This document shows, piece by piece, positions 1 to 64,000 of a stretch of DNA of 64,000 bases. The stretch comes from an uncultured Clostridia bacterium (lineage in GTDB: Bacteria; Bacillota; Clostridia; TANB77; CAG-508): contig CAKPRA010000001.1 in the NCBI GenBank assembly GCA_934180065.1, positions 12,669 through 76,668 of the forward strand. The letters are read 5' to 3'. A program made the position numbers and the translations under genes. Numbering within the stretch: the first letter of the stretch is position 1; the number at the start of each line of letters is the position of its first letter. The notes below the pieces were generated by a model, which saw only the letters and a list, made by a program, of their open reading frames with translations, had not been told where the DNA came from and made no database searches.

Positions 1-2103
1 GATGATGTATCAAAATATGATTCTATTGAAAATTATTTTGACAATTTATATACAAATATTGATTTAGAAAATACTATTTTTAAATCTATTCTAGATGAGA
101 ATACTGTAGCTGACGAGGCTTCGCCTGCTCTTGCCAGTTTACGCAGAAAAAAAAGAAATTTAGAGGCTTCTATAAAAGATAATTTAAGCAAACTTATCCA
201 TTCATCAACATATTCAAAATATATAATGGATCCTATAGTTACAATTAGAAATGATAGATATGTTATTCCTGTTAAAGTTGAATATAAAGATAATATAAAA
301 GGCTTTGTTCATGATATATCATATAGCGGATCTACTGTATTTATAGAGCCTATTTCAATTTTTGAGTTAAATAATCAAGTACACAATCTACAGCTAGAAG
401 AAAATGTTGAAATTGAAAGAATTTTAAAAAATTTATCTGATTCTATAGTTCCAATTGTAAACAATATTGAAATTTCACTAGATTCTATTGCAAATTTGGA
501 TTTGATCTTTGCAAAAGCTAAGTTTTCTAATAAATTTAACTGTGTAGAGCCCATTATAAATGAAGAAAAATTTATTGATTTTAAAGAAGCTCGTCATCCA
601 CTTATTGATGAAAAAATCGTTGTTCCTATTGATATTGAAATTGGAAATAAGTATACATCTTTAATTATTACAGGACCAAATACTGGCGGAAAAACTGTTA
701 CTTTAAAAACTGTTGGATTATTGTGTTTAATGGCTTATTTAGGACTACATATTCCTGCCAAAGATGGTAGTAGTTTATATGTTTTTGATAATATATTTGC
801 AGATATTGGTGATGAACAAAGCATTCAAGAATCTTTAAGTACATTTTCTTCACATATGCTAAATATCATCGAAATTTATAAACAAGCAACATCAAAAAGT
901 CTTATATTAGTAGACGAATTAGGCTCTGGAACCGATCCTATTCAAGGTGCTAACTTGGCAATTAGTATATTAGAATATTTTAATAAACTGGGAGCTTTAT
1001 CACTTGCCACAACACATTATCAAGAAATAAAAAATTATGCACTTGTTACAGATGGATTTGAAAATGCAAGCTCTGAATTTGATATTGTGAATTTAAAACC
1101 AACATATAAATTGCTTGTTGGTGTTCCTGGAAAAAGCAATGCTTTTGCAATAACTAAACGACTTGGAATGCCAGATTCTATATTAACAAGAGCTGAGGAG
1201 CTTATGAATGACGAACATATTAGTGTTGAAGAGCTTATTAAAAATATCTATGATGATAAGGTAGAAATTGAAAAAGAAAAAGATAAAATAAAACAAAACT
1301 CTAATCAAATAGAGCTTTTAAGAAAAAGCTTTGACACAAAAAATTCACAATTATCAACAAAAGAAAATGACATTATTGAAAAAGCTAAAATACAAGCCCG
1401 TGAAATTCTGCTAAATGCAAAAAAAGAAGCTAATTCTATTATATCAAGTTTAAATGAACTTTATAATAAAGCAGATGCTCACGCCTTAAAACAAGCTAAT
1501 TCTATAAGAAATAAGCTTAATGAAGATATAAAAAATACAAGTTCACCTTCAAATACAGACAATAATCTTGAGAATTCAAGTAAATTGGAAAACATAAATA
1601 TTGGTATGACTGTATTTGTAAAAACATTAAATCAAAATGGAACTATTCTTACTTTACCAAATAAGTCAAATGAAGTCCAAGTTCAAATTGGAAGTATGAA
1701 AATGAATATAAAAACAGATAAGTTAGTGGCTGTAAAAAATAATACACAAAAACCTAAAAAATCTAATACAGATAAGAGCTTTAACAACAAAAGTTTTAAT
1801 AATAGATTAAAAAGTAAAACTGCTGTTACAGAAATTAATGTAATTGGAGAAACAGTTGAAGAAGCAATATTTGTTATTGACAAATTTTTAGATGATTCTG
1901 TACTAGCAAATTTAGAAAGCGTAAGAATCGTTCATGGAAAAGGAACAGGTAAATTACGCCAAGGAATTCACAAGTTTTTAAAAACAAATGCACATGTAGA
2001 ATCATTTAGACTAGGCACCTTCGGAGAAGGCGAAGCTGGCGTAACTGTTGTTAAATTGAAAGGTACGGAAACGGGAACGGGAAAAAGGGACGGTTCTCTT
2101 TGA
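1..2103 (+). CDS. mutS2: Endonuclease MutS2 (5' end outside the window)
   Basis: Frame 1 is open from nt 1. Walker A GPNTGGKTVTLKTVG is present, with a C-terminal Smr domain (VRIVHGKGTGKLRQGIHKFL). The last 13 aa (GTETGTGKRDGSL) are encoded by a G-rich repeat unit. Confidence 0.9.
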   Translation, partial: DDVSKYDSIENYFDNLYTNIDLENTIFKSILDENTVADEASPALASLRRKKRNLEASIKDNLSKLIHSSTYSKYIMDPIVTIRNDRYVIPVKVEYKDNIKGFVHDISYSGSTVFIEPISIFELNNQVHNLQLEENVEIERILKNLSDSIVPIVNNIEISLDSIANLDLIFAKAKFSNKFNCVEPIINEEKFIDFKEARHPLIDEKIVVPIDIEIGNKYTSLIITGPNTGGKTVTLKTVGLLCLMAYLGLHIPAKDGSSLYVFDNIFADIGDEQSIQESLSTFSSHMLNIIEIYKQATSKSLILVDELGSGTDPIQGANLAISILEYFNKLGALSLATTHYQEIKNYALVTDGFENASSEFDIVNLKPTYKLLVGVPGKSNAFAITKRLGMPDSILTRAEELMNDEHISVEELIKNIYDDKVEIEKEKDKIKQNSNQIELLRKSFDTKNSQLSTKENDIIEKAKIQAREILLNAKKEANSIISSLNELYNKADAHALKQANSIRNKLNEDIKNTSSPSNTDNNLENSSKLENINIGMTVFVKTLNQNGTILTLPNKSNEVQVQIGSMKMNIKTDKLVAVKNNTQKPKKSNTDKSFNNKSFNNRLKSKTAVTEINVIGETVEEAIFVIDKFLDDSVLANLESVRIVHGKGTGKLRQGIHKFLKTNAHVESFRLGTFGEGEAGVTVVKLKGTETGTGKRDGSL

Positions 2104-2112
2104 CACATATGG
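2079..2112 (+). repeat. GC-rich REP-like unit R1, left inverted repeat of a 467-bp segment
   Basis: gggaaaaagggacggttctctttgacacatatgg is the reverse complement of 2510-2545 apart from a 2-nt indel. The same unit type occurs at 59046-59093, 59130-59177 and 45626-45670. Confidence 0.75.
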
Positions 2113-2162
2113 AAACAGGGACACATTTTATTTTAGACTGCGTGTCCCTGTTTCTATTTTTG
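2112..2162 (+). terminator. Intrinsic terminator after mutS2
   Basis: 13-bp stem gaaacagggacac / gtgtccctgtttc (2112-2124 / 2142-2154) followed by a T-rich tract. Confidence 0.6.
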
Positions 2163-2225
2163 CTAACCTTCCATTTTTTTCTTTTAGTAGCTTAATTTAT
2201 ATAAGACTCGCTTATCTAACTATAG

Positions 2226-2299
2226 ATGTCAATATCAAAACTTAAAAAAATATTATAAGTTTTTAACTTTAACATTTTTTTAAGTTTTGATATTGACAT
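2226..2299. repeat. Perfect 25-bp inverted repeat with a 24-nt loop
   Basis: atgtcaatatcaaaacttaaaaaaa (2226-2250) is the exact reverse complement of 2275-2299. Confidence 0.8.
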
Positions 2300-2509
2300 T
2301 TACATCTAACGAAACATCTTCTTGCTCTGCTTCAACAGACAATTTATAACATCACCAAACTGCCTTTAATGAAATTTTCAAATTTATAAATATAAATATA
2401 AAATATTCGAACCTTTTTATTTCTAAAGCTTCTGTGTGATGTTTCTTTATTTTTTTCATATGAGTATCCATTATATTCTAACGCTTTTGACAGTTCATCA
2501 AACCTTTGT

Positions 2510-2545
2510 CCATATATGTGTCAAAGAGAACCGTCCCTTTTTCCC
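2510..2545 (-). repeat. GC-rich REP-like unit R2, right inverted repeat
   Basis: ccatatatgtgtcaaagagaaccgtccctttttccc is the reverse complement of R1. Confidence 0.75.
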
Positions 2546-2565
2546 TCGCTTCTCTCTTTCTCACA

Positions 2566-2606
2566 AAAAAAATAGTAGGAGAATAAATTTCCCTACTATT
2601 TTTTTG
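2566..2606 (-). terminator. Terminator after tuf (bidirectional shape)
   Basis: Stem atagtagg / cctactat (2572-2579 / 2592-2599) is flanked by an A-run and a T-run. Confidence 0.6.
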
Positions 2607-2622
2607 TATATAAAATTATTTA

Positions 2623-3825
2623 TTATTCAATAACTTCAGCTACAACTCCTGAACCTACTGTTCTACCACCTTCACGGATAGCGAATCTTAATCCTTTTTC
2701 GATAGCGATTGGTGTGATTAATTCGATTGTCATATCAACGTTATCACCTGGCATACACATTTCTACACCTTGTGGTAATTCAATAACACCTGTAACGTCT
2801 GTTGTTCTGAAATAGAATTGTGGTCTGTAGTTTGTGAAGAATGGTGTATGTCTTCCACCTTCTTCTTTAGTTAATACGTATACTTGTGCTGTGAATTTTG
2901 TATGTGGATGTATTGTTCCTGGTTTAGCTAAAACTTGTCCTCTTTCAACTTCTTCTCTTTGAACACCTCTTAAAAGAACACCGATATTATCTCCAGCTTC
3001 TGCTTGATCTAATAATTTTCTGAACATTTCAACACCAGTAACAACTGTTTTCTTAGATTCTTTTGATAATCCAACGATTTCAATTTCATCTTGTAATTTA
3101 ACTGTTCCTCTTTCAACTCTACCTGTAACAACTGTTCCTCTACCTGTGATTGTGAATACGTCTTCAATAGGCATTAAGAATGGTTGGTCTACTGGTCTTT
3201 CTGGTGTTGGGATATAGCTATCAACTGCATCCATTAATTCTTTCATTGGAAGATATACAGGATCGTTAGGATCTGTAGATGTGCTCTCTAATACTTTTAA
3301 TGAAGATCCTTTTATAATTGGAATCTCGTCACCTGGGAAATCATAGCTTGATAATAAGTCTCTAACTTCCATTTCAACTAATTCTAATAATTCTGGATCA
3401 TCAACCATATCACATTTATTTAAATATACAACTATATATTTAACACCAACTTGTCTAGCAAGTAAGATATGCTCTCTTGTTTGAGGCATTGGTCCATCAG
3501 CTGCAGAAACAACTAATATAGCACCATCCATTTGAGCAGCACCTGTAATCATGTTTTTAACATAGTCAGCGTGTCCTGGACAGTCAACATGAGCGTAATG
3601 TCTGTTAGCTGTTTCATACTCAACGTGAGCTGTGTTAATTGTGATTCCTCTTGCTTGCTCTTCTGGAGCACCATCGATTTGATCATATGCTTCAAATTTA
3701 GCTTGTCCTAATAAACTTAAATATTTTGTAATAGCTGCTGTTGTTGTTGTTTTACCATGGTCAACGTGTCCGATTGTACCAATGTTAACGTGTGGTTTTG
3801 TTCTTTCAAATTTCTCCTTAGCCAT
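2623..3825 (-). CDS. tuf: Elongation factor Tu
   Basis: [17 protein letters not shown] and NKCD GTPase motifs. Full-length EF-Tu-like sequence of 400 aa. Confidence 0.98.
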
Positions 3826-4044
3826 TTTAAAATTCCTCCTTTAAATTTGTACGATTATTCGTACTTATATTTATATTTAAAAATTAATAACAAATTTTTC
3901 ATCGATATTTTATAATATTTCTATGAAAAATGCAAGTATTTTTATAGATTATTTATTCAAGTCTAAGAAATAAGAGCTTTTATCTTATTTCTTGAAACTT
4001 AAATTAATAAAATCTATTTGCTTTAAATATTAAAATATTTAATA

Positions 4045-6126
4045 CTAGTCTTTTTTAGCTCTACTAGAAACTATAGCATCTAGTACAGATTTTGGAACTT
4101 CTTCATAATGAGAAGGTTCCATTGAATATGTTCCTCTTCCCTGTGTTTTTGAACGCAAGTCTGTTGCATAACCAAACATTTCTGATAATGGGATAAATCC
4201 TCTTATTTCTTGGTTACCAGATTTAGCTTCCATTCCTTCCATTTTTCCACGTCTAGCATTAATGTCACCAATAACATCTCCCATATATTCTTCTGGAACT
4301 GTTACTTCAACTCTCATGATTGGCTCTAATATAACAGATTTAGCTTGTTTACAAGCTTCTTTAAATGCCATAGATGCTGCAATCTTGAATGCCATTTCTG
4401 AAGAGTCAACTTCATGGTATGATCCATCAACTAAAGTAGCTTTGAAATCGATAACTGGATATCCAGCTAAGATACCGCTTTCAGCAGCTTCTCTGATTCC
4501 TTCTTCAACTGGTTTGATGTATTCTTTTGGAACTGCTCCACCAACGATTTGGCTTTCAAATTTAATTCCGCTTCCTGGCTCTAATGGTTCCATTTCAAAC
4601 CATACATCACCATATTGACCATGTCCACCTGATTGACGAACGAATTTACCTTGAACTTTAACCTTATTTCTAATTGTTTCTTTGTAAGAAACTTGTGGTT
4701 TACCAACATTACATTCAACTTTGAATTCTCTCTTTAATCTATCAACAATGATATCTAAGTGTAATTCACCCATACCAGCAATGATAGTTTGTCCTGTTTC
4801 TTGATCTGTATGTGTTTTGAATGTAGGATCTTCTTCAGCTAATTTTGCTAAAGCAATTCCTAATTTTTCACTATTTGCTTTATCCTTTGGTTCAATAGCA
4901 ATATCAATAACAGGCTCTGGGAATTCCATAGACTCTAATATTACTGGTGCTGCTGGATCACATAATGTATCACCTGTTGAAACATCTTTTAATCCAACTG
5001 CTGCAGCTATATCTCCAGCATAAACTTTATTTAAGTCTTCTCTGTGGTTAGCATGCATTAATAATAATCTTCCGATTCTATCTTTTTTACCTTTATTAGC
5101 ATTTAATACAGATGATCCAGAATCTAATGTTCCAGAATATACTCTTATAAAGCATAATTTTCCAACAAATGGATCTGTTGCAATTTTGAAAGCAAGTGCT
5201 GCAAATGGTTCGCTATCACTTGGTTTTCTATCTGTTTCATTTCCATCTAAGTCTACACCTTTAATTGCAGGTATATCAACTGGTGATGGTAAATAATCAA
5301 CAACTGCATTTAATAATTCTTGTACACCTTTATTTTTGTATGAAGAACCACATGTCATTGGAACTACAGTATTAGCTATTGTTCCTTTTCTTAAACCTTT
5401 TTTGATTTCTTCCTCTGTTAATTCTTCACCATCTAGGTATTTCATCATTAATTCGTCATCTTGCTCTGCAGCAGATTCGATCATTTTTGATCTATATTCA
5501 TTAGCTTTTTCAACTAAATCTGCAGGTATATCTGTTTCTTCAATTTCTACACCTTTATCATCTTTATGAATAAAAGCTCTCATTTTTATTAAATCAACAA
5601 TTCCTTGGAAATTGTCTTCACTACCTATTGGTAATTGAATTGGAACTGGATTTGCACCTAATCTATCTTTAACTTGGTCTATACAAGCATAGAAATCTGC
5701 ACCTGTTATATCCATTTTGTTAACATAGATCATTCTTGGAACTTGATATTTGTCAGCTTGTCTCCAAACTGTTTCTGATTGTGGTTGAACTCCACCTTTT
5801 GCAGCTAATACTAAAACTGAACCATCTAAAACTTTTAATGATCTTTCAACCTCAACTGTAAAGTCAACGTGTCCTGGTGTGTCTATAATGTTAATTCTAT
5901 GACCTAACCAATGACATGTTGTAGCAGCAGAAGTAATTGTTATACCTCTTTCTTGCTCTTGAACCATCCAGTCCATTGTTGCTGCTCCATCATGAACTTC
6001 TCCTATTTTATGTGTTTTACCTGTATAGAATAGAATTCTTTCTGTAGTAGTAGTTTTACCAGCATCAATATGAGCCATTATTCCTATATTTCTTGTTTTC
6101 TCTAAAGGAAATTCTCTTCCAGCCAT
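4045..6126 (-). CDS. fusA: Elongation factor G
   Basis: [23 protein letters not shown] and NKMD motifs. 693 aa, sitting in rpsG-fusA-tuf synteny. Confidence 0.97.
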
Positions 6127-6280
6127 ATTTACCTCCTTATTTTCATATTTTTTATTATTTATACATGTATGAGATTGACATAATGTAAATATTCCTATAT
6201 ATGTAAAAATATAGGAACATTATTTCCTATAATTTTTACAATATACTAATTCAGTTAATTTACTTAATATGTCAAAAATT

Positions 6281-6751
6281 TTACCATTTATAATGAGCAA
6301 AAGCTTTATTAGCTTCAGCCATTCTATGCATATCTTCTTTCTTCTTGAATGCTCCACCATTTCCAGCTACTGCATCCATTATTTCACCAGCTAATTTTTC
6401 AGACATAGTTTTTTCATGTCTATTTCTAGCATAAACAACTAACCATCTTAATCCTAATGTTTGTCTTCTTTCTGGTCTGATTTCGATTGGCACTTGGTAT
6501 GTAGCACCACCAATTCTTCTAGCTTTAACTTCTAGAACTGGCATTACATTATTTAGTGCATCTTCAAAAACTTCTAATGGATTTTTGTTTTCTTTTTCTT
6601 TTATGATATCAAATGCATCATAAACTATTTTTTGAGCAACTGTTTTCTTTCCATCTAACATAACATTGTTGATTAATTTTGTAACAACTTTGCTATTATA
6701 CATTGGATCTGGTAAAACTTCTCTTTTTGCTATATATCCTTTTCTTGGCAC
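6281..6751 (-). CDS. rpsG: 30S ribosomal protein S7
   Basis: 156 aa with typical S7 sequence ([20 protein letters not shown]), in str operon position. Confidence 0.95.
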
Positions 6752-6939
6752 TTTTCTTCCCTCCTTATAATATTTGATACTAATATTAACCTAGTATCTT
6801 AGGTACTCTAAAAAGTTTAATACTAAATCTTCTTCTTAAACCTTTTCGTTAAGTGCTATATAATCTATATCTAATTTAAGTAACAAAACTTTAATCTTAG
6901 TAAGTTATACGCACTTGCATTTTAATCTAAATACTAATC

Positions 6940-7353
6940 CTATTTCTTAGGTTTCTTTGCTCCGTATTTAGATCTAGCTTGCATTCTGTCTTTAACTCCT
7001 GCAGTATCTAATGTTCCTCTGATTATGTGGTATCTAACACCTGGAAGGTCTTTTACTCTTCCTCCTCTTATTAAAACAACACTATGCTCTTGTAAGTTAT
7101 GTCCAATACCTGGAATATAAGATGTTACTTCATATCCATTTGATAATCTAACCCTAGCAACTTTTCTTAAAGCTGAGTTTGGTTTTTTAGGTGTTACTGT
7201 TTTTACAACTGTACATACACCTCTTTTTTGTGGTGCACGTCTGTCAGTCATCTTTTTCTTCATAGAATTGTATCCATGTTGCAAAGCTGGAGCTGTAGAT
7301 TTTGTTACACCTGTTTTTCTTCCTTTTCTTACTAATTGATTAATTGTTGGCAC
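6940..7353 (-). CDS. rpsL: 30S ribosomal protein S12
   Basis: [12 protein letters not shown]... and [16 protein letters not shown]. An AGGAGGTGA Shine-Dalgarno (SD) sequence lies upstream. Confidence 0.96.
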
Positions 7354-7374
7354 TTAAATTTCACCTCCTAAAAT

Positions 7375-7432
7375 AATTATAACCGTTAGTATTTTTTTCT
7401 ATATTTAACTTTATATACTAACGGTTATAATT
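7375..7432 (-). promoter_or_regulatory. 18-bp perfect hairpin in the rpsL 5' leader
   Basis: aattataaccgttagtat (7375-7392) is the reverse complement of 7415-7432, with a 22-nt loop. It lies just upstream of the rpsL SD. Confidence 0.3.
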
Positions 7433-7556
7433 ATATCATCGAAAGATTGATAAGTCAATATTCAAGTTGTGTTAAATTATGAAAATTCTATTGCATTTTA
7501 TATAAACATGCTGTATGCTATTTATATATAAAATCATTAAAGGAGTGAATATTTTT

Positions 7557-8228
7557 ATGTTGAAAATTACAAATGCATTTTCAACTCCTAACGGAATTGT
7601 TATTTATTCTGCAAAAAATCCACAAATTGCCTTATATACTTACAGAGATTCTTGTGGAAATATCATTTCAAAAAAAATATCACAATCCGAAATATTAGAA
7701 ATAGGTTCTTTACCTATTTCGAAGAACAAATTAACAATCATTATGCTTTTACTATGCGCTATTTCACTTTTAATTTCATTATATTTTTCTCATATATTAT
7801 GTGGAATTTATTTTTCATGTGCAATTTCATTGCACTTAACAAATTTTTTAATATTTCTTTTTTCTAAAAGTTTGAAACGCGTTCATGCTACAGAGCATAT
7901 GATTATTAATTGTTACAATAAGGGGTTACGGTTAAGTAAAAGAAATATAAGAAAATGCTCCCGTCTGCATAAATACTGTGGTTTTCAAACACTTTTCTAT
8001 AAACTGGTTTGCAGATCAATTGTTTTGGTAATCTTTTGGATTTATAACTTAAAATGCGGAGTAATATCAATTATAATTTTCTTTGCTCTTGAAAATTTTT
8101 TAAAACTTTTCAATTATTGCCCATTTTTTCTTTTGCCCCAATTGTTAGTAACAAGCAAGCCTTCAGATTATGAATTAGAATTAGGACTTGTTGCTATCAA
8201 AAATTATTCATTTATGGAAAAAGAATAA
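7557..8228 (+). CDS. Polytopic membrane protein, possibly DUF1385-like
   Basis: Start moved to the ATG at 7557, which has an AAAGGAG SD. Hydrophobic segments are present. HATEHMIINCY...SRLHKYCGF resembles the DUF1385 HGAEHK...SRxHxRCGT motif. Confidence 0.35.
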   Translation: MLKITNAFSTPNGIVIYSAKNPQIALYTYRDSCGNIISKKISQSEILEIGSLPISKNKLTIIMLLLCAISLLISLYFSHILCGIYFSCAISLHLTNFLIFLFSKSLKRVHATEHMIINCYNKGLRLSKRNIRKCSRLHKYCGFQTLFYKLVCRSIVLVIFWIYNLKCGVISIIIFFALENFLKLFNYCPFFLLPQLLVTSKPSDYELELGLVAIKNYSFMEKE

Positions 8229-8236
8229 CTTGTTAG

Positions 8237-8276
8237 AAAAAAGAGATAAGTTTAATAAAAACTTATCTCTTTTTTT
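8237..8276. terminator. Bidirectional terminator
   Basis: Stem agagataagt / acttatctct is flanked by an A-run and a T-run, between convergent genes. Confidence 0.6.
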
Positions 8277-8281
8277 ATTTA

Positions 8282-9388
8282 TTATCTATTTTCACGTGAT
8301 TTTGATTCTTTGTTCTGAATTTTCTTACCTTTTTCATTAATAGTATCTGTCATATCAACTATTTTTTTCTTCATATCTAATATCTTTTTATTTTTGGCAT
8401 CTCTAACTGTCATAACAGCATTTTTTATTCCACCTTTTATATTACTTCCAAACTCGATAATTTTATTTTTTCCATTTCTTGTAATACTTGCAGCCTTTTG
8501 AAAAGAATCTTTTTGCATCTCTTGTACTTTGCTTACAAAATTATTAACAGTATTTTTTACTGCTTCCAATTTTCCCTTTAATAAATTTCCGTTTTTACGT
8601 TGTTTTTCATGATTTTTTCCTTTAAATAATGATGATATTTTTCCAATTAAAGTCTTTATTTTGCTTGTTTTTTCTATATTTGTTAATGATTTGTTTTTAT
8701 CTAAAGCTAATTCTTCCTTTACTAATTTGAATTCACGCTTAGCTCCTTTTTCATTCTTTCTATTATTCTTTACAAATGTTCGTGCTTCTCGTATGCTCTT
8801 TTTTAGTTCATTAATATTATCCCTAGTTTCAGTATATTGTTGTCCAATATGAGATTTTGCGAAATCTTCTTTAAGTCTTTTCAATTCATTATTGCATTTT
8901 TCAACAGTTTCTGTATCTCCTCTTTTTACCGCATCATTTAATAATCGTTTTTGTGAACTTTCTGCTTTTTTATATAATTTATAAATCTCAGTTGCTTCAA
9001 GATTCTTCTTTTCAGATAATTTTTTGGCCAAGTCACATCTATCATCATTTATTGTTTGTTCTGCTCCTTGTCTTAAATCATTATATTTCTTCATACTTTT
9101 TTTATATTCGTTTGTTGCTACATCTACATATAATTTATACTCAGTTTTAATATCATCTCTATTAGCTTTTTTATCTACATATTCTGTTGAAGCATTATCT
9201 ATATAGCTAGATGCTTTCTCCTTAAGATCTACTGCTGTTTCTTTGGCAGTTTTTGCTACATCACATGCCTTAACAATTCCAAGATTAGCTATTGCCATTG
9301 CTAAATTTTCTAATTGCTTTGTTAATGGCTCTACATACTTTTGCTGATTTATATTTTGATCTTCATTATTTATATTTTTATCTTCCAT
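8282..9388 (-). CDS. K/E-rich coiled-coil protein, unknown function (module 3, large)
   Basis: 368-aa ORF with an AAGGAGG SD, highly charged and of helical character. No motif recognised. Confidence 0.7.
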   Translation of the reverse strand: MEDKNINNEDQNINQQKYVEPLTKQLENLAMAIANLGIVKACDVAKTAKETAVDLKEKASSYIDNASTEYVDKKANRDDIKTEYKLYVDVATNEYKKSMKKYNDLRQGAEQTINDDRCDLAKKLSEKKNLEATEIYKLYKKAESSQKRLLNDAVKRGDTETVEKCNNELKRLKEDFAKSHIGQQYTETRDNINELKKSIREARTFVKNNRKNEKGAKREFKLVKEELALDKNKSLTNIEKTSKIKTLIGKISSLFKGKNHEKQRKNGNLLKGKLEAVKNTVNNFVSKVQEMQKDSFQKAASITRNGKNKIIEFGSNIKGGIKNAVMTVRDAKNKKILDMKKKIVDMTDTINEKGKKIQNKESKSRENR

Positions 9389-9420
9389 GGAAACCTCCTT
9401 ATTAATTTTTTAATAATTAC

Positions 9421-9588
9421 TTACTCATCCACATGTAATATTTTATCAATATTATTACTTAAATTCTCACAATACTCTTCCATTTCTTCTATTAAAGCTT
9501 CTCGTTCTTCTGCGTTTAAACTGTCTAAATCAATTATTCTTCCATTATGCACAATTTTCCCAAACTTTTCTTCTGTTTCTTCATTCAT
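9421..9588 (-). CDS. Small acidic helical protein, 55 aa (module 3, small)
   Basis: Hand translation: MNEETEEKFGKIVHNGRIIDLDSLNAEEREALIEEMEEYCENLSNNIDKILHVDE. An AAGGAGGA SD lies 8 nt upstream of the ATG. It is below the ORF-track cutoff. Confidence 0.55.
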   Translation of the reverse strand: MNEETEEKFGKIVHNGRIIDLDSLNAEEREALIEEMEEYCENLSNNIDKILHVDE

Positions 9589-9760
9589 AAAATTTTCCTC
9601 CTTCGCTTTTTATCATACCATTCATATCAATTGTTTGTAAATACTTAATTTTAATTTATAAAATACACTCTACTATTCTTTTAAAAATAATACAATAGAG
9701 CATTTATTACAAATACATATAATAATTATAATAAAGCTCTAATTTTTACATTTTTATTAT

Positions 9761-12700
9761 TTATCTATCATTTCTTCCATATTGATTATATGTATCATAT
9801 TTTTTATCATCAACATACATATCATATATATCATCATCTGCAATTTTTGTTCTTCCATCTCCATATTTTTTCTCATGATAATTTTTTGTTAATTTATGAT
9901 TTCTTTTAAATGTTGGGAATAGTCCTTGTTGTACTATTTGAGCAACTGCACTTGCTATTCCAATAATTACTGTACCATTTCCTAATTTATATGCCTTTGA
10001 ACCTTTTGGTATTGCCATACCTTCTATACCAGTTATACTATCACCTTTTACACGAGCTTGTAATGGGCCTGCAACTTTAGTTTCATACCACTCAAATCCA
10101 TCTGGAATCTTTCTTTCTTTTTTTACAATTTTTGAAACTATCTTTGTTGCTCCTTCAGGAATATTCATGTCAGACCATCCTCTTCCCATAGAATGACCAC
10201 TACCTTTTGCCATTTGTACTGTTTCGTTAAAGAATGAAAGTTTATCATCACTTGCATTTAACGCTTCTACATATTTTTGTTTTATAGAGTCTGGTAATAA
10301 CTTATGTAAATCTGAAATTTTTGTAGAATCACTTATATTTAATACACCATATGCATTAGAAAATTCTGAACAATTTGGATGTGTATCAATATACTGTTTA
10401 ATTGCCTCATCTCCTATCGAATATGAAATATTATTTCCTGAAACATCTGTAAATCTAAAATTAATACCTTGTGTAACTGTATCACTTGATGTAAATGTTC
10501 CAGGTGCATGCGCTGTATGTGCTCCTAAATCTGCTGACCAATATGCAGTATCACCTCTCACGCAATCTCCAACTGTAGCATTCTCATATGTTATTGGTAT
10601 TTCTGTAGTTTCTTCAACATCTATAGTTTGAGTTTTATATTTTGGTCTTTGTTCCCATATCGTTGATTTTTGATTTGTTTGTATATCTCCTGGGTTTACA
10701 TTCTGACTTGGATCTTCAACAATTTTTGGTCTACTTAAGAAGTATTTTAATCCTAAAAGAGTAGCCGATGCTGCTATTTTTAATCCTCTATCAATATTCT
10801 TTGTTTTTCCTCTTAATATATTTTTTCTGCTTACTGAATTTGTCCATACTGTATCACCTATTGTTCCACTGAAATCTAATTCATTTACTAAATCTAAGTT
10901 CATATTTCCTACTGAATCACCAGGATTACGTTGCACAAATTTTCCATCTCTTTTACGTCCGCCTTTGACAAATGATTCACTTTGATCTGTAATGGGTACT
11001 GCTGTTTTTCCTCCAAATGTTAATATAGATCTTTGCATAGCTTTTTTTGCAACATCATCTTTATTTAAAGTTGCATAATTATCATATATATCTTCATAAA
11101 TTTCTGAAGATTTTGACATATTTTTATATGATGCTTTTCTAGCTTTCTGATTTCTTTTTGCATTTTCCTTATCTTGAAGTAATTTTACTTTAGCATGTCT
11201 TATCCATTTATCTTCTACAGATTCATCTATTACTTTACATCTATCTTGTATCAATTTTTCGGTTAATTTAACTTTATTTCCATTTCCATCTGGAACCTTA
11301 AAATTAAACCAGCTCTTAAACCATGCTCCAAAAGCAGTTGAACCATTATTCATATAATATTCTTGTCTTGCTTCCTTTCGTGCACTCGCACCTACTTTAT
11401 ATGGTGTTGGCATATCATATGTTCCTGAAATTTTTGATCCAAGATATCTAACTCCTGCAGCTCCCAAACCTATAACTGTTTCTAAAGTTCTTACTGGTAA
11501 TGACGCTAGACCTGCCACATTTGAGATTGCTGTTCTTATTACATGTCTTTTTCCATCAGCTTTTTCTTTAAAACTAGTCCATTTAAATATTGCAGCAGCT
11601 CTATCTTTTGCAGTCACTTTTCCACCGTTATTTCTTACCATCATCGCAGAGCCACCAGTTTTTAATATAGCAACTGTATCTCTTGAATCAAAATGTGAGC
11701 TATTGTAATTTTTAACATAGTCAACTTCTCTTAGAAATCTTTGTTTGATTAGACCTTTTAACTGGTTTATCTCTTCGCTTTTGGCATCTATCTCATCTTT
11801 TGGTTTACCAGCATTTTGTAAATCCTGTAATTCCTGACTTAACTTATCTAATCTGTTTTTATATTCATCAGAATAACCTTCTTCTATACCTACTACCTGG
11901 CATAAACTTATTTTTTTAGATTTTTCTTCCCATGATTCCAATTGCATAAATCTTAAGTCATCTTCTTTTTCTGGATAGTCTTCTATATACTCATAATTAT
12001 AGTCTACCTCTGTTCCATCAGATTTTGTAAATTTTTCTGTTTTATTTTTTCTATGTTCTTGAAATCTTTTCCATCTTTCTTTATACTCTTTTGCTTTTTC
12101 TTTATCTCCATATGTCTTAGCTCTACAATCATCATGTCTAAATTTCTTTTCATCATCAATTTTTTGTTTTGTATCACTATCAAACTCATTTATATATGCT
12201 TCTCTATCATCTGCATCTCTATCTAAAATACCATTTTCAATGTCAATTATTTTTACATGATCTGCAAATATTTCCATTTTTTGATCTTCGATATCAATTT
12301 TATTTTTTATTTGTTCTGATTTTTCTTCTACTGCCTTTATTGCATCATCTATTTTCTTTATACTATCTTCAATTTTTGCTTTTTCTGCTCCTGTTTTAGA
12401 TGGGTATGCTTTTGGATCTAAAATAATTAATAATTTCATATCAGGCATTAATCTTATAACTTCTTCATCTTTAATATTTATAGTATTTCCATCTTTATCA
12501 GTATATGAAAAAACTCCATTTTGTGCATTTTCAAATTGCTTTCTAATCTCTTCATATTGTGTTGCTAAAGAAATTAGTTGTTTATTTTTTAATGCTTCTG
12601 TTTTATTTTTTGAATCTCCACTTGTAATATTAGCATCTTCGGTCAAATCTGCCAAAGTAGTAGTATCCAATCCTTTATCATGCAATTCTTGGATTTTATC

Positions 12701-13384
12701 TTTCATTCCTTGTTTCATAGTATCTATCTGCGTTGCGTAATTTGTTTTTGCTGCATCATACATTGAAGTAGCATGTGCAGGATCTGTAATCCATGATTTA
12801 AGTCTATTTATTTCATCTATTGTATCTGTAAGCTTTTGTAGCTGTTCATTATATAATTTGCTCTCTGCTATTATTTCTCTTCTATCTTTTTCTGGACTAG
12901 TAGTTTTATCAAAGAAAATTTTATGTTCTATATAATTATACTTATCTTGTAGCTTTTGTAATTCCTCTTTTTCTAATTGACTACTTGCAATACCTTCTTG
13001 TAGTGCTTGCTTATATTCATTTTGATCTGGATCTTTCAATACTAAGTCTTGTCTTATTTCAGCAGTTTTAAATATTGATTCTGTTGCTAATTCTAATGCT
13101 TGCTTTAGTGCATCATAGTCTGTAGTATTTCCTGCTGCAGGTGAAGCATGAGATGTTTCTCTATCATCTATTTTTTTTGTTAATTCTTTATATAATTTAT
13201 GGAAATTATTATCATTTTCATTATCTTGATCTAATTCAATGTCTGCATTTGCTGATAATTCATTCATTATGTCATCTATTGCTTGTTTTGCTTCATCATA
13301 TTTTCCATCTGTCAATAATTTTTCAAAGTCACTTACAATATTCTGCATTTCTTGATTTATTCTATCAAAAGAAATATCCACCAA
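9761..13384 (-). CDS. Large 1207-aa protein, unknown function (module 2, large)
   Basis: Long ORF with a TTG/GTG start after an AAGGGGGG SD. About 550 aa of N-terminal charged coiled-coil is followed by a mixed region with amphipathic G/A-rich stretches. No signal peptide. Confidence 0.75.
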   Translation of the reverse strand: MVDISFDRINQEMQNIVSDFEKLLTDGKYDEAKQAIDDIMNELSANADIELDQDNENDNNFHKLYKELTKKIDDRETSHASPAAGNTTDYDALKQALELATESIFKTAEIRQDLVLKDPDQNEYKQALQEGIASSQLEKEELQKLQDKYNYIEHKIFFDKTTSPEKDRREIIAESKLYNEQLQKLTDTIDEINRLKSWITDPAHATSMYDAAKTNYATQIDTMKQGMKDKIQELHDKGLDTTTLADLTEDANITSGDSKNKTEALKNKQLISLATQYEEIRKQFENAQNGVFSYTDKDGNTINIKDEEVIRLMPDMKLLIILDPKAYPSKTGAEKAKIEDSIKKIDDAIKAVEEKSEQIKNKIDIEDQKMEIFADHVKIIDIENGILDRDADDREAYINEFDSDTKQKIDDEKKFRHDDCRAKTYGDKEKAKEYKERWKRFQEHRKNKTEKFTKSDGTEVDYNYEYIEDYPEKEDDLRFMQLESWEEKSKKISLCQVVGIEEGYSDEYKNRLDKLSQELQDLQNAGKPKDEIDAKSEEINQLKGLIKQRFLREVDYVKNYNSSHFDSRDTVAILKTGGSAMMVRNNGGKVTAKDRAAAIFKWTSFKEKADGKRHVIRTAISNVAGLASLPVRTLETVIGLGAAGVRYLGSKISGTYDMPTPYKVGASARKEARQEYYMNNGSTAFGAWFKSWFNFKVPDGNGNKVKLTEKLIQDRCKVIDESVEDKWIRHAKVKLLQDKENAKRNQKARKASYKNMSKSSEIYEDIYDNYATLNKDDVAKKAMQRSILTFGGKTAVPITDQSESFVKGGRKRDGKFVQRNPGDSVGNMNLDLVNELDFSGTIGDTVWTNSVSRKNILRGKTKNIDRGLKIAASATLLGLKYFLSRPKIVEDPSQNVNPGDIQTNQKSTIWEQRPKYKTQTIDVEETTEIPITYENATVGDCVRGDTAYWSADLGAHTAHAPGTFTSSDTVTQGINFRFTDVSGNNISYSIGDEAIKQYIDTHPNCSEFSNAYGVLNISDSTKISDLHKLLPDSIKQKYVEALNASDDKLSFFNETVQMAKGSGHSMGRGWSDMNIPEGATKIVSKIVKKERKIPDGFEWYETKVAGPLQARVKGDSITGIEGMAIPKGSKAYKLGNGTVIIGIASAVAQIVQQGLFPTFKRNHKLTKNYHEKKYGDGRTKIADDDIYDMYVDDKKYDTYNQYGRNDR

Positions 13385-13413
13385 TTATTCCCCCCTTTTT
13401 CGCTTCTTCATTA

Positions 13414-13566
13414 TTATATTGATTCCAATAATATCGCCTTTATTCTGTTTATTTGCTCATTATATTCTAATAATTGCTCTGTGGAAGCTTTTTTTAAAGT
13501 TTCTTCTGTCATTAGACTATTAACCTTTTTTAATGCTTCTAACAATTGTTTTACATTTTCATCCAT
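13414..13566 (-). CDS. Small helical protein, 50 aa (module 2, small)
   Basis: Hand translation: MDENVKQLLEALKKVNSLMTEETLKKASTEQLLEYNEQINRIKAILLESI. It has an AAGGAGG SD and appears paralogous to the 55-aa ORF at 15807-15974. Confidence 0.6.
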   Translation of the reverse strand: MDENVKQLLEALKKVNSLMTEETLKKASTEQLLEYNEQINRIKAILLESI

Positions 13567-13585
13567 AAAATTTCCTCCTTTGTAA

Positions 13586-15739
13586 TTATAATTCTAAATC
13601 ATTATCAACATCATTATGTAATATATCATTATGTTGAGTTTGAACTCTTTTTGCATGTTTCTCAACATTATCTTGATAACTATCACCTTTTGCTTTTCTT
13701 ATATTTGTTATTTCATCTTTTCCTACTTTTGCACTTCTATATAATACTTCTTCATAAACTGCAGCTTCTAATTCATCTTGTAAATCAGTCTTATCTACCT
13801 TTTTAGCATCTGTGCCTTGATCTTTTCCTGCATTATATAATTGATGTTGTACTTGTGCACTTTTCTTAATTCTATCAAATAATTTTTCAAATGCATTTCT
13901 TTCTTGATTATTTATGATGACTTCTTCATATTCTTTTAAAGCTTCTTTTTTAATAAATTTATTTTGGCTACTAGTTAGCATTCTATTTCTTATATCATGT
14001 TTTTTCCATAATCTACCAGCAGCAAAGAATCTTGTAAATACATTACCAATTTTTAATCCCTTTAAAATACTTCTCTTCTCTGATCTTTTTAAAGAATCAA
14101 TTTTCGCTAATACTGCAGTTTCATCAAAGCCTTTTTGTAAATAATAATCTCTATCATCATTTGTTAAGCTTTGAATATCCATTACTGGTTTTTGTTCCAT
14201 AACTGGTTTTCCTGCACCATCTAAAACTGGATTTCCTGTTGTAGGATCAACTTTAGGAACCTCTTCTGTACAAATTTCTTGTACATATACAGGTTTTCCT
14301 GTTGTAGGATCAACTTTAGGTTTACCATTTTCCATAACTTGTTCATATTCTACCTTATAGTATGGGTTTCCATCTCTATCAATCTTTGGTGTTCCATCAG
14401 AATTTAATACTGGTTCATATTTAGGCTTTTTTGTTATTTTTCCAGTTCCGTCATCAACATCCACATATACTGGTTTTTTTGTTGAACTATCTATTACTTG
14501 TATAAATTCTGTCATAACTGGATTTCCTTTAGTATCAATTACTGGATTTCCACCAATATCTAATAATTGCCTCTTAATTACTTTTGGCTGAGTTTTTGGT
14601 TTTGCCTTAGTAGAAGAAATTCTATCATAAATTTCTTTATATTGCTCAACATTTTTATTCCTTAAATCAATTAATCTTTCTTCTCTTCTTATTGCTGATG
14701 CTATATCTACATTCATTGACTTTGAAGCATCTTCTAAATATTTATCTACTGATTGTCTTGATGATTTTAGTATTGCTGGATCCGTATTATCTGTATTTAA
14801 TATTGCATCTTCTATTGTTGAATTAATTCCTAATTCTGCCTTTTCTGCATCAGTTAATGTAGTAACTCTTTTAGCTAAATTTTTATATGTACTGTCTATT
14901 TCTGTTTCTACATTTGCTAGTTGAACAGTTATATTTGTTGTAGCCTTTGCTCTATTAGCATCTGTTTCCCAATCATCAAAAATATGTTTATCTACACCTT
15001 TAATGTCTAGCTTTTTTACACTATTAGCTAAATATTTTAAATTATTTTCTGCTCTTTTAATTTGTTCATCTAATTTAGCTTGTTTATTTGGATCTGTTTC
15101 TGATGCACGACTAGTTTTTAGTGAATCTAATTGTGTAAATTGTTTTTTTGCAACTTCCAAACTTGTAATTGCTCTTTTACAATCTCCTATTATTGTTGAA
15201 TAACTTTTTTGAGAGTAACTACCAGTTTTTATTATAGAGTCTTTTCCTAATAATTTTTCGAAAACTTTTTCTCTATCTTTTTGACTTCTTTTTAGCTCTT
15301 CTATATAAGTTCTACTATCTTGATTTGCTTTATCTGCATAATCTTTAAATTTATCTATAGAAAATCCTCTTTTAACTAATTCATTACTTAAATTTTGTTG
15401 ATTAAACATTGAAGTTAAATATTTATTCATTTCTGCAATAAGTTTATCTCTATCTACATTTGTAGTTGTATGAGTATTTATATCATTTTGTACTCTAGTA
15501 AATATTTCTGTAGATATTTTTCCAATATCAGCTACCTCTCCTGTTGATAAAGTTATTGTATTTTTACCATTTGAATCTACATTTACAATTCCTGGTGTTA
15601 CTAAAAAACTATTAATTTGATCCACCGCAAGTTTCACATCTGCATAATTCTCATTTTTTAAAGCATTTTCAATTTCTGTTAATAAACTCCCTAAATTTAC
15701 ATCTGTTAAATCTGATGCATTTAAACTTTTTAAATCCAT
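13586..15739 (-). CDS. Large 717-aa protein with G-x-P-V repeats, unknown function (module 1, large)
   Basis: Long ORF with a charged helical N-half. The central region carries repeats such as KVDPTTGKPVYV and KVDPTTGNPVLD. Confidence 0.75.
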   Translation of the reverse strand: MDLKSLNASDLTDVNLGSLLTEIENALKNENYADVKLAVDQINSFLVTPGIVNVDSNGKNTITLSTGEVADIGKISTEIFTRVQNDINTHTTTNVDRDKLIAEMNKYLTSMFNQQNLSNELVKRGFSIDKFKDYADKANQDSRTYIEELKRSQKDREKVFEKLLGKDSIIKTGSYSQKSYSTIIGDCKRAITSLEVAKKQFTQLDSLKTSRASETDPNKQAKLDEQIKRAENNLKYLANSVKKLDIKGVDKHIFDDWETDANRAKATTNITVQLANVETEIDSTYKNLAKRVTTLTDAEKAELGINSTIEDAILNTDNTDPAILKSSRQSVDKYLEDASKSMNVDIASAIRREERLIDLRNKNVEQYKEIYDRISSTKAKPKTQPKVIKRQLLDIGGNPVIDTKGNPVMTEFIQVIDSSTKKPVYVDVDDGTGKITKKPKYEPVLNSDGTPKIDRDGNPYYKVEYEQVMENGKPKVDPTTGKPVYVQEICTEEVPKVDPTTGNPVLDGAGKPVMEQKPVMDIQSLTNDDRDYYLQKGFDETAVLAKIDSLKRSEKRSILKGLKIGNVFTRFFAAGRLWKKHDIRNRMLTSSQNKFIKKEALKEYEEVIINNQERNAFEKLFDRIKKSAQVQHQLYNAGKDQGTDAKKVDKTDLQDELEAAVYEEVLYRSAKVGKDEITNIRKAKGDSYQDNVEKHAKRVQTQHNDILHNDVDNDLEL
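14229..14320. repeat. Intragenic direct repeat (29 nt, 63-nt period)
   Basis: ggatttcctgttgtaggatcaactttagg (14229-14257) against ggttttcctgttgtaggatcaactttagg (14292-14320), 28/29 identical. Confidence 0.85.
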
Positions 15740-15806
15740 AATTTATCGCAATTACCTATATAGTAATCGCATCCTCCTTCTTTTCATATTTTATTCTACA
15801 ATTTTT

Positions 15807-15974
15807 TTATCTTTCTTTATAATTATTTTTGTAAGTAGCTAACATCAATGCTTTTAGTTTATCTACTTCAACTAAATATTTCGCTAATTGTTTTGGTGAT
15901 GCGCCCTCAATAGATTCTTTATCTATTTTGGCTTGTAGTTCTTTTATTTTTTTAGTTATATCACTACTTTCCAT
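15807..15974 (-). CDS. Small helical protein, 55 aa (module 1, small)
   Basis: Hand translation: MESSDITKKIKELQAKIDKESIEGASPKQLAKYLVEVDKLKALMLATYKNNYKER. An AAAGGTGG SD lies upstream. Confidence 0.6.
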   Translation of the reverse strand: MESSDITKKIKELQAKIDKESIEGASPKQLAKYLVEVDKLKALMLATYKNNYKER

Positions 15975-16015
15975 TTTAATACCACCTTTCCTTAATAATA
16001 TACATTATATATTAT

Positions 16016-16044
16016 ATTTTATCATTAATCTTTTTTATTTGCAA
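16016..16044 (-). promoter_or_regulatory. Putative sigma-A promoter of the six-gene operon
   Basis: On the minus strand: TTGCAA, 17-nt spacer, TAAAAT, about 40 nt upstream of the first small ORF. Confidence 0.4.
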
Positions 16045-16180
16045 TAGCAATTTACATAATTCGGCAAAAAATCGTACGCATTGAATAAATTTTCTGTATT
16101 TTTACATCAAATATTGTTTTTTCCTACTTTTTATGGTATAGTATTTTATACTTATATAATTAATTTTAGGAGGTAATATT

Positions 16181-17287
16181 TTGAAAAAAGATGTTTTCAG
16201 TGATTATTATGATTTCCTTGACGATGATTTTCAAAAATTATCAAAGAAAAAAAACAAGGCTACTTCTTCTACAATCAAAGTATCAACTATAAAAAAAGCT
16301 TTATCAAATGTAAAGAAACGTACAAAATCTTCAGTTCCCTCAAAAAATCAATATGAATATTATGATATAGATTTATTTGATTTTTCTTCTACTACATCAA
16401 AAATTGCAAATGTTCAAAAAAAAACAAAGCCCACAAAACAAAAAAAACCCAGAAAATCTTCTAAATTTATAAAATTCCCACAAACACAAAAGTCACAAAA
16501 ATCTTCGACAATGCAAAGTGCTTCAATTAGAAAAAATATAATAGATTATGATGATTTTGATTTTATAATAAATACATCAAGGAGTGTTACAAATAGTGTT
16601 TCTCAAAATACAAATATAAATTCAAGTAAATATACAAATTCCCAATTACACGGTGGTAGAAAATTTCATATAGTAATTGATCAGAGTTCAGGAAATTACA
16701 CCTTACTTGATAGTTATCTTAGCATAGTAGATTCTATGGATTCAAATCCATTATTTAGTTTTTTTACTCAAAAATATAAATTACATAAATTTAAAAGACA
16801 ACTAAAAAGGGATTTTAAATCATACATAAAATCTTGTCATAAAAATAAACAAGTACCTGATTCTAAATTTAAAGATATGTATAAAAAAACTAAGTACTAC
16901 TTGGCAATTTGCCCTGATGCAGATTATCAAATATTAGAACTTTTACGAAATAATGTTACAAAAATAAATCCTAATTACGCTAACTACCAAACAGCCTGTA
17001 CAGAATATTTATATGAACTTGCTAAATATGAAGATGGTAACCCAGATAATATGCCTTTTGATATAAACTTTTGTTGTGATAAAATAAACAATAAACATTC
17101 TTATATATCTTATCAATTTAATCCATCACCTAATCCTGTACAAACATTTAAAACATTATATAAGCAAAAAAATAATGTGCAATCAGAATGTCAATCAAAT
17201 ATTAGATATGATGCAATAGTTCCAAATACCAAATTTTCTGATGTCCGTAAAGTTCGTACACCTATTACACATGATGATAGAAGTTAA
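16181..17287 (+). CDS. Hypothetical K/S/N-rich protein
   Basis: 368-aa ORF with a TTG start after an AGGAGG SD. The N-half is low-complexity and basic, the C-half contains Cys. No motif recognised. Confidence 0.6.
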   Translation: MKKDVFSDYYDFLDDDFQKLSKKKNKATSSTIKVSTIKKALSNVKKRTKSSVPSKNQYEYYDIDLFDFSSTTSKIANVQKKTKPTKQKKPRKSSKFIKFPQTQKSQKSSTMQSASIRKNIIDYDDFDFIINTSRSVTNSVSQNTNINSSKYTNSQLHGGRKFHIVIDQSSGNYTLLDSYLSIVDSMDSNPLFSFFTQKYKLHKFKRQLKRDFKSYIKSCHKNKQVPDSKFKDMYKKTKYYLAICPDADYQILELLRNNVTKINPNYANYQTACTEYLYELAKYEDGNPDNMPFDINFCCDKINNKHSYISYQFNPSPNPVQTFKTLYKQKNNVQSECQSNIRYDAIVPNTKFSDVRKVRTPITHDDRS

Positions 17288-17289
17288 CT

Positions 17290-17333
17290 AAAAGTACAAT
17301 TTCAATTTTAAATTAATTTGGAATTGTACTTTT
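17290..17333. terminator. Bidirectional terminator
   Basis: Stem aaaagtacaatt(t)c / gaattgtactttt between convergent genes. Confidence 0.6.
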
Positions 17334-17372
17334 ATCTCTCCTTTAGATAGACTTTGAAAAATGCCATAAATC

Positions 17373-19346
17373 TCATCTTCTTACAACTAACTTATTGATT
17401 TTTGCTTTTATATAACTTTCCAATTTTCCCATAAACTCATCAGACTTGATTTCTTTTTTTGCTACCATATCTAACCCTTTCTCCCAACTAGCTGTTAATT
17501 TTGGATTTAACATATCAGGCATAGAGCCATTTACAACATCATATATAGCCTCCCCCTTCTCTGTTGGTGTTATAATCTGAGTCTTACTATTAATTTTTAT
17601 ATATTTTATTCTTTCCAACTTTTCAATTATGCCACCTCTTGTTGCACTTGTTCCAATTCCAGCCCCCTTAATTTGCTCTCTTAGCTCTTCATCTTCTATC
17701 AATTTTCCAGCATTCTCCATAGCAAGAATTATAGAACCAGAATTATATCTTGTAGGCGGTGATGTTTCAGCATTTTTAGTTTCAAAATTAACGACCTTAA
17801 TTTCAGAATCTTTTTTTAATTTTGTTAAAATTTTCAAACTTTCTTCCTGAGAATCTTGTTTATTATCTTCATTTTGAACTCCATTATTTTTACCTTCATT
17901 AGATAAATCATTTTTCTCATCTTTCTTTGAAGATTTAGCAATTTCCAAATATCCTTGTTTTATACAAACTTTTCCAGAAACAGAAAACTGCTCTTTTTCA
18001 ATCTGAATAATAGCAGAAACTTTACTAAATTCTGCAGGTGGATAAAAGATTTGTATAAATCTCTTAACAATTACCTTATATATTTTTTTATCTAAATCAG
18101 GTAACTTATCATAATTTTCAAACCCCTGACCTGTGGGAACAATAGCATAATGGTCTGTTATCTTACTATCATCAACATATTTTGATTTAACAATATTAGT
18201 CGAATATTTTTCATCAACCATTTTTCTAATATAACCTTGAACTTCCTCATCTTTATATCCTTTTGCCAACCCATTTAAATTTTTAGAAATAATCTTTGCA
18301 ACAGCAGTTGACAATACTCTAGCATCTGTTCTAGGATATGTAACCAACTTTTTCTCATACAAATTTTGAATTATTTCTAATGTTTCATCAGGTTTTATTT
18401 TAAATTTCTTTGTACACTCATTTTGTATTTCGGCTAAGTTAAATAATAAAGGAGCATTTTCCTTTTGTTTTGACTTTTTAACCTCCTTAACAATAGCTTT
18501 TTTATCTTTTAAAGATAAAATAAATTTCTGAGCATCTTCAATTTTTTTAAACCCAGTATCATTATATAATTGTGGAGAATTAAACATTTTAGAATCCTCT
18601 GTTACTTTCCATTCAGCTTTAAATGTGCTCTCATCCTCTCCAAATTCTCCAACAATCTTATAATATGGGACTTTAACAAAATTGTTTATTTCTCTTTCTC
18701 TTGAAACGACCATCCCCAAAACACAAGTCATAACTCTTCCAACAGAAATAGAAACTTTTTCTTCATTTATTTTACCAGCAATTCGCTTTCCAAAAATAAT
18801 TGATAATAACCTAGAAAAATTTATACCTATTAGATAATCCTCTTTTGCTCTTAAATAAGCAGCATCAGAAAGACTATCATATTCAGATAAATCTTTAGCC
18901 TCTTTAATTCCTCTTTTTATTTCATCTTCTGTTTGAGAATCAATCCACACTCTCTTCATTTTAGCAGAAGGATTTGGATTAGCCATCATAAAAACCAAAC
19001 GCTGTATATATTCTCCTTCACGCCCAGAGTCACCCGCATTATATATTTCTTCAACATCTTCTCTCTGTAGCAATTGTTGTACTACATTAAATTGATTTTG
19101 AACAGCAGGAATTATTTCATATTTCCACTTATCTGGAATAAATGGTAATGTATCAAGTCTCCAAAACTTTAAATTCTCATCATACTTCTCCGGATATGAC
19201 ATTGTAACCAAATGACCAACACACCATGTAATAATCCATTCATCAGACTCTATATATCCATTTTTCCTAATACCTTTTATATCTAAAACCTTCGCAAATT
19301 CCATTGCAACAGACGGTTTCTCCGTTATAATTAATTTTTTCGCCAA
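17373..19346 (-). CDS. topB: DNA topoisomerase III
   Basis: Toprim N-terminus MAKKLIITEKPS and a type IA topoisomerase core (TYPRTD active-site Tyr context). 657 aa. Confidence 0.85.
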   Translation of the reverse strand: MAKKLIITEKPSVAMEFAKVLDIKGIRKNGYIESDEWIITWCVGHLVTMSYPEKYDENLKFWRLDTLPFIPDKWKYEIIPAVQNQFNVVQQLLQREDVEEIYNAGDSGREGEYIQRLVFMMANPNPSAKMKRVWIDSQTEDEIKRGIKEAKDLSEYDSLSDAAYLRAKEDYLIGINFSRLLSIIFGKRIAGKINEEKVSISVGRVMTCVLGMVVSREREINNFVKVPYYKIVGEFGEDESTFKAEWKVTEDSKMFNSPQLYNDTGFKKIEDAQKFILSLKDKKAIVKEVKKSKQKENAPLLFNLAEIQNECTKKFKIKPDETLEIIQNLYEKKLVTYPRTDARVLSTAVAKIISKNLNGLAKGYKDEEVQGYIRKMVDEKYSTNIVKSKYVDDSKITDHYAIVPTGQGFENYDKLPDLDKKIYKVIVKRFIQIFYPPAEFSKVSAIIQIEKEQFSVSGKVCIKQGYLEIAKSSKKDEKNDLSNEGKNNGVQNEDNKQDSQEESLKILTKLKKDSEIKVVNFETKNAETSPPTRYNSGSIILAMENAGKLIEDEELREQIKGAGIGTSATRGGIIEKLERIKYIKINSKTQIITPTEKGEAIYDVVNGSMPDMLNPKLTASWEKGLDMVAKKEIKSDEFMGKLESYIKAKINKLVVRR

Positions 19347-19460
19347 ATGTATCTCATCCTTTTTCTTTATATCTAAAAATTACTGAAATATATAATATTA
19401 TAAAAAAAATTTTTTTTCAATAATTTTACATTCATATTTTACAAAATAAATAACCAACTA

Positions 19461-19834
19461 GTGTAATTATATTATATAAAAAAATGAAAAGTCGCGCAGT
19501 TTGGAAGCTTTTAGAAAAACATCTTAACTTCACAAAACTAAAACGAGGGTACTACAACTTTCACACTACTTTGTACGGGCGACCAGCAAGACTCGAATTT
19601 TTTTATATAATATAATTACACGGCCTCTTTACTATATTTTTTAATTTATATTGATGAAAAGTCGCGCAGTTTGGGAGCTTTTGGCTAAACATCTTAACTC
19701 CACCAAACTAAAACAAGGGTACTACAGCTTTCACACTACTTTGTACGAGCGACCAGTAAGACTCGAATTTTTTTATATAATATAATTACACGGCCTCCTT
19801 ACTACATTTTTTAATTTATATTGATGAAAAGTCC
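19461..19834 (+). repeat. Structured element family, locus A: left arm plus two 170-nt units plus an 8-nt start of a third
   Basis: The 25-bp perfect arms 19461-19485 and 19597-19621 clamp a ~110-nt core. The unit repeats at 19656-19825, with its right arm at 19767-19791. Confidence 0.8.
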
Positions 19835-19871
19835 TTTCACACGGGTAACCGTATTATTCTAAAAAATTCCA

Positions 19872-19900
19872 TTGACTAACAAATATTTTTAATGTATTAT
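19872..19900 (+). promoter_or_regulatory. Putative sigma-A promoter of clpE
   Basis: TTGACT, 17-nt spacer, TATTAT. It lies inside the ORF-track N-terminal extension, which supports the 19937 start. Confidence 0.45.
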
Positions 19901-19936
19901 ATTATATATTTAATAAGAAAAAAAAGGAGAAAAACT

Positions 19937-22231
19937 ATGTTATGTTCAGTTTGTAAAAAAAATGCAGCTGTAATATTTATAAATAAATCAAACGACCTTA
20001 GTAATATGGAAGGTTTATGTTATGAATGTGCAAAAAAGCAAGGAATCAATCCATTAGATGCATTAGCCAAACAAGCTAATTTATCTGACAGCGATCTTGA
20101 AAATATGTCAAAACAATTTGAATCAATGTTTAATGACATATCAGAAAACTCAGATTTTTCAATAGATGATAATGATTTAGATAATTCAAATAATAGTCTA
20201 GGTTCCATTTTTTCAGGTTTATTTGGCAATTCTCAAAATTCAAATAGCGAATCAAATTCTGAAAATTCAGCATCCGGATCTACACAAAAAGTTAAAACAG
20301 AAAAAAAATCAAATAATAAAAAACATAAAGCTTTAGATAATTTTGGAACAAATTTAACAAATAAAGCAAAAAACAATCAATTAGATTTAGTTATTGGCAG
20401 AGATAAAGAGCTAGAAAGAGTTATTCAAATTTTAAATAGACGTTCAAAAAACAATCCATGTCTTATAGGAGAGCCTGGTGTTGGAAAAACTGCAATAGCT
20501 CAAGGTTTAGCAATAAAAATTGCAAATGGTAATGTTCCTGCAAAATTATTAAATAAAGAAGTCTACCTTCTTGATATGACAGCAGTTATTGCAGGTACAC
20601 AATTTAGAGGACAATTTGAATCAAGAATGAAATCTATTATTGATGAATGTAAAAATTGCGGAAATATAATATTAGTAATTGACGAAATTCATAATATTAT
20701 TGGTGCTGGAGATGCCGAGCATTCTATGAATGCAGCTGATATCTTAAAGCCATCATTATCTAACGGTGAAATTCAACTAATTGGAACAACCACACTTAAG
20801 GAATATAGAAAATATATTGAAAAAGACAATGCCTTAGAAAGAAGATTTCAAAAAGTACTTGTTGAAGAGCCATCTCCATCTGATGCAGTTAATATTTTAG
20901 AAGGTATAAAAAAATATTATGAAGATTTCCACAAAGTAAAAATTTCTACAGATGTTATTAGACAAGCTGTTATCATGTCCGAAAAATATATTCATGACAG
21001 ATTTTTGCCAGATAAAGCTATTGACGTTTTAGATGAAGCCTGCTCAGAAATAAATTTAAAAAACAAAGATTTATATAAATTAGAAGTATTAAAAAATGAA
21101 CTTACAGAAGTCCAATCCCAAAAAGAAGAAGCTGCACAAGCAGATTCTACCGAAGATTATCAAAAAGCTGCAGAATTGAAAATGAGAGAATGTAAATTAT
21201 TAGAGCAAATTGATAATTTAAATAAAAAAATGAAAACTGTTTCTTTAACAGTTCAAGATATTGCAAATGTTATTGAACGTTGGACAAAAATCCCTGTAAG
21301 TAAAATTACTGAAGAAGAAACTCAAAAACTATTAAATCTTGAAAATAATCTACATAAAAGAATCATTGGTCAAGATGAAGCAGTAAAAACTGTTTCAAGA
21401 GCAATTAGACGTAATAGAGCCGGGCTTCAATCAACAAAACGCCCACCTTCATTTATTTTTGTTGGACCAACAGGTGTTGGAAAAACTGAACTTGCAAAAT
21501 CATTAGCATATGAAATGTTTGGTGATGAAAACTCTATAATTCGTGTTGATATGTCCGAATATATGGAAAGCCATTCAACAGCTAAATTAATTGGCTCTCC
21601 TCCAGGTTATGTTGGATATGATGATGCTGGTCAATTAACTGAAAAAGTAAAAAGAAAACCTTATTCTATTATTTTATTTGATGAAATTGAAAAAGCACAC
21701 TCTGATGTTTTTAATATTTTATTACAAGTATTAGATGACGGACGATTAACTGATGCACAAGGAAATACAATAAATTTTGAAAACACTATAATAATAATGA
21801 CTTCAAATGTTGGCTCAAATGTAAATACAAATTCAATTGGTTTTGGTCATGAATCAATTACAGATTATAGTAAACTTCAAGATAGTTTAAAAGAAACATT
21901 TAGACCGGAATTTTTAAACAGAGTTGACGAAATTGTAACATTCAAATCTTTAACTCAACCTCAACTTCTTGAAATAATTAATTTGATGCTTAAGAAAACA
22001 GAAAAAGCTCTTAATGATAAAGATATATCCTTAATTATTTCTGAATCTGCAAAACAATATTTATTAACTGTTGGAACAGACATAAAATATGGTGCTAGAC
22101 CATTAAGAAGAGCAATTCAAAGATATATTGAAGATGAATTATCAGAGCTAATCTTAAAATCAGAGCTAAAAAACGGCCAAACCATAAGCATTGATTGCTT
22201 AGATAACAAATTAGATTTTAATGTACAATAA
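19937..22231 (+). CDS. clpE: ClpE-type Clp ATPase (N-terminal zinc finger, two AAA+ modules)
   Basis: CSVC...CYEC N-terminus. Walker A motifs GEPGVGKT and GPTGVGKT, a short UVR-like middle domain, and an IGFG ClpP-docking loop. The ATG at 19937 has an AAAGGAGA SD. Confidence 0.8.
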   Translation: MLCSVCKKNAAVIFINKSNDLSNMEGLCYECAKKQGINPLDALAKQANLSDSDLENMSKQFESMFNDISENSDFSIDDNDLDNSNNSLGSIFSGLFGNSQNSNSESNSENSASGSTQKVKTEKKSNNKKHKALDNFGTNLTNKAKNNQLDLVIGRDKELERVIQILNRRSKNNPCLIGEPGVGKTAIAQGLAIKIANGNVPAKLLNKEVYLLDMTAVIAGTQFRGQFESRMKSIIDECKNCGNIILVIDEIHNIIGAGDAEHSMNAADILKPSLSNGEIQLIGTTTLKEYRKYIEKDNALERRFQKVLVEEPSPSDAVNILEGIKKYYEDFHKVKISTDVIRQAVIMSEKYIHDRFLPDKAIDVLDEACSEINLKNKDLYKLEVLKNELTEVQSQKEEAAQADSTEDYQKAAELKMRECKLLEQIDNLNKKMKTVSLTVQDIANVIERWTKIPVSKITEEETQKLLNLENNLHKRIIGQDEAVKTVSRAIRRNRAGLQSTKRPPSFIFVGPTGVGKTELAKSLAYEMFGDENSIIRVDMSEYMESHSTAKLIGSPPGYVGYDDAGQLTEKVKRKPYSIILFDEIEKAHSDVFNILLQVLDDGRLTDAQGNTINFENTIIIMTSNVGSNVNTNSIGFGHESITDYSKLQDSLKETFRPEFLNRVDEIVTFKSLTQPQLLEIINLMLKKTEKALNDKDISLIISESAKQYLLTVGTDIKYGARPLRRAIQRYIEDELSELILKSELKNGQTISIDCLDNKLDFNVQ

Positions 22232-22251
22232 TTCAAATGGAGGTTATACAC

Positions 22252-22818
22252 ATGAAAAAAAACGTACCAAATATATTAACTATATCAAGATTTATTTTAA
22301 TACCATTTATAATACTTGCTTTGATATATAATAAATTTCTATTAGCTTTTATATTATTGACTATATCTGGATTAACAGATGTTCTTGATGGTTTTATTGC
22401 AAGAAAATTCAACTTAATAACAGACTTTGGAAAATTAATAGACCCATTAGCAGATAAAGCAACTCAAATTGCAATTTTGGTTGCATTAGCTTTAAAGCCT
22501 ACTCCTGATGGTGGAACAATAATTCCAATATGGATATTATTTGTAATAGCAATAAAAGAATTCCTAATGGTAGCAGGAGCATCATTCCTATATGGAAAAG
22601 ATACTGTTGTTTCTAGCAAATGGTATGGAAAACTTACAACTGTGATATTTTACATTGCAATTGTTTCATCATTAGCAATAGCTTATTTTAACTTAAGTTT
22701 TAAATTTGACCAATATATTTATTATTTAGGTCTTGCTATGACAGTATTCTCTTTAGTAATGTATTTTCATTCATTTTATGCTGATGGATATTTAAAAAAT
22801 ATAAATAAAACAAAATAG
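22252..22818 (+). CDS. pgsA: CDP-diacylglycerol--glycerol-3-phosphate 3-phosphatidyltransferase
   Basis: CDP-alcohol phosphatidyltransferase motif DGFIARKFNLITDFGKLIDPLADK in a polytopic protein. Confidence 0.8.
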   Translation: MKKNVPNILTISRFILIPFIILALIYNKFLLAFILLTISGLTDVLDGFIARKFNLITDFGKLIDPLADKATQIAILVALALKPTPDGGTIIPIWILFVIAIKEFLMVAGASFLYGKDTVVSSKWYGKLTTVIFYIAIVSSLAIAYFNLSFKFDQYIYYLGLAMTVFSLVMYFHSFYADGYLKNINKTK

Positions 22819-22853
22819 AGTTATGTACTAAAAATTTATAATAAAATTTAATA

Positions 22854-22883
22854 AAGTGTGTCATTTTTAATAATGGCACACTT
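22854..22883. terminator. Bidirectional terminator
   Basis: Stem aagtgtgtcat / atggcacactt between convergent genes. Confidence 0.55.
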
Positions 22884-22917
22884 AAAAAATATCTAACTAA
22901 AATATTACCTCTCTATT

Positions 22918-23511
22918 TTACTCATAATCTTCTATTAAGCTAGACAAATTTTCTTTTCCTATTATATTTATTCCCTCTTCCAATTTTGCCTGATCTTCTT
23001 TTGGAAGGTATTTTGTAAATATTTTTGTTTCATAAACTAAATTTTCCTCATTGTTTTCATTTTTATTATAAACATTAATCATACCATCTACAGACTTAAC
23101 AATGTAATGTTCATTACACATCTCAGCTAGCTCTTTATATATAATAATTTGCTTATCAGAAAATTTATTTAATTTCCAATCAAAATAGTATTTTTCAACT
23201 TCTTTTTCATTCATATTAACAATTTCTTCGGGTACTACATATTCTTCTTGCACATAATGTCCACATTTTTTATAATATGTCTTTATTGTTAGTTTTGCAT
23301 TAGGGCCCACAAGCTCCTGCTCTTTATTTGAAGTTATAATACTATTTTCATCTGAGCCAATTTTTTTATTTTCTCCAGTTTCATTTACTATCAAATTTTC
23401 ATTTTTAAAGCTTTTATTATCATATTGTTTTATTATAAAAAAAACTATCACTAAAACCAATAAAATCGAAAAAAATGTACTTAATATTATTAAACTTTTT
23501 TTGCTCATCAA
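22918..23511 (-). CDS. Membrane-anchored protein, BofC C-terminal-domain-like
   Basis: N-terminal TM anchor. KKCGHYV...CNEHYIVKSVDGMINVY resembles clostridial BofC_C-domain proteins, from memory. Confidence 0.4.
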   Translation of the reverse strand: MMSKKSLIILSTFFSILLVLVIVFFIIKQYDNKSFKNENLIVNETGENKKIGSDENSIITSNKEQELVGPNAKLTIKTYYKKCGHYVQEEYVVPEEIVNMNEKEVEKYYFDWKLNKFSDKQIIIYKELAEMCNEHYIVKSVDGMINVYNKNENNEENLVYETKIFTKYLPKEDQAKLEEGINIIGKENLSSLIEDYE

Positions 23512-23673
23512 CTCACCTCTAATACTAAATAGTATTTTTTCTTATTATTGCAAAATTTTTCAAATTTATTCATTTATAAGATTTATTTTACTTTTTTGTT
23601 ACTATTCACAGCCACGCTCTTTCAGATATAGTATATATTGTGCGATATTTTGTTATAGCCTTTATATTTATGT

Positions 23674-26124
23674 TTACTTACCTATACTTTCAAGCTTTAT
23701 TTTTTTCCCATCAGACTTAATTATAATTTCACCCATTAAATCTGTTCTATAAATTTCAACATTCATTTTATTCAAAGTTTCAATTACAGATTGTGAAGGA
23801 TGTCCAAATTTATTATTTATACCAACTCCAATTATTGCATATTTTGGATTAACTTTTTTCAAAAACATTTCACTCGAGGATGTTTTTGATCCATGATGTG
23901 GCACTTTTAAAATAGTTGAATTTAATGCATTATTTTTATACTTAGATATAATTCTTTGTTCAGCCATATTTTCAATATCTCCAGTAAATAATATAGAAAA
24001 TTTTCCGTACATCATTTTCAATACTAAAGAATTGTTATTTATATTATTTTCAGAAATAACACTATTTTCGTCAGGCCATAAAGTTTCAAAAAATATATTA
24101 TCAATATTTATTCTATCTCCTGATTGAAAAACTCGAATATTTATATTAGTACTCTTAGCAATTTTTTTAAATTTCTCGTAATTTTCACTTTGTTCAAATT
24201 GTTTTCCAATAATAATATTTTTTATTTTCATATTTTGCATTATGTAAAAAAGACCTCCACAATGATCTGAATCAAAGTGAGAAATTATCATATAATCTAA
24301 GCTCTTAACCCCTCTATTTATTAGATATGGGTATAATATATTTTTTCCAATATAATCTTCCTCATTATTTCCTGTATTTTTATAAAGGCTCTCATTTCCG
24401 CCCCCATCAATTAATATATTTTTGTTATTTTTGGTTATTATTAATGTACTATCTCCTTGTCCAACATCTATAAAATAAACTTCTATCCCCTTATTTATTC
24501 CTATAATCAAATATGAAACTGTAGAAATGATGATGTTTACTATAATTATAAATTTCAAAATTTTATTTATTATTTTTTTATCCTTTTTAATTGCTTTAAT
24601 TTTAATATACATAAAAAAAATAACAATATAATAACAAACTATATTCATAATTTTTATACTTCCAATTTTAAAATTAAAAAATCTAAGTTTACAGCAAAAT
24701 TTAGAAAAATTAAGCAATAAATTGACACAAAAAGTTAATAACATTCCAATAAGATTGGCTAAATTACTAGAAATAAGTGTACAAATCAAGAATATAAATA
24801 TCATTGGAATAATTATAGATACAAGAAAACTAGATATCGGATTAGAAACTATAAAGATAATTGAAAATTTATTATAGATTGTTGCAATAATTGGAAATGT
24901 TGTAATATTTGCCGATATCCCTAAACTTACTTGCTCTTTTAGATATTTTACTATTTTTAAATTCTCTTTGATTTTTAAAACTTTATTAAAATATCCATAA
25001 AATAGAATTATTCCGACAGTTGCCAAAAAAGATAACAAAAAACTTGAACTATAAATATTAAATGGATTTATAACAAGAATAAAAATTGCAGAAATTGAAA
25101 TATTAGTTAAACTATCACTTTTTCTAAAAAGAATTTTTGAAAGATAAAAAATTACTATCATTATTGTTGCTCTCAAAACAGAGCTTGTATTTTGTACCAA
25201 ATTATAAAAAAATATCACTCCAAAAATAGACAATATATAAGAAGCTTTTTTTCCAAATTTTTTTGTAATTATTGTAATAAAATTAGCCACGTACATAACA
25301 TGTAGTCCTGAAATAGCAAGTATATGTGATAAACTACTTTCTGAAAAACTATCTATTATATCTGTACTTAAATTTGCCTTATCTCCCAAAATTAATGCTG
25401 TACAAAAATTATTAATATTTTCAGATAAATGTTTCGAAAATTCCTTTTTAATTTTCCTGTTTATATTTATCATAATTTTTTTATACAAAGGAATTTTCTC
25501 ATTTGATATTTTTTTAATACTTTCCACATTTATAACTGCACATATATTTTTACTCATTAAATATTTCCTATAATCAAAACATCTATAATTTTTTTGTTTT
25601 TGAACATTGTCAAAAGTTCCATTTATTAATATTATATCTCCAATATCAAAATTACCTATTGTTGCACCTTTATTCTTTATTAATATTTTTTTGCCAATGT
25701 ATTTTAAATTGTTTATTCTATTAACTTTAATTATTTTAATAACAATTTTATTTCCATATTGAGATTCAATTACTTGATCTACCTTTCCAATTATTGAGAT
25801 ATTCTCACTATCATAATATATTTCATAAAAATCCATTCTCTTATTCACTGTAATATTACTTGATACAATTATTGTTATTATAATAACAAACTTATATTTT
25901 AATTTATTAAGTTCCTTTTTTAATTTCTTAATACTATTTAGATTATTTTCATTAGTTATTATTTTTGAGTATTTATATTTTATATATCTATAGTGAATAC
26001 ATACATAACTTAAATATACACATAAAATAAAAGTCAAAAAGAGGATTATATTCTTTCTAAAATATAATCCCCCTATTATTCCTATTACATAGCATATTGC
26101 CACTAATAAAATCTTTCTTTTCAA
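23674..26124 (-). CDS. comEC: DNA internalization competence protein ComEC/Rec2
   Basis: 816 aa with a polytopic competence domain and a C-terminal metallo-beta-lactamase domain (HFDSDHCGG, VPHHGS). Confidence 0.85.
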   Translation of the reverse strand: MKRKILLVAICYVIGIIGGLYFRKNIILFLTFILCVYLSYVCIHYRYIKYKYSKIITNENNLNSIKKLKKELNKLKYKFVIIITIIVSSNITVNKRMDFYEIYYDSENISIIGKVDQVIESQYGNKIVIKIIKVNRINNLKYIGKKILIKNKGATIGNFDIGDIILINGTFDNVQKQKNYRCFDYRKYLMSKNICAVINVESIKKISNEKIPLYKKIMININRKIKKEFSKHLSENINNFCTALILGDKANLSTDIIDSFSESSLSHILAISGLHVMYVANFITIITKKFGKKASYILSIFGVIFFYNLVQNTSSVLRATIMIVIFYLSKILFRKSDSLTNISISAIFILVINPFNIYSSSFLLSFLATVGIILFYGYFNKVLKIKENLKIVKYLKEQVSLGISANITTFPIIATIYNKFSIIFIVSNPISSFLVSIIIPMIFIFLICTLISSNLANLIGMLLTFCVNLLLNFSKFCCKLRFFNFKIGSIKIMNIVCYYIVIFFMYIKIKAIKKDKKIINKILKFIIIVNIIISTVSYLIIGINKGIEVYFIDVGQGDSTLIITKNNKNILIDGGGNESLYKNTGNNEEDYIGKNILYPYLINRGVKSLDYMIISHFDSDHCGGLFYIMQNMKIKNIIIGKQFEQSENYEKFKKIAKSTNINIRVFQSGDRINIDNIFFETLWPDENSVISENNINNNSLVLKMMYGKFSILFTGDIENMAEQRIISKYKNNALNSTILKVPHHGSKTSSSEMFLKKVNPKYAIIGVGINNKFGHPSQSVIETLNKMNVEIYRTDLMGEIIIKSDGKKIKLESIGK

Positions 26125-26149
26125 TATTCTCCTTTATAATAACCCCTTA

Positions 26150-27556
26150 TTATAATACTCTTCTAGCACAAACGTATCTTTTTTGATATGAAGAAGATGA
26201 TAATGAAGAAATTATTACACCTGTTCTTGAGTTAGAAGCATGTATAAATTCTCCTCCACCTATGTATAATCCAACATGACCAATTCTTGTATTTGATGTA
26301 TCTCTAAATATTAAAATATCACCCGGTTGTAAATTACTTTTACTTACTGCAACACCATCATTTGCTTGTGTTGATGATGATCTACTTAATGAATATCCAA
26401 AATGTTTATATACATATTGAACAAATCCTGAACAATCAAAAGTATTAGGACCATTAGTTCCATAAACATATCTATATCCTAAAAAGTTTCTAGCATATGC
26501 AACTATAGCTTCACCATTTGGATTTGAAGCAACTGTTTCATTTTTTGTTACTGTTTCTACGGGTTGCTCTGTATTTTCTTTATTGCTTTCTTCCAAACTT
26601 GTTGAACTTCTTGATGTTACTTCAACTTTCTTTGAAGATAATAAAGATTTTGAAATATATGCTTTTTTATTATCTATTTTAATTATGTACCAATCTCCAT
26701 CTTCTCCTGTTACTTTCACAGAATCATTTGTATTTAATACTTTTACAACTTCTGAAGATTTATTAGCCTCACTTCTTGCATTTACTGCTGTTCCTTTTAC
26801 ATAATAAGTTTTTGCACTTGAATATGTTTTTTCTGTAGATTTGTTTTCTTCTTTTTTAGGCTCTTCTGTCTTTTTACCATCTTCTACAGTTTTATTATTT
26901 TCTTCTGTCTTGTTTTCCGCTGCTTTATTATCATCAATTTTTGTTATCTTTTCAGTTAAGACCCAACCTGAGTTAGAGCTAGAGCTAACATATGACCATA
27001 ATCCAGCTGTAATAAGAACATCATATGTTTCATTAGATTTTGTCTTATTCATAGATATTGCATTTATTAATGGTGCAACTTTTAAATCTATTTCGCTATT
27101 GAAATTTCCTTTCATAGGCTTAGATTGCTCTTCTTGTTTATTTTCAACAGTTTCATTTTCTGTAGAATTTGTAGTTGTCGTTTCAGTTGTTGTTGGCTCT
27201 TCTTTTTTTATATTATTATCTACATTATTTTTGTCATTATCATTATTATTTTGGTCTATAGTGTTATTTGAAATAACATTCTCTTCTTTTACTTTTATAT
27301 ACTGTTTACTTACATATCCAACTTTACCATTAGCTTTTACTTTGTACCAATCTCCATTTTGTCCAAGGATTTCTACCTTCTCATTTTCATCTAGTAAAGC
27401 TAAAACTTGTGAGGATGTACTTTCTTCTTTTCTCAACCTTAAATCACTTGTTGATACAGTTCCTGTTGTTGCAAACACAGTTGTGTTAAAGCACAAAAAT
27501 AAAATTATAGTTATGCCAATAATTACAATCATAGCCATACTTTTTTTATCTTTCAT
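26150..27556 (-). CDS. Secreted SH3b-repeat NlpC/P60 peptidoglycan hydrolase
   Basis: Signal/TM segment, SH3b-like repeats (GDWYKVKANGKVGYV; GDWYIIKIDNKKAYI), and C-terminal NlpC/P60 (FDCSGFVQYVY...GHVGLYIG). The start at 27556 has an AAAGGAGA SD. Confidence 0.85.
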   Translation of the reverse strand: MKDKKSMAMIVIIGITIILFLCFNTTVFATTGTVSTSDLRLRKEESTSSQVLALLDENEKVEILGQNGDWYKVKANGKVGYVSKQYIKVKEENVISNNTIDQNNNDNDKNNVDNNIKKEEPTTTETTTTNSTENETVENKQEEQSKPMKGNFNSEIDLKVAPLINAISMNKTKSNETYDVLITAGLWSYVSSSSNSGWVLTEKITKIDDNKAAENKTEENNKTVEDGKKTEEPKKEENKSTEKTYSSAKTYYVKGTAVNARSEANKSSEVVKVLNTNDSVKVTGEDGDWYIIKIDNKKAYISKSLLSSKKVEVTSRSSTSLEESNKENTEQPVETVTKNETVASNPNGEAIVAYARNFLGYRYVYGTNGPNTFDCSGFVQYVYKHFGYSLSRSSSTQANDGVAVSKSNLQPGDILIFRDTSNTRIGHVGLYIGGGEFIHASNSRTGVIISSLSSSSYQKRYVCARRVL

Positions 27557-27752
27557 TTTTTTAATCTCCTTTAACGTAAAACTGGTATCAGTATACATCA
27601 ATATTCAATAAAAGTCAATTTTTTCCAATATAAAATTTCCTACTATAACAAAAGCGGACATTAATAACATTTGCTCTGTTTAAGACATTTTAAAGTCCGC
27701 GTCTTTGTTCGTGCACAAAAATTACACTCATATATTTAACTTTCCTATTATA

Positions 27753-27778
27753 AAAGACATAACTTACGTTATGTCTTT
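27753..27778 (-). terminator. Terminator after hup
   Basis: Stem aaagacataac / gttatgtcttt with a 4-nt loop and a T-tract on the minus strand. Confidence 0.6.
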
Positions 27779-27812
27779 ATATGAATTCATATTTATATAT
27801 AAATTTCAATTA

Positions 27813-28088
27813 TTATCCATTAACAGCATCTTTTAATGCTTTTCCAGCTTTGAATACAGGAGCTTTTTTAGCAGCTATTTTCATTTCTTTACCTGTTTGT
27901 GGGTTTCTTCCTTTTCTTGCAGCTCTTGATCTTACTTCGAAAGATCCAAATCCTACTAATTGGATTTTATCTCCTTTAGCTAGTGTTTCTGCTATAACAT
28001 CTACTAATGCGTTTATTGATGCTTCAGCACTTTTCTTTGTTTCTCCTGTTTTAGCAGCTACTGCCGCAATTAAATCAGATTTGTTCAT
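27813..28088 (-). CDS. hup: DNA-binding protein HU
   Basis: [11 protein letters not shown]...[24 protein letters not shown], 91 aa. Confidence 0.95.
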
Positions 28089-28205
28089 TGTTCATTACCT
28101 CCTATTGAATTTTATATTATGTACTTTATAATTCTGGTTCTATTGCAGATTTATAAACTACTATAATGATTATTCGCCAAATTAATACAAAATCCTTCTT
28201 TTTTC

Positions 28206-29786
28206 TTATTTTTTCTTATATTTTTTATTTTTTTCGAATAAATTAATACAATTAAATATTGGAATTGATGATAACTCATCTTTACTTAATATTTTTAATA
28301 AGAAAAACATGATTATATAAGTAATTATGGCTATTATTCCTGCTAATATTATAGCTATTTTTTCTATTATTATTCCTTTTAATAAAAAATAAGTATAATA
28401 TAAGCACATTGCCATTATACACGAAGCAATTACAGGTTTCAAGACAAATTTAAAAATTTCAAAATTTATTTTTAATTTTTTTCTCATAACAGAAAAACTG
28501 ATAAAAAAAGCTATTATATGACAAAACAGCGTTGCAATACAACATCCTACTATTCCACCATACCAATATTGGTCAGGCGAAATATTTAATAGCTTAACAT
28601 TTAAAAATACTTTAGCACATACGCCTAATCCCAAAGCAATGGCTGGTATAAAAACTTTTCCAATTCCTTGCAAAACAGCATTTACAATTTGCTCTAAAGA
28701 TATAAAAATCATAGATATTGCACTTATTTTCAAAAGCATACTCCCACTATTAGATCCAAATAAAAATTCTAATATTTGATCAGAAAACGAAACCATACAA
28801 AAACTACATGGTAATACAATTAAAATTGTGTATATTAAATAAGTTTTTACTAATCTATTTATATCTGTATACTTTCTTTCAAATTTAAGCTCAGCAATTA
28901 TTGGAATTATTGTTGTTGCTATTGCTATTATAAAGGAAACTGGAACCGCAGAAACTACATCTATCTTTCCACTTAAAATACCATATTGAATTTTAGCTGA
29001 ATTTTCGCCTATAAAATTTTTCAAAAATCTTACAATTGTGACAGAATCAATATTTCTATTTAAAGAAGCTAATATTGAACTTAGTGATATAGGTATTGAA
29101 ATATATAATATTTTAATAATCTTTCTTAATTTAAATTTTACTTTTATATTTTTTAATCCACTTTTTTTATATAAGTATATAAAACTTCCCAAAGTTGCTA
29201 AAGTTGTTGCAAAATTTGCAAAAGCTGCCATCATGATAGTATTTGAAGATGTTACTATATATGCTATTTCTACTAATGTAAATGTAAATATAGTTTTTAA
29301 TATTTGCTCTACTGTTTGTGATTTTGCCGTGATATCAATTTTATTTATACCATTAAAATATCCTCTATACACAGAAATTATACATACATTAAAAATTGCT
29401 GGAGCTAATGCAATAATCGATTTTTTCGACTCTGGAATATTTAACAAATTTTCAGAAATATATCCTGCAAATATTACTAGTAATAAACTTGAAAAAATAC
29501 CTATCACCGAAAAAACTACTAAGGAACCTTTAAAAACCTCTGCAACATCTTTTGAATTCTTCTTACTTTCGGCTATCATTTTTGAAACTGCATTTGGAAC
29601 ACCTATTGACGAAATTGTCAACAACAAAGCATATATCTGATAACCAGAATTATATATAGCATTTCCCCAATCCCCAAAACCGGTCTTATTTGCTAAATAG
29701 AGCTTATATAATAATCCAAAAATTTTCACTACAACTTGAGATATCAATAATGCTATAATTCCATTAAATATATTATTTTTTTTCAT
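28206..29786 (-). CDS. MOP-superfamily flippase (SpoVB / MurJ-like)
   Basis: 526 aa with about 14 TM segments and an N-terminus typical of polysaccharide-biosynthesis / stage V sporulation B proteins. Confidence 0.7.
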   Translation of the reverse strand: MKKNNIFNGIIALLISQVVVKIFGLLYKLYLANKTGFGDWGNAIYNSGYQIYALLLTISSIGVPNAVSKMIAESKKNSKDVAEVFKGSLVVFSVIGIFSSLLLVIFAGYISENLLNIPESKKSIIALAPAIFNVCIISVYRGYFNGINKIDITAKSQTVEQILKTIFTFTLVEIAYIVTSSNTIMMAAFANFATTLATLGSFIYLYKKSGLKNIKVKFKLRKIIKILYISIPISLSSILASLNRNIDSVTIVRFLKNFIGENSAKIQYGILSGKIDVVSAVPVSFIIAIATTIIPIIAELKFERKYTDINRLVKTYLIYTILIVLPCSFCMVSFSDQILEFLFGSNSGSMLLKISAISMIFISLEQIVNAVLQGIGKVFIPAIALGLGVCAKVFLNVKLLNISPDQYWYGGIVGCCIATLFCHIIAFFISFSVMRKKLKINFEIFKFVLKPVIASCIMAMCLYYTYFLLKGIIIEKIAIILAGIIAIITYIIMFFLLKILSKDELSSIPIFNCINLFEKNKKYKKK

Positions 29787-29977
29787 AATAAATTCATTCC
29801 CCTCAATAAAAAGCTTATATTAATTCCTTAATATATATTCTAATATAAATTTTTAATGAGCTTTATAATTATAAAAAACAAGTATCATTCCCCTATTACT
29901 TTCCATAACTCAAAACAAATTATTACTATTTACAATATACTAATTATCAATAGCTCCATCATATAAAAAGTAGAGTA

Positions 29978-30280
29978 GGACATGTGAATATATATATTAA
30001 AAAGAAGTGCCACGCAGCTTGGGAGCTTTTAGATAATGCTCTAATACAACAAAACTTAAACGAGGGCACTACCAATCTCACACTGCTTTGTACGGGCGAC
30101 CAGCAAGGCACGAATTTTTAATATATATTCACATATCCGGCTTATTATAAAATACTAACACGTAACATATAGTCTGGAAGCTTTTATATAATATTATCCT
30201 ATTACAACAAAACTAAAATGATGGCTCTACAATCCTCACAATACCTTGTATAGGTAACCAGCAATAAGTAACTATGAATA
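29978..30280 (+). repeat. Structured element family, locus B: one intact unit plus one decayed armless unit
   Basis: Arms 29978-30003 / 30115-30138 clamp core 30004-30114. A second, diverged core lies at ~30170-30275. Confidence 0.7.
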
Positions 30281-30394
30281 GTAACAACAAATTCGTTCTT
30301 TTATCAACAAATTCTACCAAAACACTTGAATTTTTGCCCAATTTATAGGATAATATATAGGAATTATTTTATTTTTTTGAAAGTGGTGAAAATC

Positions 30395-32734
30395 TTGAAA
30401 TTATTTGATAAATTTTTAAAATTTCTAAAAACTGATAGAAACACATTTTTAACTTATATATTAACTCTAATAACAATTTATCTAGCTGTTGATAGAGTTG
30501 TAGAAATGTTATTAATGATTTTCACAGGAATTGGTTGTTCATATTGGAGTCCTATCGGATATGCTTTTGCTTTTGCTTGTCCAATTTTTGCATTTCTGTT
30601 TTCATGCAGTTCTAAATTTGCAGATTCAGAGGAAACCAAACTATCATTTTTCTATTTATATGTAATAGCTTTATATATTTTGGTTATATCAATGGCAAAT
30701 CAATCCATAAATTCAGGTTGTTGGTTACTACTTTTATCATCACCATCATATGTAAAAATTGCAACAGAATATTCAGATTTAATAGCACCAGCATTTAGAA
30801 GTATTTCTATTTATTTGCCTTTAGTAACTTTCTATCCTCTTATTGTAAAATTAATAACAGTAGTTAATGATACAAAAAGCATAAAAGAATCCATATATGA
30901 ATATCCTGGAATTAACCTATCTAATAAAAAATCACCTATGACAGGTCAATATAGTTGTGAAATAAAACTTTGTGTAGATAAACATACTGGTAATGATGTA
31001 AAAATTGCAGAAGATAGACGTTTTGAATCAATGCTTGTTGTTGGTGTATCAGGATCAGGAAAAACTTCTTTAATTTTTGAACCAATGATAGCAAGGGATA
31101 TTGAAAAGAAGCATTTTTATAATAAATCTGCTAAAGAATTCGGATTTGCAGCTTTAAAATCTGGAATTGCAAATTTAAATGCACCTTATAACAATGAATA
31201 TTTAAATAAAAACTTTTCATTGAATATGCTTTCTCCAAGCTCCACTGAATCTGGAACATACAAATCTTGTATGAAAAAAATGATTTATGGAACATATAAT
31301 GGAAAAATTATATACAAGGATTTAGGATTAACTTATATATCTCCTGATTTTGAATCAATATCAAGAGTTATAAATGTAGCTAAAAATTATAATGTAAAAT
31401 ATAATTTAATTGATCCTAATTCACCTGATTCTATTGGATTAAATCCTTTTGCATATGATAATCCTTTACAAACATCTGTAGTAATATCAACAGCATTAAA
31501 GAATTTGCATTTTTCAAGTAATGCTGATATGGATTTAAACTTAGGAGTTCAAGCAAACTTTGCAACACAGGCTATTGAAAATGTTTCAATTTTATTTAAA
31601 GTAATGTACCCAAGAATGCATGATGGAGAAATTCCAACATTAGAAGATATATTAAATGCATTTAATGATTTTTCTATAATTCAAAATATGACTGAAGAGC
31701 TTATGAAAGATGATGAATTAGCAGAAAAATTCAAAATATTAACATCTTATTTTAAAAAGAATTTTTACACTGATAGTATTTATCGTGCAGATACAGAAAA
31801 GTATATTTCTTCAGCAATAACACAATTAGATAATTTATTAAGATATCCTGGAATTAGAAATATTTTATGTAATAGAACTAATAATATAAATTTTGATTCA
31901 GCATTAGCAAATGGAGAATTTACATTTTTATGTACAAGACGTGGTGACTTAGGCGAAGCAGCACATACGGCTTTTGGTTTATTCTTCTTATTGTCTATGC
32001 AATATGCTGTATTAAGAAGACCTGGTATTGAAGCAACAAGAATTCCTCATTTCTTATATATTGACGAATTTTCAAACTTTATATCAAGTTCAACAGAGCC
32101 AATATTTACTTTATATAGAAAATATAGAGTAGGTTCAGTTATTTCTATACAAAATCTTGATCAGTTAAATGCAAACAATAAAAAGTATAGAAAAACTATT
32201 ATAGCAAACTGTGTTCATAAAGTAGTATTTGGAAATAATGAGCCTGAGGATAATGATTGGTGGTCTAAAGAGCTTGGTGAAAAATCTGAATTTACATATA
32301 ACCAAAATTATGAAACTGCTAAAGAAAAATATTCAGATACACTTAGTGGTATCAAAGCTGCGAAAACTCCAAATTACAAACCTGGAAAAGTTCAATCTAT
32401 TAAATTTAAACAATGTATATATAAAATTCGCGATGGTGGTGGAAAAAATATTGTTGGTACAGGAAATTTAAATTTCTTAGATTCAAAATATAAGGAAAAA
32501 CAAAAAGATACACAATTTAATTTTGAAAAATTTACTAATGGAACATCTTATAGTGAAGATAACTCAAAGAGAAAGAAATCAAAAAAGTCTGGTATTCCTA
32601 CATTTGTAAATGATGATAATTCCGATAATGAATTAGATCCAATACGTTCAAATGGAAAAGAATCAATTTTTGGAAATCCAGAAGAAGGTCAAGCAATAAT
32701 TAATAATCCTAATAATATAAAAAAGAATACTTAA
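30395..32734 (+). CDS. Type IV coupling protein-like ATPase (TraG/TraD/VirD4 family), membrane-anchored
   Basis: N-terminal TM segments, Walker A GVSGSGKTS and Walker B FLYIDEF. The start is uncertain: TTG at 30395 after an AAGTGGTG SD, or the track's 30326. Confidence 0.55.
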   Translation: MKLFDKFLKFLKTDRNTFLTYILTLITIYLAVDRVVEMLLMIFTGIGCSYWSPIGYAFAFACPIFAFLFSCSSKFADSEETKLSFFYLYVIALYILVISMANQSINSGCWLLLLSSPSYVKIATEYSDLIAPAFRSISIYLPLVTFYPLIVKLITVVNDTKSIKESIYEYPGINLSNKKSPMTGQYSCEIKLCVDKHTGNDVKIAEDRRFESMLVVGVSGSGKTSLIFEPMIARDIEKKHFYNKSAKEFGFAALKSGIANLNAPYNNEYLNKNFSLNMLSPSSTESGTYKSCMKKMIYGTYNGKIIYKDLGLTYISPDFESISRVINVAKNYNVKYNLIDPNSPDSIGLNPFAYDNPLQTSVVISTALKNLHFSSNADMDLNLGVQANFATQAIENVSILFKVMYPRMHDGEIPTLEDILNAFNDFSIIQNMTEELMKDDELAEKFKILTSYFKKNFYTDSIYRADTEKYISSAITQLDNLLRYPGIRNILCNRTNNINFDSALANGEFTFLCTRRGDLGEAAHTAFGLFFLLSMQYAVLRRPGIEATRIPHFLYIDEFSNFISSSTEPIFTLYRKYRVGSVISIQNLDQLNANNKKYRKTIIANCVHKVVFGNNEPEDNDWWSKELGEKSEFTYNQNYETAKEKYSDTLSGIKAAKTPNYKPGKVQSIKFKQCIYKIRDGGGKNIVGTGNLNFLDSKYKEKQKDTQFNFEKFTNGTSYSEDNSKRKKSKKSGIPTFVNDDNSDNELDPIRSNGKESIFGNPEEGQAIINNPNNIKKNT

Positions 32735-32762
32735 AGAACATAAAAAATAAAAGTAAGAAAAG

Positions 32763-32797
32763 GGACAATTTTGAATTTAAATTGTCCTCTTTTTTTA
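32763..32797 (+). terminator. Intrinsic terminator
   Basis: Stem ggacaatt / aattgtcc followed by a T7 tract. Confidence 0.65.
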
Positions 32798-32839
32798 CTT
32801 TAATTATATAATCAAAATTATAATAAAATTTCAACAAAA

Positions 32840-33778
32840 CTAATCTAATAATTTAATTTTTGTGTTTTTCAATTTATATTTACCTGTTTCTTCATTCTTT
32901 ACAAATTCAACTAAAGATTCATCTAAGCTTTCATCATTTTGTTTTAAATCAGTAGTATAATATAATTTTATTTTATCTATTTGTACATCTTTTAAAACAA
33001 TAGTTTTAAATACCTCTGCTACATGTTTATCATCTTCGCAAACTATAATCAATTGAGGCATACTTTTAAATCCAGAATCTCCAGGTACAAAATTATCATA
33101 AAAATCTTTATAGAATCTCATTTTATCAACAAGTTTCTTTTGCCAATCATCTTCTCTCCTAATAACCTCAAAAACAAAATCTAAAGATTTATCTTTTTTA
33201 GTAAGTTTAATACTTCCACCTGTTGCCTTGAATGTTTTTCCTAATGTTTTTGCTGTAATAGAAGGCTTTGGGGTATAACTATCAAAAGCTTTAACCTTTC
33301 TTAAATATGCTATAATGATTTGATTTCCAGCTAATCTCTTTTTAATCATTGCCACTGGTTTAGTATTATCTGTTGGTTGCCATTTACATTCTTCTCCTCT
33401 AGAATTTAATAAATATTTTCCCATCTTCTCCAAGCAATATATTCTATATATTCCTTTTCCATCATCAGAATTAAAATAATATCTAGTTAATATCTTAGTT
33501 TTAACAAGTTGATCTAATTTCCCATTTAACTTATCTTGTGTTTTAGGATCAAATCCATTAATTTCTAATAGTTGAAACAATTGTCTTGATGTGATAAATT
33601 CAAATTCATTTACTAATGATAATATTTTAAAATGTAAATCATTAATATGACCTAAATTAATTCTTTGAACTATTTGGTTCATTGAAACATATCCATCTTT
33701 TCCATCAAAAACTTTTATTTCACCCTCTCTAATTGCAAAAGGTGATGTTAATGCCTTAATCTCATTATCTTCTACCAA
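32840..33778 (-). CDS. Replication-relaxation (Replic_Relax, PF13814-like) family protein
   Basis: The N-terminal wHTH-like segment HFKILSLVNEFEFITSRQLFQLL matches the family pattern. TTG start after a GGGAGG SD, 18 nt downstream of the S1-domain gene. Confidence 0.5.
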   Translation of the reverse strand: MVEDNEIKALTSPFAIREGEIKVFDGKDGYVSMNQIVQRINLGHINDLHFKILSLVNEFEFITSRQLFQLLEINGFDPKTQDKLNGKLDQLVKTKILTRYYFNSDDGKGIYRIYCLEKMGKYLLNSRGEECKWQPTDNTKPVAMIKKRLAGNQIIIAYLRKVKAFDSYTPKPSITAKTLGKTFKATGGSIKLTKKDKSLDFVFEVIRREDDWQKKLVDKMRFYKDFYDNFVPGDSGFKSMPQLIIVCEDDKHVAEVFKTIVLKDVQIDKIKLYYTTDLKQNDESLDESLVEFVKNEETGKYKLKNTKIKLLD

Positions 33779-33796
33779 TTTAATTACCTCCCATTA

Positions 33797-34600
33797 TTAA
33801 ATAATTATTAACTTAATTTTCTTTTTCTCGGGTATAATTTTTTTAACATATACATCTACATTTTGTCCATATTCAATTCCATCTTTATATTCTGCAAGAC
33901 CTACTAGATTTGGTTTAAGCTCTATAAAAATTCCATTTTTAGATTTTTCAATTTCTCTTGCCTTTCCTACGATTGTTGTTCCCTCTTTAATATCTTTAAT
34001 GTTTTCTTCCCATGAACCAAGTAGCTCTTTATATGTCAAAATTATTTTGTTTTGGCTCTTATCTATTGATTTTACCATAACATTTATCTTTTGTCCAACT
34101 CTTATTCTTTCTTTTGGTGTTTTAATTCTTGCAACTGAAATATCTTCTATATGTAATAATCCTACAACTCCACCTCCTATTTCAACAAATGCCCCATAGG
34201 GTTGTATACTTTTTACAATTCCTTTCAAAACATTTCCTTCTGAAACTTCATTTTTTATCCATGATATTGCATCTTCTTCTACAGACTTTCTAGATAATAT
34301 ATAATTATTAGATTCATCAATTCCTTTTACTTTAAATTGAACAAATTTATTAATTTTGCTTGTACTTATATTTTTCTTAAAATTTTCTAGATTTGCTGTT
34401 GTATTAACTTGAATTTCATTTCTATTTATAATTCCAAATTTATTGTTATCAAATTTAACATGTAAATTATAATTATCATCACAATCTATAACTTTCGCCT
34501 CTAATATTTCTTGAGTTTTTATAGCATTATTTAATGTATCTTCTCCAATTAATTTGTTTTCAATATGCCATCCTTCTGGGATGAATTTCTGATATTTCAT
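33797..34600 (-). CDS. S1 RNA-binding domain protein
   Basis: Two S1-like OB segments (GNVLKGIVKSIQPYGAFVEIGGGVVGLLHISD-like; GTTIVGKAREI...GIFIELKPNLVGL). Confidence 0.7.
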   Translation of the reverse strand: MKYQKFIPEGWHIENKLIGEDTLNNAIKTQEILEAKVIDCDDNYNLHVKFDNNKFGIINRNEIQVNTTANLENFKKNISTSKINKFVQFKVKGIDESNNYILSRKSVEEDAISWIKNEVSEGNVLKGIVKSIQPYGAFVEIGGGVVGLLHIEDISVARIKTPKERIRVGQKINVMVKSIDKSQNKIILTYKELLGSWEENIKDIKEGTTIVGKAREIEKSKNGIFIELKPNLVGLAEYKDGIEYGQNVDVYVKKIIPEKKKIKLIII

Positions 34601-34670
34601 TTTACCCTACTCCTTGTCTTTTGTATTTTTATCATTATATAATTAATTCATAAGTTTTACAAGATTTAAA

Positions 34671-35393
34671 TCACATACTTTTTAAAGATTTTACTTCTTC
34701 ATTTGATAAATATCTCCACTGTCCTATTTTTAAGCTTTTCACAGCAATATTTCCAATTTTAGATCTATGTAGTGCTATAACATTTTTTCCAATAGCTTCA
34801 CACATTTTTCTAACTTCTCTATTTTTTCCTTCATGAATCACAATCTCAACTCTAGAGCAATTCTTTTCATTATCTATTTTCAGAATTTTTACTTTAGCTT
34901 TTCCAGATATGTAATCATCTATCTTAACACCTTTTTTTAATTTTTCAACATCATCACTTGTAATAATTCCTCGAACTGTAGCATTATATGTCTTTTCTAT
35001 CTCATTTTTAGGGTGTGTAACTTTATAAATAAAATCTCCATCATTAGTAAGTATTAGTGCCCCTGATGTATACATATCTAATCTACCTACTGGTAGCAAT
35101 GGTGTATTTATATCTTTTATAAGATCTAAGACTATCGGTCTATCAAATTGATCTTTAGCTGTAGTAACATAACCTATTGGTTTATTTAACAAAATATATT
35201 TATAATCGTTAACAAACTTAATTTTTTTGCCTTTAACTGAAATTTCATCTTTATCTGAATCAACTTTTGTACCAAGCTCTGTAATTACAATTCCATTAAC
35301 ACTTACATTTCCATTGGAAATAAGCTCTTCCGCTTTTCTTCTTGAACATACTCCTGAATTTGCTAAATACTTCTGCAATCTCATTTCTGGCAT
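34671..35393 (-). CDS. rluB: Pseudouridine synthase, RsuA/RluB family
   Basis: S4 domain (RLQKYLANSGVCSRRKAEELI) and catalytic GRLDMYTSG motif. Confidence 0.85.
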   Translation of the reverse strand: MPEMRLQKYLANSGVCSRRKAEELISNGNVSVNGIVITELGTKVDSDKDEISVKGKKIKFVNDYKYILLNKPIGYVTTAKDQFDRPIVLDLIKDINTPLLPVGRLDMYTSGALILTNDGDFIYKVTHPKNEIEKTYNATVRGIITSDDVEKLKKGVKIDDYISGKAKVKILKIDNEKNCSRVEIVIHEGKNREVRKMCEAIGKNVIALHRSKIGNIAVKSLKIGQWRYLSNEEVKSLKSM

Positions 35394-35414
35394 TCTTGTC
35401 CCCTCCATATTTAA

Positions 35415-36332
35415 TTAACATCTTTTTTCGCATATTTCTATTACATCTTTAAAATATTGTGGTAAATCCGCTTCAAGATGCATTTTTTTTCCAGTTATTG
35501 GATGTTTAAAGTCTAAACTTTTAGCATGTAACATTTGACCTTTTACATTAAATTCATTTTTTCCATTAGAATACACCTCATCACCTATAACTGGAAATCC
35601 AATTTCAGCCATATGAACTCTTATCTGATGAGTTCTCCCTGTATCTATTTTAACTTCTACTAATGTATATTTATCATACCTCTTTATTACTTTAAAATGT
35701 GTCACCGCTTCTTTACCATCTTTATCTACAGCCATTTTTTTTCTATCTTTTTTGCTTCTGGCAATTGGCATATTAATTGTAGCCTCATCTTCAGGAATAA
35801 TTCCTCTAACTAGTGCTATATATTTCTTATTTACTAATCTATTTTTTATTTGTTCACTCATATTTATATGAGCTTTATCATTTTTTGCAATAATTATTAA
35901 TCCAGATGTATCTTTATCTAATCTGTGCACAATCCCAGGTCTTTTCTCTCCACCTATTCCAGATAAAGAATCTTTACAAATATTCATTACAGCATTAACA
36001 AGAGTTCCATCTGGATTTCCATTTGCAGGATGAACAACTAGACCCTTTGGTTTGTTTACAACAATTATATCAGAATCTTCATATACAATTTCAATAGGAA
36101 TATCTTGTGCAACAAGCTTAGTTTCCTTTACTTCAGGAATATTTATTTTAATAATATCTCCCTTTTTTACTTTATATGAGCTCTTTTTTATTACATTATT
36201 CACAGTAATATTATTTTCTTCTAATAATCTTTGTATAGCTTGTCTTGATAAATTTTCTTCTTTAGCTGAAATATAAGAATCTAATCTTACATTATCTAGT
36301 TCATCAACAATTATTTCTTTCAATATTTCCAC
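35415..36332 (-). CDS. rluD: Pseudouridine synthase, RluA/RluD family
   Basis: S4-like N-terminus with HRLDKDTSGLIIIAK and GRTHQIRVH motifs. Confidence 0.85.
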   Translation of the reverse strand: MEILKEIIVDELDNVRLDSYISAKEENLSRQAIQRLLEENNITVNNVIKKSSYKVKKGDIIKINIPEVKETKLVAQDIPIEIVYEDSDIIVVNKPKGLVVHPANGNPDGTLVNAVMNICKDSLSGIGGEKRPGIVHRLDKDTSGLIIIAKNDKAHINMSEQIKNRLVNKKYIALVRGIIPEDEATINMPIARSKKDRKKMAVDKDGKEAVTHFKVIKRYDKYTLVEVKIDTGRTHQIRVHMAEIGFPVIGDEVYSNGKNEFNVKGQMLHAKSLDFKHPITGKKMHLEADLPQYFKDVIEICEKRC

Positions 36333-36348
36333 TCCCTATTACATCAAA

Positions 36349-36816
36349 TTATACATCTAATTTCTCATTTTTCAAACATGATATTCCTATAACTATAACA
36401 CCTATTACCACAAAAATATCTGCTATATTAAAAACGGGAAAATTAATAAAATCTCCGAAATCAATAAAATCAACAACATATAATCTTATTAATCTATCTA
36501 TCAAATTTCCAACACCACCAGAAATAAGCATTCCTATCCCTACTGACAAAAAAGTATTTATTTTTTTAAAATTTATACATACACATATTAGAATTGCAAC
36601 AATTATAACTAATGTAATTATTGAAAATAATTGTACATATCCACTTGCTAATCCAAAGGCAATCCCTCTATTTTCGCAATATGTGATATTTAAGAAATTT
36701 TTAATTATGGTCTTTGGTAAATTATCCTTATCAAATACTACTAAAAACTTCGAAATTTGATCAATACATATTAATATTATAATTAATATAAAAAATTTTC
36801 TTTTATTCATTGGCAT
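36349..36816 (-). CDS. lspA: Lipoprotein signal peptidase II
   Basis: 155 aa, 4 TM, NRGIAFG and FNIADIF motifs. Confidence 0.85.
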   Translation of the reverse strand: MPMNKRKFFILIIILICIDQISKFLVVFDKDNLPKTIIKNFLNITYCENRGIAFGLASGYVQLFSIITLVIIVAILICVCINFKKINTFLSVGIGMLISGGVGNLIDRLIRLYVVDFIDFGDFINFPVFNIADIFVVIGVIVIGISCLKNEKLDV

Positions 36817-38527
36817 TTACTCTTTCATATATTGTAAAATGTGAATCACTATATATTTCAACATAATTATCATCTCTTACTAATAAAGAATTCAATTTTG
36901 AATTAGAATATGTTATAGCGTGTGTAATATTATATTCTTCAAATTTATCTTCATAGTTTCGTGACAAATTAGATATTCCTATAAAATCTGAGAAAATATC
37001 ATTTCCAACATAATCTCCTTCTTCATCTTTTTCCCCATTAAATTCAGGTGAATATAAGTCAGCTCTTGAGTCTATAAATACAGGTATTCCTGAAAATAAC
37101 AGATAACTTCCATAATTATATTCATTATATAGTCTTAAATTTTCTTTTCCTACCTCTGGAATTAATGTTCTATTTATATATTCTGCGGCAGCTACTGGAT
37201 ATGAACTTTCATCTATAAATACATCATTTTTCTTATCCAAATAATTACAAACAGATAATGTTCCAAAAATTGTAACACATATTACTATTAGTATTGCATT
37301 TATTAATTGCTTTTCTTGTTTATTATCATTATCTTTAAATAATTTTTTTATATTATCTATTGTATCACATACTAATCTTGCTAATATAAAGTTTCCAATC
37401 AAAACTAACATTGAAACTTGTCTTTGTGACATAAAACTTAATGCTATTAATCCCATTAACATAAAGAAATCTCTTATCTTTATTTTACATTTTGAAAATA
37501 TAAGAATTCCAAAAACCATTACTAAAATAATTACCATGTTTATATTTTCTGCTAATGTAAGAGGTAAATGTTCACTTATGCTTTGTGTTGTATTACCAGC
37601 GGTTGTTTTTACTAAATACGTATAAACTGTATCTTTTATTGGTGTTAATAGTCCTGTGAACAAGCATAAAATCATAATTAATATTAACCATTTTATATTT
37701 TTTTCTTTTACAATTTCAAGTTTATTTGTTTTAGCTATATTTTTTTGTACTTTTTCATTATGTTTCTCTTCTAATTTTTTTATTTTATTTTTTTCAATAT
37801 TTAATTGCAATTTACTAATTTTATTCTTTTTGATTTTCGTTTTATAAAATAATTGAAACTTTTTTATAATTTTTCCATAATTTGCAGTTGTCAAAATTAC
37901 ACATAAATATTCTGCAATATATGGTAAATATAATATAAAGTAGAATGGCCATACAGCACAATGAAGATTTGCAATTAATATTGGTATAACAATCAGTAAT
38001 ATGGCATATCTCAATTTTTTAGTTTTTAAAAATTCTTCTATTCCAAATATTGTTAACACAAACAAAATAAATGTCACTAGTTGAGCTCTTGCTGCTATAA
38101 AGTTTTTTAATCCATATATTGAAAGTGCTGATATTAAAAATGATACTATATCATTTTTGGTCCATCTTAAATTTATAAAGTATATTAAAAGTGCCAAAAT
38201 GACGGCTAAAATACATGTTGCCCAATATACTCCTTGGAAATTTCCAATATTATATATTTTATATGTAAAAAAATCATATAACCAATGTGGATATGTATAT
38301 GGTAAATTATGGAAAGAATAATGATCTTTCATATCCAAACCTTTATTCCATGGTAACAAATCTGAGACATGCTCTGTATTTTCGCTTATAAACTCTCCAA
38401 TTTTTATTGTATAAAATGTATCATTCTGAAAAGTTTTTGGAGTTAAAGAATATGCATATGCTACAATTGCAATTATGCATAAGGCTCTTAATATTATTTT
38501 TAAAAATTTATTTAATTTCTGATTCAT
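36803..38527 (-). CDS. Large polytopic membrane protein, unknown function (GT-C-like topology?)
   Basis: 574 aa with more than 10 TM segments, a K-rich cytosolic insert and a C-terminal soluble domain. Overlaps lspA by 14 nt. Confidence 0.5.
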   Translation of the reverse strand: MNQKLNKFLKIILRALCIIAIVAYAYSLTPKTFQNDTFYTIKIGEFISENTEHVSDLLPWNKGLDMKDHYSFHNLPYTYPHWLYDFFTYKIYNIGNFQGVYWATCILAVILALLIYFINLRWTKNDIVSFLISALSIYGLKNFIAARAQLVTFILFVLTIFGIEEFLKTKKLRYAILLIVIPILIANLHCAVWPFYFILYLPYIAEYLCVILTTANYGKIIKKFQLFYKTKIKKNKISKLQLNIEKNKIKKLEEKHNEKVQKNIAKTNKLEIVKEKNIKWLILIMILCLFTGLLTPIKDTVYTYLVKTTAGNTTQSISEHLPLTLAENINMVIILVMVFGILIFSKCKIKIRDFFMLMGLIALSFMSQRQVSMLVLIGNFILARLVCDTIDNIKKLFKDNDNKQEKQLINAILIVICVTIFGTLSVCNYLDKKNDVFIDESSYPVAAAEYINRTLIPEVGKENLRLYNEYNYGSYLLFSGIPVFIDSRADLYSPEFNGEKDEEGDYVGNDIFSDFIGISNLSRNYEDKFEEYNITHAITYSNSKLNSLLVRDDNYVEIYSDSHFTIYERVNANE

Positions 38528-38633
38528 ATTAAATCTCCTTTAATAATTATGGTATAATTATATCAACTTCCAAGTCATTTGGCAATAATATAATTAAAGT
38601 GATTTGGTAATAATATATTTGAAAGGAATTACT

Positions 38634-39362
38634 ATGAAAGAAGAAATATTAGCAAAAGTACATTCATTTGACACATTTGGAGCTGCTGACGGACCAGGAA
38701 TTCGTTTTATAATTTTTTTACAGGGCTGTCATCTTAGCTGTAAGTATTGTCAAAACAGAGATACATGGGACTGTTCAATAGGAACAAAATACTCCGTTTC
38801 AAAAATTCTCGAAAAAATATTAAGATATAAAAACTACTTTATTTCATCAAATGGTGGTGTTACTGTAAGTGGTGGTGAGCCCCTACTTCAACAAGACTTT
38901 ATTATTGAGCTTTTTACTGAATTAAAAAAACATAATATATCAACTGCGATTGATACTTCTGGATCTTTTATTATAACAGATAAGTTAAAAAAATTAATAA
39001 GTTTGACTGATTTGTTTTTACTTGATATAAAGTGTATTAATGATTCTATTTGTAAAGATTTAACCGGCGTTTCAAACAAGTTGGAGCTTAATTTTGCACG
39101 ATATTTATCTGATATAAACAAGGATGTATGGATTAGACAAGTATTAGTTCCCGGTATTACTGATAATAAAGATGATTTAATTGAATTAAAAACGTTTTTA
39201 AGTACCTTGAAGAACGTAAAAAAAATTGATATTTTACCTTATCATGACCTTGGTAAGTTCAAATGGGAAGAGCTTGGAATTCCATATCCATTGGAAAATG
39301 TAAGGACCGCAAATGATGATGATGTGAAAAGAGCTAAAGATATTCTTGGCTTACATGACTAA
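38634..39362 (+). CDS. pflA: Glycyl-radical enzyme activating protein (pyruvate formate-lyase activase type)
   Basis: GPGIRFIIFLQGCHLSCKYCQNRD radical-SAM cluster motif and GGVTVSGGEPL. The ATG at 38634 has a GAAAGGAA SD. Confidence 0.8.
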   Translation: MKEEILAKVHSFDTFGAADGPGIRFIIFLQGCHLSCKYCQNRDTWDCSIGTKYSVSKILEKILRYKNYFISSNGGVTVSGGEPLLQQDFIIELFTELKKHNISTAIDTSGSFIITDKLKKLISLTDLFLLDIKCINDSICKDLTGVSNKLELNFARYLSDINKDVWIRQVLVPGITDNKDDLIELKTFLSTLKNVKKIDILPYHDLGKFKWEELGIPYPLENVRTANDDDVKRAKDILGLHD

Positions 39363-39434
39363 ACTAAATGAAGAAATGAGTAACCGTGAATAGTAGTATA
39401 ATTTAGTCTATGCAGCAATTTTTTCTATAATTTA

Positions 39435-39473
39435 AAAAGCTACAATTCGTACTAACACTGAATTGTAGCTTTT
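39435..39473. terminator. Bidirectional terminator
   Basis: 14-bp stem aaaagctacaattc / gaattgtagctttt. Confidence 0.65.
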
Positions 39474-39486
39474 AATATACTTATTA

Positions 39487-39768
39487 CTAATCTTGAGTAT
39501 ATGGTAACATTGCAATTTGTCTACATCTTTTTACTGTTAAAGTAATATCTCTTTGATGTTTAGCACATGCACCAGTAGCTCTTCTTGGTAATATTTTACC
39601 TCTTTCATTTATGAATTTCTTTAATTGATCAGGATTTTTATAATCTAAAATAAAGTTTTTGTCTTTACATAATGGACAAACTTTCTTTCTCTTTTTAAAT
39701 TTTGGATTAAAATCATCATCATTATTATTGTTTCTGTTATTTCTTCTATTATTTTTCTTATCAGCCAT
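39487..39768 (-). CDS. rpsR: 30S ribosomal protein S18 (N-terminally extended, four Cys)
   Basis: [12 protein letters not shown]...MLPY core in rpsF-ssb-rpsR synteny. Confidence 0.9.
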
Positions 39769-39796
39769 TTTATTTTTTCCCCCCTATCTTAATTTA

Positions 39797-40240
39797 TTAA
39801 AATGGTAGGTCATCTCCAGAAAATGTTTCAAAGTCTGAATTTTCACTTGTTCCAGTAGCTTGGCTTGGCATACTTCCAAAAGTTGAATCAAAGTTTGAGT
39901 TTCCACCCATTTCTCCATCTCTTCTACTATCTGCAAAATATGCTTCTTCAGCAATAACTTCTGTTACATAATGTTTTTGACCTTGTTCATCATCCCAACT
40001 TCTAGTTTGGATTCTTCCTATTATTCCTACTTGTTGACCTTTTTTAAAATATTTACTACAAAATTCACCTAATTTGCTCCAAGCAACTATATTGATAAAG
40101 TCTGCTTGTCTTTCTTCACCTGGACGAGCAAATCTTCTATTTATTGCTAATGAAAATGAAGCAACTAATGTATTATTAGTTTGAGTATATCTAACTTCTG
40201 GGTCTCTTGTTAATCTTCCCATTAAAATTACTTTGTTCAT
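39797..40240 (-). CDS. ssb: Single-stranded DNA-binding protein
   Basis: MNKVILMGRLTRDPE OB fold and an acidic C-terminal tail ending DDLPF. Confidence 0.93.
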   Translation of the reverse strand: MNKVILMGRLTRDPEVRYTQTNNTLVASFSLAINRRFARPGEERQADFINIVAWSKLGEFCSKYFKKGQQVGIIGRIQTRSWDDEQGQKHYVTEVIAEEAYFADSRRDGEMGGNSNFDSTFGSMPSQATGTSENSDFETFSGDDLPF

Positions 40241-40277
40241 ATTTTCACCATTACTTTAGCCATCTAAAGTCCTTCTA

Positions 40278-40571
40278 TTAATCTTGTTTTATTGTCATGA
40301 ATTTTATAATTTCATCTGTTATTCTGTAGTTTCTTTCTAGCTCTGTAATTAGATCTGGATTAGCTTCAAAATAAAATACTGCATAATATCCTTCTGCGAA
40401 TTTTTTAACTTCATAAGCTAATTTTCTTTTACCTAATTCATCAACTTTTTCTACTTTACCGTCAGTATTAATTAAGTCTGTGAATTTTGAAATTAAAGCT
40501 TTGATTCCTTCTTCTTCAACAGTTGGATTAATAATGACAACACTTTCGTATTTATTCATTATTCTCTTCAC
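40278..40571 (-). CDS. rpsF: 30S ribosomal protein S6
   Basis: YESVVIINP...GKRKLAY motif, with synteny. Confidence 0.9.
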   Translation of the reverse strand: MKRIMNKYESVVIINPTVEEEGIKALISKFTDLINTDGKVEKVDELGKRKLAYEVKKFAEGYYAVFYFEANPDLITELERNYRITDEIIKFMTIKQD

Positions 40572-40762
40572 CTCCTTATGGATATAAAACCTACATTTTT
40601 ATGTAAGTAAGGAAATATAGTTTTTACACTATATTCTCAATGTTGCCATTTTATCACATTTTCTACATAAAATCAATAGGATTTTAGCAATATTTATTGA
40701 CATTTTTCTACAAAATATTATAATATTTATTTATATACTTGTTATGAAAGGGGAATATTTTT

Positions 40763-41248
40763 ATGTTTAAAGAATTTAAAGAATTTATTTCAAAAGGAAA
40801 TGTTATGGATATGGCTATTGGTGTTATTATAGCTAATGCCTTTGCAGATATTGTAAAAGCTCTTACATCTTCTTTTATTCAACCAATACTAGGATTAATC
40901 GGTGGTGCTGAAATCCATGGAACTATACCTTTAGGAAATTCAGGGCAAGCTTTAGATTATGGAACTTTTATTACTGCTGTCATAAATTTCTTAATAGTAG
41001 CATTTATATTATTTATAATGGTAAAAACAGTTAACACTATTAACAAAAAGAGCAAAGAAAGACTAGAGCAACTTGCATCTAAAGTAACAAAACATAAGAA
41101 GAAATCTGAAGAAACTTTAGAAGAAAATCCAGAAACAAAACTTTGTCCTTTCTGTTTAACAGAAATTCCATATAAAGCAACAAGATGTCCTCATTGTACA
41201 TCTATTTTAGAAGAATTAAGTAGTAAAGTCGATAAGTCAAAAAAATAA
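40763..41248 (+). CDS. mscL: Large-conductance mechanosensitive channel with a C-terminal CxxC-x14-CxxC extension
   Basis: FKEFISKGNVMDMAIGVIIANAF is a typical MscL N-terminus and TM1. The tail is CPFCLTEIPYKATRCPHC. Confidence 0.88.
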   Translation: MFKEFKEFISKGNVMDMAIGVIIANAFADIVKALTSSFIQPILGLIGGAEIHGTIPLGNSGQALDYGTFITAVINFLIVAFILFIMVKTVNTINKKSKERLEQLASKVTKHKKKSEETLEENPETKLCPFCLTEIPYKATRCPHCTSILEELSSKVDKSKK

Positions 41249-41310
41249 TAAAACATTATGTTGTACATTATAAAACATAATACAAAAAATATTTTATGAT
41301 CTGGTACAAC

Positions 41311-41355
41311 AAAAGCGGAAATTCAGGTATTAAACCGTTGAATTTCCGCTTTTTT
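41311..41355. terminator. Bidirectional terminator
   Basis: 15-bp stem aaaagcggaaattca / tgaatttccgctttt. Confidence 0.65.
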
Positions 41356-41373
41356 ATAGTATCTTTTTATTAT

Positions 41374-43254
41374 CTATTTTGAAATTAAATCACATATTAG
41401 ATTACTTATTTCTGTTGGATTATCAATACTTAACCCTTCTATTAATTTTGCTTGAGCGTATAAGATTTTAGAATATTTTTTCAATTCTTCTTTATCTTTT
41501 TCATATAGCTCTTTTAATTTTTTAGCAATTGGATGATTTTCGTTTATTTCTAATGAAGTTTTTGCTTGAATATTTCTATTGTTAGGTAATGCATTAATTA
41601 CTTTTTGCATTTCAACAGAAATTGCCCCTTCAGTTGTTAGGCATACAGGATGCTCTTTTAACCTATTTGTAAAGCAAACTTTTTCAACCTCTGGAATAGC
41701 TTCTTTCATTATATTTAACATGTCTTTGCTATTTTCATTTAATTTTTCAAGTTGCTCTTTTTCTTCTTTACTATCTAAATCTAAATTGTTAGCTGAAACA
41801 TTTGCAAATTCTTTTTCTTCGTAATTTACCAATACTTGAAGTACAAACTCATCAATTTCATCTGTTAAATATAAAATCTCGTATCCTTTATCTTTAACTC
41901 CATCAACCTGTGGTAACATATCAATTTTTGCTGTACTTTCACCACAAGCATAATAGATTTTATCTTGTCCTTCTTTCATTCTTGAAACATATTCTTTTAA
42001 AGTTACTAATTTTTGCTCTGTTGATGAATAGAACATTAATAAATCTTTCAACTTATCTTTATCCATACCAAAGTTATTATAACAGCCAAATTTTAATTGC
42101 ATACCAAATGTCTTAAAGAATTTAACATAATCAGCTCTATTTTTTTCAAGCATGCTTTCTAGTTCGCTTTTTATCTTCTTTTCTATATTTTTTGCAATTG
42201 TTTTCAATTGTCTATCTTGTTGTAGAATTTCTCTTGAAATGTTTAATGATAAATCTGGACTATCTACTAAACCTTTAACAAAACTAAAATAATCTGGTAA
42301 CAAGTCCTTGCATTTTTCCATTATTAACACTCCATTTGAATAAAGTTGTAATCCTTTTTCAAATTCTTTTGTATAATAATCATATGGCATTACTGATGGA
42401 ATATATATTAGCATATCATAGTTTAACATGCCTTCAACAGTTGTTTTTATTACCTTTAAAGGTTTCTCAAAATCACCAAATTTCATTGCATAAAAACTAT
42501 TTAGCTCTTCATCTGAAACTTCTGATTTTTTCTTTTTCCATATAGGAATCATACTATTTAAAGTTTCAGTTTCAATTTTTTCTTCATATTCATCTTTTGA
42601 GCCTTCTTTAAGCTCTTTTTTTGTTACATCCATTTTGATTGGAAATCTTATATAATCTGAATATCTTTTTACAATTCCTTTTATTCTAAATTCATTTAAA
42701 AATTCTGAATATTTTTCTTCTTCTTGATCATCTTTAATATGTAAAATAATCTTTGTTCCAAAACTATCTTTTTCAGTTTCTTCTATTGTATATCCATCTG
42801 CACCTTTAGAAGTCCATTTATACGCTTTATCAGCTCCATATTTCTTACTAATAACTTCCACTTCTTTACTAACCATAAATGCAGAATAAAAACCTACACC
42901 AAATTGACCTATTATATCAACATCTTCTTTTTTTTCGTTTTCTTTTTTGAATGCAAATGAACCGCTTTGAGCAATTGTTCCTAAGTTCTGCTCAAGCTCT
43001 TTTTCGTCCATTCCAATACCTTTATCTTCAATTGTTAAAGTATTATTATTTTTATCAGCTGTCAATTTAATAACTAAATCATCTTTATTAATATTTATAT
43101 TTTTATCTGTTAGAGAATTATAATAAAGCTTATCCATTGCGTCACTAGCATTAGAAATTAGCTCTCTTAAAAATATTTCTTTATTAGTATAAATTGAATT
43201 AATCATTAAATCTAATAGTCTTTTTGATTCTGCTTTAAATTGTTTTGTTTCCAT
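41374..43254 (-). CDS. htpG: Chaperone HtpG (Hsp90)
   Basis: [34 protein letters not shown] and GQFGVGFYS. The start is taken at the ATG at 43254, 8 nt after an AAGAGG SD. Confidence 0.93.
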
Positions 43255-43312
43255 ACTAAACACCTCTTAATTTAACTAAATTTATTTACAACGTGTATCA
43301 TATACCCATTTT

Positions 43313-43339
43313 TTAGCAAAGTCAATACAAGAGTGCTAA
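43313..43339. promoter_or_regulatory. CIRCE-like operator upstream of htpG
   Basis: ttagcaaag-tcaatacaa-gagtgctaa against consensus TTAGCACTC-N9-GAGTGCTAA. The right half is perfect and the left half matches 6/9. Confidence 0.5.
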
Positions 43340-43356
43340 TTCACAAAATTTTCACA

Positions 43357-43902
43357 TTATTTATTATGATCTATTATTAATTTATATTTAATTTCGTATT
43401 CTCTAGCAATTGATTCTACTTTATCTATAAAAATCTTTTCTTTAATAATTTCATTGTTTGGTTTTATATTTTCATTTTTCATAAATAACCTATATTCAGT
43501 TTCTTCCTTTATTGAAAACCCTTTTTTCTTATATAAATTTATTGCAATATCATTATTTTTATAGACCCATAGATAAATTGGTTGGAAATTATTATTAAAG
43601 ATTTTATCTAGTATTTTGCTTGCAATTCCTTTTTTTCTGTAAATTTCAAAAACATATAATGTATCAATAATTTTTCCATCTTCAAAATCATTTACATTAT
43701 AAATAGCAACTAATTGCTCTTCATCATAAATTAATCTATATGTACTCAAATTTTCTCTTATATCTTCCTCACAATAATTCACAATTTTTTCCATTTCATT
43801 TTTTTCTAAAGAAATAATTTCTTCACTTTTAAAAATTATATCCAATTTAACATCTAATATTAAATCTACGTCATTTAATTCAGCAATTTTTTCTTTATAC
43901 AT
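43357..43902 (-). CDS. GNAT family N-acetyltransferase
   Basis: RKKGIASKILDKI...YKKKGF acetyl-CoA-binding pattern. Confidence 0.65.
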   Translation of the reverse strand: MYKEKIAELNDVDLILDVKLDIIFKSEEIISLEKNEMEKIVNYCEEDIRENLSTYRLIYDEEQLVAIYNVNDFEDGKIIDTLYVFEIYRKKGIASKILDKIFNNNFQPIYLWVYKNNDIAINLYKKKGFSIKEETEYRLFMKNENIKPNNEIIKEKIFIDKVESIAREYEIKYKLIIDHNK

Positions 43903-44069
43903 ATTTCCTCCATTTATTATTCAAATTTTACTAATACAAAGTATATCACAAGTCTATATAAATATCATTTAAAAATTTTAATTTATATAATGTAAATTGA
44001 AAAAAGGTTATTGCATTAGCAACGAATTTTTTTTCAAAATAAAAAAGTTAAAAAATTTTAAAATTTGTA

Positions 44070-44098
44070 TTGACAGATTATAAAATATATTATATACT
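44070..44098 (+). promoter_or_regulatory. Promoter of the tRNA pair
   Basis: TTGACA, 17-nt spacer, TATACT, about 20 nt upstream of the first tRNA. Confidence 0.6.
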
Positions 44099-44119
44099 AG
44101 CTATCGTTGAAAGAAACAC

Positions 44120-44196
44120 GCGCCCTTAGCTCAGTTGGTCAGAGCAACCGGCTCATAACCGGTGGGTCCAAGGTTCGAATCCTTGAGGGCGCACCA
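44120..44196 (+). tRNA. tRNA with CAT anticodon (elongator Met or lysidine-modified Ile2; not initiator)
   Basis: Hand-folded cloverleaf: acceptor gcgccct/agggcgc, anticodon loop ctCATaa, T-loop ttcgaat, encoded CCA. G1:C72 is paired and there is no GGG/CCC anticodon stem. Confidence 0.9.
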
Positions 44197-44241
44197 TTTG
44201 AATACTTATATAATAGTATTCATTTTTTAATTAAACAACCT

Positions 44242-44327
44242 GGGTAGGTGGCCGAGTGGCTAAAGGCGGCAGACTGTAAATCTGTTCTCATTTGAGTACG
44301 ATGGTTCGAATCCATCCCTGCCCACCA
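44242..44327 (+). tRNA. tRNA-Tyr (GTA), long variable arm
   Basis: Acceptor gggtagg/cctgccc, anticodon loop ctGTAaa, T-loop ttcgaat, encoded CCA. Confidence 0.9.
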
Positions 44328-44329
44328 TA

Positions 44330-44360
44330 AAAAAGATTATCTTGTAGATAATCTTTTTTT
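44330..44360 (+). terminator. Terminator after the tRNA pair
   Basis: Stem agattatc / gataatct followed by a T6 tract. Confidence 0.65.
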
Positions 44361-44505
44361 GTTGCCTTTTGGAAAAAGAAATATTTTTTTCAATTTTTGA
44401 GAATTATGTACACATTCTCATTTTTTCTTAATTTCTTAATATGTTTTAATCACCACAAAAAAAATCAAATTGAATTTTATTATCCAATTTGATTCTCTGT
44501 ATTTG

Positions 44506-45348
44506 TTATTTATCCTTATTATGTTCAGGTTCAGGTAGCTCTAATACTACTTTAATTTTCATTAGGTACCTAATTCCCCTTACCAATTTCATATTTTTTA
44601 TTCTATCCCATAAAGAAGGTTTTTCAACAACATTATCTATATATTGGTCTTGCACTATTAAGTCTTGAGATTCATTTTCAGAAATATTTTCCTCTGTATT
44701 TTCCTCCGCATCTTCTTTAGATTCTTCAACATTTTGTATTTCTTTCAATGATTCTGCTATTTCAATACCAATATAGCTTAAAGCTTTTGATTTATCTTCT
44801 ATTCTTTCCATATCAACTTCTATATAAAGATTTGACTCTAAATTAGAAATTTTTGTATTAATTGTATTTAACGAATCAAGATATGTTTGTGTCTTTTTAG
44901 ATTTTGCTCTTCCTAATACACCTAAAGTATCAATTATTTCTTCAGGCAATCTTCCTGATAAATCCTGTACCATTTTTTTCCAATTTGTCTTTTTTTCTTC
45001 AACAGCTCCAAGAACTTCTTTTAGCTCTGCTGATAAAGCAATATTGTTTTCTCTTTGGCGTATTAAATCTTCTATTTTTTTTGTATTTTCTTCAAACTGT
45101 GTAGTTGCATATTCTACTAAATCATATGCAGCATCGTATACACTTTTTGGAAAAGGCTCTTCTTTTGGATATTCTTCTAGATATGATTTTATAGAAGCAA
45201 TTAAATCTAAAAAGTAGCTATCTTCTTCTAATTGAACTATTTGCTTTTTACTATTTGGATTAATCATTTTTTTGACTTTCTCAATATTAGCAAGAATCTT
45301 CTCTTCTGTAATAATCATTTTAACATTTCCATTGCTACTTTTAGCCAT
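44506..45348 (-). CDS. Hypothetical coiled-coil protein
   Basis: ORF with the ATG at 45348 after an AAAGGAGGA SD. It has an acidic C-terminal region. No motif recognised. Confidence 0.6.
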   Translation of the reverse strand: MAKSSNGNVKMIITEEKILANIEKVKKMINPNSKKQIVQLEEDSYFLDLIASIKSYLEEYPKEEPFPKSVYDAAYDLVEYATTQFEENTKKIEDLIRQRENNIALSAELKEVLGAVEEKKTNWKKMVQDLSGRLPEEIIDTLGVLGRAKSKKTQTYLDSLNTINTKISNLESNLYIEVDMERIEDKSKALSYIGIEIAESLKEIQNVEESKEDAEENTEENISENESQDLIVQDQYIDNVVEKPSLWDRIKNMKLVRGIRYLMKIKVVLELPEPEHNKDK

Positions 45349-45467
45349 GCAACTCGTCCTCCTTTTTATCATAAGTATAGTTATTATAATATTATTATAC
45401 TATTTTCAACAAAAAACTACAATTACAAATATATTTCAATTATGTTACATTTGTGTTACAACTTCAT

Positions 45468-45495
45468 AAAAACGATTAAAAATTTAATCGTTTTT
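45468..45495. terminator. Hairpin terminator
   Basis: aaaaacgattaaa / tttaatcgttttt. Confidence 0.5.
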
Positions 45496-45625
45496 CATAT
45501 ATACTTATTTTCTAATTTTTCGATAAAAATATACATTTTTTTATTACAATTTTAATGTATCATAATACTTATTTATAATCAAGCAAAATTTGAATTTTAA
45601 ATAGAAAAAAATCAAAAATTTTTAC

Positions 45626-45670
45626 AAACCTGTCCTAATTTCCATGTTTGTGAAAAAAACAACCGTCCCC
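45626..45670 (-). repeat. GC-rich REP-like unit R4
   Basis: The reverse complement ggggacggttgtttttttcacaaacatggaaattaggacaggtttg aligns with unit R1 (gggacggttctctttgacacatatggaaacagggacac). Confidence 0.55.
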
Positions 45671-45680
45671 ATTTTTCATT

Positions 45681-46136
45681 TCAGATAACATCAATTCTAT
45701 ATAACTTTTCACCACATTTTAAATCTTTTAAATAATGTGCGCCAAATTTTTCATAATAATTCTCTAAATCAGTTTTTAAATAAAGCTCTCTAAAACCTCT
45801 TTTTTTAGCTTCGTTTAATATAGCATCATTTAATATTCGTGAATAGCCTTTATTCCTATATTCTTTCTTTACATACATTGTTGCATACCAAGGACCAATA
45901 TCTAGCTCTTCTTCACCATCATGTGGAAAAATTGATATAAACCCAATCAATTTATTTTTTTTAATTAAAATTAGCTTACAAAATGCATTATTAGAAAACA
46001 TACTACAAATTTTATCTTTTTTTCTCTTTATTCTTTCGCTTTTATTTTCATCTTTACTATCTGCCCATTCTTCATGTTCCAGATATGCAACTTCATTTAA
46101 ATATTCTAATTTATCTTTTAAATTATATACTTCCAT
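45681..46136 (-). CDS. GNAT family N-acetyltransferase
   Basis: YRNKGYSRILNDAILNEAKKRGF pattern, 151 aa. Confidence 0.65.
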   Translation of the reverse strand: MEVYNLKDKLEYLNEVAYLEHEEWADSKDENKSERIKRKKDKICSMFSNNAFCKLILIKKNKLIGFISIFPHDGEEELDIGPWYATMYVKKEYRNKGYSRILNDAILNEAKKRGFRELYLKTDLENYYEKFGAHYLKDLKCGEKLYRIDVI

Positions 46137-46380
46137 TCTTTTACCTAACCATAATTTTATTACTTTATTTAAACTAAAATTTTCTTAAAATATTTTGTTA
46201 ATTGCAATTTTTGTCATAATACATGTTATTTTCCGTTCAAAAAAAAATTAGCTTTCGCTAATTTTTTGGTGCCATTTCGCAGGCAGGTATGCAAAAAATT
46301 ACACATTAATCTATCATTTTATTAATTCAATTTACTACTGTTAATTTAACATAATTTTCTGATTTTTGCAAATACTTTGA

Positions 46381-46412
46381 AAAAATACCTAGAATCCGTT
46401 AAGACTCTAGGT
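46381..46412 (-). terminator. Terminator after the Abi locus
   Basis: Stem acctaga / tctaggt with a T5 tract on the minus strand. Confidence 0.55.
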
Positions 46413-46420
46413 ATAAGAAT

Positions 46421-46457
46421 GACTTAGAGCTTCGAAAGTTTTCTAAGCACCACTCAA
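46421..46457 (-). ncRNA. 37-nt hairpin motif, copy 2 (downstream of abi)
   Basis: Minus-strand ttgagtggtgcttagaaaactttcgaagctctaagtc is 29/37 identical to copy 1, and the stem changes are compensatory. Confidence 0.45.
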
Positions 46458-46484
46458 AATTATTATATTCTATAAAATAAAAAA

Positions 46485-47351
46485 TTATACATTATAGCCC
46501 ATAATTTTCAAAATATCATTTATATCAATAGTAGTTAATTTATTTTTTAACTGTTCTATTTCCCCATTAAGTAACAACTCAAATTCTTGATATTTTTCTT
46601 CATCAAGTAATACTTGCATACATTTTATAATCATATACAAATTACTCAAATTTTCTTTTCTTTCATAGTTTTCTTCTATTTGCTTAAAAGCAATATCATA
46701 TTTATTTCTATAGCAAAATAGTCTATCAGAATGTGCAGAAATATTTCTTACCATAGTTAAATTAATCAATATTTGCTTTAATAATTTATCAGACAATTTA
46801 AAATATTTACTTATTTTTTGTCTATCACTTTGTTTTAATAAACTATAATATCTACTAATAGCACCAAAAGTTAAAATCTTAGTTGCTACAAAAGGTGGAA
46901 CAAATCCATAATTGTCTTTGTAATGCTTAATAGCCGAATGTCTTATATAATTATCGTCAATTTCTTTATTTATCTTAAAAATTAGTTCTTTTATTAGTTC
47001 TTTGTCAGCATTCTCATCAAAATTCTCTTGCTTTAAATAGTTTTCAATTCCATATTCTTCTGCAATAGTATTTGCAATCAATGATTTTATCACAATTTCT
47101 ATTTCCAAACTATATTTTAGAAATATGGCTTTTATGTTTTTGTCGAATTCGTATAAAGCAAAAATTTCTTCAAAAGAAGTATTTTCTTTGTAGTTATTTT
47201 CTTCATCTTTAAAAACTGATTTATAACCGTTTACAATAGAATAATAAGTATATTTTTCAATATTCTTTAACGCTAAATGTACATCATTTATAATTACATT
47301 TTTAGATATAAGATAATCGATAAGCTCTTGGTTATTTTTGTACGCTTTCAT
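46485..47351 (-). CDS. Abi_2 family abortive-infection protein (AbiD/AbiF-like)
   Basis: N-terminal YYSIVNGYKSVF...FEEIFALYEFDKNIKAIFLKYSLEIEIVIKS and the MVRNISAHSDRLF motif. The ATG at 47351 has a GGAGG SD. Confidence 0.75.
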   Translation of the reverse strand: MKAYKNNQELIDYLISKNVIINDVHLALKNIEKYTYYSIVNGYKSVFKDEENNYKENTSFEEIFALYEFDKNIKAIFLKYSLEIEIVIKSLIANTIAEEYGIENYLKQENFDENADKELIKELIFKINKEIDDNYIRHSAIKHYKDNYGFVPPFVATKILTFGAISRYYSLLKQSDRQKISKYFKLSDKLLKQILINLTMVRNISAHSDRLFCYRNKYDIAFKQIEENYERKENLSNLYMIIKCMQVLLDEEKYQEFELLLNGEIEQLKNKLTTIDINDILKIMGYNV

Positions 47352-47377
47352 TATACCTCCATATAAATATAAAAAAT

Positions 47378-47414
47378 GACCCAAGGCTTCGAGAGTTTCC
47401 TGGGCACCACTCAA
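47378..47414 (-). ncRNA. 37-nt hairpin motif, copy 1 (5' leader of abi), followed by a U-tract
   Basis: Minus-strand ttgagtggtgcccaggaaactctcgaagccttgggtc followed by atttttt. It starts about 5-7 nt after a -10 box. Confidence 0.45.
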
Positions 47415-47418
47415 TATA

Positions 47419-47447
47419 TTTATACCATATTTTTAGGTATTTTTCAA
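47419..47447 (-). promoter_or_regulatory. Putative promoter of the hairpin-motif/abi transcript
   Basis: On the minus strand: TTGAAA, 17-nt spacer, TATAAA. Confidence 0.4.
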
Positions 47448-47605
47448 GTAGTATTTTATAAATTTCAGAGTATATATATTTAAATAAAGTGTGACATATC
47501 TATTGTAAACCTATAATACCAACAATTATTTTAGTGGGCTACTGCACCGAAAAAAAGAGCAAAAAAATAAGCAGAAGTAAATCAACTTTTTAATGATATT
47601 CTTTT

Positions 47606-47660
47606 TGGATTTCTTTGAACTCGCTTGTAACAAAGCTTTTTACGAGTTCGAGTAAATCCA
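47606..47660 (-). terminator. Long imperfect hairpin 3' of tRNA-Leu
   Basis: Outer stem tggattt/aaatcca and inner stem gaactcg/cgagttc. Confidence 0.3.
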
Positions 47661-47664
47661 CCTT

Positions 47665-47751
47665 TGGTGCCGGTGGTGGGACTCGAACCCACACGCCATT
47701 TCTGACAACAGATTTTGAGTCTGCCTCGTCTACCAATTCCAACACACCGGC
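47665..47751 (-). tRNA. tRNA-Leu (CAA), long variable arm
   Basis: On the minus strand: acceptor gccggtg/caccggc, anticodon loop ctCAAaa, T-loop ttcgagt, encoded CCA. Confidence 0.9.
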
Positions 47752-47874
47752 ATATGTAAAACATATTAACATATTATTCATATTTTGTCCATTATTTTTT
47801 CAAATTTTTTATAAGTTTTAAGCTATAATCTATGCAAAATTATAACTTAAAACTTATTACTTTCTTACAATCTA

Positions 47875-48777
47875 TTATTTTTCTAGTATCATAATAGTTT
47901 CATCTTCATCTGTTCTATATATTTTCGCACCAATATTCTTCAATCTTTCTAAGGCACTTTCGGTTGGATGTCCATAAGTATTGTCTTTTCCTACAGATAT
48001 CAGAGCAATTTCAGGTTTTACTTGAGCTAAAAATTCTTTAGTTGAACTTGTGCTAGATCCATGATGTCCAACCTTTAAAACATCAACATCATTCCATTCC
48101 CTTGATTTTTCAACATTATAATTTGCATCACCTGTAAATAAATATTTTGTTCCATTAAAATTCATTTGTATTACAATTGAAGATTCATTTGCATTATCTG
48201 CATTATTATTTATAGACATTATTTCACAATTTGCATTTCCAACATTAAATGTAGTACCAATTGATGGAGCTGTTACTTTTAAATTTTTTGATTTTATTGC
48301 ATTTAAAACATCTTCAAAAGTTTTTGTATTAGCTGACTTTTTTGGCATATAGATTGTTCCTATGTCAAAATTCTTTATAACATCATCTAAACCTCCAATA
48401 TGATCTTCATGAGGATGTGTTCCTACCAAGTAATCAATTTTGCTAATTCCCAAATCTTGCAAATATTTAACAACTCTACTTCCCATCTCGTTTGTACTTG
48501 CATCTATAAGCATTGTTTTTCCTTGATTTGAGATTAAAATACTATCACCTTGGCCAACATCCAAACAATAAACTCTCAAATAATCATCATCTGGGATTTT
48601 AGAAATACAACTATTACCTGTAGTTATTTCTAAATTATTTATTATCTCCACATTTTCATTACTTGCTTGCGAAGTATATATTTCCTGTTTGTTTGTTTCC
48701 CAGATTCCAACTAAAATTATTATTATTAGTGTTATTACTGAACCAACAATACTATTCGTCTTATTATTCTTTTTCAT
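47875..48777 (-). CDS. Membrane-anchored MBL-fold hydrolase (ComEC C-terminal-domain-like)
   Basis: N-terminal TM, DVGQGDS, HPHEDHIGG and VGHHGS motifs. Confidence 0.75.
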   Translation of the reverse strand: MKKNNKTNSIVGSVITLIIIILVGIWETNKQEIYTSQASNENVEIINNLEITTGNSCISKIPDDDYLRVYCLDVGQGDSILISNQGKTMLIDASTNEMGSRVVKYLQDLGISKIDYLVGTHPHEDHIGGLDDVIKNFDIGTIYMPKKSANTKTFEDVLNAIKSKNLKVTAPSIGTTFNVGNANCEIMSINNNADNANESSIVIQMNFNGTKYLFTGDANYNVEKSREWNDVDVLKVGHHGSSTSSTKEFLAQVKPEIALISVGKDNTYGHPTESALERLKNIGAKIYRTDEDETIMILEK

Positions 48778-48812
48778 TTTTCATTTGCCCCCTTAATAAT
48801 TTTTTACATTTG

Positions 48813-49073
48813 TTAATCATTCCATAATTCATCCATAAGTTTTGAAATTTGCTCCTCTATTTTTTTTTGCTCTTCAAAATCAATTCTATATATACCATTA
48901 TAATATTTAATTATATTACCTTCTTTTATTCCTTTCGGTAATTTTGAAATTTCTATTTTGATAATTTCTCTTGTCAATCTATTTTCACATATTGCAATAT
49001 CATTTTCAATTCTATCTATAACAAAAGTTTCTTCCATAAGAAAATTCATTCCTTTCTTTCTGAAGGCATACAT
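48813..49073 (-). CDS. DUF3006-like small protein
   Basis: FVIDRIENDIAICE...GNIIKY pattern, and its usual pairing with a ComEC-like MBL gene. The true start is probably an internal ATG (49049 or 49037). Confidence 0.5.
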   Translation of the reverse strand: MYAFRKKGMNFLMEETFVIDRIENDIAICENRLTREIIKIEISKLPKGIKEGNIIKYYNGIYRIDFEEQKKIEEQISKLMDELWND

Positions 49074-49157
49074 AGCTATGAAATTTTTTTATTTCTTTCA
49101 AACTATATTCCTTTCTAACTTTACTAAACAGCCTATTGTATAAATAACAATTTAATT

Positions 49158-50051
49158 TTATTCTGTTAAATCAAAATTTGGAACATACTCTTCTTCATGT
49201 TCACCAAGCTCTTGAATATATCCATTTTTTAAATTTAATAAGTACAAATATTCTTCAACTTCTTTATATTCTTTTTTTGAGATTTTTCTGTTTATTTTAT
49301 CATCATCTTTTGCTTTATATGTTGGGAAATATTGTGCCATCACGCTAATATATGTATTTTCATCAAAATTTTCTTTTATATATTTTAAGATTTTTTTAGT
49401 ATTTAATATATGATTTGGCAATATCAAATGTCTTATAATTACCCCTTTTTGTATAATTCCATCTTCATTAAAAATAGGATTTCCAACCTGTTTTTGCATT
49501 TCTTTTATAGCATTTACTGCATTAGAAAAATAATTATCAATTTTTGAATATTTTTTTGCTATTTCGTTAGAATAATATTTTAAATCTGGCAAATATACAT
49601 CAATATATCCATCTAACATTTTAATTGTTTCCACATTTTCATAACCATTAGAATTATAGATAATAGGAATTTTTAATCCATTATTTCTAGCTATTTTTAT
49701 TGCTTCTATAATTTGTGGTACATACATTGTGGGAGTTACTAAATTAATATTATTCACATTTTTATTTTGCTGATTAATAAAAATCTCAGCAAGATGGTCA
49801 ATTGTAATTTCTTTTCCTTTATCTAACTGACTTATTTCATAATTTTGGCAATAAATACATTTTAAATTACAATTTGAAAAAAATATTGTACCAGATCCAT
49901 TCTTTCCGCTTATACAGGGCTCTTCATAATTATGGATTGATGCAAGAGCAATTTTTATTTTATCATTACATCTGCATCTTCCCTTATTTCCAAGTGCTCT
50001 ATTAACTTTACATTTATGAGGACAAATTTCACATTTTTCAAGCTCTTTCAT
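49158..50051 (-). CDS. Radical SAM protein, PflX-like (COG1313 type)
   Basis: N-terminal CEICPHKCKVNR...GRCR and the radical-SAM motif CNLKCIYCQN. Confidence 0.7.
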   Translation of the reverse strand: MKELEKCEICPHKCKVNRALGNKGRCRCNDKIKIALASIHNYEEPCISGKNGSGTIFFSNCNLKCIYCQNYEISQLDKGKEITIDHLAEIFINQQNKNVNNINLVTPTMYVPQIIEAIKIARNNGLKIPIIYNSNGYENVETIKMLDGYIDVYLPDLKYYSNEIAKKYSKIDNYFSNAVNAIKEMQKQVGNPIFNEDGIIQKGVIIRHLILPNHILNTKKILKYIKENFDENTYISVMAQYFPTYKAKDDDKINRKISKKEYKEVEEYLYLLNLKNGYIQELGEHEEEYVPNFDLTE

Positions 50052-50227
50052 TTAATCATCTTCCTATTTTATATTATTTTTAAGATTTTATCATTTTTAC
50101 CATAATATTACAATTATAAATTGACAGAAAATTTTTTTGAATAATAAATTTTTTTTCGTTAATAATAAGCTTAAACAATGTCAATGAAAATTGATTTGTT
50201 TGTGCTTAAACGCACAGGGAGGTTTTT

Positions 50228-50608
50228 ATGTCAGATAGTCGTATTGAAAATAGTCAGGCAAAAAATTCCACTAATACAGCATGGCAAATTATTGGTAGGC
50301 TTATTACCGCTGGAATAGTTTTAGCAATTACTGCTTTCTTCACTCCAGGATTTGAAATAAATAATTTCTGGTCATTAGCAATTGCAACTATAGTATTAAC
50401 TGTTATAGATTTTTTAATTGCTAAATTTACAGGAATCAAAGCAAGTCCTTTTGGAAAAGGATTTGTAGGATTTGTTCTTTCCGCAGTAATTTTATATGTT
50501 ACACAATATTTTGTGGCTGGATATGTTATTTCATGGATGGCTGCTATAATAGGAGCACTAATCTACGGTGTAGTCGATTATTTTTTACCTGGCGACCAAG
50601 AAATGTAA
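50228..50608 (+). CDS. Small 4-TM membrane protein (DUF360 / holin-family-IV-like)
   Basis: 126 aa with four hydrophobic helices, family resemblance only. Confidence 0.4.
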   Translation: MSDSRIENSQAKNSTNTAWQIIGRLITAGIVLAITAFFTPGFEINNFWSLAIATIVLTVIDFLIAKFTGIKASPFGKGFVGFVLSAVILYVTQYFVAGYVISWMAAIIGALIYGVVDYFLPGDQEM

Positions 50609-50610
50609 CA

Positions 50611-50644
50611 AAAAAGGCGAATGATTTAATTATTCGCCTTTTTT
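50611..50644. terminator. Bidirectional terminator
   Basis: aaaaaggcgaat / attcgcctttttt. Confidence 0.65.
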
Positions 50645-50680
50645 GAATTTAAAAATATTTTTAAATTTGCATCTACTTTA

Positions 50681-51937
50681 TTAGTTATTTCTTTTAGACA
50701 TATAATCATTATATAATTCAGTTGCAGTTTTAGGACTATCTAAACCTTCTGCATTTTTTATAGGAGCAAATTCATCTTCTCTCTTTACTCTTAGAACACT
50801 CATATCGTCAAAAAATCCAAACCCGTCAAAAATATAAGATTCAAATTTGTATGCATTTGGCTCAGATACCTCAATAAATTCGCCATTCTCATTTAAATAA
50901 TTTGATTTTTTAAAAGCTGTATGATATGGCAATTTTATTTTTGATAATTTTTCTAAAGCTTCTATATTAAATAAATGGCTCAAAATATTTACTTCGCCAA
51001 ATTTTAATTGTCCTTTTTCATCAATTTCTTCGGCCATATTTTTTGGGAGCTCTGTATATTCAATAACTTTAGGTACACCATTTAATTTACAAAAAACTCC
51101 AACTTTTTCTTGTGGATTTCTTTTGACAATTGCTTTTGAGGCAATTAAATTTTTTTCTTTTATTGTTAATCCAACTAATATTGGATCTACAATACGCAAT
51201 AAAACATTGTCAACTCCACCAACAAAAATCCATTCTATACCATCATTTTTCATTTGATTTAATAAGCCTGCATTTGCTAGTGATTTGTATATACTTCCAT
51301 TACCATCAGAAGCTTCTTTTATTAATTTATTTTTATCTACAACAATATTTCCATTAGTTTTTACCATAGGAACTTTTCCCTGTTTAAAAAACTTTACTTT
51401 GTTTTTATCATATCCAAAATAATTATTATCTTCTAAAAATTTTATAGTTTGATCATTATTGTCTTCACTAGTCATAACATACCAAGGTATTACAACATTA
51501 TATTTTTTGTTTGCTTTTTGTAATGATTCTATTATAATTTGAAATAAATATTTTTCTCCATTGATAGTATTAATTTTAAAAGTTCCTTTTGGTCCTTTAT
51601 GACCTAATCTTGTTCCTTGCCCTCCTGCCATTGTAATTACAGCATATTTACCAGCCTTAATTATATCGATACCAGAATTTTTATATTCGCTAAACTTTTC
51701 ATCATCTAAAGTACTTAAGTCTGTGTAATTAATATGCTCTATTTTACTTTCATCTATCACAGGTATTTTTTCGGCATTTTCATATAAACTCATAGTTTGT
51801 TCTAAATCAATTGTATCTATTTGATTTATTAATTTCTCATTTTCTTCTTCTGTATATATTTTTTTCATTAAATTTACAATTTCATTTTGATTGTTTTCTT
51901 TTAATTTTTCTATTGTTTCTTCAATTTTTTTCTTCAT
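50681..51937 (-). CDS. UDP-sugar pyrophosphorylase, UDPGP (UAP1-like) family
   Basis: MAGGQGTRLGHKGPKGTF nucleotide-binding loop and a GGVDNVL motif. Confidence 0.75.
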   Translation of the reverse strand: MKKKIEETIEKLKENNQNEIVNLMKKIYTEEENEKLINQIDTIDLEQTMSLYENAEKIPVIDESKIEHINYTDLSTLDDEKFSEYKNSGIDIIKAGKYAVITMAGGQGTRLGHKGPKGTFKINTINGEKYLFQIIIESLQKANKKYNVVIPWYVMTSEDNNDQTIKFLEDNNYFGYDKNKVKFFKQGKVPMVKTNGNIVVDKNKLIKEASDGNGSIYKSLANAGLLNQMKNDGIEWIFVGGVDNVLLRIVDPILVGLTIKEKNLIASKAIVKRNPQEKVGVFCKLNGVPKVIEYTELPKNMAEEIDEKGQLKFGEVNILSHLFNIEALEKLSKIKLPYHTAFKKSNYLNENGEFIEVSEPNAYKFESYIFDGFGFFDDMSVLRVKREDEFAPIKNAEGLDSPKTATELYNDYMSKRNN

Positions 51938-52105
51938 TTTATCACCCTCATGACCCCTATATTAACACAGAAACATTTCTGTATCAAGCTTTTTTACAAT
52001 ATAATATTATTTTTTTTAATTTGAGTGCATATATATTTTTGTAGCTAATATAATTTATTAAAGTTATCGAACAATACTTAGCAATTAAATTCAAAGGAGG
52101 TTTAA

Positions 52106-53587
52106 ATGGATAATAAATTAAAATTATATGAAGACATTGCAAAACGTACTGATGGTGACATTTATGTAGGAGTTGTTGGACCTGTTAGAACTGGAAAATC
52201 TACTTTTATAAAACGATTTATGGATTTATTAGTTATTCCTAATATTGATAATTCTTATAAACAAGAAAGAGCTAAAGATGAACTTCCACAAAGTGCTGCA
52301 GGAAAAACAATAATGACAACAGAGCCAAAATTTGTTCCTAATGAAGCTGTTGAAATAAAAATTGACAATTCTATTTCATTAAAAACAAGATTAGTTGATT
52401 GTGTTGGATATTTAGTAAATAATGCTATTGGATATTTAGAAGATGATATGCCAAGAATGGTAAAAACACCTTGGTCTGATGAAGAAATACCATTTGAAAG
52501 AGCAGCAGAAATTGGTACAAAAAAAGTTATACAAGAGCATTCAACAATAGGCATTCTTGTGACAACTGATGGAAGTATTACTGATATACCAAGGGCTGAT
52601 TATATACAAGCCGAAGAAAGAGTTGTTTCAGAGCTTAAAGAGCTAAATAAACCATTTGTAATTGTTTTGAATACTAGTAATCCAGATTCAGAAGAATCAA
52701 GAAAACTTGCACATGATTTACAAGAAAAATACTCAACTCCAGTAATATCAACAAGTTGCGAAAATCTTTCTTTGGATGATATAAATAAAATTTTTAGTAG
52801 TGTATTATATGAGTTTCCTATAGAAAGAATCAATATAAATTTTCCTCGCTGGGTTGATAATTTAAATTCAACACATTGGTTAAAATCTGAGCTTTATTCA
52901 GAAATAAAAGATGCTTTTTCTGATGTACGAATTTTAAAACAAATACCTGAAAGAATCTCATCTTTAAATAATACAGAAATAATATCAGAAACAAGATTAA
53001 ATGAAATCTCACTTGGAACAGGTGAAGTAAATTTAACAATTTATTTACTAGATGAATTATTTTATAAAATAATTTCTGAAATATCGCAAGTTCCTATAGA
53101 AAATGAAGGTGATTTATTCTCGACAATAACAAATCTTTCAAAAGTAAAAAGAGAATATGATAAAATTTCAAATGCTTTAGATGAAGTAAAATCAAAGGGA
53201 TATGGAATTGTTACACCTTCAATAGATGAATTGGTTCTAGATGAACCTGAAATGGTAAAACAAGGTTCAAGATTTGGTGTAAAATTAAAGGCAACTGCTC
53301 CATCTATACATATGATTAGAGCAAATATTGAAACTGAAGTTTCACCAATAGTTGGTAGTGAAAGACAGTCTGAAGAGCTTGTAAATTATTTACTATCAGA
53401 ATTTGAAAATGAGCCACAAAAAATCTGGGAATCTAATATCTTTGGAAAAAGCTTACATGAACTTGTAAACGAGGGATTGCAAAGCAAATTATATCATATG
53501 CCAGAAGAGGCTCAAGGAAAATTACAGGAAACATTAGAAAGAATTATAAATGAAGGTAGTGGAGGTTTAATCTGCATTATTTTATAA
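52106..53587 (+). CDS. spoIVA: Stage IV sporulation protein A
   Basis: Collinear with B. subtilis SpoIVA, from GVVGPVRTGKSTFIKRFMD through to the C-terminal ERIINEGSGGLICIIL. Confidence 0.95.
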   Translation: MDNKLKLYEDIAKRTDGDIYVGVVGPVRTGKSTFIKRFMDLLVIPNIDNSYKQERAKDELPQSAAGKTIMTTEPKFVPNEAVEIKIDNSISLKTRLVDCVGYLVNNAIGYLEDDMPRMVKTPWSDEEIPFERAAEIGTKKVIQEHSTIGILVTTDGSITDIPRADYIQAEERVVSELKELNKPFVIVLNTSNPDSEESRKLAHDLQEKYSTPVISTSCENLSLDDINKIFSSVLYEFPIERININFPRWVDNLNSTHWLKSELYSEIKDAFSDVRILKQIPERISSLNNTEIISETRLNEISLGTGEVNLTIYLLDELFYKIISEISQVPIENEGDLFSTITNLSKVKREYDKISNALDEVKSKGYGIVTPSIDELVLDEPEMVKQGSRFGVKLKATAPSIHMIRANIETEVSPIVGSERQSEELVNYLLSEFENEPQKIWESNIFGKSLHELVNEGLQSKLYHMPEEAQGKLQETLERIINEGSGGLICIIL

Positions 53588-53670
53588 AAAGGAAGATTAA
53601 ATTAAGTGAATCCAAATTATTAGACAAAACTGTTTAATAATGAGGGTTCACTAAAAAAATCTTCCTTTTT
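53586..53670. terminator. Long bipartite hairpin between convergent spoIVA and glk
   Basis: Outer stem aaaaaggaagatt/aatcttccttttt and inner stem agtgaatcc/gggttcact. Confidence 0.5.
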
Positions 53671-53693
53671 ATAATTTTTTAATAAGACAATAA

Positions 53694-54602
53694 TTAATCA
53701 ATATATAATGCACTTCCTATAATTCCGGCATCATTACCTAAATTTGCAATAAGAATTTCTGGCATATCTTCTTTATAAAAAATATAATCTGAACTATAAA
53801 ATTCTTCTTTAAATTTTTCTAATAAAATATCTTTATAATATGCAAATCCACCACCTAAACAGATTGCTTGTGGCTCTATTATATTTACAATATTTGAAAT
53901 TCCAATACATAAATTTTGGATATATTCTTCTATAATATTTTTAACTACTTTTGAGTTAAGATTTTTCTTAACAATATTTAGTAGCTCCTCCCCATCAAAT
54001 TCTGCTGGCAAATTCAAATTATATCTTATATTATTTTTAAATTTTCTCATAGATCCGTATTGCTCAAAACATCCCTTACTTCCACATCTACAAAGCTCTC
54101 CATCCTTTTCAATAATCATATGACCATACTCAAATCCGGAGCTTCTACTTGGACAAATAAGTTTTCCACCATAAAATGCAGCTCCACCAATTCCTGTACC
54201 TAGACAAAGAAATACGGAGTCATCAAATTTTTTAAGTGTTCCTAAATTTTTTTCAGCTAAAGCTGCACATTTAGCATCATTTTTAATTTTTATCTCTGCA
54301 TTTGGAAATTCCTCTTGTAAATAGCTCTTAAAATCATAATTTTTTAATCCCAAATTTACGCTGTATTTAATTTGGTTATCTTTTACAATTCCTGGACATC
54401 CGATTCCAATTTTTCTAACTTCAATGCCATCTTCAAAATTCCATCTTTTTAAAGTTGAAATAATTTCTCTTTCTAAAAAACTTTTAATATCTATTCTATC
54501 ACTCGTTTTTATTAAATGCTCTTCTTTTTTTAAAACTTTTCCACCAGAATCTACCAACCCGATTCCAATATGGCTTCCTCCTATGTCAATTCCAATATTC
54601 AT
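53694..54602 (-). CDS. glk: ROK family glucokinase
   Basis: IGIDIGGSHIG, GCPG, and the zinc motif GHMII...CRCGSKGCFE. Confidence 0.8.
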   Translation of the reverse strand: MNIGIDIGGSHIGIGLVDSGGKVLKKEEHLIKTSDRIDIKSFLEREIISTLKRWNFEDGIEVRKIGIGCPGIVKDNQIKYSVNLGLKNYDFKSYLQEEFPNAEIKIKNDAKCAALAEKNLGTLKKFDDSVFLCLGTGIGGAAFYGGKLICPSRSSGFEYGHMIIEKDGELCRCGSKGCFEQYGSMRKFKNNIRYNLNLPAEFDGEELLNIVKKNLNSKVVKNIIEEYIQNLCIGISNIVNIIEPQAICLGGGFAYYKDILLEKFKEEFYSSDYIFYKEDMPEILIANLGNDAGIIGSALYID

Positions 54603-54714
54603 ATGTATCATTCCTTTTTTATTACTTTCACTGTATCTCATTTTTTAGCTACAATATATACATATACTGTTAGCTATTCATAATTAAAATACTATAAATA
54701 GCAATTTTTTTATT

Positions 54715-54906
54715 TTAATTTGTAAGCTCTATTATAATATTATTTTCTGATTGTTTTCTATTCTTTTCTTCTTTCATTTGCTGAATTAATCCACTGTTTC
54801 CTACTAAAACTCTGATAATTATACCTGCAAAGATAATCGCAACTGTGATTATTATTACCCAATTAATATAAGTATTTCCATTTTCCTTTTTTAACATTTC
54901 ATACAC
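54715..54906 (-). CDS. Small single-TM protein
   Basis: 63-aa ORF with one hydrophobic helix, starting 2 nt after the dpaA stop. Confidence 0.4.
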   Translation of the reverse strand: MYEMLKKENGNTYINWVIIITVAIIFAGIIIRVLVGNSGLIQQMKEEKNRKQSENNIIIELTN

Positions 54907-54907
54907 C

Positions 54908-55727
54908 TCAAATTATTATATTTCTTAAAAGCTCTTTTATATATTTGGCAGAAGTTCTTGGAGCGACTTTTCCAGGCAAACCAAGGGCATGAATAACGTT
55001 ATAATTATGCTCTTTTGCATAATCAAAATCAATACCTCCAGGTTTAGAAGAAACATCTATTATTAAAGTTTCTTTATTTACAAAATTCAGATTACTTTTT
55101 TCCAAGATTAAGCTTGGAACTGTATTAATAATAACATCCATATTATTTAAACTTCCACAAATATCTCCTAATACATTATAACCACTAGAATTGATATTTG
55201 CAAGCTCTTCTTCTTTATTATCATAACAAAAAACATTTGCATTTAAAGACTTTAATAATTCTGCAACTTTTTTGCCAACTCTACCAAATCCTAAAACCGC
55301 AATATTGCTTTTATCTATAGTTATATCTGTATTTTCAATTATAATCTTTATAACCCCTTCTGCTGTTGGAATTGTATTATTTAGAGCAAAACTTTCATCT
55401 TTCATAATATCAATAACATGATTTTGCGTTTCATTGAATTTTTTAATATATTCATCTTTAAAACTTCCACCTATTATAATTTTATCACTAGCCAAATTTA
55501 CAAATTCATCAATACTTATGCATTTGGTGCTTAATGGTGCAAAAACATTTTTTCCATCTTTAGAAAATGGAATAGCAGTTATAATAATCTTGCTTTTATC
55601 AATACAGCTTTTTAAATTTTCGCAACCATCATCAAATCCGAAATGTATAAACCTCCTTTTCTTTACTAAACATTTGTGATAATATCAAATTTCTATTATC
55701 TCCTCCTACAAAAGAAATCGAATTCAT
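54908..55727 (-). pseudogene. dpaA: Dipicolinate synthase subunit A with a +1 frameshift near 55638-55641
   Basis: The N-terminal 28 aa (MNSISFVGGDNRNLILSQMFSKEKEVYTF) are in one frame. The remainder (GFDDGCENLK...AVLGFGRVGKK...PGKVAP) is in the +1 frame. Together they are collinear with SpoVFA. Confidence 0.7.
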
Positions 55728-55895
55728 ATAAAACCTTCCCTTCTTCATGATAAATTTTTAAAACTATCTTTCAATACAATTTTTTATATTTTATGGTAAT
55801 ACTATCTTTTTGTTACTTGAACTTTTTTATACTTTTTTGTTTTAAGTATCATTCATAAGTAAAATTATACTTATATTTAGCTTTTCTATTATATG

Positions 55896-55929
55896 AAAAG
55901 AAGCATTTGACTTTTTAATCAAACACTTC
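55896..55929 (-). terminator. Terminator after the TPR gene
   Basis: gaagcatttga / tcaaacacttc with a T-tract on the minus strand. Confidence 0.4.
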
Positions 55930-55959
55930 CTTATTTAGCTATTCACTTTATATTTCATT

Positions 55960-57156
55960 TTAATATTCCCTTTGATTTAAGTCTATATCATCTTTTCCAT
56001 TCACTATTTTATCATCATCTTTATTAATAAATTTACCATTATCTTTAATCTTATTAATTAATGAAAATGTATCATCTAAATGTTTTCTTGTTTTCAATTC
56101 TTGATATGTAAGATGATATCTATGATTTCTTGTTTGCTCTGTCCTTATCTGATCCATTATTGGTAAAAAGATTTCTTGATTACAAACTCTTTTATACATT
56201 CTTCTATCAAGCTCTATTGCAATATTTACATACCCAACAGCTCTATCAATTTCACCTTTTAGCATTGAAATAATAGCCAAGTAAAAGTATGCGTCTGGTT
56301 CAGAATCTTTATCTTCTAAACATTCAATAAATCTATTTTCGGCCTCTTCTAATTCTCCTTCAATCAACATTATTTGTGCAATATTAACCTTTGCATGATA
56401 TAACATAGAATTAATTTTTGCAGCCTTTTCATAATATTCTTTAGCTGTTTGAAAATCATTTAGTCTAGTATATGCCATTCCTAATCCATAATAAAGTTCA
56501 TATCTTAAAGGATTATATTTTAAAGCTTGTAAATAAACATTTACCGCTTCTTTAAATTGCTCTTGATCATATAAAATACTTCCTAGCAGCTCTGAAGCTT
56601 GATAATACTCAGGTTTTTTACTAAGTAAATTCATTAGCATATTTTTAGATTCTTCTATTTTTTCAGTTTTATTTAATAGATAAGCAATTTGGTAATAAGA
56701 ATCATAATCTTTACTATTAATCTCCACAGCAATAACATATTCATCTATAGCATTATCAAATTTTCCATCTTTTTCATATATTTGAGCTAACAATTTATGT
56801 GCATAATAACTATCATAATGCTTATCTATAAACTTTATTAACTTTTTTCTAGCTAAGTCATTTTTACATAATTTTAAATACATTTTTGCACATAATACTG
56901 TAAACATTTCTGGTAAAAAAATTTTTTTTAGTTCCAGTACTATTATTAAAAATGGAAGTATTAATGAAAAAATATATGATAATAGCAAAAATGTTGAATT
57001 AATATTATTTGATAAACTTACAAACCTAATAACAATACCTATAAAATCTAAAGATAATATATATATATATATTGAATCTCTTTTTTTAATTACTTTTCCA
57101 AAGATTATTATAAACATTGCCAAGGCCAATATACAAAATATTACCTTTTCTATCAT
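55960..57156 (-). CDS. Membrane-anchored TPR repeat protein
   Basis: Three N-terminal TM helices followed by repeated A..Y......Y..A TPR units. Confidence 0.7.
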   Translation of the reverse strand: MIEKVIFCILALAMFIIIFGKVIKKRDSIYIYILSLDFIGIVIRFVSLSNNINSTFLLLSYIFSLILPFLIIVLELKKIFLPEMFTVLCAKMYLKLCKNDLARKKLIKFIDKHYDSYYAHKLLAQIYEKDGKFDNAIDEYVIAVEINSKDYDSYYQIAYLLNKTEKIEESKNMLMNLLSKKPEYYQASELLGSILYDQEQFKEAVNVYLQALKYNPLRYELYYGLGMAYTRLNDFQTAKEYYEKAAKINSMLYHAKVNIAQIMLIEGELEEAENRFIECLEDKDSEPDAYFYLAIISMLKGEIDRAVGYVNIAIELDRRMYKRVCNQEIFLPIMDQIRTEQTRNHRYHLTYQELKTRKHLDDTFSLINKIKDNGKFINKDDDKIVNGKDDIDLNQREY

Positions 57157-57170
57157 AAATAAAAATTCTC

Positions 57171-57701
57171 CTATTTCTCAAACTTTTCTTTATAGTTCTT
57201 AATACATTTTTCAACTACTTTTTCTGCTTCTGCTCTACCAAGCATTTTATCAACAGAAGTTTGCTTTCCTTCTAATTGTTTATATACTTCGAAAAAGTGC
57301 ATAATTTCATCTAATAGTTGAGTTGGAAGCTCTGTTATTTCTTTATAGCCATTTAAATATGGATCATTTGTTGGTATTGCAATAATTTTTTCATCTTCAT
57401 CACCATTATCTATCATTTTTAAAATACCAATTGGATAAGTTTCTACCAATGTCAATGGAACAATTTCTTCATGACAAATTACAACAACATCTAAAGGATC
57501 TCCATCTCCAGCATATGTTCTAGGTATAAATCCATAATTTGCTGGATAATGTGTAGCTGTGTATAAAACTCTATCAAGTCTTAACATACCTGTTTCCTTG
57601 TCTAATTCATACTTATTTCTTCCATTCTTTGGAATTTCAATTACAGAAACAAATTTATTCTTTTGTATTCTTTCACCATTAATATCATGCCAAATATTCA
57701 T
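57171..57701 (-). CDS. ppa: Inorganic pyrophosphatase, family I
   Basis: IEIPKNGRNKYELD and GDGDPLDVVV motifs. The ATG at 57701 has an AGGAGGA SD. Confidence 0.9.
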   Translation of the reverse strand: MNIWHDINGERIQKNKFVSVIEIPKNGRNKYELDKETGMLRLDRVLYTATHYPANYGFIPRTYAGDGDPLDVVVICHEEIVPLTLVETYPIGILKMIDNGDEDEKIIAIPTNDPYLNGYKEITELPTQLLDEIMHFFEVYKQLEGKQTSVDKMLGRAEAEKVVEKCIKNYKEKFEK

Positions 57702-57842
57702 AATTTTCCTCCTATGTTTTCTCATCTTTTTATCGGTTTAATTGTAGTCTATAAAACAAAAAAAGTCTATAGTTTTTACAAAAATCTCATTAATAATTAT
57801 TCATTATCATTACTATTCATTGCTATATTTTTTAGATAAGCA

Positions 57843-57865
57843 GGACATGTAGATATATATTAAAA
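57843..57865 (+). repeat. Solo left-arm-like sequence of the structured element family
   Basis: ggacatgtagatatatattaaaa compares with the locus C left arm ggatatgtagatatatatattaaaaa. It overlaps the dnaJ stop codon. Confidence 0.5.
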
Positions 57866-59008
57866 CCCGAAGATATTTTTCTTTTTTATTGGTGGTTGCT
57901 CATTCATTGTTTTAGCAAGCTCTGTAAGTAAATCTCTTTGCTCCTTGCTTAAGCGTTTTGGAACTTGAACTTGAACTGCAAAAACAAAATTTCCCTGATT
58001 TGTAGAATTTAAGCTTTTAAAACCTTTATTTTTTATTGTAAATTTCGTACCAGTTTGAGTACCTTCAGGAATTTTGAAAATTTCCTTTGTTCCATCAACA
58101 AGAGGTATTTCAAGGTTTGCACCTAAAGTTGCTTGAGTAAATGTAATTGGAACTGTACAAAGTATGTCATTTCCGCTTCTTGTATATATACCACTTTTTC
58201 TTACTTTTACAACAATATATAAATCACCTCTTGGTCCACCTCTTGAACCAGCTTCACCTTCTCCTCTTAATACAATTGTCTGGTTATCATCAATTCCAGC
58301 TGGAATTTTAACTTTTATCTTTGCTTGTTTTCTAATCTTACCTTTTCCTTTACACTCATCACAAGGTTGCTTTATTACTTTACCTGTTCCGCCACAATTT
58401 GAACAAGTTCTTGTTGTTTGCATTTGTCCTAAGATTGTATTTTGGACCTGTCTTACTTGACCTGTTCCATTACACATTGTACATTTATCAATTACAGTTC
58501 CTGGTCTAGCTCCATTTCCGCCACAGCTTGGACATGTTTCACTACGTGTAATTACAATTTCTTTTTCTATTCCTAAAAAAGATTCTTCAAAAGTAATTTC
58601 AACAACATTCTTTAAATCTGCACCTTGTACAGGGCCATTATTATTTTTTCTAGAGCTTCTACCTCCAAATCCACCTCCAAAGAAAGATGAAAAGATATCT
58701 CCTAAATCACCAAAATCTGAGAATCCATCAAATCCTGATGAATAATAATTGGCACCTCCAGCACCACCTCCAAATCCAGCAGGTCCTTCTGGACCAAATT
58801 GATCATACATTTTTCTTTTTTGCGGATTTGATAGAGTTTCATATGCTTCATTTATTTCTTTAAACTTCTTTTCAGCTTCTTCTTTATTATCAGGATTAGC
58901 ATCAGGATGATATTGTTTTGCAAGTTTTCTATATGCTCTTTTTAGTTCATCATCTGTTGCAGTCTTGCTAACACCTAAAACATCGTAATAATCTCTTTTC
59001 TGCGCCAT
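57860..59008 (-). CDS. dnaJ: Chaperone DnaJ
   Basis: J domain (DYYDVLGV...HPD), a G/F region and four CxxCxGxG zinc motifs. Confidence 0.96.
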
Positions 59009-59045
59009 ATAAATTATTCCTTTCTTGTGAGGGAAGAGGAAAAAA

Positions 59046-59177
59046 GGGAAAAGGGGACGGTTCTAAAATCCCAATTATGGGAAAAAGGGACACTTTTTAA
59101 TTAATTTAGTTTAATTTTAATATTCAGGAGTGTCCCCTTTTCCCATAATTGGGATTTTAGAACCGTCCCCTTTTCCC
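59046..59177. repeat. Giant hairpin built from two inverted REP-like units (48-nt arms, 36-nt loop)
   Basis: Arms 59046-59093 and 59130-59177 are reverse complements with one mismatch. They are flanked by purine and pyrimidine tracts. Confidence 0.85.
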
Positions 59178-59215
59178 CTTTCCTTTTTCCTTTTCTTTTT
59201 TCTTTTCTATTTTAA

Positions 59216-59256
59216 AAGTGAGACACTTTAAGATGTCTCTTTCTTATGTCTCACTT
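59216..59256 (-). terminator. Hairpin just 3' of dnaK
   Basis: 9-bp stem aagtgagac / gtctcactt with a weak U-tract. Confidence 0.35.
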
Positions 59257-59267
59257 CCTTTTAACTA

Positions 59268-61142
<1,875 letters not shown>

Positions 61143-61224
61143 CTATATAGAATAAATTAAAAATATTTTAATCTTTTATTCTTTTGTATATATATCAACT
61201 AATAGTTTAACTATTAGATAATAA

Positions 61225-61746
61225 CTAGTTAGCCACAACGACTAAAGAATGTCTTATAACTTTATCACCAATCATATATCCTTTTCTGTATTCTTCTTTT
61301 ATTTCTTGAACACCTAAATTAGGATCTACAACAGATGTAATTGCTTCATGTAGTTCAGGATTAAATTGCTTTCCTACAGACTCAATTTCAGTAACACCAT
61401 TTGATGTTAAAACATCTTTAAATTGTTTTAAAACAAGTTCAATTCCTTCTTTAAATTTTTCATCTTCAGTTTTTGTTTGAACTGCTTTTTCCAAATTATC
61501 TATAATTGGTAAAAATGATGAAACAATATCGCCCATTATTGAGCTATATAAATTTTCTCTTTCTTTGCTACTTCTTTTTTTAAAGTTATCAAACTCTGCC
61601 ATTAATCTTTTGATTCTATCGTCTTTTTCTTCAATATCTTTTTTCTGAGTTTCAATTAAAACTTTAATTTTTTCTAAATCCTTCTTATTTTTTAAATCTG
61701 CCATTTCTCCGTTAGACTCAATATTTTCTTCATTTATTTCGTCCAT
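61225..61746 (-). CDS. grpE: Nucleotide exchange factor GrpE
   Basis: RLMAEFDNFKKR motif, with operon position. Confidence 0.9.
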   Translation of the reverse strand: MDEINEENIESNGEMADLKNKKDLEKIKVLIETQKKDIEEKDDRIKRLMAEFDNFKKRSSKERENLYSSIMGDIVSSFLPIIDNLEKAVQTKTEDEKFKEGIELVLKQFKDVLTSNGVTEIESVGKQFNPELHEAITSVVDPNLGVQEIKEEYRKGYMIGDKVIRHSLVVVAN

Positions 61747-62759
61747 TATATTCCTCCTTTTTCGATAAGTTTTTGTATATATCTCATTACTGAAATAACT
61801 TTAGAATAATTCATTCTTTTAGGTCCTATGATTCCAATTGTACCTATATCATTATCATCACCTTTTAAAGTAACAATACTGAAATCTTTTAAGCTTTCAT
61901 CATTAAGCTCTTCTCCTATATAAACATTTATATCTTTTGAAATTTCGTTATTTAATAAATCAACAACCTCAGCCTTATTTTCCAGAATATTAATAAAATT
62001 TCTCGCTGTTTCAGCCTTTCTTAGCTCTGGTAAATCAAATGACTTATTGGTTCCCTCTAAATAAAGTTTTGATTCTTCATTAATAACTTTATTTAATTGA
62101 TTTATAATAGCTCTAATCATATTGGCACTTGATTCCATTTCTGAGAAAATATATTCATCTATAGGTTCATTTATTTGCTCTAATGGTTTTCCTTGTAACT
62201 TACTATTAAATAATAAATTAATAGTTTCTATCTGATCTTCATATATATCTTCTTCAAAATTTATAATTGTTTCTTTAATCATACCAGTATTAGTTAATAT
62301 TACTGCCATAAGCATTCTATTTCCAAGTAAAATAAATTTAATTTCTTTAATTATTTGCTTAGTAACTTTAGGACCTATAGCCACTGTTGTATAATGAGTC
62401 ACTTCAGATAATGTATTTGTAGCAATTTTAATCAAATCCTCAATTTGACTTGCTTTAATTTGTAGTTTATCTCTTATATATGTTATTTCTTCCATGCTTA
62501 TATTATCTTCTTTCAACAACTCATCAACATACAATCTATAACCTTTTACTGATGGAATTCTTCCACTTGAAGTATGTGTTTTTTCAAGATAACCACCCTT
62601 TTCAAGTTCAGACATTTCATTTCTTATTGTTGCACTACTATATTCTAAGCCTTTTTTCTTAGATATGCTTCCTGAACTTACAGGCTCCGCTGTATTTACA
62701 TATTCATCTACTATTGCTTGTAAAATACGTTTTTTTCTGTCATCTAACAATTTTTTCAC
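61746..62759 (-). CDS. hrcA: Heat-inducible transcription repressor HrcA
   Basis: RKKRILQAIVDEYVNTAEPVSS wHTH N-terminus, with operon position. Confidence 0.9.
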   Translation of the reverse strand: MKKLLDDRKKRILQAIVDEYVNTAEPVSSGSISKKKGLEYSSATIRNEMSELEKGGYLEKTHTSSGRIPSVKGYRLYVDELLKEDNISMEEITYIRDKLQIKASQIEDLIKIATNTLSEVTHYTTVAIGPKVTKQIIKEIKFILLGNRMLMAVILTNTGMIKETIINFEEDIYEDQIETINLLFNSKLQGKPLEQINEPIDEYIFSEMESSANMIRAIINQLNKVINEESKLYLEGTNKSFDLPELRKAETARNFINILENKAEVVDLLNNEISKDINVYIGEELNDESLKDFSIVTLKGDDNDIGTIGIIGPKRMNYSKVISVMRYIQKLIEKGGI

Positions 62760-62766
62760 CCTCTTT

Positions 62767-62793
62767 TTAGCAGTCTTTTTATCTGAGTGCTAA
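62767..62793. promoter_or_regulatory. CIRCE operator of the hrcA operon
   Basis: ttagcagtc-tttttatct-gagtgctaa matches TTAGCACTC-N9-GAGTGCTAA at 17/18 positions. Confidence 0.85.
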
Positions 62794-62912
62794 ACTGTGT
62801 ATATATTATATCCAAAAACGATGAATGTCAATACCTAATTTAAGTAATTTTGTGAATTTTTTGTGTACAAGTTACTATTCACAAATAAGAATCAATTTAA
62901 TTTACTACAATA

Positions 62913-63238
62913 GGATATGTAGATATATATATTAAAAAAAATGACGCGCAGTTTGGGAGCTTTTAGATAAGCTCTTAATACCACAAACTTAAAACGAGGG
63001 CACTTCCACTCTCACACCACCTTGTATGGGCGACCAGCAAGTCATGTATTTTTAATATATATATCTACATATCCGGCCTCTATAAAAACATTAAATAAAA
63101 AAATATAACGCGCAGTTTGGGAGCTTTTAGATAAGCTCTTAATACCACAAACTTAAAACGAGGGCACTTCCACTCTCACACCACCTTGTATGGGCGACCA
63201 GCAAGTCATGTATTTTTAATATATATATCTACATATCC
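62913..63238 (+). repeat. Structured element family, locus C: left arm plus two near-identical 164-nt units
   Basis: 26-bp perfect arms 62913-62938 / 63049-63074. The second unit has its right arm at 63213-63238. Confidence 0.8.
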
Positions 63239-63272
63239 GGCCTCTATAAGAACATTAAATAAAAAAACATCC

Positions 63273-63298
63273 AAAAAAAAACTGGAATAAAATCCCAG
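63273..63298 (-). terminator. Terminator after the small membrane protein gene
   Basis: On the minus strand: ctggga tttta ttccag followed by a T8 tract. Confidence 0.6.
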
Positions 63299-63300
63299 CT

Positions 63301-63504
63301 TTACTTGAATAGCCATACTAAAACTATTATGACTATTATTGATAATATGGCCCGAGCTCCGATTCTCGAAACTCCATGGGCAGTAAAAATCCCCATTATC
63401 AGCTCTCCAATCCATCTAAAGATGGGAGCAAATAAGAGATTCCAACCAGCTCTTATGAAAGCAATAACAGCCCATATTATCAAAAATGCTATAAAGTATC
63501 CCAT
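63301..63504 (-). CDS. Small 2-TM membrane protein
   Basis: Hydrophobic ORF. The ATG at 63504 follows an AAGGGGG SD. Confidence 0.5.
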   Translation of the reverse strand: MGYFIAFLIIWAVIAFIRAGWNLLFAPIFRWIGELIMGIFTAHGVSRIGARAILSIIVIIVLVWLFK

Positions 63505-63578
63505 GAAAGGATACCCCCTTTCTACTTGTAGTTTTAATTTAGCATACAATTATATTTTACCATTATTTTTTATTTATG

Positions 63579-64000
63579 TCAACTAATTAAACCTACTACA
63601 ATTCCTATTAGAGCTCCAACAACCACTTGCATTGGCGTATGCCCTAATACTTCAACTAATCTCTCAGAAACTTCAACTCCAGTTAAACCAGGAGTTTCAA
63701 CAATTTTATTTAATAATTTTGCTTGTTTTCCAGCAGCTCTTCTAACACCAGCTGCATCATACATAACAATACAAGCAAAAATAAGTGACATTGCAAACAT
63801 TGGAGATTGAACTCCAAATTCTTTTCCTATCATCGTTGAAAGTGTTGTTACTACTGCTGAATGAGAGCTAGGCATACCTCCTGCTCCCATAATTCTTTTA
63901 AAGTTAAATTTCTTTGTTTTTACCAAATCAAATATTACCTTGAAAGCTTGTATAAAAAACCATACACCAATCGGTAAAATTATAAATTTATATTCTTGAA
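63579..64000 (-). CDS. Divergent PAP2 / DUF212 (YuiD-like) membrane protein, N-terminus outside the window
   Basis: GGMPSSHSAVVTTL...YDAAGVRRAAGKQA motif. The frame stays open to the window edge. Confidence 0.75.
   Translation of the reverse strand, partial: QEYKFIILPIGVWFFIQAFKVIFDLVKTKKFNFKRIMGAGGMPSSHSAVVTTLSTMIGKEFGVQSPMFAMSLIFACIVMYDAAGVRRAAGKQAKLLNKIVETPGLTGVEVSERLVEVLGHTPMQVVVGALIGIVVGLIS

Follow-up and report, generated by a model that had tools for sequence, protein, structure and literature searches.

What a very small helical protein does when it is encoded directly ahead of a giant charged one, and whether such pairs belong to an accessory secretion system or to the resident chromosome, is the question raised by a six-gene block in uncultured gut Clostridia of low GC content (27-32%). 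The window analysed here, that is, the whole stretch of DNA, is 64,000 nucleotides long. A preliminary description had read the block as one operon made of three iterations of a small and a large gene, and all six co-oriented minus-strand reading frames that it listed are present at the coordinates and lengths it gave. From the promoter onwards, these are s1 (55 aa, 15807-15974), L1 (717 aa, 13586-15739), s2 (50 aa, 13414-13566), L2 (9761-13384), s3 (55 aa, 9421-9588) and L3 (368 aa, 8282-9388). Homology indicates that L2 probably begins at GTG 13381 (1206 aa) instead of TTG 13384 (1207 aa).

Small genes and their expression signals

The three small reading frames, proposed beforehand from hand translation, are genuine genes, as they are annotated by independent gene callers on other assemblies, conserved, and under purifying selection. 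We show that they are 55-68% identical across species in which L1 and L2 are only 35-44% identical and topB is 85-88% identical. Identity in sister species is 55-63% for s1 and 65-68% for s2; dN/dS is 0.07 for s1 and 0.05 for s2, s3 differs from its counterpart at locus L017 by three synonymous and no nonsynonymous changes, and the three genes together differ from a diverged strain by 10 synonymous and 2 nonsynonymous changes. Their dN/dS of 0.00-0.07 (about 0.05) compares with 0.066 for topB and 0.31-0.48 for the large proteins, the opposite of the neutral evolution or missing conservation that the preliminary description had named as counter-evidence. It was also borne out that each small partner gene immediately precedes the gene of a large protein whose N-terminus is helical, and this order is conserved across relatives. 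The gaps are 67 nt (s1-L1), 29 nt (s2-L2) and 32 nt (s3-L3) in the window, and the small gene lies 3-67 nt upstream of the large one in 14 of 14 L2-type loci examined. An s-like gene is present in every locus whose large protein bears the N-terminal domain, and is absent at both loci examined of superfamily members that lack this domain (P0067 and P0095).

A scan recovered the previously noted sigma-A-type promoter of s1-L1-s2-L2 at 16016..16044 on the (-) strand (TTGCAA, a 17-nt spacer and the extended -10 TGaTAAAAT). Promoter-like matches are not enriched in this AT-rich DNA (72 found vs 67 expected from shuffles), and a -35 box with an extended -10 (TGnTAnAAT) stands at the corresponding place ahead of s1 in L007, L009, L011 and L013, loci that differ in their divergence from that of the window. 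This signal bears on a role in the spore, in which the products would be coat, exosporium or sporulation morphogenetic proteins, made in the mother cell without signal peptides for assembly on the forespore. As a rule, coat proteins evolve fast, contain repeats, lack signal peptides and are limited to one lineage, and sporulation genes occur in the vicinity (BofC and a possible SpoVB, a protein of the Polysacc_synt/MurJ type). However, a canonical sigma-A promoter with a TTGACA-like -35 and an extended -10 is found in five loci, reading those upstream regions revealed no promoter of the sigma-E, -K, -F or -G type, and the proteins show no similarity to known coat protein families, so that we regard a spore role as very improbable.

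The view of the block as a single operon was not supported. The gap between L2 and s3 contains a terminator-like hairpin at 9697..9740 (-), recognised by folding and sequence and followed by a U-rich tract, and the 106-nt stretch 9660-9765, which includes it and a smaller second hairpin, folds at -21.1 kcal/mol (z -3.6). Beyond it lies a second promoter-like site upstream of s3 (9612..9641 (-); TTTACA, 18 nt, extended -10 TGgTATGAT), and relatives carry up to three additional genes between L2 and s3. A bidirectional intrinsic terminator at 8236..8276 (-18.3 kcal/mol on the minus strand, z -5.7) ends the block. Judged by these signals, the block probably comprises two transcription units, not one.

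Shine-Dalgarno sequences are of the GGAGG type for s2, s3 and L3, a G-run for L2 and GGTGG for s1. That of L1 (AAGGAGG, 15773..15779 (-)) lies 33 nt upstream of the AUG, with none adjoining the AUG, and a 9-bp hairpin (15748..15770 (-); -10 kcal/mol, z -3.8) occupies the space between. This hairpin is conserved in 9 loci in all, recurring at the same position with differing stems in L007, L008, L009, L010, L011, L013, L017 and L019, and we interpret the arrangement as a putative split ribosome-binding site. In phage T4 genes 38 and 25, the Shine-Dalgarno sequence lies 22 and 27 nt from the AUG, and a hairpin restores the functional distance (PMC3014915). The L1 site shares with them an excessive distance and an intervening hairpin; unlike them, it is cellular and Gram-positive, and it sits in the intercistronic gap that separates a small gene from the large one.

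On the s1 side, a 368-aa orphan gene is divergently transcribed (16181..17287 (+)). It may be associated with the block, because its position is kept in sister species (46-48% identity over the C-terminal ~200 aa) and it too evolves fast (dN/dS 0.42).

Paralogy and architecture of the large proteins

Of the three pairs, two are iterations of one another and the third is not. The helical-hairpin proteins s1 and s2 are paralogues forming a single family (s1 motif A[ST]xx[EQ]LxxY...[IV][DN]KL), and the N-terminal ~340 residues of L1 and L2 are homologous (hhalign probability 98.2%, E 3.5e-14). No relation was detectable between s3 and s1 or s2, nor any homology between L3 and L1 or L2. The third pair combines a very acidic small protein (s3, net charge -12) from its own family (KLGKxVxxGxIxDLD) with a basic, Lys-rich helical one (L3, net +28), which aligns to the C-terminal part of proteins of 486+ to 616 aa encoded after s3-like genes in relatives.

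L1, a large helical protein, consists of the shared N-terminal helical domain, a Pro/Gly repeat region (aa ~390-525) with D..GNP motifs and of variable, polymorphic length, and a C-terminal helical region in which a hydrophobic/basic segment (IGNVFTRFFAAGRLWKK) is conserved and the end is acidic (NDLEL); the dN/dS of L1 is 0.48. L2 begins with a TPR-like hairpin and a helical rod (aa 1-560), continues into a constrained core and ends with a weakly constrained beta-rich domain (aa ~900-1100) and a charged tail. Between close strains, pN/pS in the beta-rich domain is about 1-1.5, from small counts. Family members range from 1142 to 1693 aa, the variation lying in the rod, and the N-terminus, mid region, core and C-terminal tail remain homologous. 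The AlphaFold model of L2 (mean pLDDT 76; ~90 for aa 1-500) consists of long antiparallel helices, and antiparallel helical bundles are predicted instead of a single long coiled coil. The heptad-like stretches reported earlier are partly confirmed: parts of L1 show a 3.5-residue periodicity, but L3 has a strong 3.67-residue (hendecad) periodicity at aa 246-350.

The L2 core holds a hydrophobic helical hairpin rich in Gly and Ala (aa ~613-650). No other hydrophobic segment is conserved throughout the family, and the hairpin lies in the most constrained stretch of the protein (aa 601-700, omega 0.06). Since the hydropathy of the hairpin in the window's copy (KD 1.29) is below the typical transmembrane threshold and AlphaFold models aa 579-629 with low confidence, it could be a buried core element instead of a membrane anchor. 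A constrained hairpin of this kind, set within long amphipathic helices and accompanied by a small partner gene ahead of each large gene, would also suit alpha-helical membrane-inserting (pore-forming or translocon-like) proteins, whose hairpin inserts into a target membrane or the cell's own (cf. ClyA-family toxins, colicin pore domains and T3SS translocators), the small chaperone holding them inactive by blocking premature oligomerisation. ClyA, AhlB and MakA are indeed among the weak top fold matches, but these are not significant (E > 0.4, TM-scores <=0.21), in size the proteins exceed known alpha-pore-forming toxins three- to fivefold, neither an export route nor an immunity gene accompanies them, and core-genome conservation is unusual for a toxin. 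We consider pore formation quite unlikely.

Chromosomal position and searches for known families

The block had been thought to look accessory, which its position contradicts. A small-large pair lies directly upstream of rpsL in relatives down to ~20% identity, in every locus whose contig reaches this gene, one contig stopping before it. In sister species, topB and rpsL flank the s1-L1-s2-L2 core, and over a range of about 20-90% identity the site is a fixed one, with topB or trmFO on one side and rpsL on the other.

The six proteins, together with profiles from their homologues, matched nothing in Pfam, NCBIfam, PHROGs, PADLOC or PDB sequences, and AlphaFold models of L1 and L2 gave no significant fold match in the PDB. 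The statement that the proteins have no recognisable domains is upheld for all six, no catalytic or structural family having emerged from any library or fold search, and the confident match of a large protein to a known family that would have spoken against novelty did not appear. None of the six carries a signal peptide, as had been noted for the large ones, or a clear transmembrane segment, and motif scans of the proteins were empty for WXG, LXG and YxxxD/E, also in agreement with the first reading, and for FxxxD, LPxTG (sortase), HExxH and Walker A. In relatives, one further protein (protein X) shows a weak HD-domain match (E 7e-4, below the Pfam cutoff).

These searches also bear on the idea that the block is left over from a mobile element, from a phage (as, for instance, a tape-measure protein with its chaperones) or from a defence system, which is strongly disfavoured. 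The likeness to tape-measure proteins with chaperone genes is superficial, although such proteins are among the weak BFVD matches and a TraG/TrwB-like gene lies 14 kb from the block. Against it, the L2 model had no significant match in BFVD (best E 0.018, TM < 0.1), PHROGs and PADLOC gave none, tblastn found no phage or plasmid relatives and no viral contigs matched, other phage genes are absent, GC content is similar to that of the flanks, and the block keeps its place on the chromosome even among deeply diverged relatives.

Comparison with known systems and proposed function

The preliminary description had pointed to secretion substrates, and the comparison with T7SSb LXG toxins is the closest to hand; in these, two small helix-turn-helix partners, encoded directly upstream, bind a conserved helical N-terminal domain (PMC10801868). 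As in LXG toxins of Bacillota with Lap1/Lap2 or Lap3/Lap4, a small helical gene here directly precedes a large protein with a helical N-terminus, and neither system has a signal peptide. In contrast, neither an LXG domain or motif nor FxxxD or YxxxD/E occurs in the module, and there is no Pfam match to WXG100, LXG or Lap families; each large protein has one partner, not two; and the partners are ~50 aa long, whereas Lap proteins have roughly 100-130 aa. The C-terminal regions are homologous across the family with no swapped or polymorphic toxin domain, no immunity-like gene follows L1 or L2, and the locus is a fixed core-genome site. The genes annotated around the loci examined include neither EssC/FtsK-type nor other export genes, which agrees with the earlier remark that no dedicated secretion ATPase adjoins the block. 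Every T7SS/LXG hallmark tested (motifs, Pfam families, partner number, EssC nearby) speaks against membership.

Mycobacterial PE-PPE pairs are multi-copy and ESX-dependent, with a small helical-hairpin gene immediately ahead of that for a larger protein whose N-terminal domain is helical and conserved. The long C-terminal parts evolve fast and contain repeats, and the families occur in one lineage. The module resembles them in the small-hairpin/large order, the conserved helical N-terminus, the divergent repeat-bearing remainder and the restriction to a single lineage. It differs in phylum, in having no known sequence relationship to them, in being single-copy at one conserved locus, and in that ESX-type genes were not observed. 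ClyA-family toxins, and T3SS translocators with their class II chaperones, share with the module elongated helical bundles, an internal hydrophobic hairpin as the best-conserved part and an adjacent small partner gene. On the other hand, L2 exceeds them in size several times, the module belongs to a Gram-positive host, no injectisome was seen, and the small partner does not belong to the TPR chaperones.

The main rival to our preferred reading is that the large proteins are non-Sec secretion substrates, for which the small protein would serve as targeting factor: the helical bundle of small protein and N-terminal domain would be read by a machine encoded elsewhere (T7SS-like, flagellar-type or other), and the large proteins would work outside the cell as fibrous adhesins or effectors. 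The parallels with Lap-LXG and PE-PPE pairs, the conserved small partner and N-terminus next to a fast-evolving remainder, the co-occurrence of small gene and N-terminal domain, the pN/pS of the beta-rich domain and the length-variable repeat of L1 are consistent with export. Set against these are the differences from LXG systems given above and a fixed, single-copy, vertically inherited locus in place of a variable island. No positive sign of secretion came up, and we hold it to be rather doubtful.

A further group of comparanda comprises bacterial scaffolds of the coiled-coil or spectrin-like type, namely Streptomyces Scy/FilP and EzrA, which are large, helical, fast-diverging, lineage-restricted structural proteins, chromosomal and vertically inherited. 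Scy and FilP are adjacent paralogues with hendecad-based periodicity, which L3 shares. The module differs in having no sequence or fold match to them and in the beta-rich C-terminal domain and internal hydrophobic hairpin of L2; to our knowledge, no dedicated ~50-aa partner gene accompanies Scy/FilP or EzrA.

Our best guess, to which we give a probability of about 0.35, is that the large protein serves as a rod scaffold at the membrane and that its N-terminal domain depends on the small protein as an obligate partner. Counting against it, L1 and L2 evolve unusually fast for housekeeping scaffolds, the large proteins match no known scaffold family, and relatives have enzyme-like neighbours or fusions; among these we observed, besides the HD-domain match of protein X, an HELEH motif and a transglutaminase-like domain. 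Fast evolution, the pN/pS of the beta-rich domain and the L1 repeat are more typical of surface-exposed or secreted proteins.

Under the scaffold reading, the unit would be a gene for a ~50-residue two-helix protein directly upstream of one for a giant, mostly helical protein, expressed vegetatively from the sigma-A promoter. The small protein would be made together with its large neighbour and bind its N-terminal helical domain, probably as a helical bundle, acting as an obligate partner or chaperone that holds the rod protein soluble or governs its assembly. L2 would form a variable-length rod on the cytoplasmic face of the membrane, attached through its Gly/Ala-rich hairpin and bearing the beta-rich C-terminal domain. 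The window's lineage would have duplicated the unit, L1 being a shortened paralogue that kept the N-terminal domain, gained the Pro/Gly spacer and may have its synthesis tuned by the hairpin-bridged split ribosome-binding site, and would have added the second, unrelated pair of acidic s3 and basic hendecad-repeat L3. Inherited vertically and specific to its lineage, the block is a module of uncultured gut Clostridia with low GC content.

Gene content and expression signals of the block

All six co-oriented minus-strand ORFs of the preliminary description were recovered at its coordinates, i.e., three small ORFs, s1 (15807-15974, 55 aa), s2 (13414-13566, 50 aa) and s3 (9421-9588, 55 aa), each followed on its 3' side by a gene for a large protein, L1 (13586-15739, 717 aa), L2 (9761-13384, 1207 aa) and L3 (8282-9388, 368 aa), respectively. 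The small-to-large gaps are 67 nt (s1-L1), 29 nt (s2-L2) and 32 nt (s3-L3). For L2, a GTG start at 13381 (MDISFDRIN..., 1206 aa) is likelier than the TTG at 13384, judging by the N-termini of homologues and the gene calls in other assemblies. Shine-Dalgarno sequences (SDs) are of the GGAGG type for s2, s3 and L3, a G-run for L2 and GGTGG for s1. GC content is 25-33% throughout and does not distinguish the block from its flanks.

The small ORFs are not chance reading frames, because independent callers report s1-s3 as genes on other assemblies, orthologues are present in every related locus, identities between the window and sister species are 55-63% (s1) and 65-68% (s2), with L1 at 35-42% and L2 at 40-44%, and dN/dS against L017, the locus of a diverged strain, is low (s1, 0.07; s2, 0.05; s3, 0; topB, 0.066). 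Over s1, s2 and s3 together, 10 synonymous and 2 nonsynonymous differences separate the window from L017. Lack of conservation or neutral evolution, either of which had been named beforehand as evidence against these ORFs, is not what the data show, and we regard all three as real genes (dN/dS 0-0.07). The module takes up about 8 kb of coding sequence, and its small proteins are strongly constrained.

The block had been read as three iterations of one small-plus-large unit; two of the pairs proved paralogous and the third unrelated. Profile-profile comparison placed a homologous domain of ~340 residues at the N-termini of both L1 and L2 (hhalign probability 98.2%, E = 3.5e-14), and s1, s2 and their orthologues form one family with two predicted helices and the motif A[ST]xx[EQ]LxxY, in which Ala is invariant and Leu and Tyr are nearly so. 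Together, these relationships indicate that a unit of two genes was duplicated to give s1-L1 and s2-L2, the two N-domain pairs of the window. s3 is a member of its own small family with no detectable relation to s1 or s2, and L3 shows none to L1 or L2; in relatives, the proteins encoded after s3-like genes (486+ to 616 residues) align to L3 with their C-terminal part. s3 is very acidic (net charge -12) and L3 very basic (+28). The heptad-like stretches proposed earlier need correcting in L3, whose residues 246-350 follow a strong 3.67-residue (hendecad) hydrophobic periodicity. At the sister locus L008, the L3-like protein (18354-20204) carries ~10 tandem Ala/Gly-rich 11-residue repeats (GAVAAKDAVVR...) at aa 421-600. 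This 11/3 pattern recalls amphipathic helices that bind lipid surfaces, or right-handed coiled coils.

A promoter scan found a sigma-A-type promoter (TTGCAA, 17 nt, TGaTAAAAT; minus strand, 16044-16016), in agreement with the sigma-A-like promoter first noticed at 16016-16044, although promoter-like matches in this AT-rich DNA are no commoner than in shuffles. A -35 box and an extended -10 stand at the same place upstream of s1 in four other loci (L007, L009, L011 and L013), and because this position is kept, the promoter supports a predicted sigma-A-dependent, vegetative expression of the module. Such a promoter speaks against a role of these proteins in the sporulation coat, which we consider quite unlikely.

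The single operon under one promoter of the preliminary description does not fit the spacer between L2 and s3 (172 nt, minus strand, 9589-9760), which contains a strong hairpin followed by a U-rich tract (a 106-nt stretch with the hairpin folds at -21 kcal/mol, z = -3.6), as well as a second promoter-like site with an extended -10 (minus strand, 9641-9612). Up to three extra genes are inserted in relatives exactly between L2 and s3. Given the terminator-like hairpin, the second promoter and these insertions, two transcription units, s1-L1-s2-L2 and s3-L3, are more likely, the latter closed by a bidirectional terminator at the end of the block (8236-8276).

At the start of L1, 33 nt separate the SD (minus strand, 15773-15779) from the AUG downstream, and this interval is taken up by a 9-bp hairpin (minus strand, 15748-15770). 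The same layout occurs in L007-L010, L017 and L019 and in the distant loci L011 and L013, and the stems differ in sequence between species with pairing kept. This is the arrangement of phage T4 genes 38 and 25, where a hairpin brings a distant SD to functional distance (PMC3014915), pointing to a putative split ribosome-binding site that, conserved in a cellular operon, offers a test object.

Distribution and chromosomal position

Close relatives of L2 fall into only seven 90%-identity clusters among 5.8 billion proteins (three clusters for L1). L2 occurs in 4 of 185,579 GTDB species representatives, all of them ruminant-gut 'Clostridia bacterium' MAGs, and two further L2-type loci were found in JGI metagenome contigs. 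An exhaustive profile search of 1.84 billion representatives returned 66 proteins at E <= 1e-3 (29 of them at E <= 1e-10), and almost none of the 35 distant superfamily members scanned carries a Pfam or NCBIfam domain.

Sister species share the order topB, divergent orphan, s1-L1-s2-L2, extra genes, rpsL-rpsG-fusA-tuf. In the distant L011 and L013, a small-large-small-large array lies immediately upstream of rpsL, and the still more distant L014-L016 have topA, one small gene (50-53 aa), one large gene (1332-1693 aa) and rpsL, with trmFO between topA and the small gene in L014 and L015. L012 also has a small-plus-large pair, on a contig too short to show rpsL. Because the gene context is constant from sister to distant genomes, the module is an ancient trait of a low-GC clostridial clade (genomes at 27-32% GC), confined to one locus and passed on vertically, not an accessory island; the initial impression of an accessory block gives way to a small-plus-large pair that sits upstream of rpsL wherever the contig reaches this gene. 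No relatives of the module were found in phages and plasmids (tblastn) or in viral contigs, and its being the remnant of a mobile element is very improbable.

The extra genes between L2 and the s3-like gene were seen at the sister-species loci L007 (13838-17972), L008 (13890-18032), L009 (13931-17797), L002 (5798-9699) and L019 (7454-9433). They encode protein X (~1175 aa; split into 373 + 770 aa in L002), whose C-terminus has a weak HD-domain match (E = 7e-4, below the Pfam cutoff), and, after it, protein Y (90-140 aa); in L007 and L008 there is, in addition, a ~60-aa ORF. None of these genes occurs in the window's species. Between the L2-like gene and rpsL, the distant locus L011 encodes a 561-aa protein (13456-15141) with a HELEH (HExxH-type) motif, a further enzyme-like accessory at this variable position.

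Divergent from the block lies an orphan gene (plus strand, 16181-17287) for a 368-aa protein with a Lys/Ser-rich N-terminal half. The gene keeps its position in sister species, where the last ~200 aa of its product are 46-48% identical, and it evolves fast; a functional tie to the block is possible. Elsewhere in the window, at a distance of 14 kb from the block, housekeeping genes surround a Replic_Relax family gene (minus strand, 32840-33778) and its neighbour (plus strand, 30326-32734), whose 802-aa product has TraG-D_C/TrwB coupling-protein domains; this TraG/TrwB-like gene may be a conjugative-element remnant or a stand-alone coupling-type ATPase. A 574-aa ORF without any Pfam match (minus strand, 36803-38527) also lies among housekeeping genes.

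Predicted architecture and evolutionary rate of the large proteins

An AlphaFold2 model of L2, built from a 20-sequence alignment, is of fair confidence (mean pLDDT 76, about 90 for residues 1-500); that of L1, from three sequences, is of low confidence (pLDDT 60). The L2 model opens with a short helical hairpin (H12-24 and H28-44) bearing a TPR-like G-x-Y-x-E-A motif. Long helices in antiparallel order then reach to about aa 560; next comes a conserved core, in which two helices (aa ~612-652) are hydrophobic and rich in Gly and Ala, and after more long helices the chain forms a beta-rich domain (aa ~907-1102) with strands of >20 residues, followed by a charged tail. This Gly/Ala hairpin is the sole hydrophobic segment conserved across the L2 family, with a mean Kyte-Doolittle value of 1.1-2.3 among members (1.29 in the window's L2). 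We discarded a topology of two transmembrane segments with the beta domain outside: the two other hydrophobic helices of L2 (aa ~860-882 and 1136-1154) are not kept hydrophobic in homologues, which excludes a simple transmembrane topology.

BLAST groups the last 300-400 residues of 39 superfamily members into a single cluster, and the stretch from the N-terminal domain to the mid region differs in length by hundreds of residues, indicating a rod of variable length with conserved ends and no polymorphism of the C-termini. A second superfamily branch (including P0062-P0090 and P0095) has the mid, hydrophobic-hairpin core and C-terminal parts and no N-terminal domain; in P0095 (L021, 6529-9189), a transglutaminase-like Cys-His-Asp domain takes its place. 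No s-like gene lies upstream at the two second-branch loci examined, so the small gene tracks the L2-type N-terminal domain; this is the strongest indirect indication at hand that the domain would be bound by the small protein. A link of two distant relatives to surface lipoproteins, through the Mycoplasma 'MAG6410 transglutaminase-related lipoprotein' model, was rejected, as the match (46 bits against a cutoff of 450) covers the transglutaminase core alone and the matched proteins have no signal peptide. The C-terminus of L1 (~13586-13600) ends in NDLEL, and the L2 homologues P0003-P0006 end in DDDFTL or DDDFVL. Such an acidic-hydrophobic end is missing from the window's own L2; the recurring ends could be a shared docking motif.

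The large proteins evolve fast. From the window to sister species, identity is 85-97% for flanking genes and 35-44% for L1 and L2, and L3 is undetectable by BLAST. Against the diverged strain L017, dN/dS is 0.48 for both L1 and L2, 0.31 for L3 and 0.42 for the divergent neighbour. Along L2, pN/pS is 0.06 at aa 601-700, 0.23 at aa 1-100, 0.24 at aa 801-900, about 1.5 (small counts) at aa 901-1000 and about 1 in the C-terminal tail. L1 contains a Pro/Gly repeat that is length-polymorphic. The large proteins are predicted to be rod-like and helical, with one constrained hydrophobic hairpin and fast-evolving remainders. The reading we favour, at a probability of roughly 0.35, makes the large protein a membrane-associated rod scaffold, with the small protein as obligate partner or chaperone of its N-terminal domain. 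Fast evolution of the large proteins, length polymorphism of the L1 repeat and the near-neutral C-terminal domain of L2 would fit better a small protein that acts as targeting factor and directs the large one to non-Sec export. This is the main alternative, in line with the secretion idea of the preliminary description and somewhat less probable, and the comparisons below also apply to it.

Comparison with described systems and possible roles

Searches of the six proteins and their neighbours against Pfam, NCBIfam, PHROGs and PADLOC gave sub-threshold noise alone. PHROGs returned nothing at E < 0.009, and PADLOC had no match at E <= 0.01 for the six proteins, the divergent neighbour or the relatives' X, Y and L3-like proteins. 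Neither single sequences nor the family profiles A5, A6, A7, A8 and A11 found a match among PDB sequences. Foldseek returned nothing for the L2 model at E < 0.07 in PDB or < 0.018 in BFVD, with very low TM-scores, and nothing for the L1 model at E < 0.01 in PDB; the top matches, all non-significant, are generic helical bundles (syntaxin, ClyA, tape-measure proteins, 14-3-3). WxG, LxG, YxxxD/E, LPxTG, HExxH and Walker A motifs are absent from all six proteins, whose N-termini are hydrophilic without any N-terminal hydrophobic segment, and Rfam showed no RNA family within the block. The earlier statement that the proteins lack recognisable domains therefore holds across library, PDB sequence and fold searches, and the motif scan agrees with it on the missing WXG, LXG and YxxxD/E signatures. 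Several candidate relationships failed on inspection: L1 and L2 as divergent RpoB/RpoC, an idea suggested by their position upstream of rpsL, gave no RNA polymerase domain matches; a likeness of s1 to SinI or Spo0E motifs was unsupported by Pfam; and an apparent natural s1 fusion, a 464-aa protein representing s1's 90% cluster, is an unrelated ATPase and a clustering artefact.

The closest organisational parallel is the type VIIb secretion (T7SSb) Lap-LXG system, defined by an LXG domain, partners Lap1 and Lap2 or Lap3 and Lap4 (families DUF3130/DUF3958/DUF5344/DUF5082) and an FxxxD export motif in Lap1 (PMC10801868). Here, L1, L2 and L3 have no Pfam match of any kind at E <= 1, LXG included, and no L.G motif within their first 60 residues, one small gene rather than two partners accompanies each large gene, and neither the four DUF families nor WXG100 appear among the Pfam matches of 15 family members. 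s1 and s2 contain no Phe and s3 no FxxxD; unlike the variable toxin end of LXG proteins, the C-terminal tails of the 39 family members cluster together, and in the place of an immunity gene, L2 is followed by 172 nt of intergenic region and s3. An EssC FtsK/SpoIIIE ATPase or EsxA WXG100 protein was not seen among the scanned window ORFs or the annotated neighbours of related loci. Whereas WXG100/ESAT-6 proteins are ~100-aa hairpins with a central WxG, s1-s3 have 50-55 aa, no Trp and no WXG100 match. These comparisons weigh against non-Sec export, since every tested T7SS/LXG hallmark is absent, the C-termini are non-polymorphic, immunity genes are missing, no secretion genes occur among annotated neighbours of the loci examined, and a fixed single-copy locus fits it worse.

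Other kinds of system differ as well. The best tape-measure match by Foldseek in BFVD has E = 0.057 and TM < 0.1, and topB, clp and rps genes stand where a phage structural neighbourhood would be expected. SMC/Rad50 proteins are set apart by the lack of a Walker A motif and of SMC matches in all six proteins, distant relatives giving only weak coiled-coil noise (E >= 1e-5). Features of Sec-exported surface or S-layer proteins are missing, with no LPxTG, no SLH or CWB match and hydrophilic N-termini. A pore-forming or translocon-like role is unlikely. The ClyA-like fold is an elongated helical bundle with a hydrophobic head or tongue; ClyA, AhlB and MakA match only at E 0.4-2 with TM <= 0.21, and L2 has a conserved hydrophobic hairpin but is about four times larger than these toxins. 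By analogy, the organisation of the module would work like Lap-LXG (PMC10801868) or PE-PPE pairs, yet the module shows none of the testable hallmarks. The same holds for tape-measure proteins, SMC-like ATPases, Sec-exported surface proteins and defence systems, and by elimination we place the module outside all described kinds in protein family, fold and gene module, which denotes an absence of detectable relationship and not a demonstrated mechanism; for now, what is new about it concerns its protein families and the arrangement of its genes.

As the most far-reaching reading, we tentatively consider it possible that the small-plus-large pair is only the part so far visible of an undescribed cell-biological apparatus, specific to an uncultured, order-level gut Clostridia clade, in which a ~50-residue adaptor would load or cap a membrane-anchored rod of tunable length whose beta-rich tip faces a fast-changing partner. 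This partner could be the host, a phage or a neighbouring cell, and the apparatus would possibly use a new route of export or membrane insertion without Sec or T7SS signals. The conserved mid, core and C-terminal region (~700 residues) could act as a new engine of membrane interaction or assembly, one that is also paired with different N-terminal heads, such as the transglutaminase-like domain of P0095. The delimited N-terminal domain (putative docking), the constrained hydrophobic hairpin and the naturally varying rod length are ready objects for testing. Throughout an uncultured, low-GC clade of Clostridia from animal guts, the module occupies a prime place on the chromosome, behind what is predicted to be a strong vegetative promoter. 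If the small proteins are dedicated adaptors of giant rod proteins, they would represent a new partner-dependent protein class in Bacillota, beside WXG/LXG-Lap and PE-PPE, and would open a way into the cell biology, or the interaction with the host, of organisms that metagenomes alone have revealed.

Follow-up and report, generated by a model that had tools for sequence, protein, structure and literature searches.

The window analyzed here, a stretch of 64,000 nucleotides from an uncultured Clostridia bacterium (GCA_934180065.1 CAKPRA010000001.1:12669-76668), carries a real and unannotated repeat family, which we consider, with a confidence somewhat above even, to consist of dispersed non-coding palindromic DNA elements akin to REP/BIME/REPIN or MITE repeats. 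The arms that enclose each element covary between loci, and the core between them does not. In this lineage the element has colonized several intergenic sites where relatives have no copy, some of its copies have decayed to fragments or solo right arms, and sequence is exchanged between copies; taken as a whole, the family does not fit a dedicated structured RNA gene.

Anatomy and genomic setting of the repeat family

Six copies of a GC-rich core of ~110 nt are present at three loci in the window, all on the + strand, and an HMM built from these six window cores gave nhmmer E-values of 1e-23 to 1e-33 for the copies. The same loci recur in 17 independent metagenome contigs, so the repeat is real and not a product of chance. 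Each of the three window loci consists of one left arm followed by two successive units of core, right arm and tail, and the arms at loci A and C are perfect inverted repeats of 25-26 nt.

Locus A lies between the divergent genes for topoisomerase III (topB) and clpC, and opens with a 25-nt left arm (19461-19485, + strand) that is preceded by CTAG and forms a perfect inverted repeat with both right arms (19597-19621 and 19767-19791). The 111-nt core of its first unit (19486-19596, + strand; nhmmer E=2e-32) has 41% GC against 14% GC in the intergenic surroundings, and is followed at 19597-19655 (+ strand) by the first right arm (19597-19621) and the CGGCCT foot with its 34-nt tail (19622-19655). 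Unit 2 (19656-19825, + strand; core 19656-19766, right arm 19767-19791, then tail) has no left arm of its own and gives way to the first 8 nt of a third unit (GAAAAGTC, 19826-19833, + strand). By direct-repeat search the two units are 88-89% identical with a period of 170 nt. The layout that the earlier note read at 19461-19834 (arm, core, perfect right arm, 34-nt tail, 170-nt period and an 8-nt third unit) is present in every part, and the same core does recur, as it had said, at 30.0 kb and 62.9 kb, with all six copies on the + strand.

Locus B, between a MurJ-like flippase gene and a TraG/VirD4-like gene, begins with the 5' foot motif AGAGTAG and a left arm (29972-30004, + strand), followed by unit 1 (30005-30145, + strand), which comprises a core (30005-30115), a right arm and a CGGCTTAT foot; left and right arms here differ by one mismatch and a 2-nt indel. 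Its second unit is a decayed core (30160-30271, + strand) with 70% identity, many GC-to-AT changes and a missing right arm. Locus C, with a DUF212 gene's terminator on one side and the promoter of hrcA on the other, has a 26-nt left arm (62913-62938, + strand) preceded by ATAG, which forms a perfect inverted repeat with 63049-63074 and 63213-63238; unit 1 (62939-63102, + strand; core 62939-63048, right arm 63049-63074, CGGCCT foot and tail) and unit 2 (63103-63262, + strand; core 63103-63212, right arm 63213-63238) are 97% identical. In addition, a solo remnant made up of a right arm with its foot and tail lies in the opposite orientation (57829-57865, - strand) just downstream of dnaJ.

A single element is thus a long imperfect foldback of 160-290 nt, built from a conserved asymmetric foot ((A)GAGTAG on the 5' side, CGGC(T/C)T on the 3' side), a perfect 25-26-bp AT-rich stem and a 110-nt GC-rich loop (the core), together with a weak outer inverted repeat of ~20 nt. 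Of the left arm, inner units of the arrays retain just a vestige of 17 nt, and nowhere in the sequence examined is the arm sequence found apart from the elements. Core GC content is 41-47%, compared with 14-21% in flanking intergenic DNA, and drift toward AT is seen among the cores only in the arm-less second copy at locus B. This GC-richness argues for a real constraint on the core, one that a selfish-DNA reading leaves unspecified.

The window itself is chromosomal, with 27% GC, and encodes EF-Tu/EF-G, ribosomal proteins S7/S12, ComEC, SSB and an hrcA-grpE-dnaK-dnaJ cluster with a CIRCE operator. Its HrcA is 88% identical to that of 'Clostridium sp. CAG:492', and human-gut metagenome assemblies are the only source of exact HrcA matches. 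Over its full length the + strand has a negative GC skew and is therefore the lagging-strand sequence. Upstream of hrcA we observed the CIRCE operator (TTAGCAGTC-N9-GAGTGCTAA) and a TTGACA-17-TAATAT promoter (window 62768-62795, 62803-62831). In relatives hrcA follows fmt, and here it follows the DUF212 gene and locus C, so the repeat sits at a synteny break.

A different palindromic family, built on GGGAAAAAGGGACGGTTCT, is also present in the window (2079-2545 and 59042-59181). One of its instances has 32-nt perfect arms 403 nt apart, and the other, between dnaJ and dnaK, has 60-nt arms (92% complementary) 20 nt apart. The motif GGGGACGG occurs as well in large palindromes downstream of dnaJ in contigs L013-L015.

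Distribution across databases, strains and relatives

A search of the whole window against Rfam 15 at gathering score returned three tRNAs only and no match to the repeat, and at E up to 10 the segment 19400-19900 gave only matches far below threshold, in keeping with the earlier note, which could not place the repeat in any riboswitch, ribozyme or sRNA class. Among the 185,579 species representatives of GTDB, a 19-mer from the most conserved block gave four chance matches in unrelated GC-rich MAGs; this 19-mer occurs four times in the window, yet the scan missed the window's own genome, the species being absent or masked there. A degenerate 29-mer fitting all six copies had no match in JGI metagenomes and none in IMG/VR, a scan of JGI metagenomes with the 5' block yielded 10 chance matches confined to the seed, and blastn found no match in PLSDB or INPHARED.

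Copies were found only in ENA metagenome contigs that encode the window's exact or near-identical proteins and belong to the same gut species, and in one further ENA contig (L027) located through a spurious ORF. Sister-species contigs (HrcA 88-89%) have no copy in 21 kb around hrcA, and relatives with 62-65% HemN identity have none in the orthologous recO-prmC and hemN-asp23 spacers; loci D and E are missing from the orthologous spacers of two relatives (contigs L028 and L030). As far as these databases were searched, the family is confined to one uncultured human-gut Clostridia species. Within that species ~7 loci lie in ~90 kb of genome, a density whose extrapolation suggests many copies genome-wide.

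Our analysis also revealed variation in array size among same-species contigs, from 1 to 2 or 3.4 units. At locus A, in the topB-clpC spacer, all four other contigs carry a dimer, and unit 2 of strain variants shows patches converted towards the unit 1 sequence. At locus C, in the DUF212-hrcA spacer, the array is a monomer in seven contigs, a dimer in three as well as in the window, and 1.5 units long in one, so that unit 2 is missing in 7/11 strain contigs; some locus C alleles bear a 3' core end of the locus D type, which indicates exchange between loci. Locus D, between recO and the 6S RNA gene, occurs as a monomer, as a monomer with a truncated unit, or as a dimer. Locus E, in the hemN-asp23 spacer and in opposite orientation, is a decayed copy in some strains and a solo right arm in others, and locus F, on contig L027, combines a single left arm with three complete units of 165 nt and the first part (50 nt) of a fourth.

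The combination of one left arm with two right arms, which the earlier note had singled out as unusual, therefore loses its special status: it is a tandem array whose unit number varies among strains (1, 2 or 3.4), and we do not think that the dimer state is functionally required. Arrays end in partial units, and each tail closes with 15-20 nt that are similar to the left arm at its inner end (ATATTAAAAAAAATGAC vs. ATAAAAAAATATAAC at locus C, and ATGAAAAGTC on both sides at locus A), so the duplicated module is bounded by short A-rich direct repeats. Compared with the relative on contig L030, locus D is a ~280-nt insertion with TGGTAA on both sides, a putative target duplication that is ambiguous, with a third TTGGTA inside the element and a single locus to draw on.

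Several further observations concern the same species. Between recO and prmC, ~9 kb past the right end of the window, there is a 6S RNA gene (L020:1753-1938; Rfam RF00013, 102 bits), and immediately upstream of the promoter of this gene locus D has inserted in antisense orientation. A large serine recombinase is represented ~5 kb upstream of recO by fragments (L031:286-1913), namely a Resolvase ORF of 97 aa and a Zn_ribbon_recom ORF of 251 aa, which have the appearance of a disrupted gene. In every same-species contig the gene for the Era GTPase is called as two ORFs (a 228-aa GTPase and a 46-aa KH part; L017:1-356 region, L031:5604-6510), and in the relatives on L028 and L030 it is a single gene of 301-302 aa; the split could be a frameshift, a pseudogene or programmed recoding.

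Pairing in the arms and in the core

The arms show double-sided compensatory changes between loci, with A-U replaced by G-C at two adjacent positions, and the resulting variants still pair (GTAGAT/ATCTAC at locus C, GTGAAT/ATTCAC at loci B, D and F, and GTGGAT/ATCCAC at locus E). Locus A has arms wholly different from those of the other loci, and these too are complementary, so that the claim of differing arms that nevertheless pair holds across A, C, B/D/F and E. Pairing is perfect in most first units. Of the single arm mismatches found in some strains, one forms a wobble pair on the + strand and two do so on the - strand; the attempt to assign a strand from these mismatches was dropped, as the evidence is conflicting and gives no RNA-strand signal.

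The core behaved differently. Single-sequence folds had z-scores from -2.5 to +1.3 over either strand and differed between copies. On the + strand RNAalifold proposed three elements (P2, H1 and H2), with a closing helix that joins the two most conserved blocks (GCAGYUUGGGAGCUU with GGGCGACCAGC, a GA/GA internal loop included), a 4-bp hairpin and a 5-bp long-range helix. In the best consensus structure, derived from 26 distinct cores and containing 18 core pairs, 98.9% of cells pair, and none of the 18 pairs is changed on both sides; shuffles reached its values in 70-74 of 500 trials. The + strand consensus energy of -8.0 kcal/mol was matched by 13% of column-shuffled alignments (z = -1.07), and the - strand (z = +0.7) did worse than the mean shuffle. 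The earlier note's proposal of selection on an RNA or ssDNA fold thus finds no backing within the core, where double-sided changes number zero and the energy and score fall among those of the shuffles.

The + strand core helices do contain 12 extra pair types, all reached through G.U or A-U intermediates. Among intact copies, all but one of the one-sided core changes keep pairing through G.U, and G-to-A changes are confined to G.U positions, where the same pairs would break on the - strand. We regard this G.U-preserving variation as a weak post-hoc hint that the core may fold on the + strand, and not as a result.

Two helices had been reported to covary. For the innermost one, the three pairings AGTC/GACT, GTGCC/GGCAC and ATGAC/GTCAT are all present in the window, but Watson-Crick pairing extends to only 11 of the 18 distinct first units, the other seven having GTGAC/GGAAC, a variant that may be read as a tandem G.A motif. 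For the second, the difference between the two units of locus A (GGAAG..CTTC vs. GGGAG..CTCC) is there as described, but the helix pairs only at that locus; every other copy has an A.A mismatch at this place, and we rejected it as a feature of the family.

Coding potential, promoters and terminators

No conserved start codon or reading frame was found across copies. None of the array periods of 158, 164, 169 and 170 nt is divisible by 3; in several frames stretches of 35-60 codons are open, with an alternation of stops and sense codons, and one frame reads through the array with a 165-nt period. We rejected a protein-coding reading on these grounds (no conserved start, alternating stops, frame-breaking periods), in agreement with the earlier judgment that selection does not act on a protein. 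ORFs of 43 and 44 aa overlap the two units of locus A (window 19484-19615 and 19651-19785), and these are not genes, because the two differ by seven amino acids, each through a non-synonymous change, and a stop closes the frame at loci B and C. When a concatenated six-frame peptide query was compared with 5.8 billion proteins, the single match was a 199-aa 'protein' (P0121, L027:815-1414), an artefact of an open frame running through the in-frame repeat array with the 165-nt period.

Consensus scans detected no conserved sigma-70-like promoter or intrinsic terminator inside the elements, and the same scans recovered the hrcA, clpC and topB promoters and the DUF212 terminator. A candidate promoter spanning arm and core (TTGGGA-17-TAATAC) was set aside, since the invariant T is missing from its -10 and the scan had not picked it up. 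Relative to neighboring genes, copies are sense, antisense or divergent, with no consistent orientation.

Hairpin feet and other hairpin families

The left arm is preceded by AGAGTAG at loci B, D and F, by ATAG at locus C and by CTAG at locus A. Every right arm of the family described here (family 1) is followed by a CGGC(T/C)T foot, which places a CT beside the hairpin in each case (CGG-CT-T, CGGC-CT or CGG-CT-C). Three further hairpin families are present in relatives; their arms (26-42 nt) and GC-rich cores (130-200 nt) are unrelated to those of family 1, but their feet are the same: TAGAGTAG / ... / CGGCTTATTTTAA is common to these families, with CGGCCCC (no CT) in family 2, and feet of the form TAGAGTAG / ... 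/ CGGCTTATT also occur in the relatives' intergenic hairpin elements. The elements concerned lie at L028:5708-5926, L028:16086-16283, L013:15173-15224, L014:15135-15423 and L015:14379-14561. The feet resemble those of GTAG-tagged REPs, an analogy drawn from four small families.

At one locus family 3 has a core between its arms in L014 and L015 and is a core-less 56-nt palindrome in L013; the foot in L014 is symmetric (AAGCCG ... CGGCTT), and L013 and L015 switch to CTACTCT exactly at the foot of the hairpin. The existence of family 3 with and without a core suggested that the core may be an insertion into a pre-existing palindrome, although a deletion between palindromic arm ends would explain L013 equally well, and family 1 shows no duplication at the junction of core and arm. 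A dif/Xer-like reading of right arm and tail was rejected, as it fits only locus D, with an 8-nt spacer.

Interpretation of the repeat family

What favors a REP- or MITE-like DNA element is its restriction to one lineage, its gain at empty sites, its decay, exchange and variable tandem number, and the feet that it has in common with unrelated hairpin families, together with the lack of a supported core fold and of transcription signals. The earlier note had allowed that the copies might simply be a MITE with conserved termini, at the expense of its structural reading, and the common feet, the empty sites in relatives and the decay come close to that picture. Against the REP- or MITE-like reading, loci A and C have CTAG and ATAG instead of GTAG, the element measures 160-290 nt and includes a conserved loop, compared with 20-40 nt for REPs, and the target-site duplication rests on one ambiguous locus.

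If the family is such an element, its arrays may be products of replication slippage or unequal exchange, probably favored by the hairpin, in which the A-run on the inner side of the left arm is matched with the similar A-run that closes the tail; inner units would have no left arm for that reason. The arms may stay complementary because the folded single strand is the form that a trans-acting enzyme recognizes, and the GTAG foot and the CT just 3' of the hairpin would suit a RAYT/IS200-like HUH nuclease; another possibility, which may also act alongside the first, is that intrastrand template switching repeatedly copies one arm from the other. The GC-rich core would be kept for the element's own propagation or for binding of a host protein. 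The mobilizing enzyme is purely something that we infer, because neither the 30 ORFs scanned in the window nor the genes listed for the loci (~150 kb in all) include a transposase or RAYT gene.

One feature is unexplained by a selfish-DNA reading, namely the strongly GC-rich and well-conserved core, and for this reason we keep two alternatives in which the core itself folds. In one, which we think unlikely though deserving of weight, the family is a structured ncRNA on the + strand, with the arm helix as a processing stalk (e.g., for RNase III) or a terminator-like clamp, and with a core made of a closing helix with a tandem G.A loop and two small hairpins. Such an RNA would account for a GC-rich island in very AT-rich spacers, for P2, H1 and H2 being paired in nearly all cells and gaining their 12 extra pair types via G.U or A-U, for pairs that would break on the - strand, for the frequent GTGAC/GGAAC variant of the innermost helix (P1) being readable as tandem G.A, and for a U run after the 3' half of P1; having no Rfam match, it would be new. 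It has to contend, however, with a core in which no pair has changed on both sides and whose score shuffles reach in 70-74 of 500 trials, with an alifold energy within the null, with single-sequence folds that are not unusually stable and differ between copies, and with the lack of a conserved sigma-70-like promoter or intrinsic terminator; moreover, inner array units have neither left arm nor P1, orientation to neighboring genes is inconsistent, and copies decay, vary in number and are missing from the relatives' orthologous spacers examined. The other alternative, to which we give a rather small chance, is that these are undescribed 'footed' giant hairpins of Firmicutes (AGAGTAG ... CGGCYT) in which the GC-rich loop would be a cargo folding as + strand RNA or ssDNA and the stem a clamp only; the loop could then be a small RNA freed by RNase III, or the recognition module of a new HUH-type enzyme.

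BIMEs are proposed binding sites for a nucleoid-associated protein or gyrase, and we considered it fairly improbable that the repeat is a comparable host cis-acting DNA element, i.e., an array of nucleoid-protein or gyrase sites, or an insulator or terminator, possibly linked to stress genes. It would agree with sequence blocks that are conserved where pairing is not, with BIME-2-like tandem units of strain-dependent number and with copies adjoining clpC, hrcA-grpE-dnaK-dnaJ and asp23, but other copies adjoin unrelated genes (TraG-like, recO/6S RNA, sbcC-like), relatives regulate the same operons without the element and with CIRCE and promoter conserved, decayed copies are tolerated, and no binding protein can be named. 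Perfect inverted repeats flanking a ~110-bp segment in spacers that are promoter-proximal at loci A and B also recall an inverton, with the arms as recombinase sites and the core as a flipping promoter, and one left arm with two right arms could permit alternative inversions. This is nonetheless very improbable: the orientation of the core relative to its flanks is constant in 17/17 same-species contigs, with the inverted state not seen in any of them (assemblies would hide a minor orientation), the core yielded no promoter in the scans, there is no invertase gene in the vicinity, and the arms differ between loci, where the targets of one invertase should have a common sequence. We see hardly any more reason to believe in a single-strand origin or ssDNA promoter of an integrated conjugative element, whose hairpin would rebuild a double-stranded promoter. 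Its function would depend on orientation and on hairpin formation, and loci A and B do adjoin genes for topoisomerase III, a TraG/VirD4-like protein and Replic_Relax; against this, loci C, D, E and F lie among housekeeping genes, the stem rebuilds no -35/-10 pair, and the window is chromosomal.

Should the REP- or MITE-like reading be true, the range of REP/BIME-type tagged palindromes would include uncultured gut Clostridia, where they would be unusually enlarged and have a conserved loop. Because the elements lie at synteny breaks and vary among strains, they are of use as strain markers and probably drive rearrangement; they also lead to spurious gene calls, the 199-aa 'protein' that is an in-frame array being one. 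If the core proves to be expressed and structured, it would represent a new RNA or ssDNA motif.

Comparison with known systems

STAXI and some other Rfam motifs are suspected to act as ssDNA and occur in tandem near topoisomerase or SSB genes. Like STAXI-type motifs, the family described here has tandem copies, a human-gut origin and one locus beside topoisomerase III; unlike STAXI, it is matched by no Rfam model, STAXI's included, at gathering score or at E up to 10. We also considered a retron msr-msd and rejected it, as no reverse-transcriptase gene is adjacent, the neighbors being topB/clpC, murJ-like/traG-like, DUF212/hrcA and recO/6S RNA.

As with IS200/IS605-derived PATEs and integron attC sites, the element would be recognized as a folded single strand, with motifs at its foot and a variable stem. 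In contrast, IS200/IS605 ends carry two separate subterminal hairpins in direct orientation and attC sites carry RYYYAAC/GTTRRRY core sites, neither of which is present here, and no TnpA, TnpB or integrase is nearby. Long-hairpin MITEs (Correia/NEMIS, RUP, BOX, ERIC, bcr1) are closer in build, being 100-300 nt in length and non-coding, with 25-26-bp terminal inverted repeats as here; a MITE is defined by terminal inverted repeats of 15-30 bp and no coding capacity, and our elements have 25-26-bp arms and no conserved ORF. They are likewise intergenic, dispersed and species-restricted, with presence/absence differences between relatives; their modules vary in copy number as in BOX A-Bn-C, and a hairpin is predicted in the RNA if they are transcribed. 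They depart from MITEs in that the sequence of the inverted repeat differs between loci, the core and the feet being the conserved parts, and in that no known parent IS has matching ends and target duplication is uncertain.

In REPs, GTAG directly 5' of the hairpin and an adjacent CT cleavage site are RAYT determinants on ssDNA (PMC8266576, PMC3733652), and a 2013 survey of tagged REPs never mentions Firmicutes or Clostridia (PMC3733652). Unlike REPs, our arms are not self-folding units of 20-40 nt and pair instead across a 110-nt conserved GC-rich loop, with REP-like length approached only by the core-less family 3 copy in L013 (56 nt); the 3' foot is CGGCYT and not an inverted GTAG, and loci A and C have CTAG and ATAG. 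Also unlike REP/BIME elements, inner array units have no left arm, the host belongs to the Clostridia, and the sequence covered holds no RAYT gene. The likeness to the REP/BIME/REPIN elements of E. coli, Pseudomonas and Stenotrophomonas lies in an extragenic palindrome with CT beside the hairpin and, at loci B, D and F, GTAG on its 5' side, and, as with REPs, the families are species-specific, several occur per clade, and it is the stem hairpin and not its sequence that is conserved. As in BIME-1, inverted arms clamp a conserved linker, and the tandem clusters, of 1, 2 or 3.4 units at periods of 158-170 nt, differ in size from strain to strain much as BIME-2 clusters do, although their inner units keep only the 17-nt vestige of a left arm.
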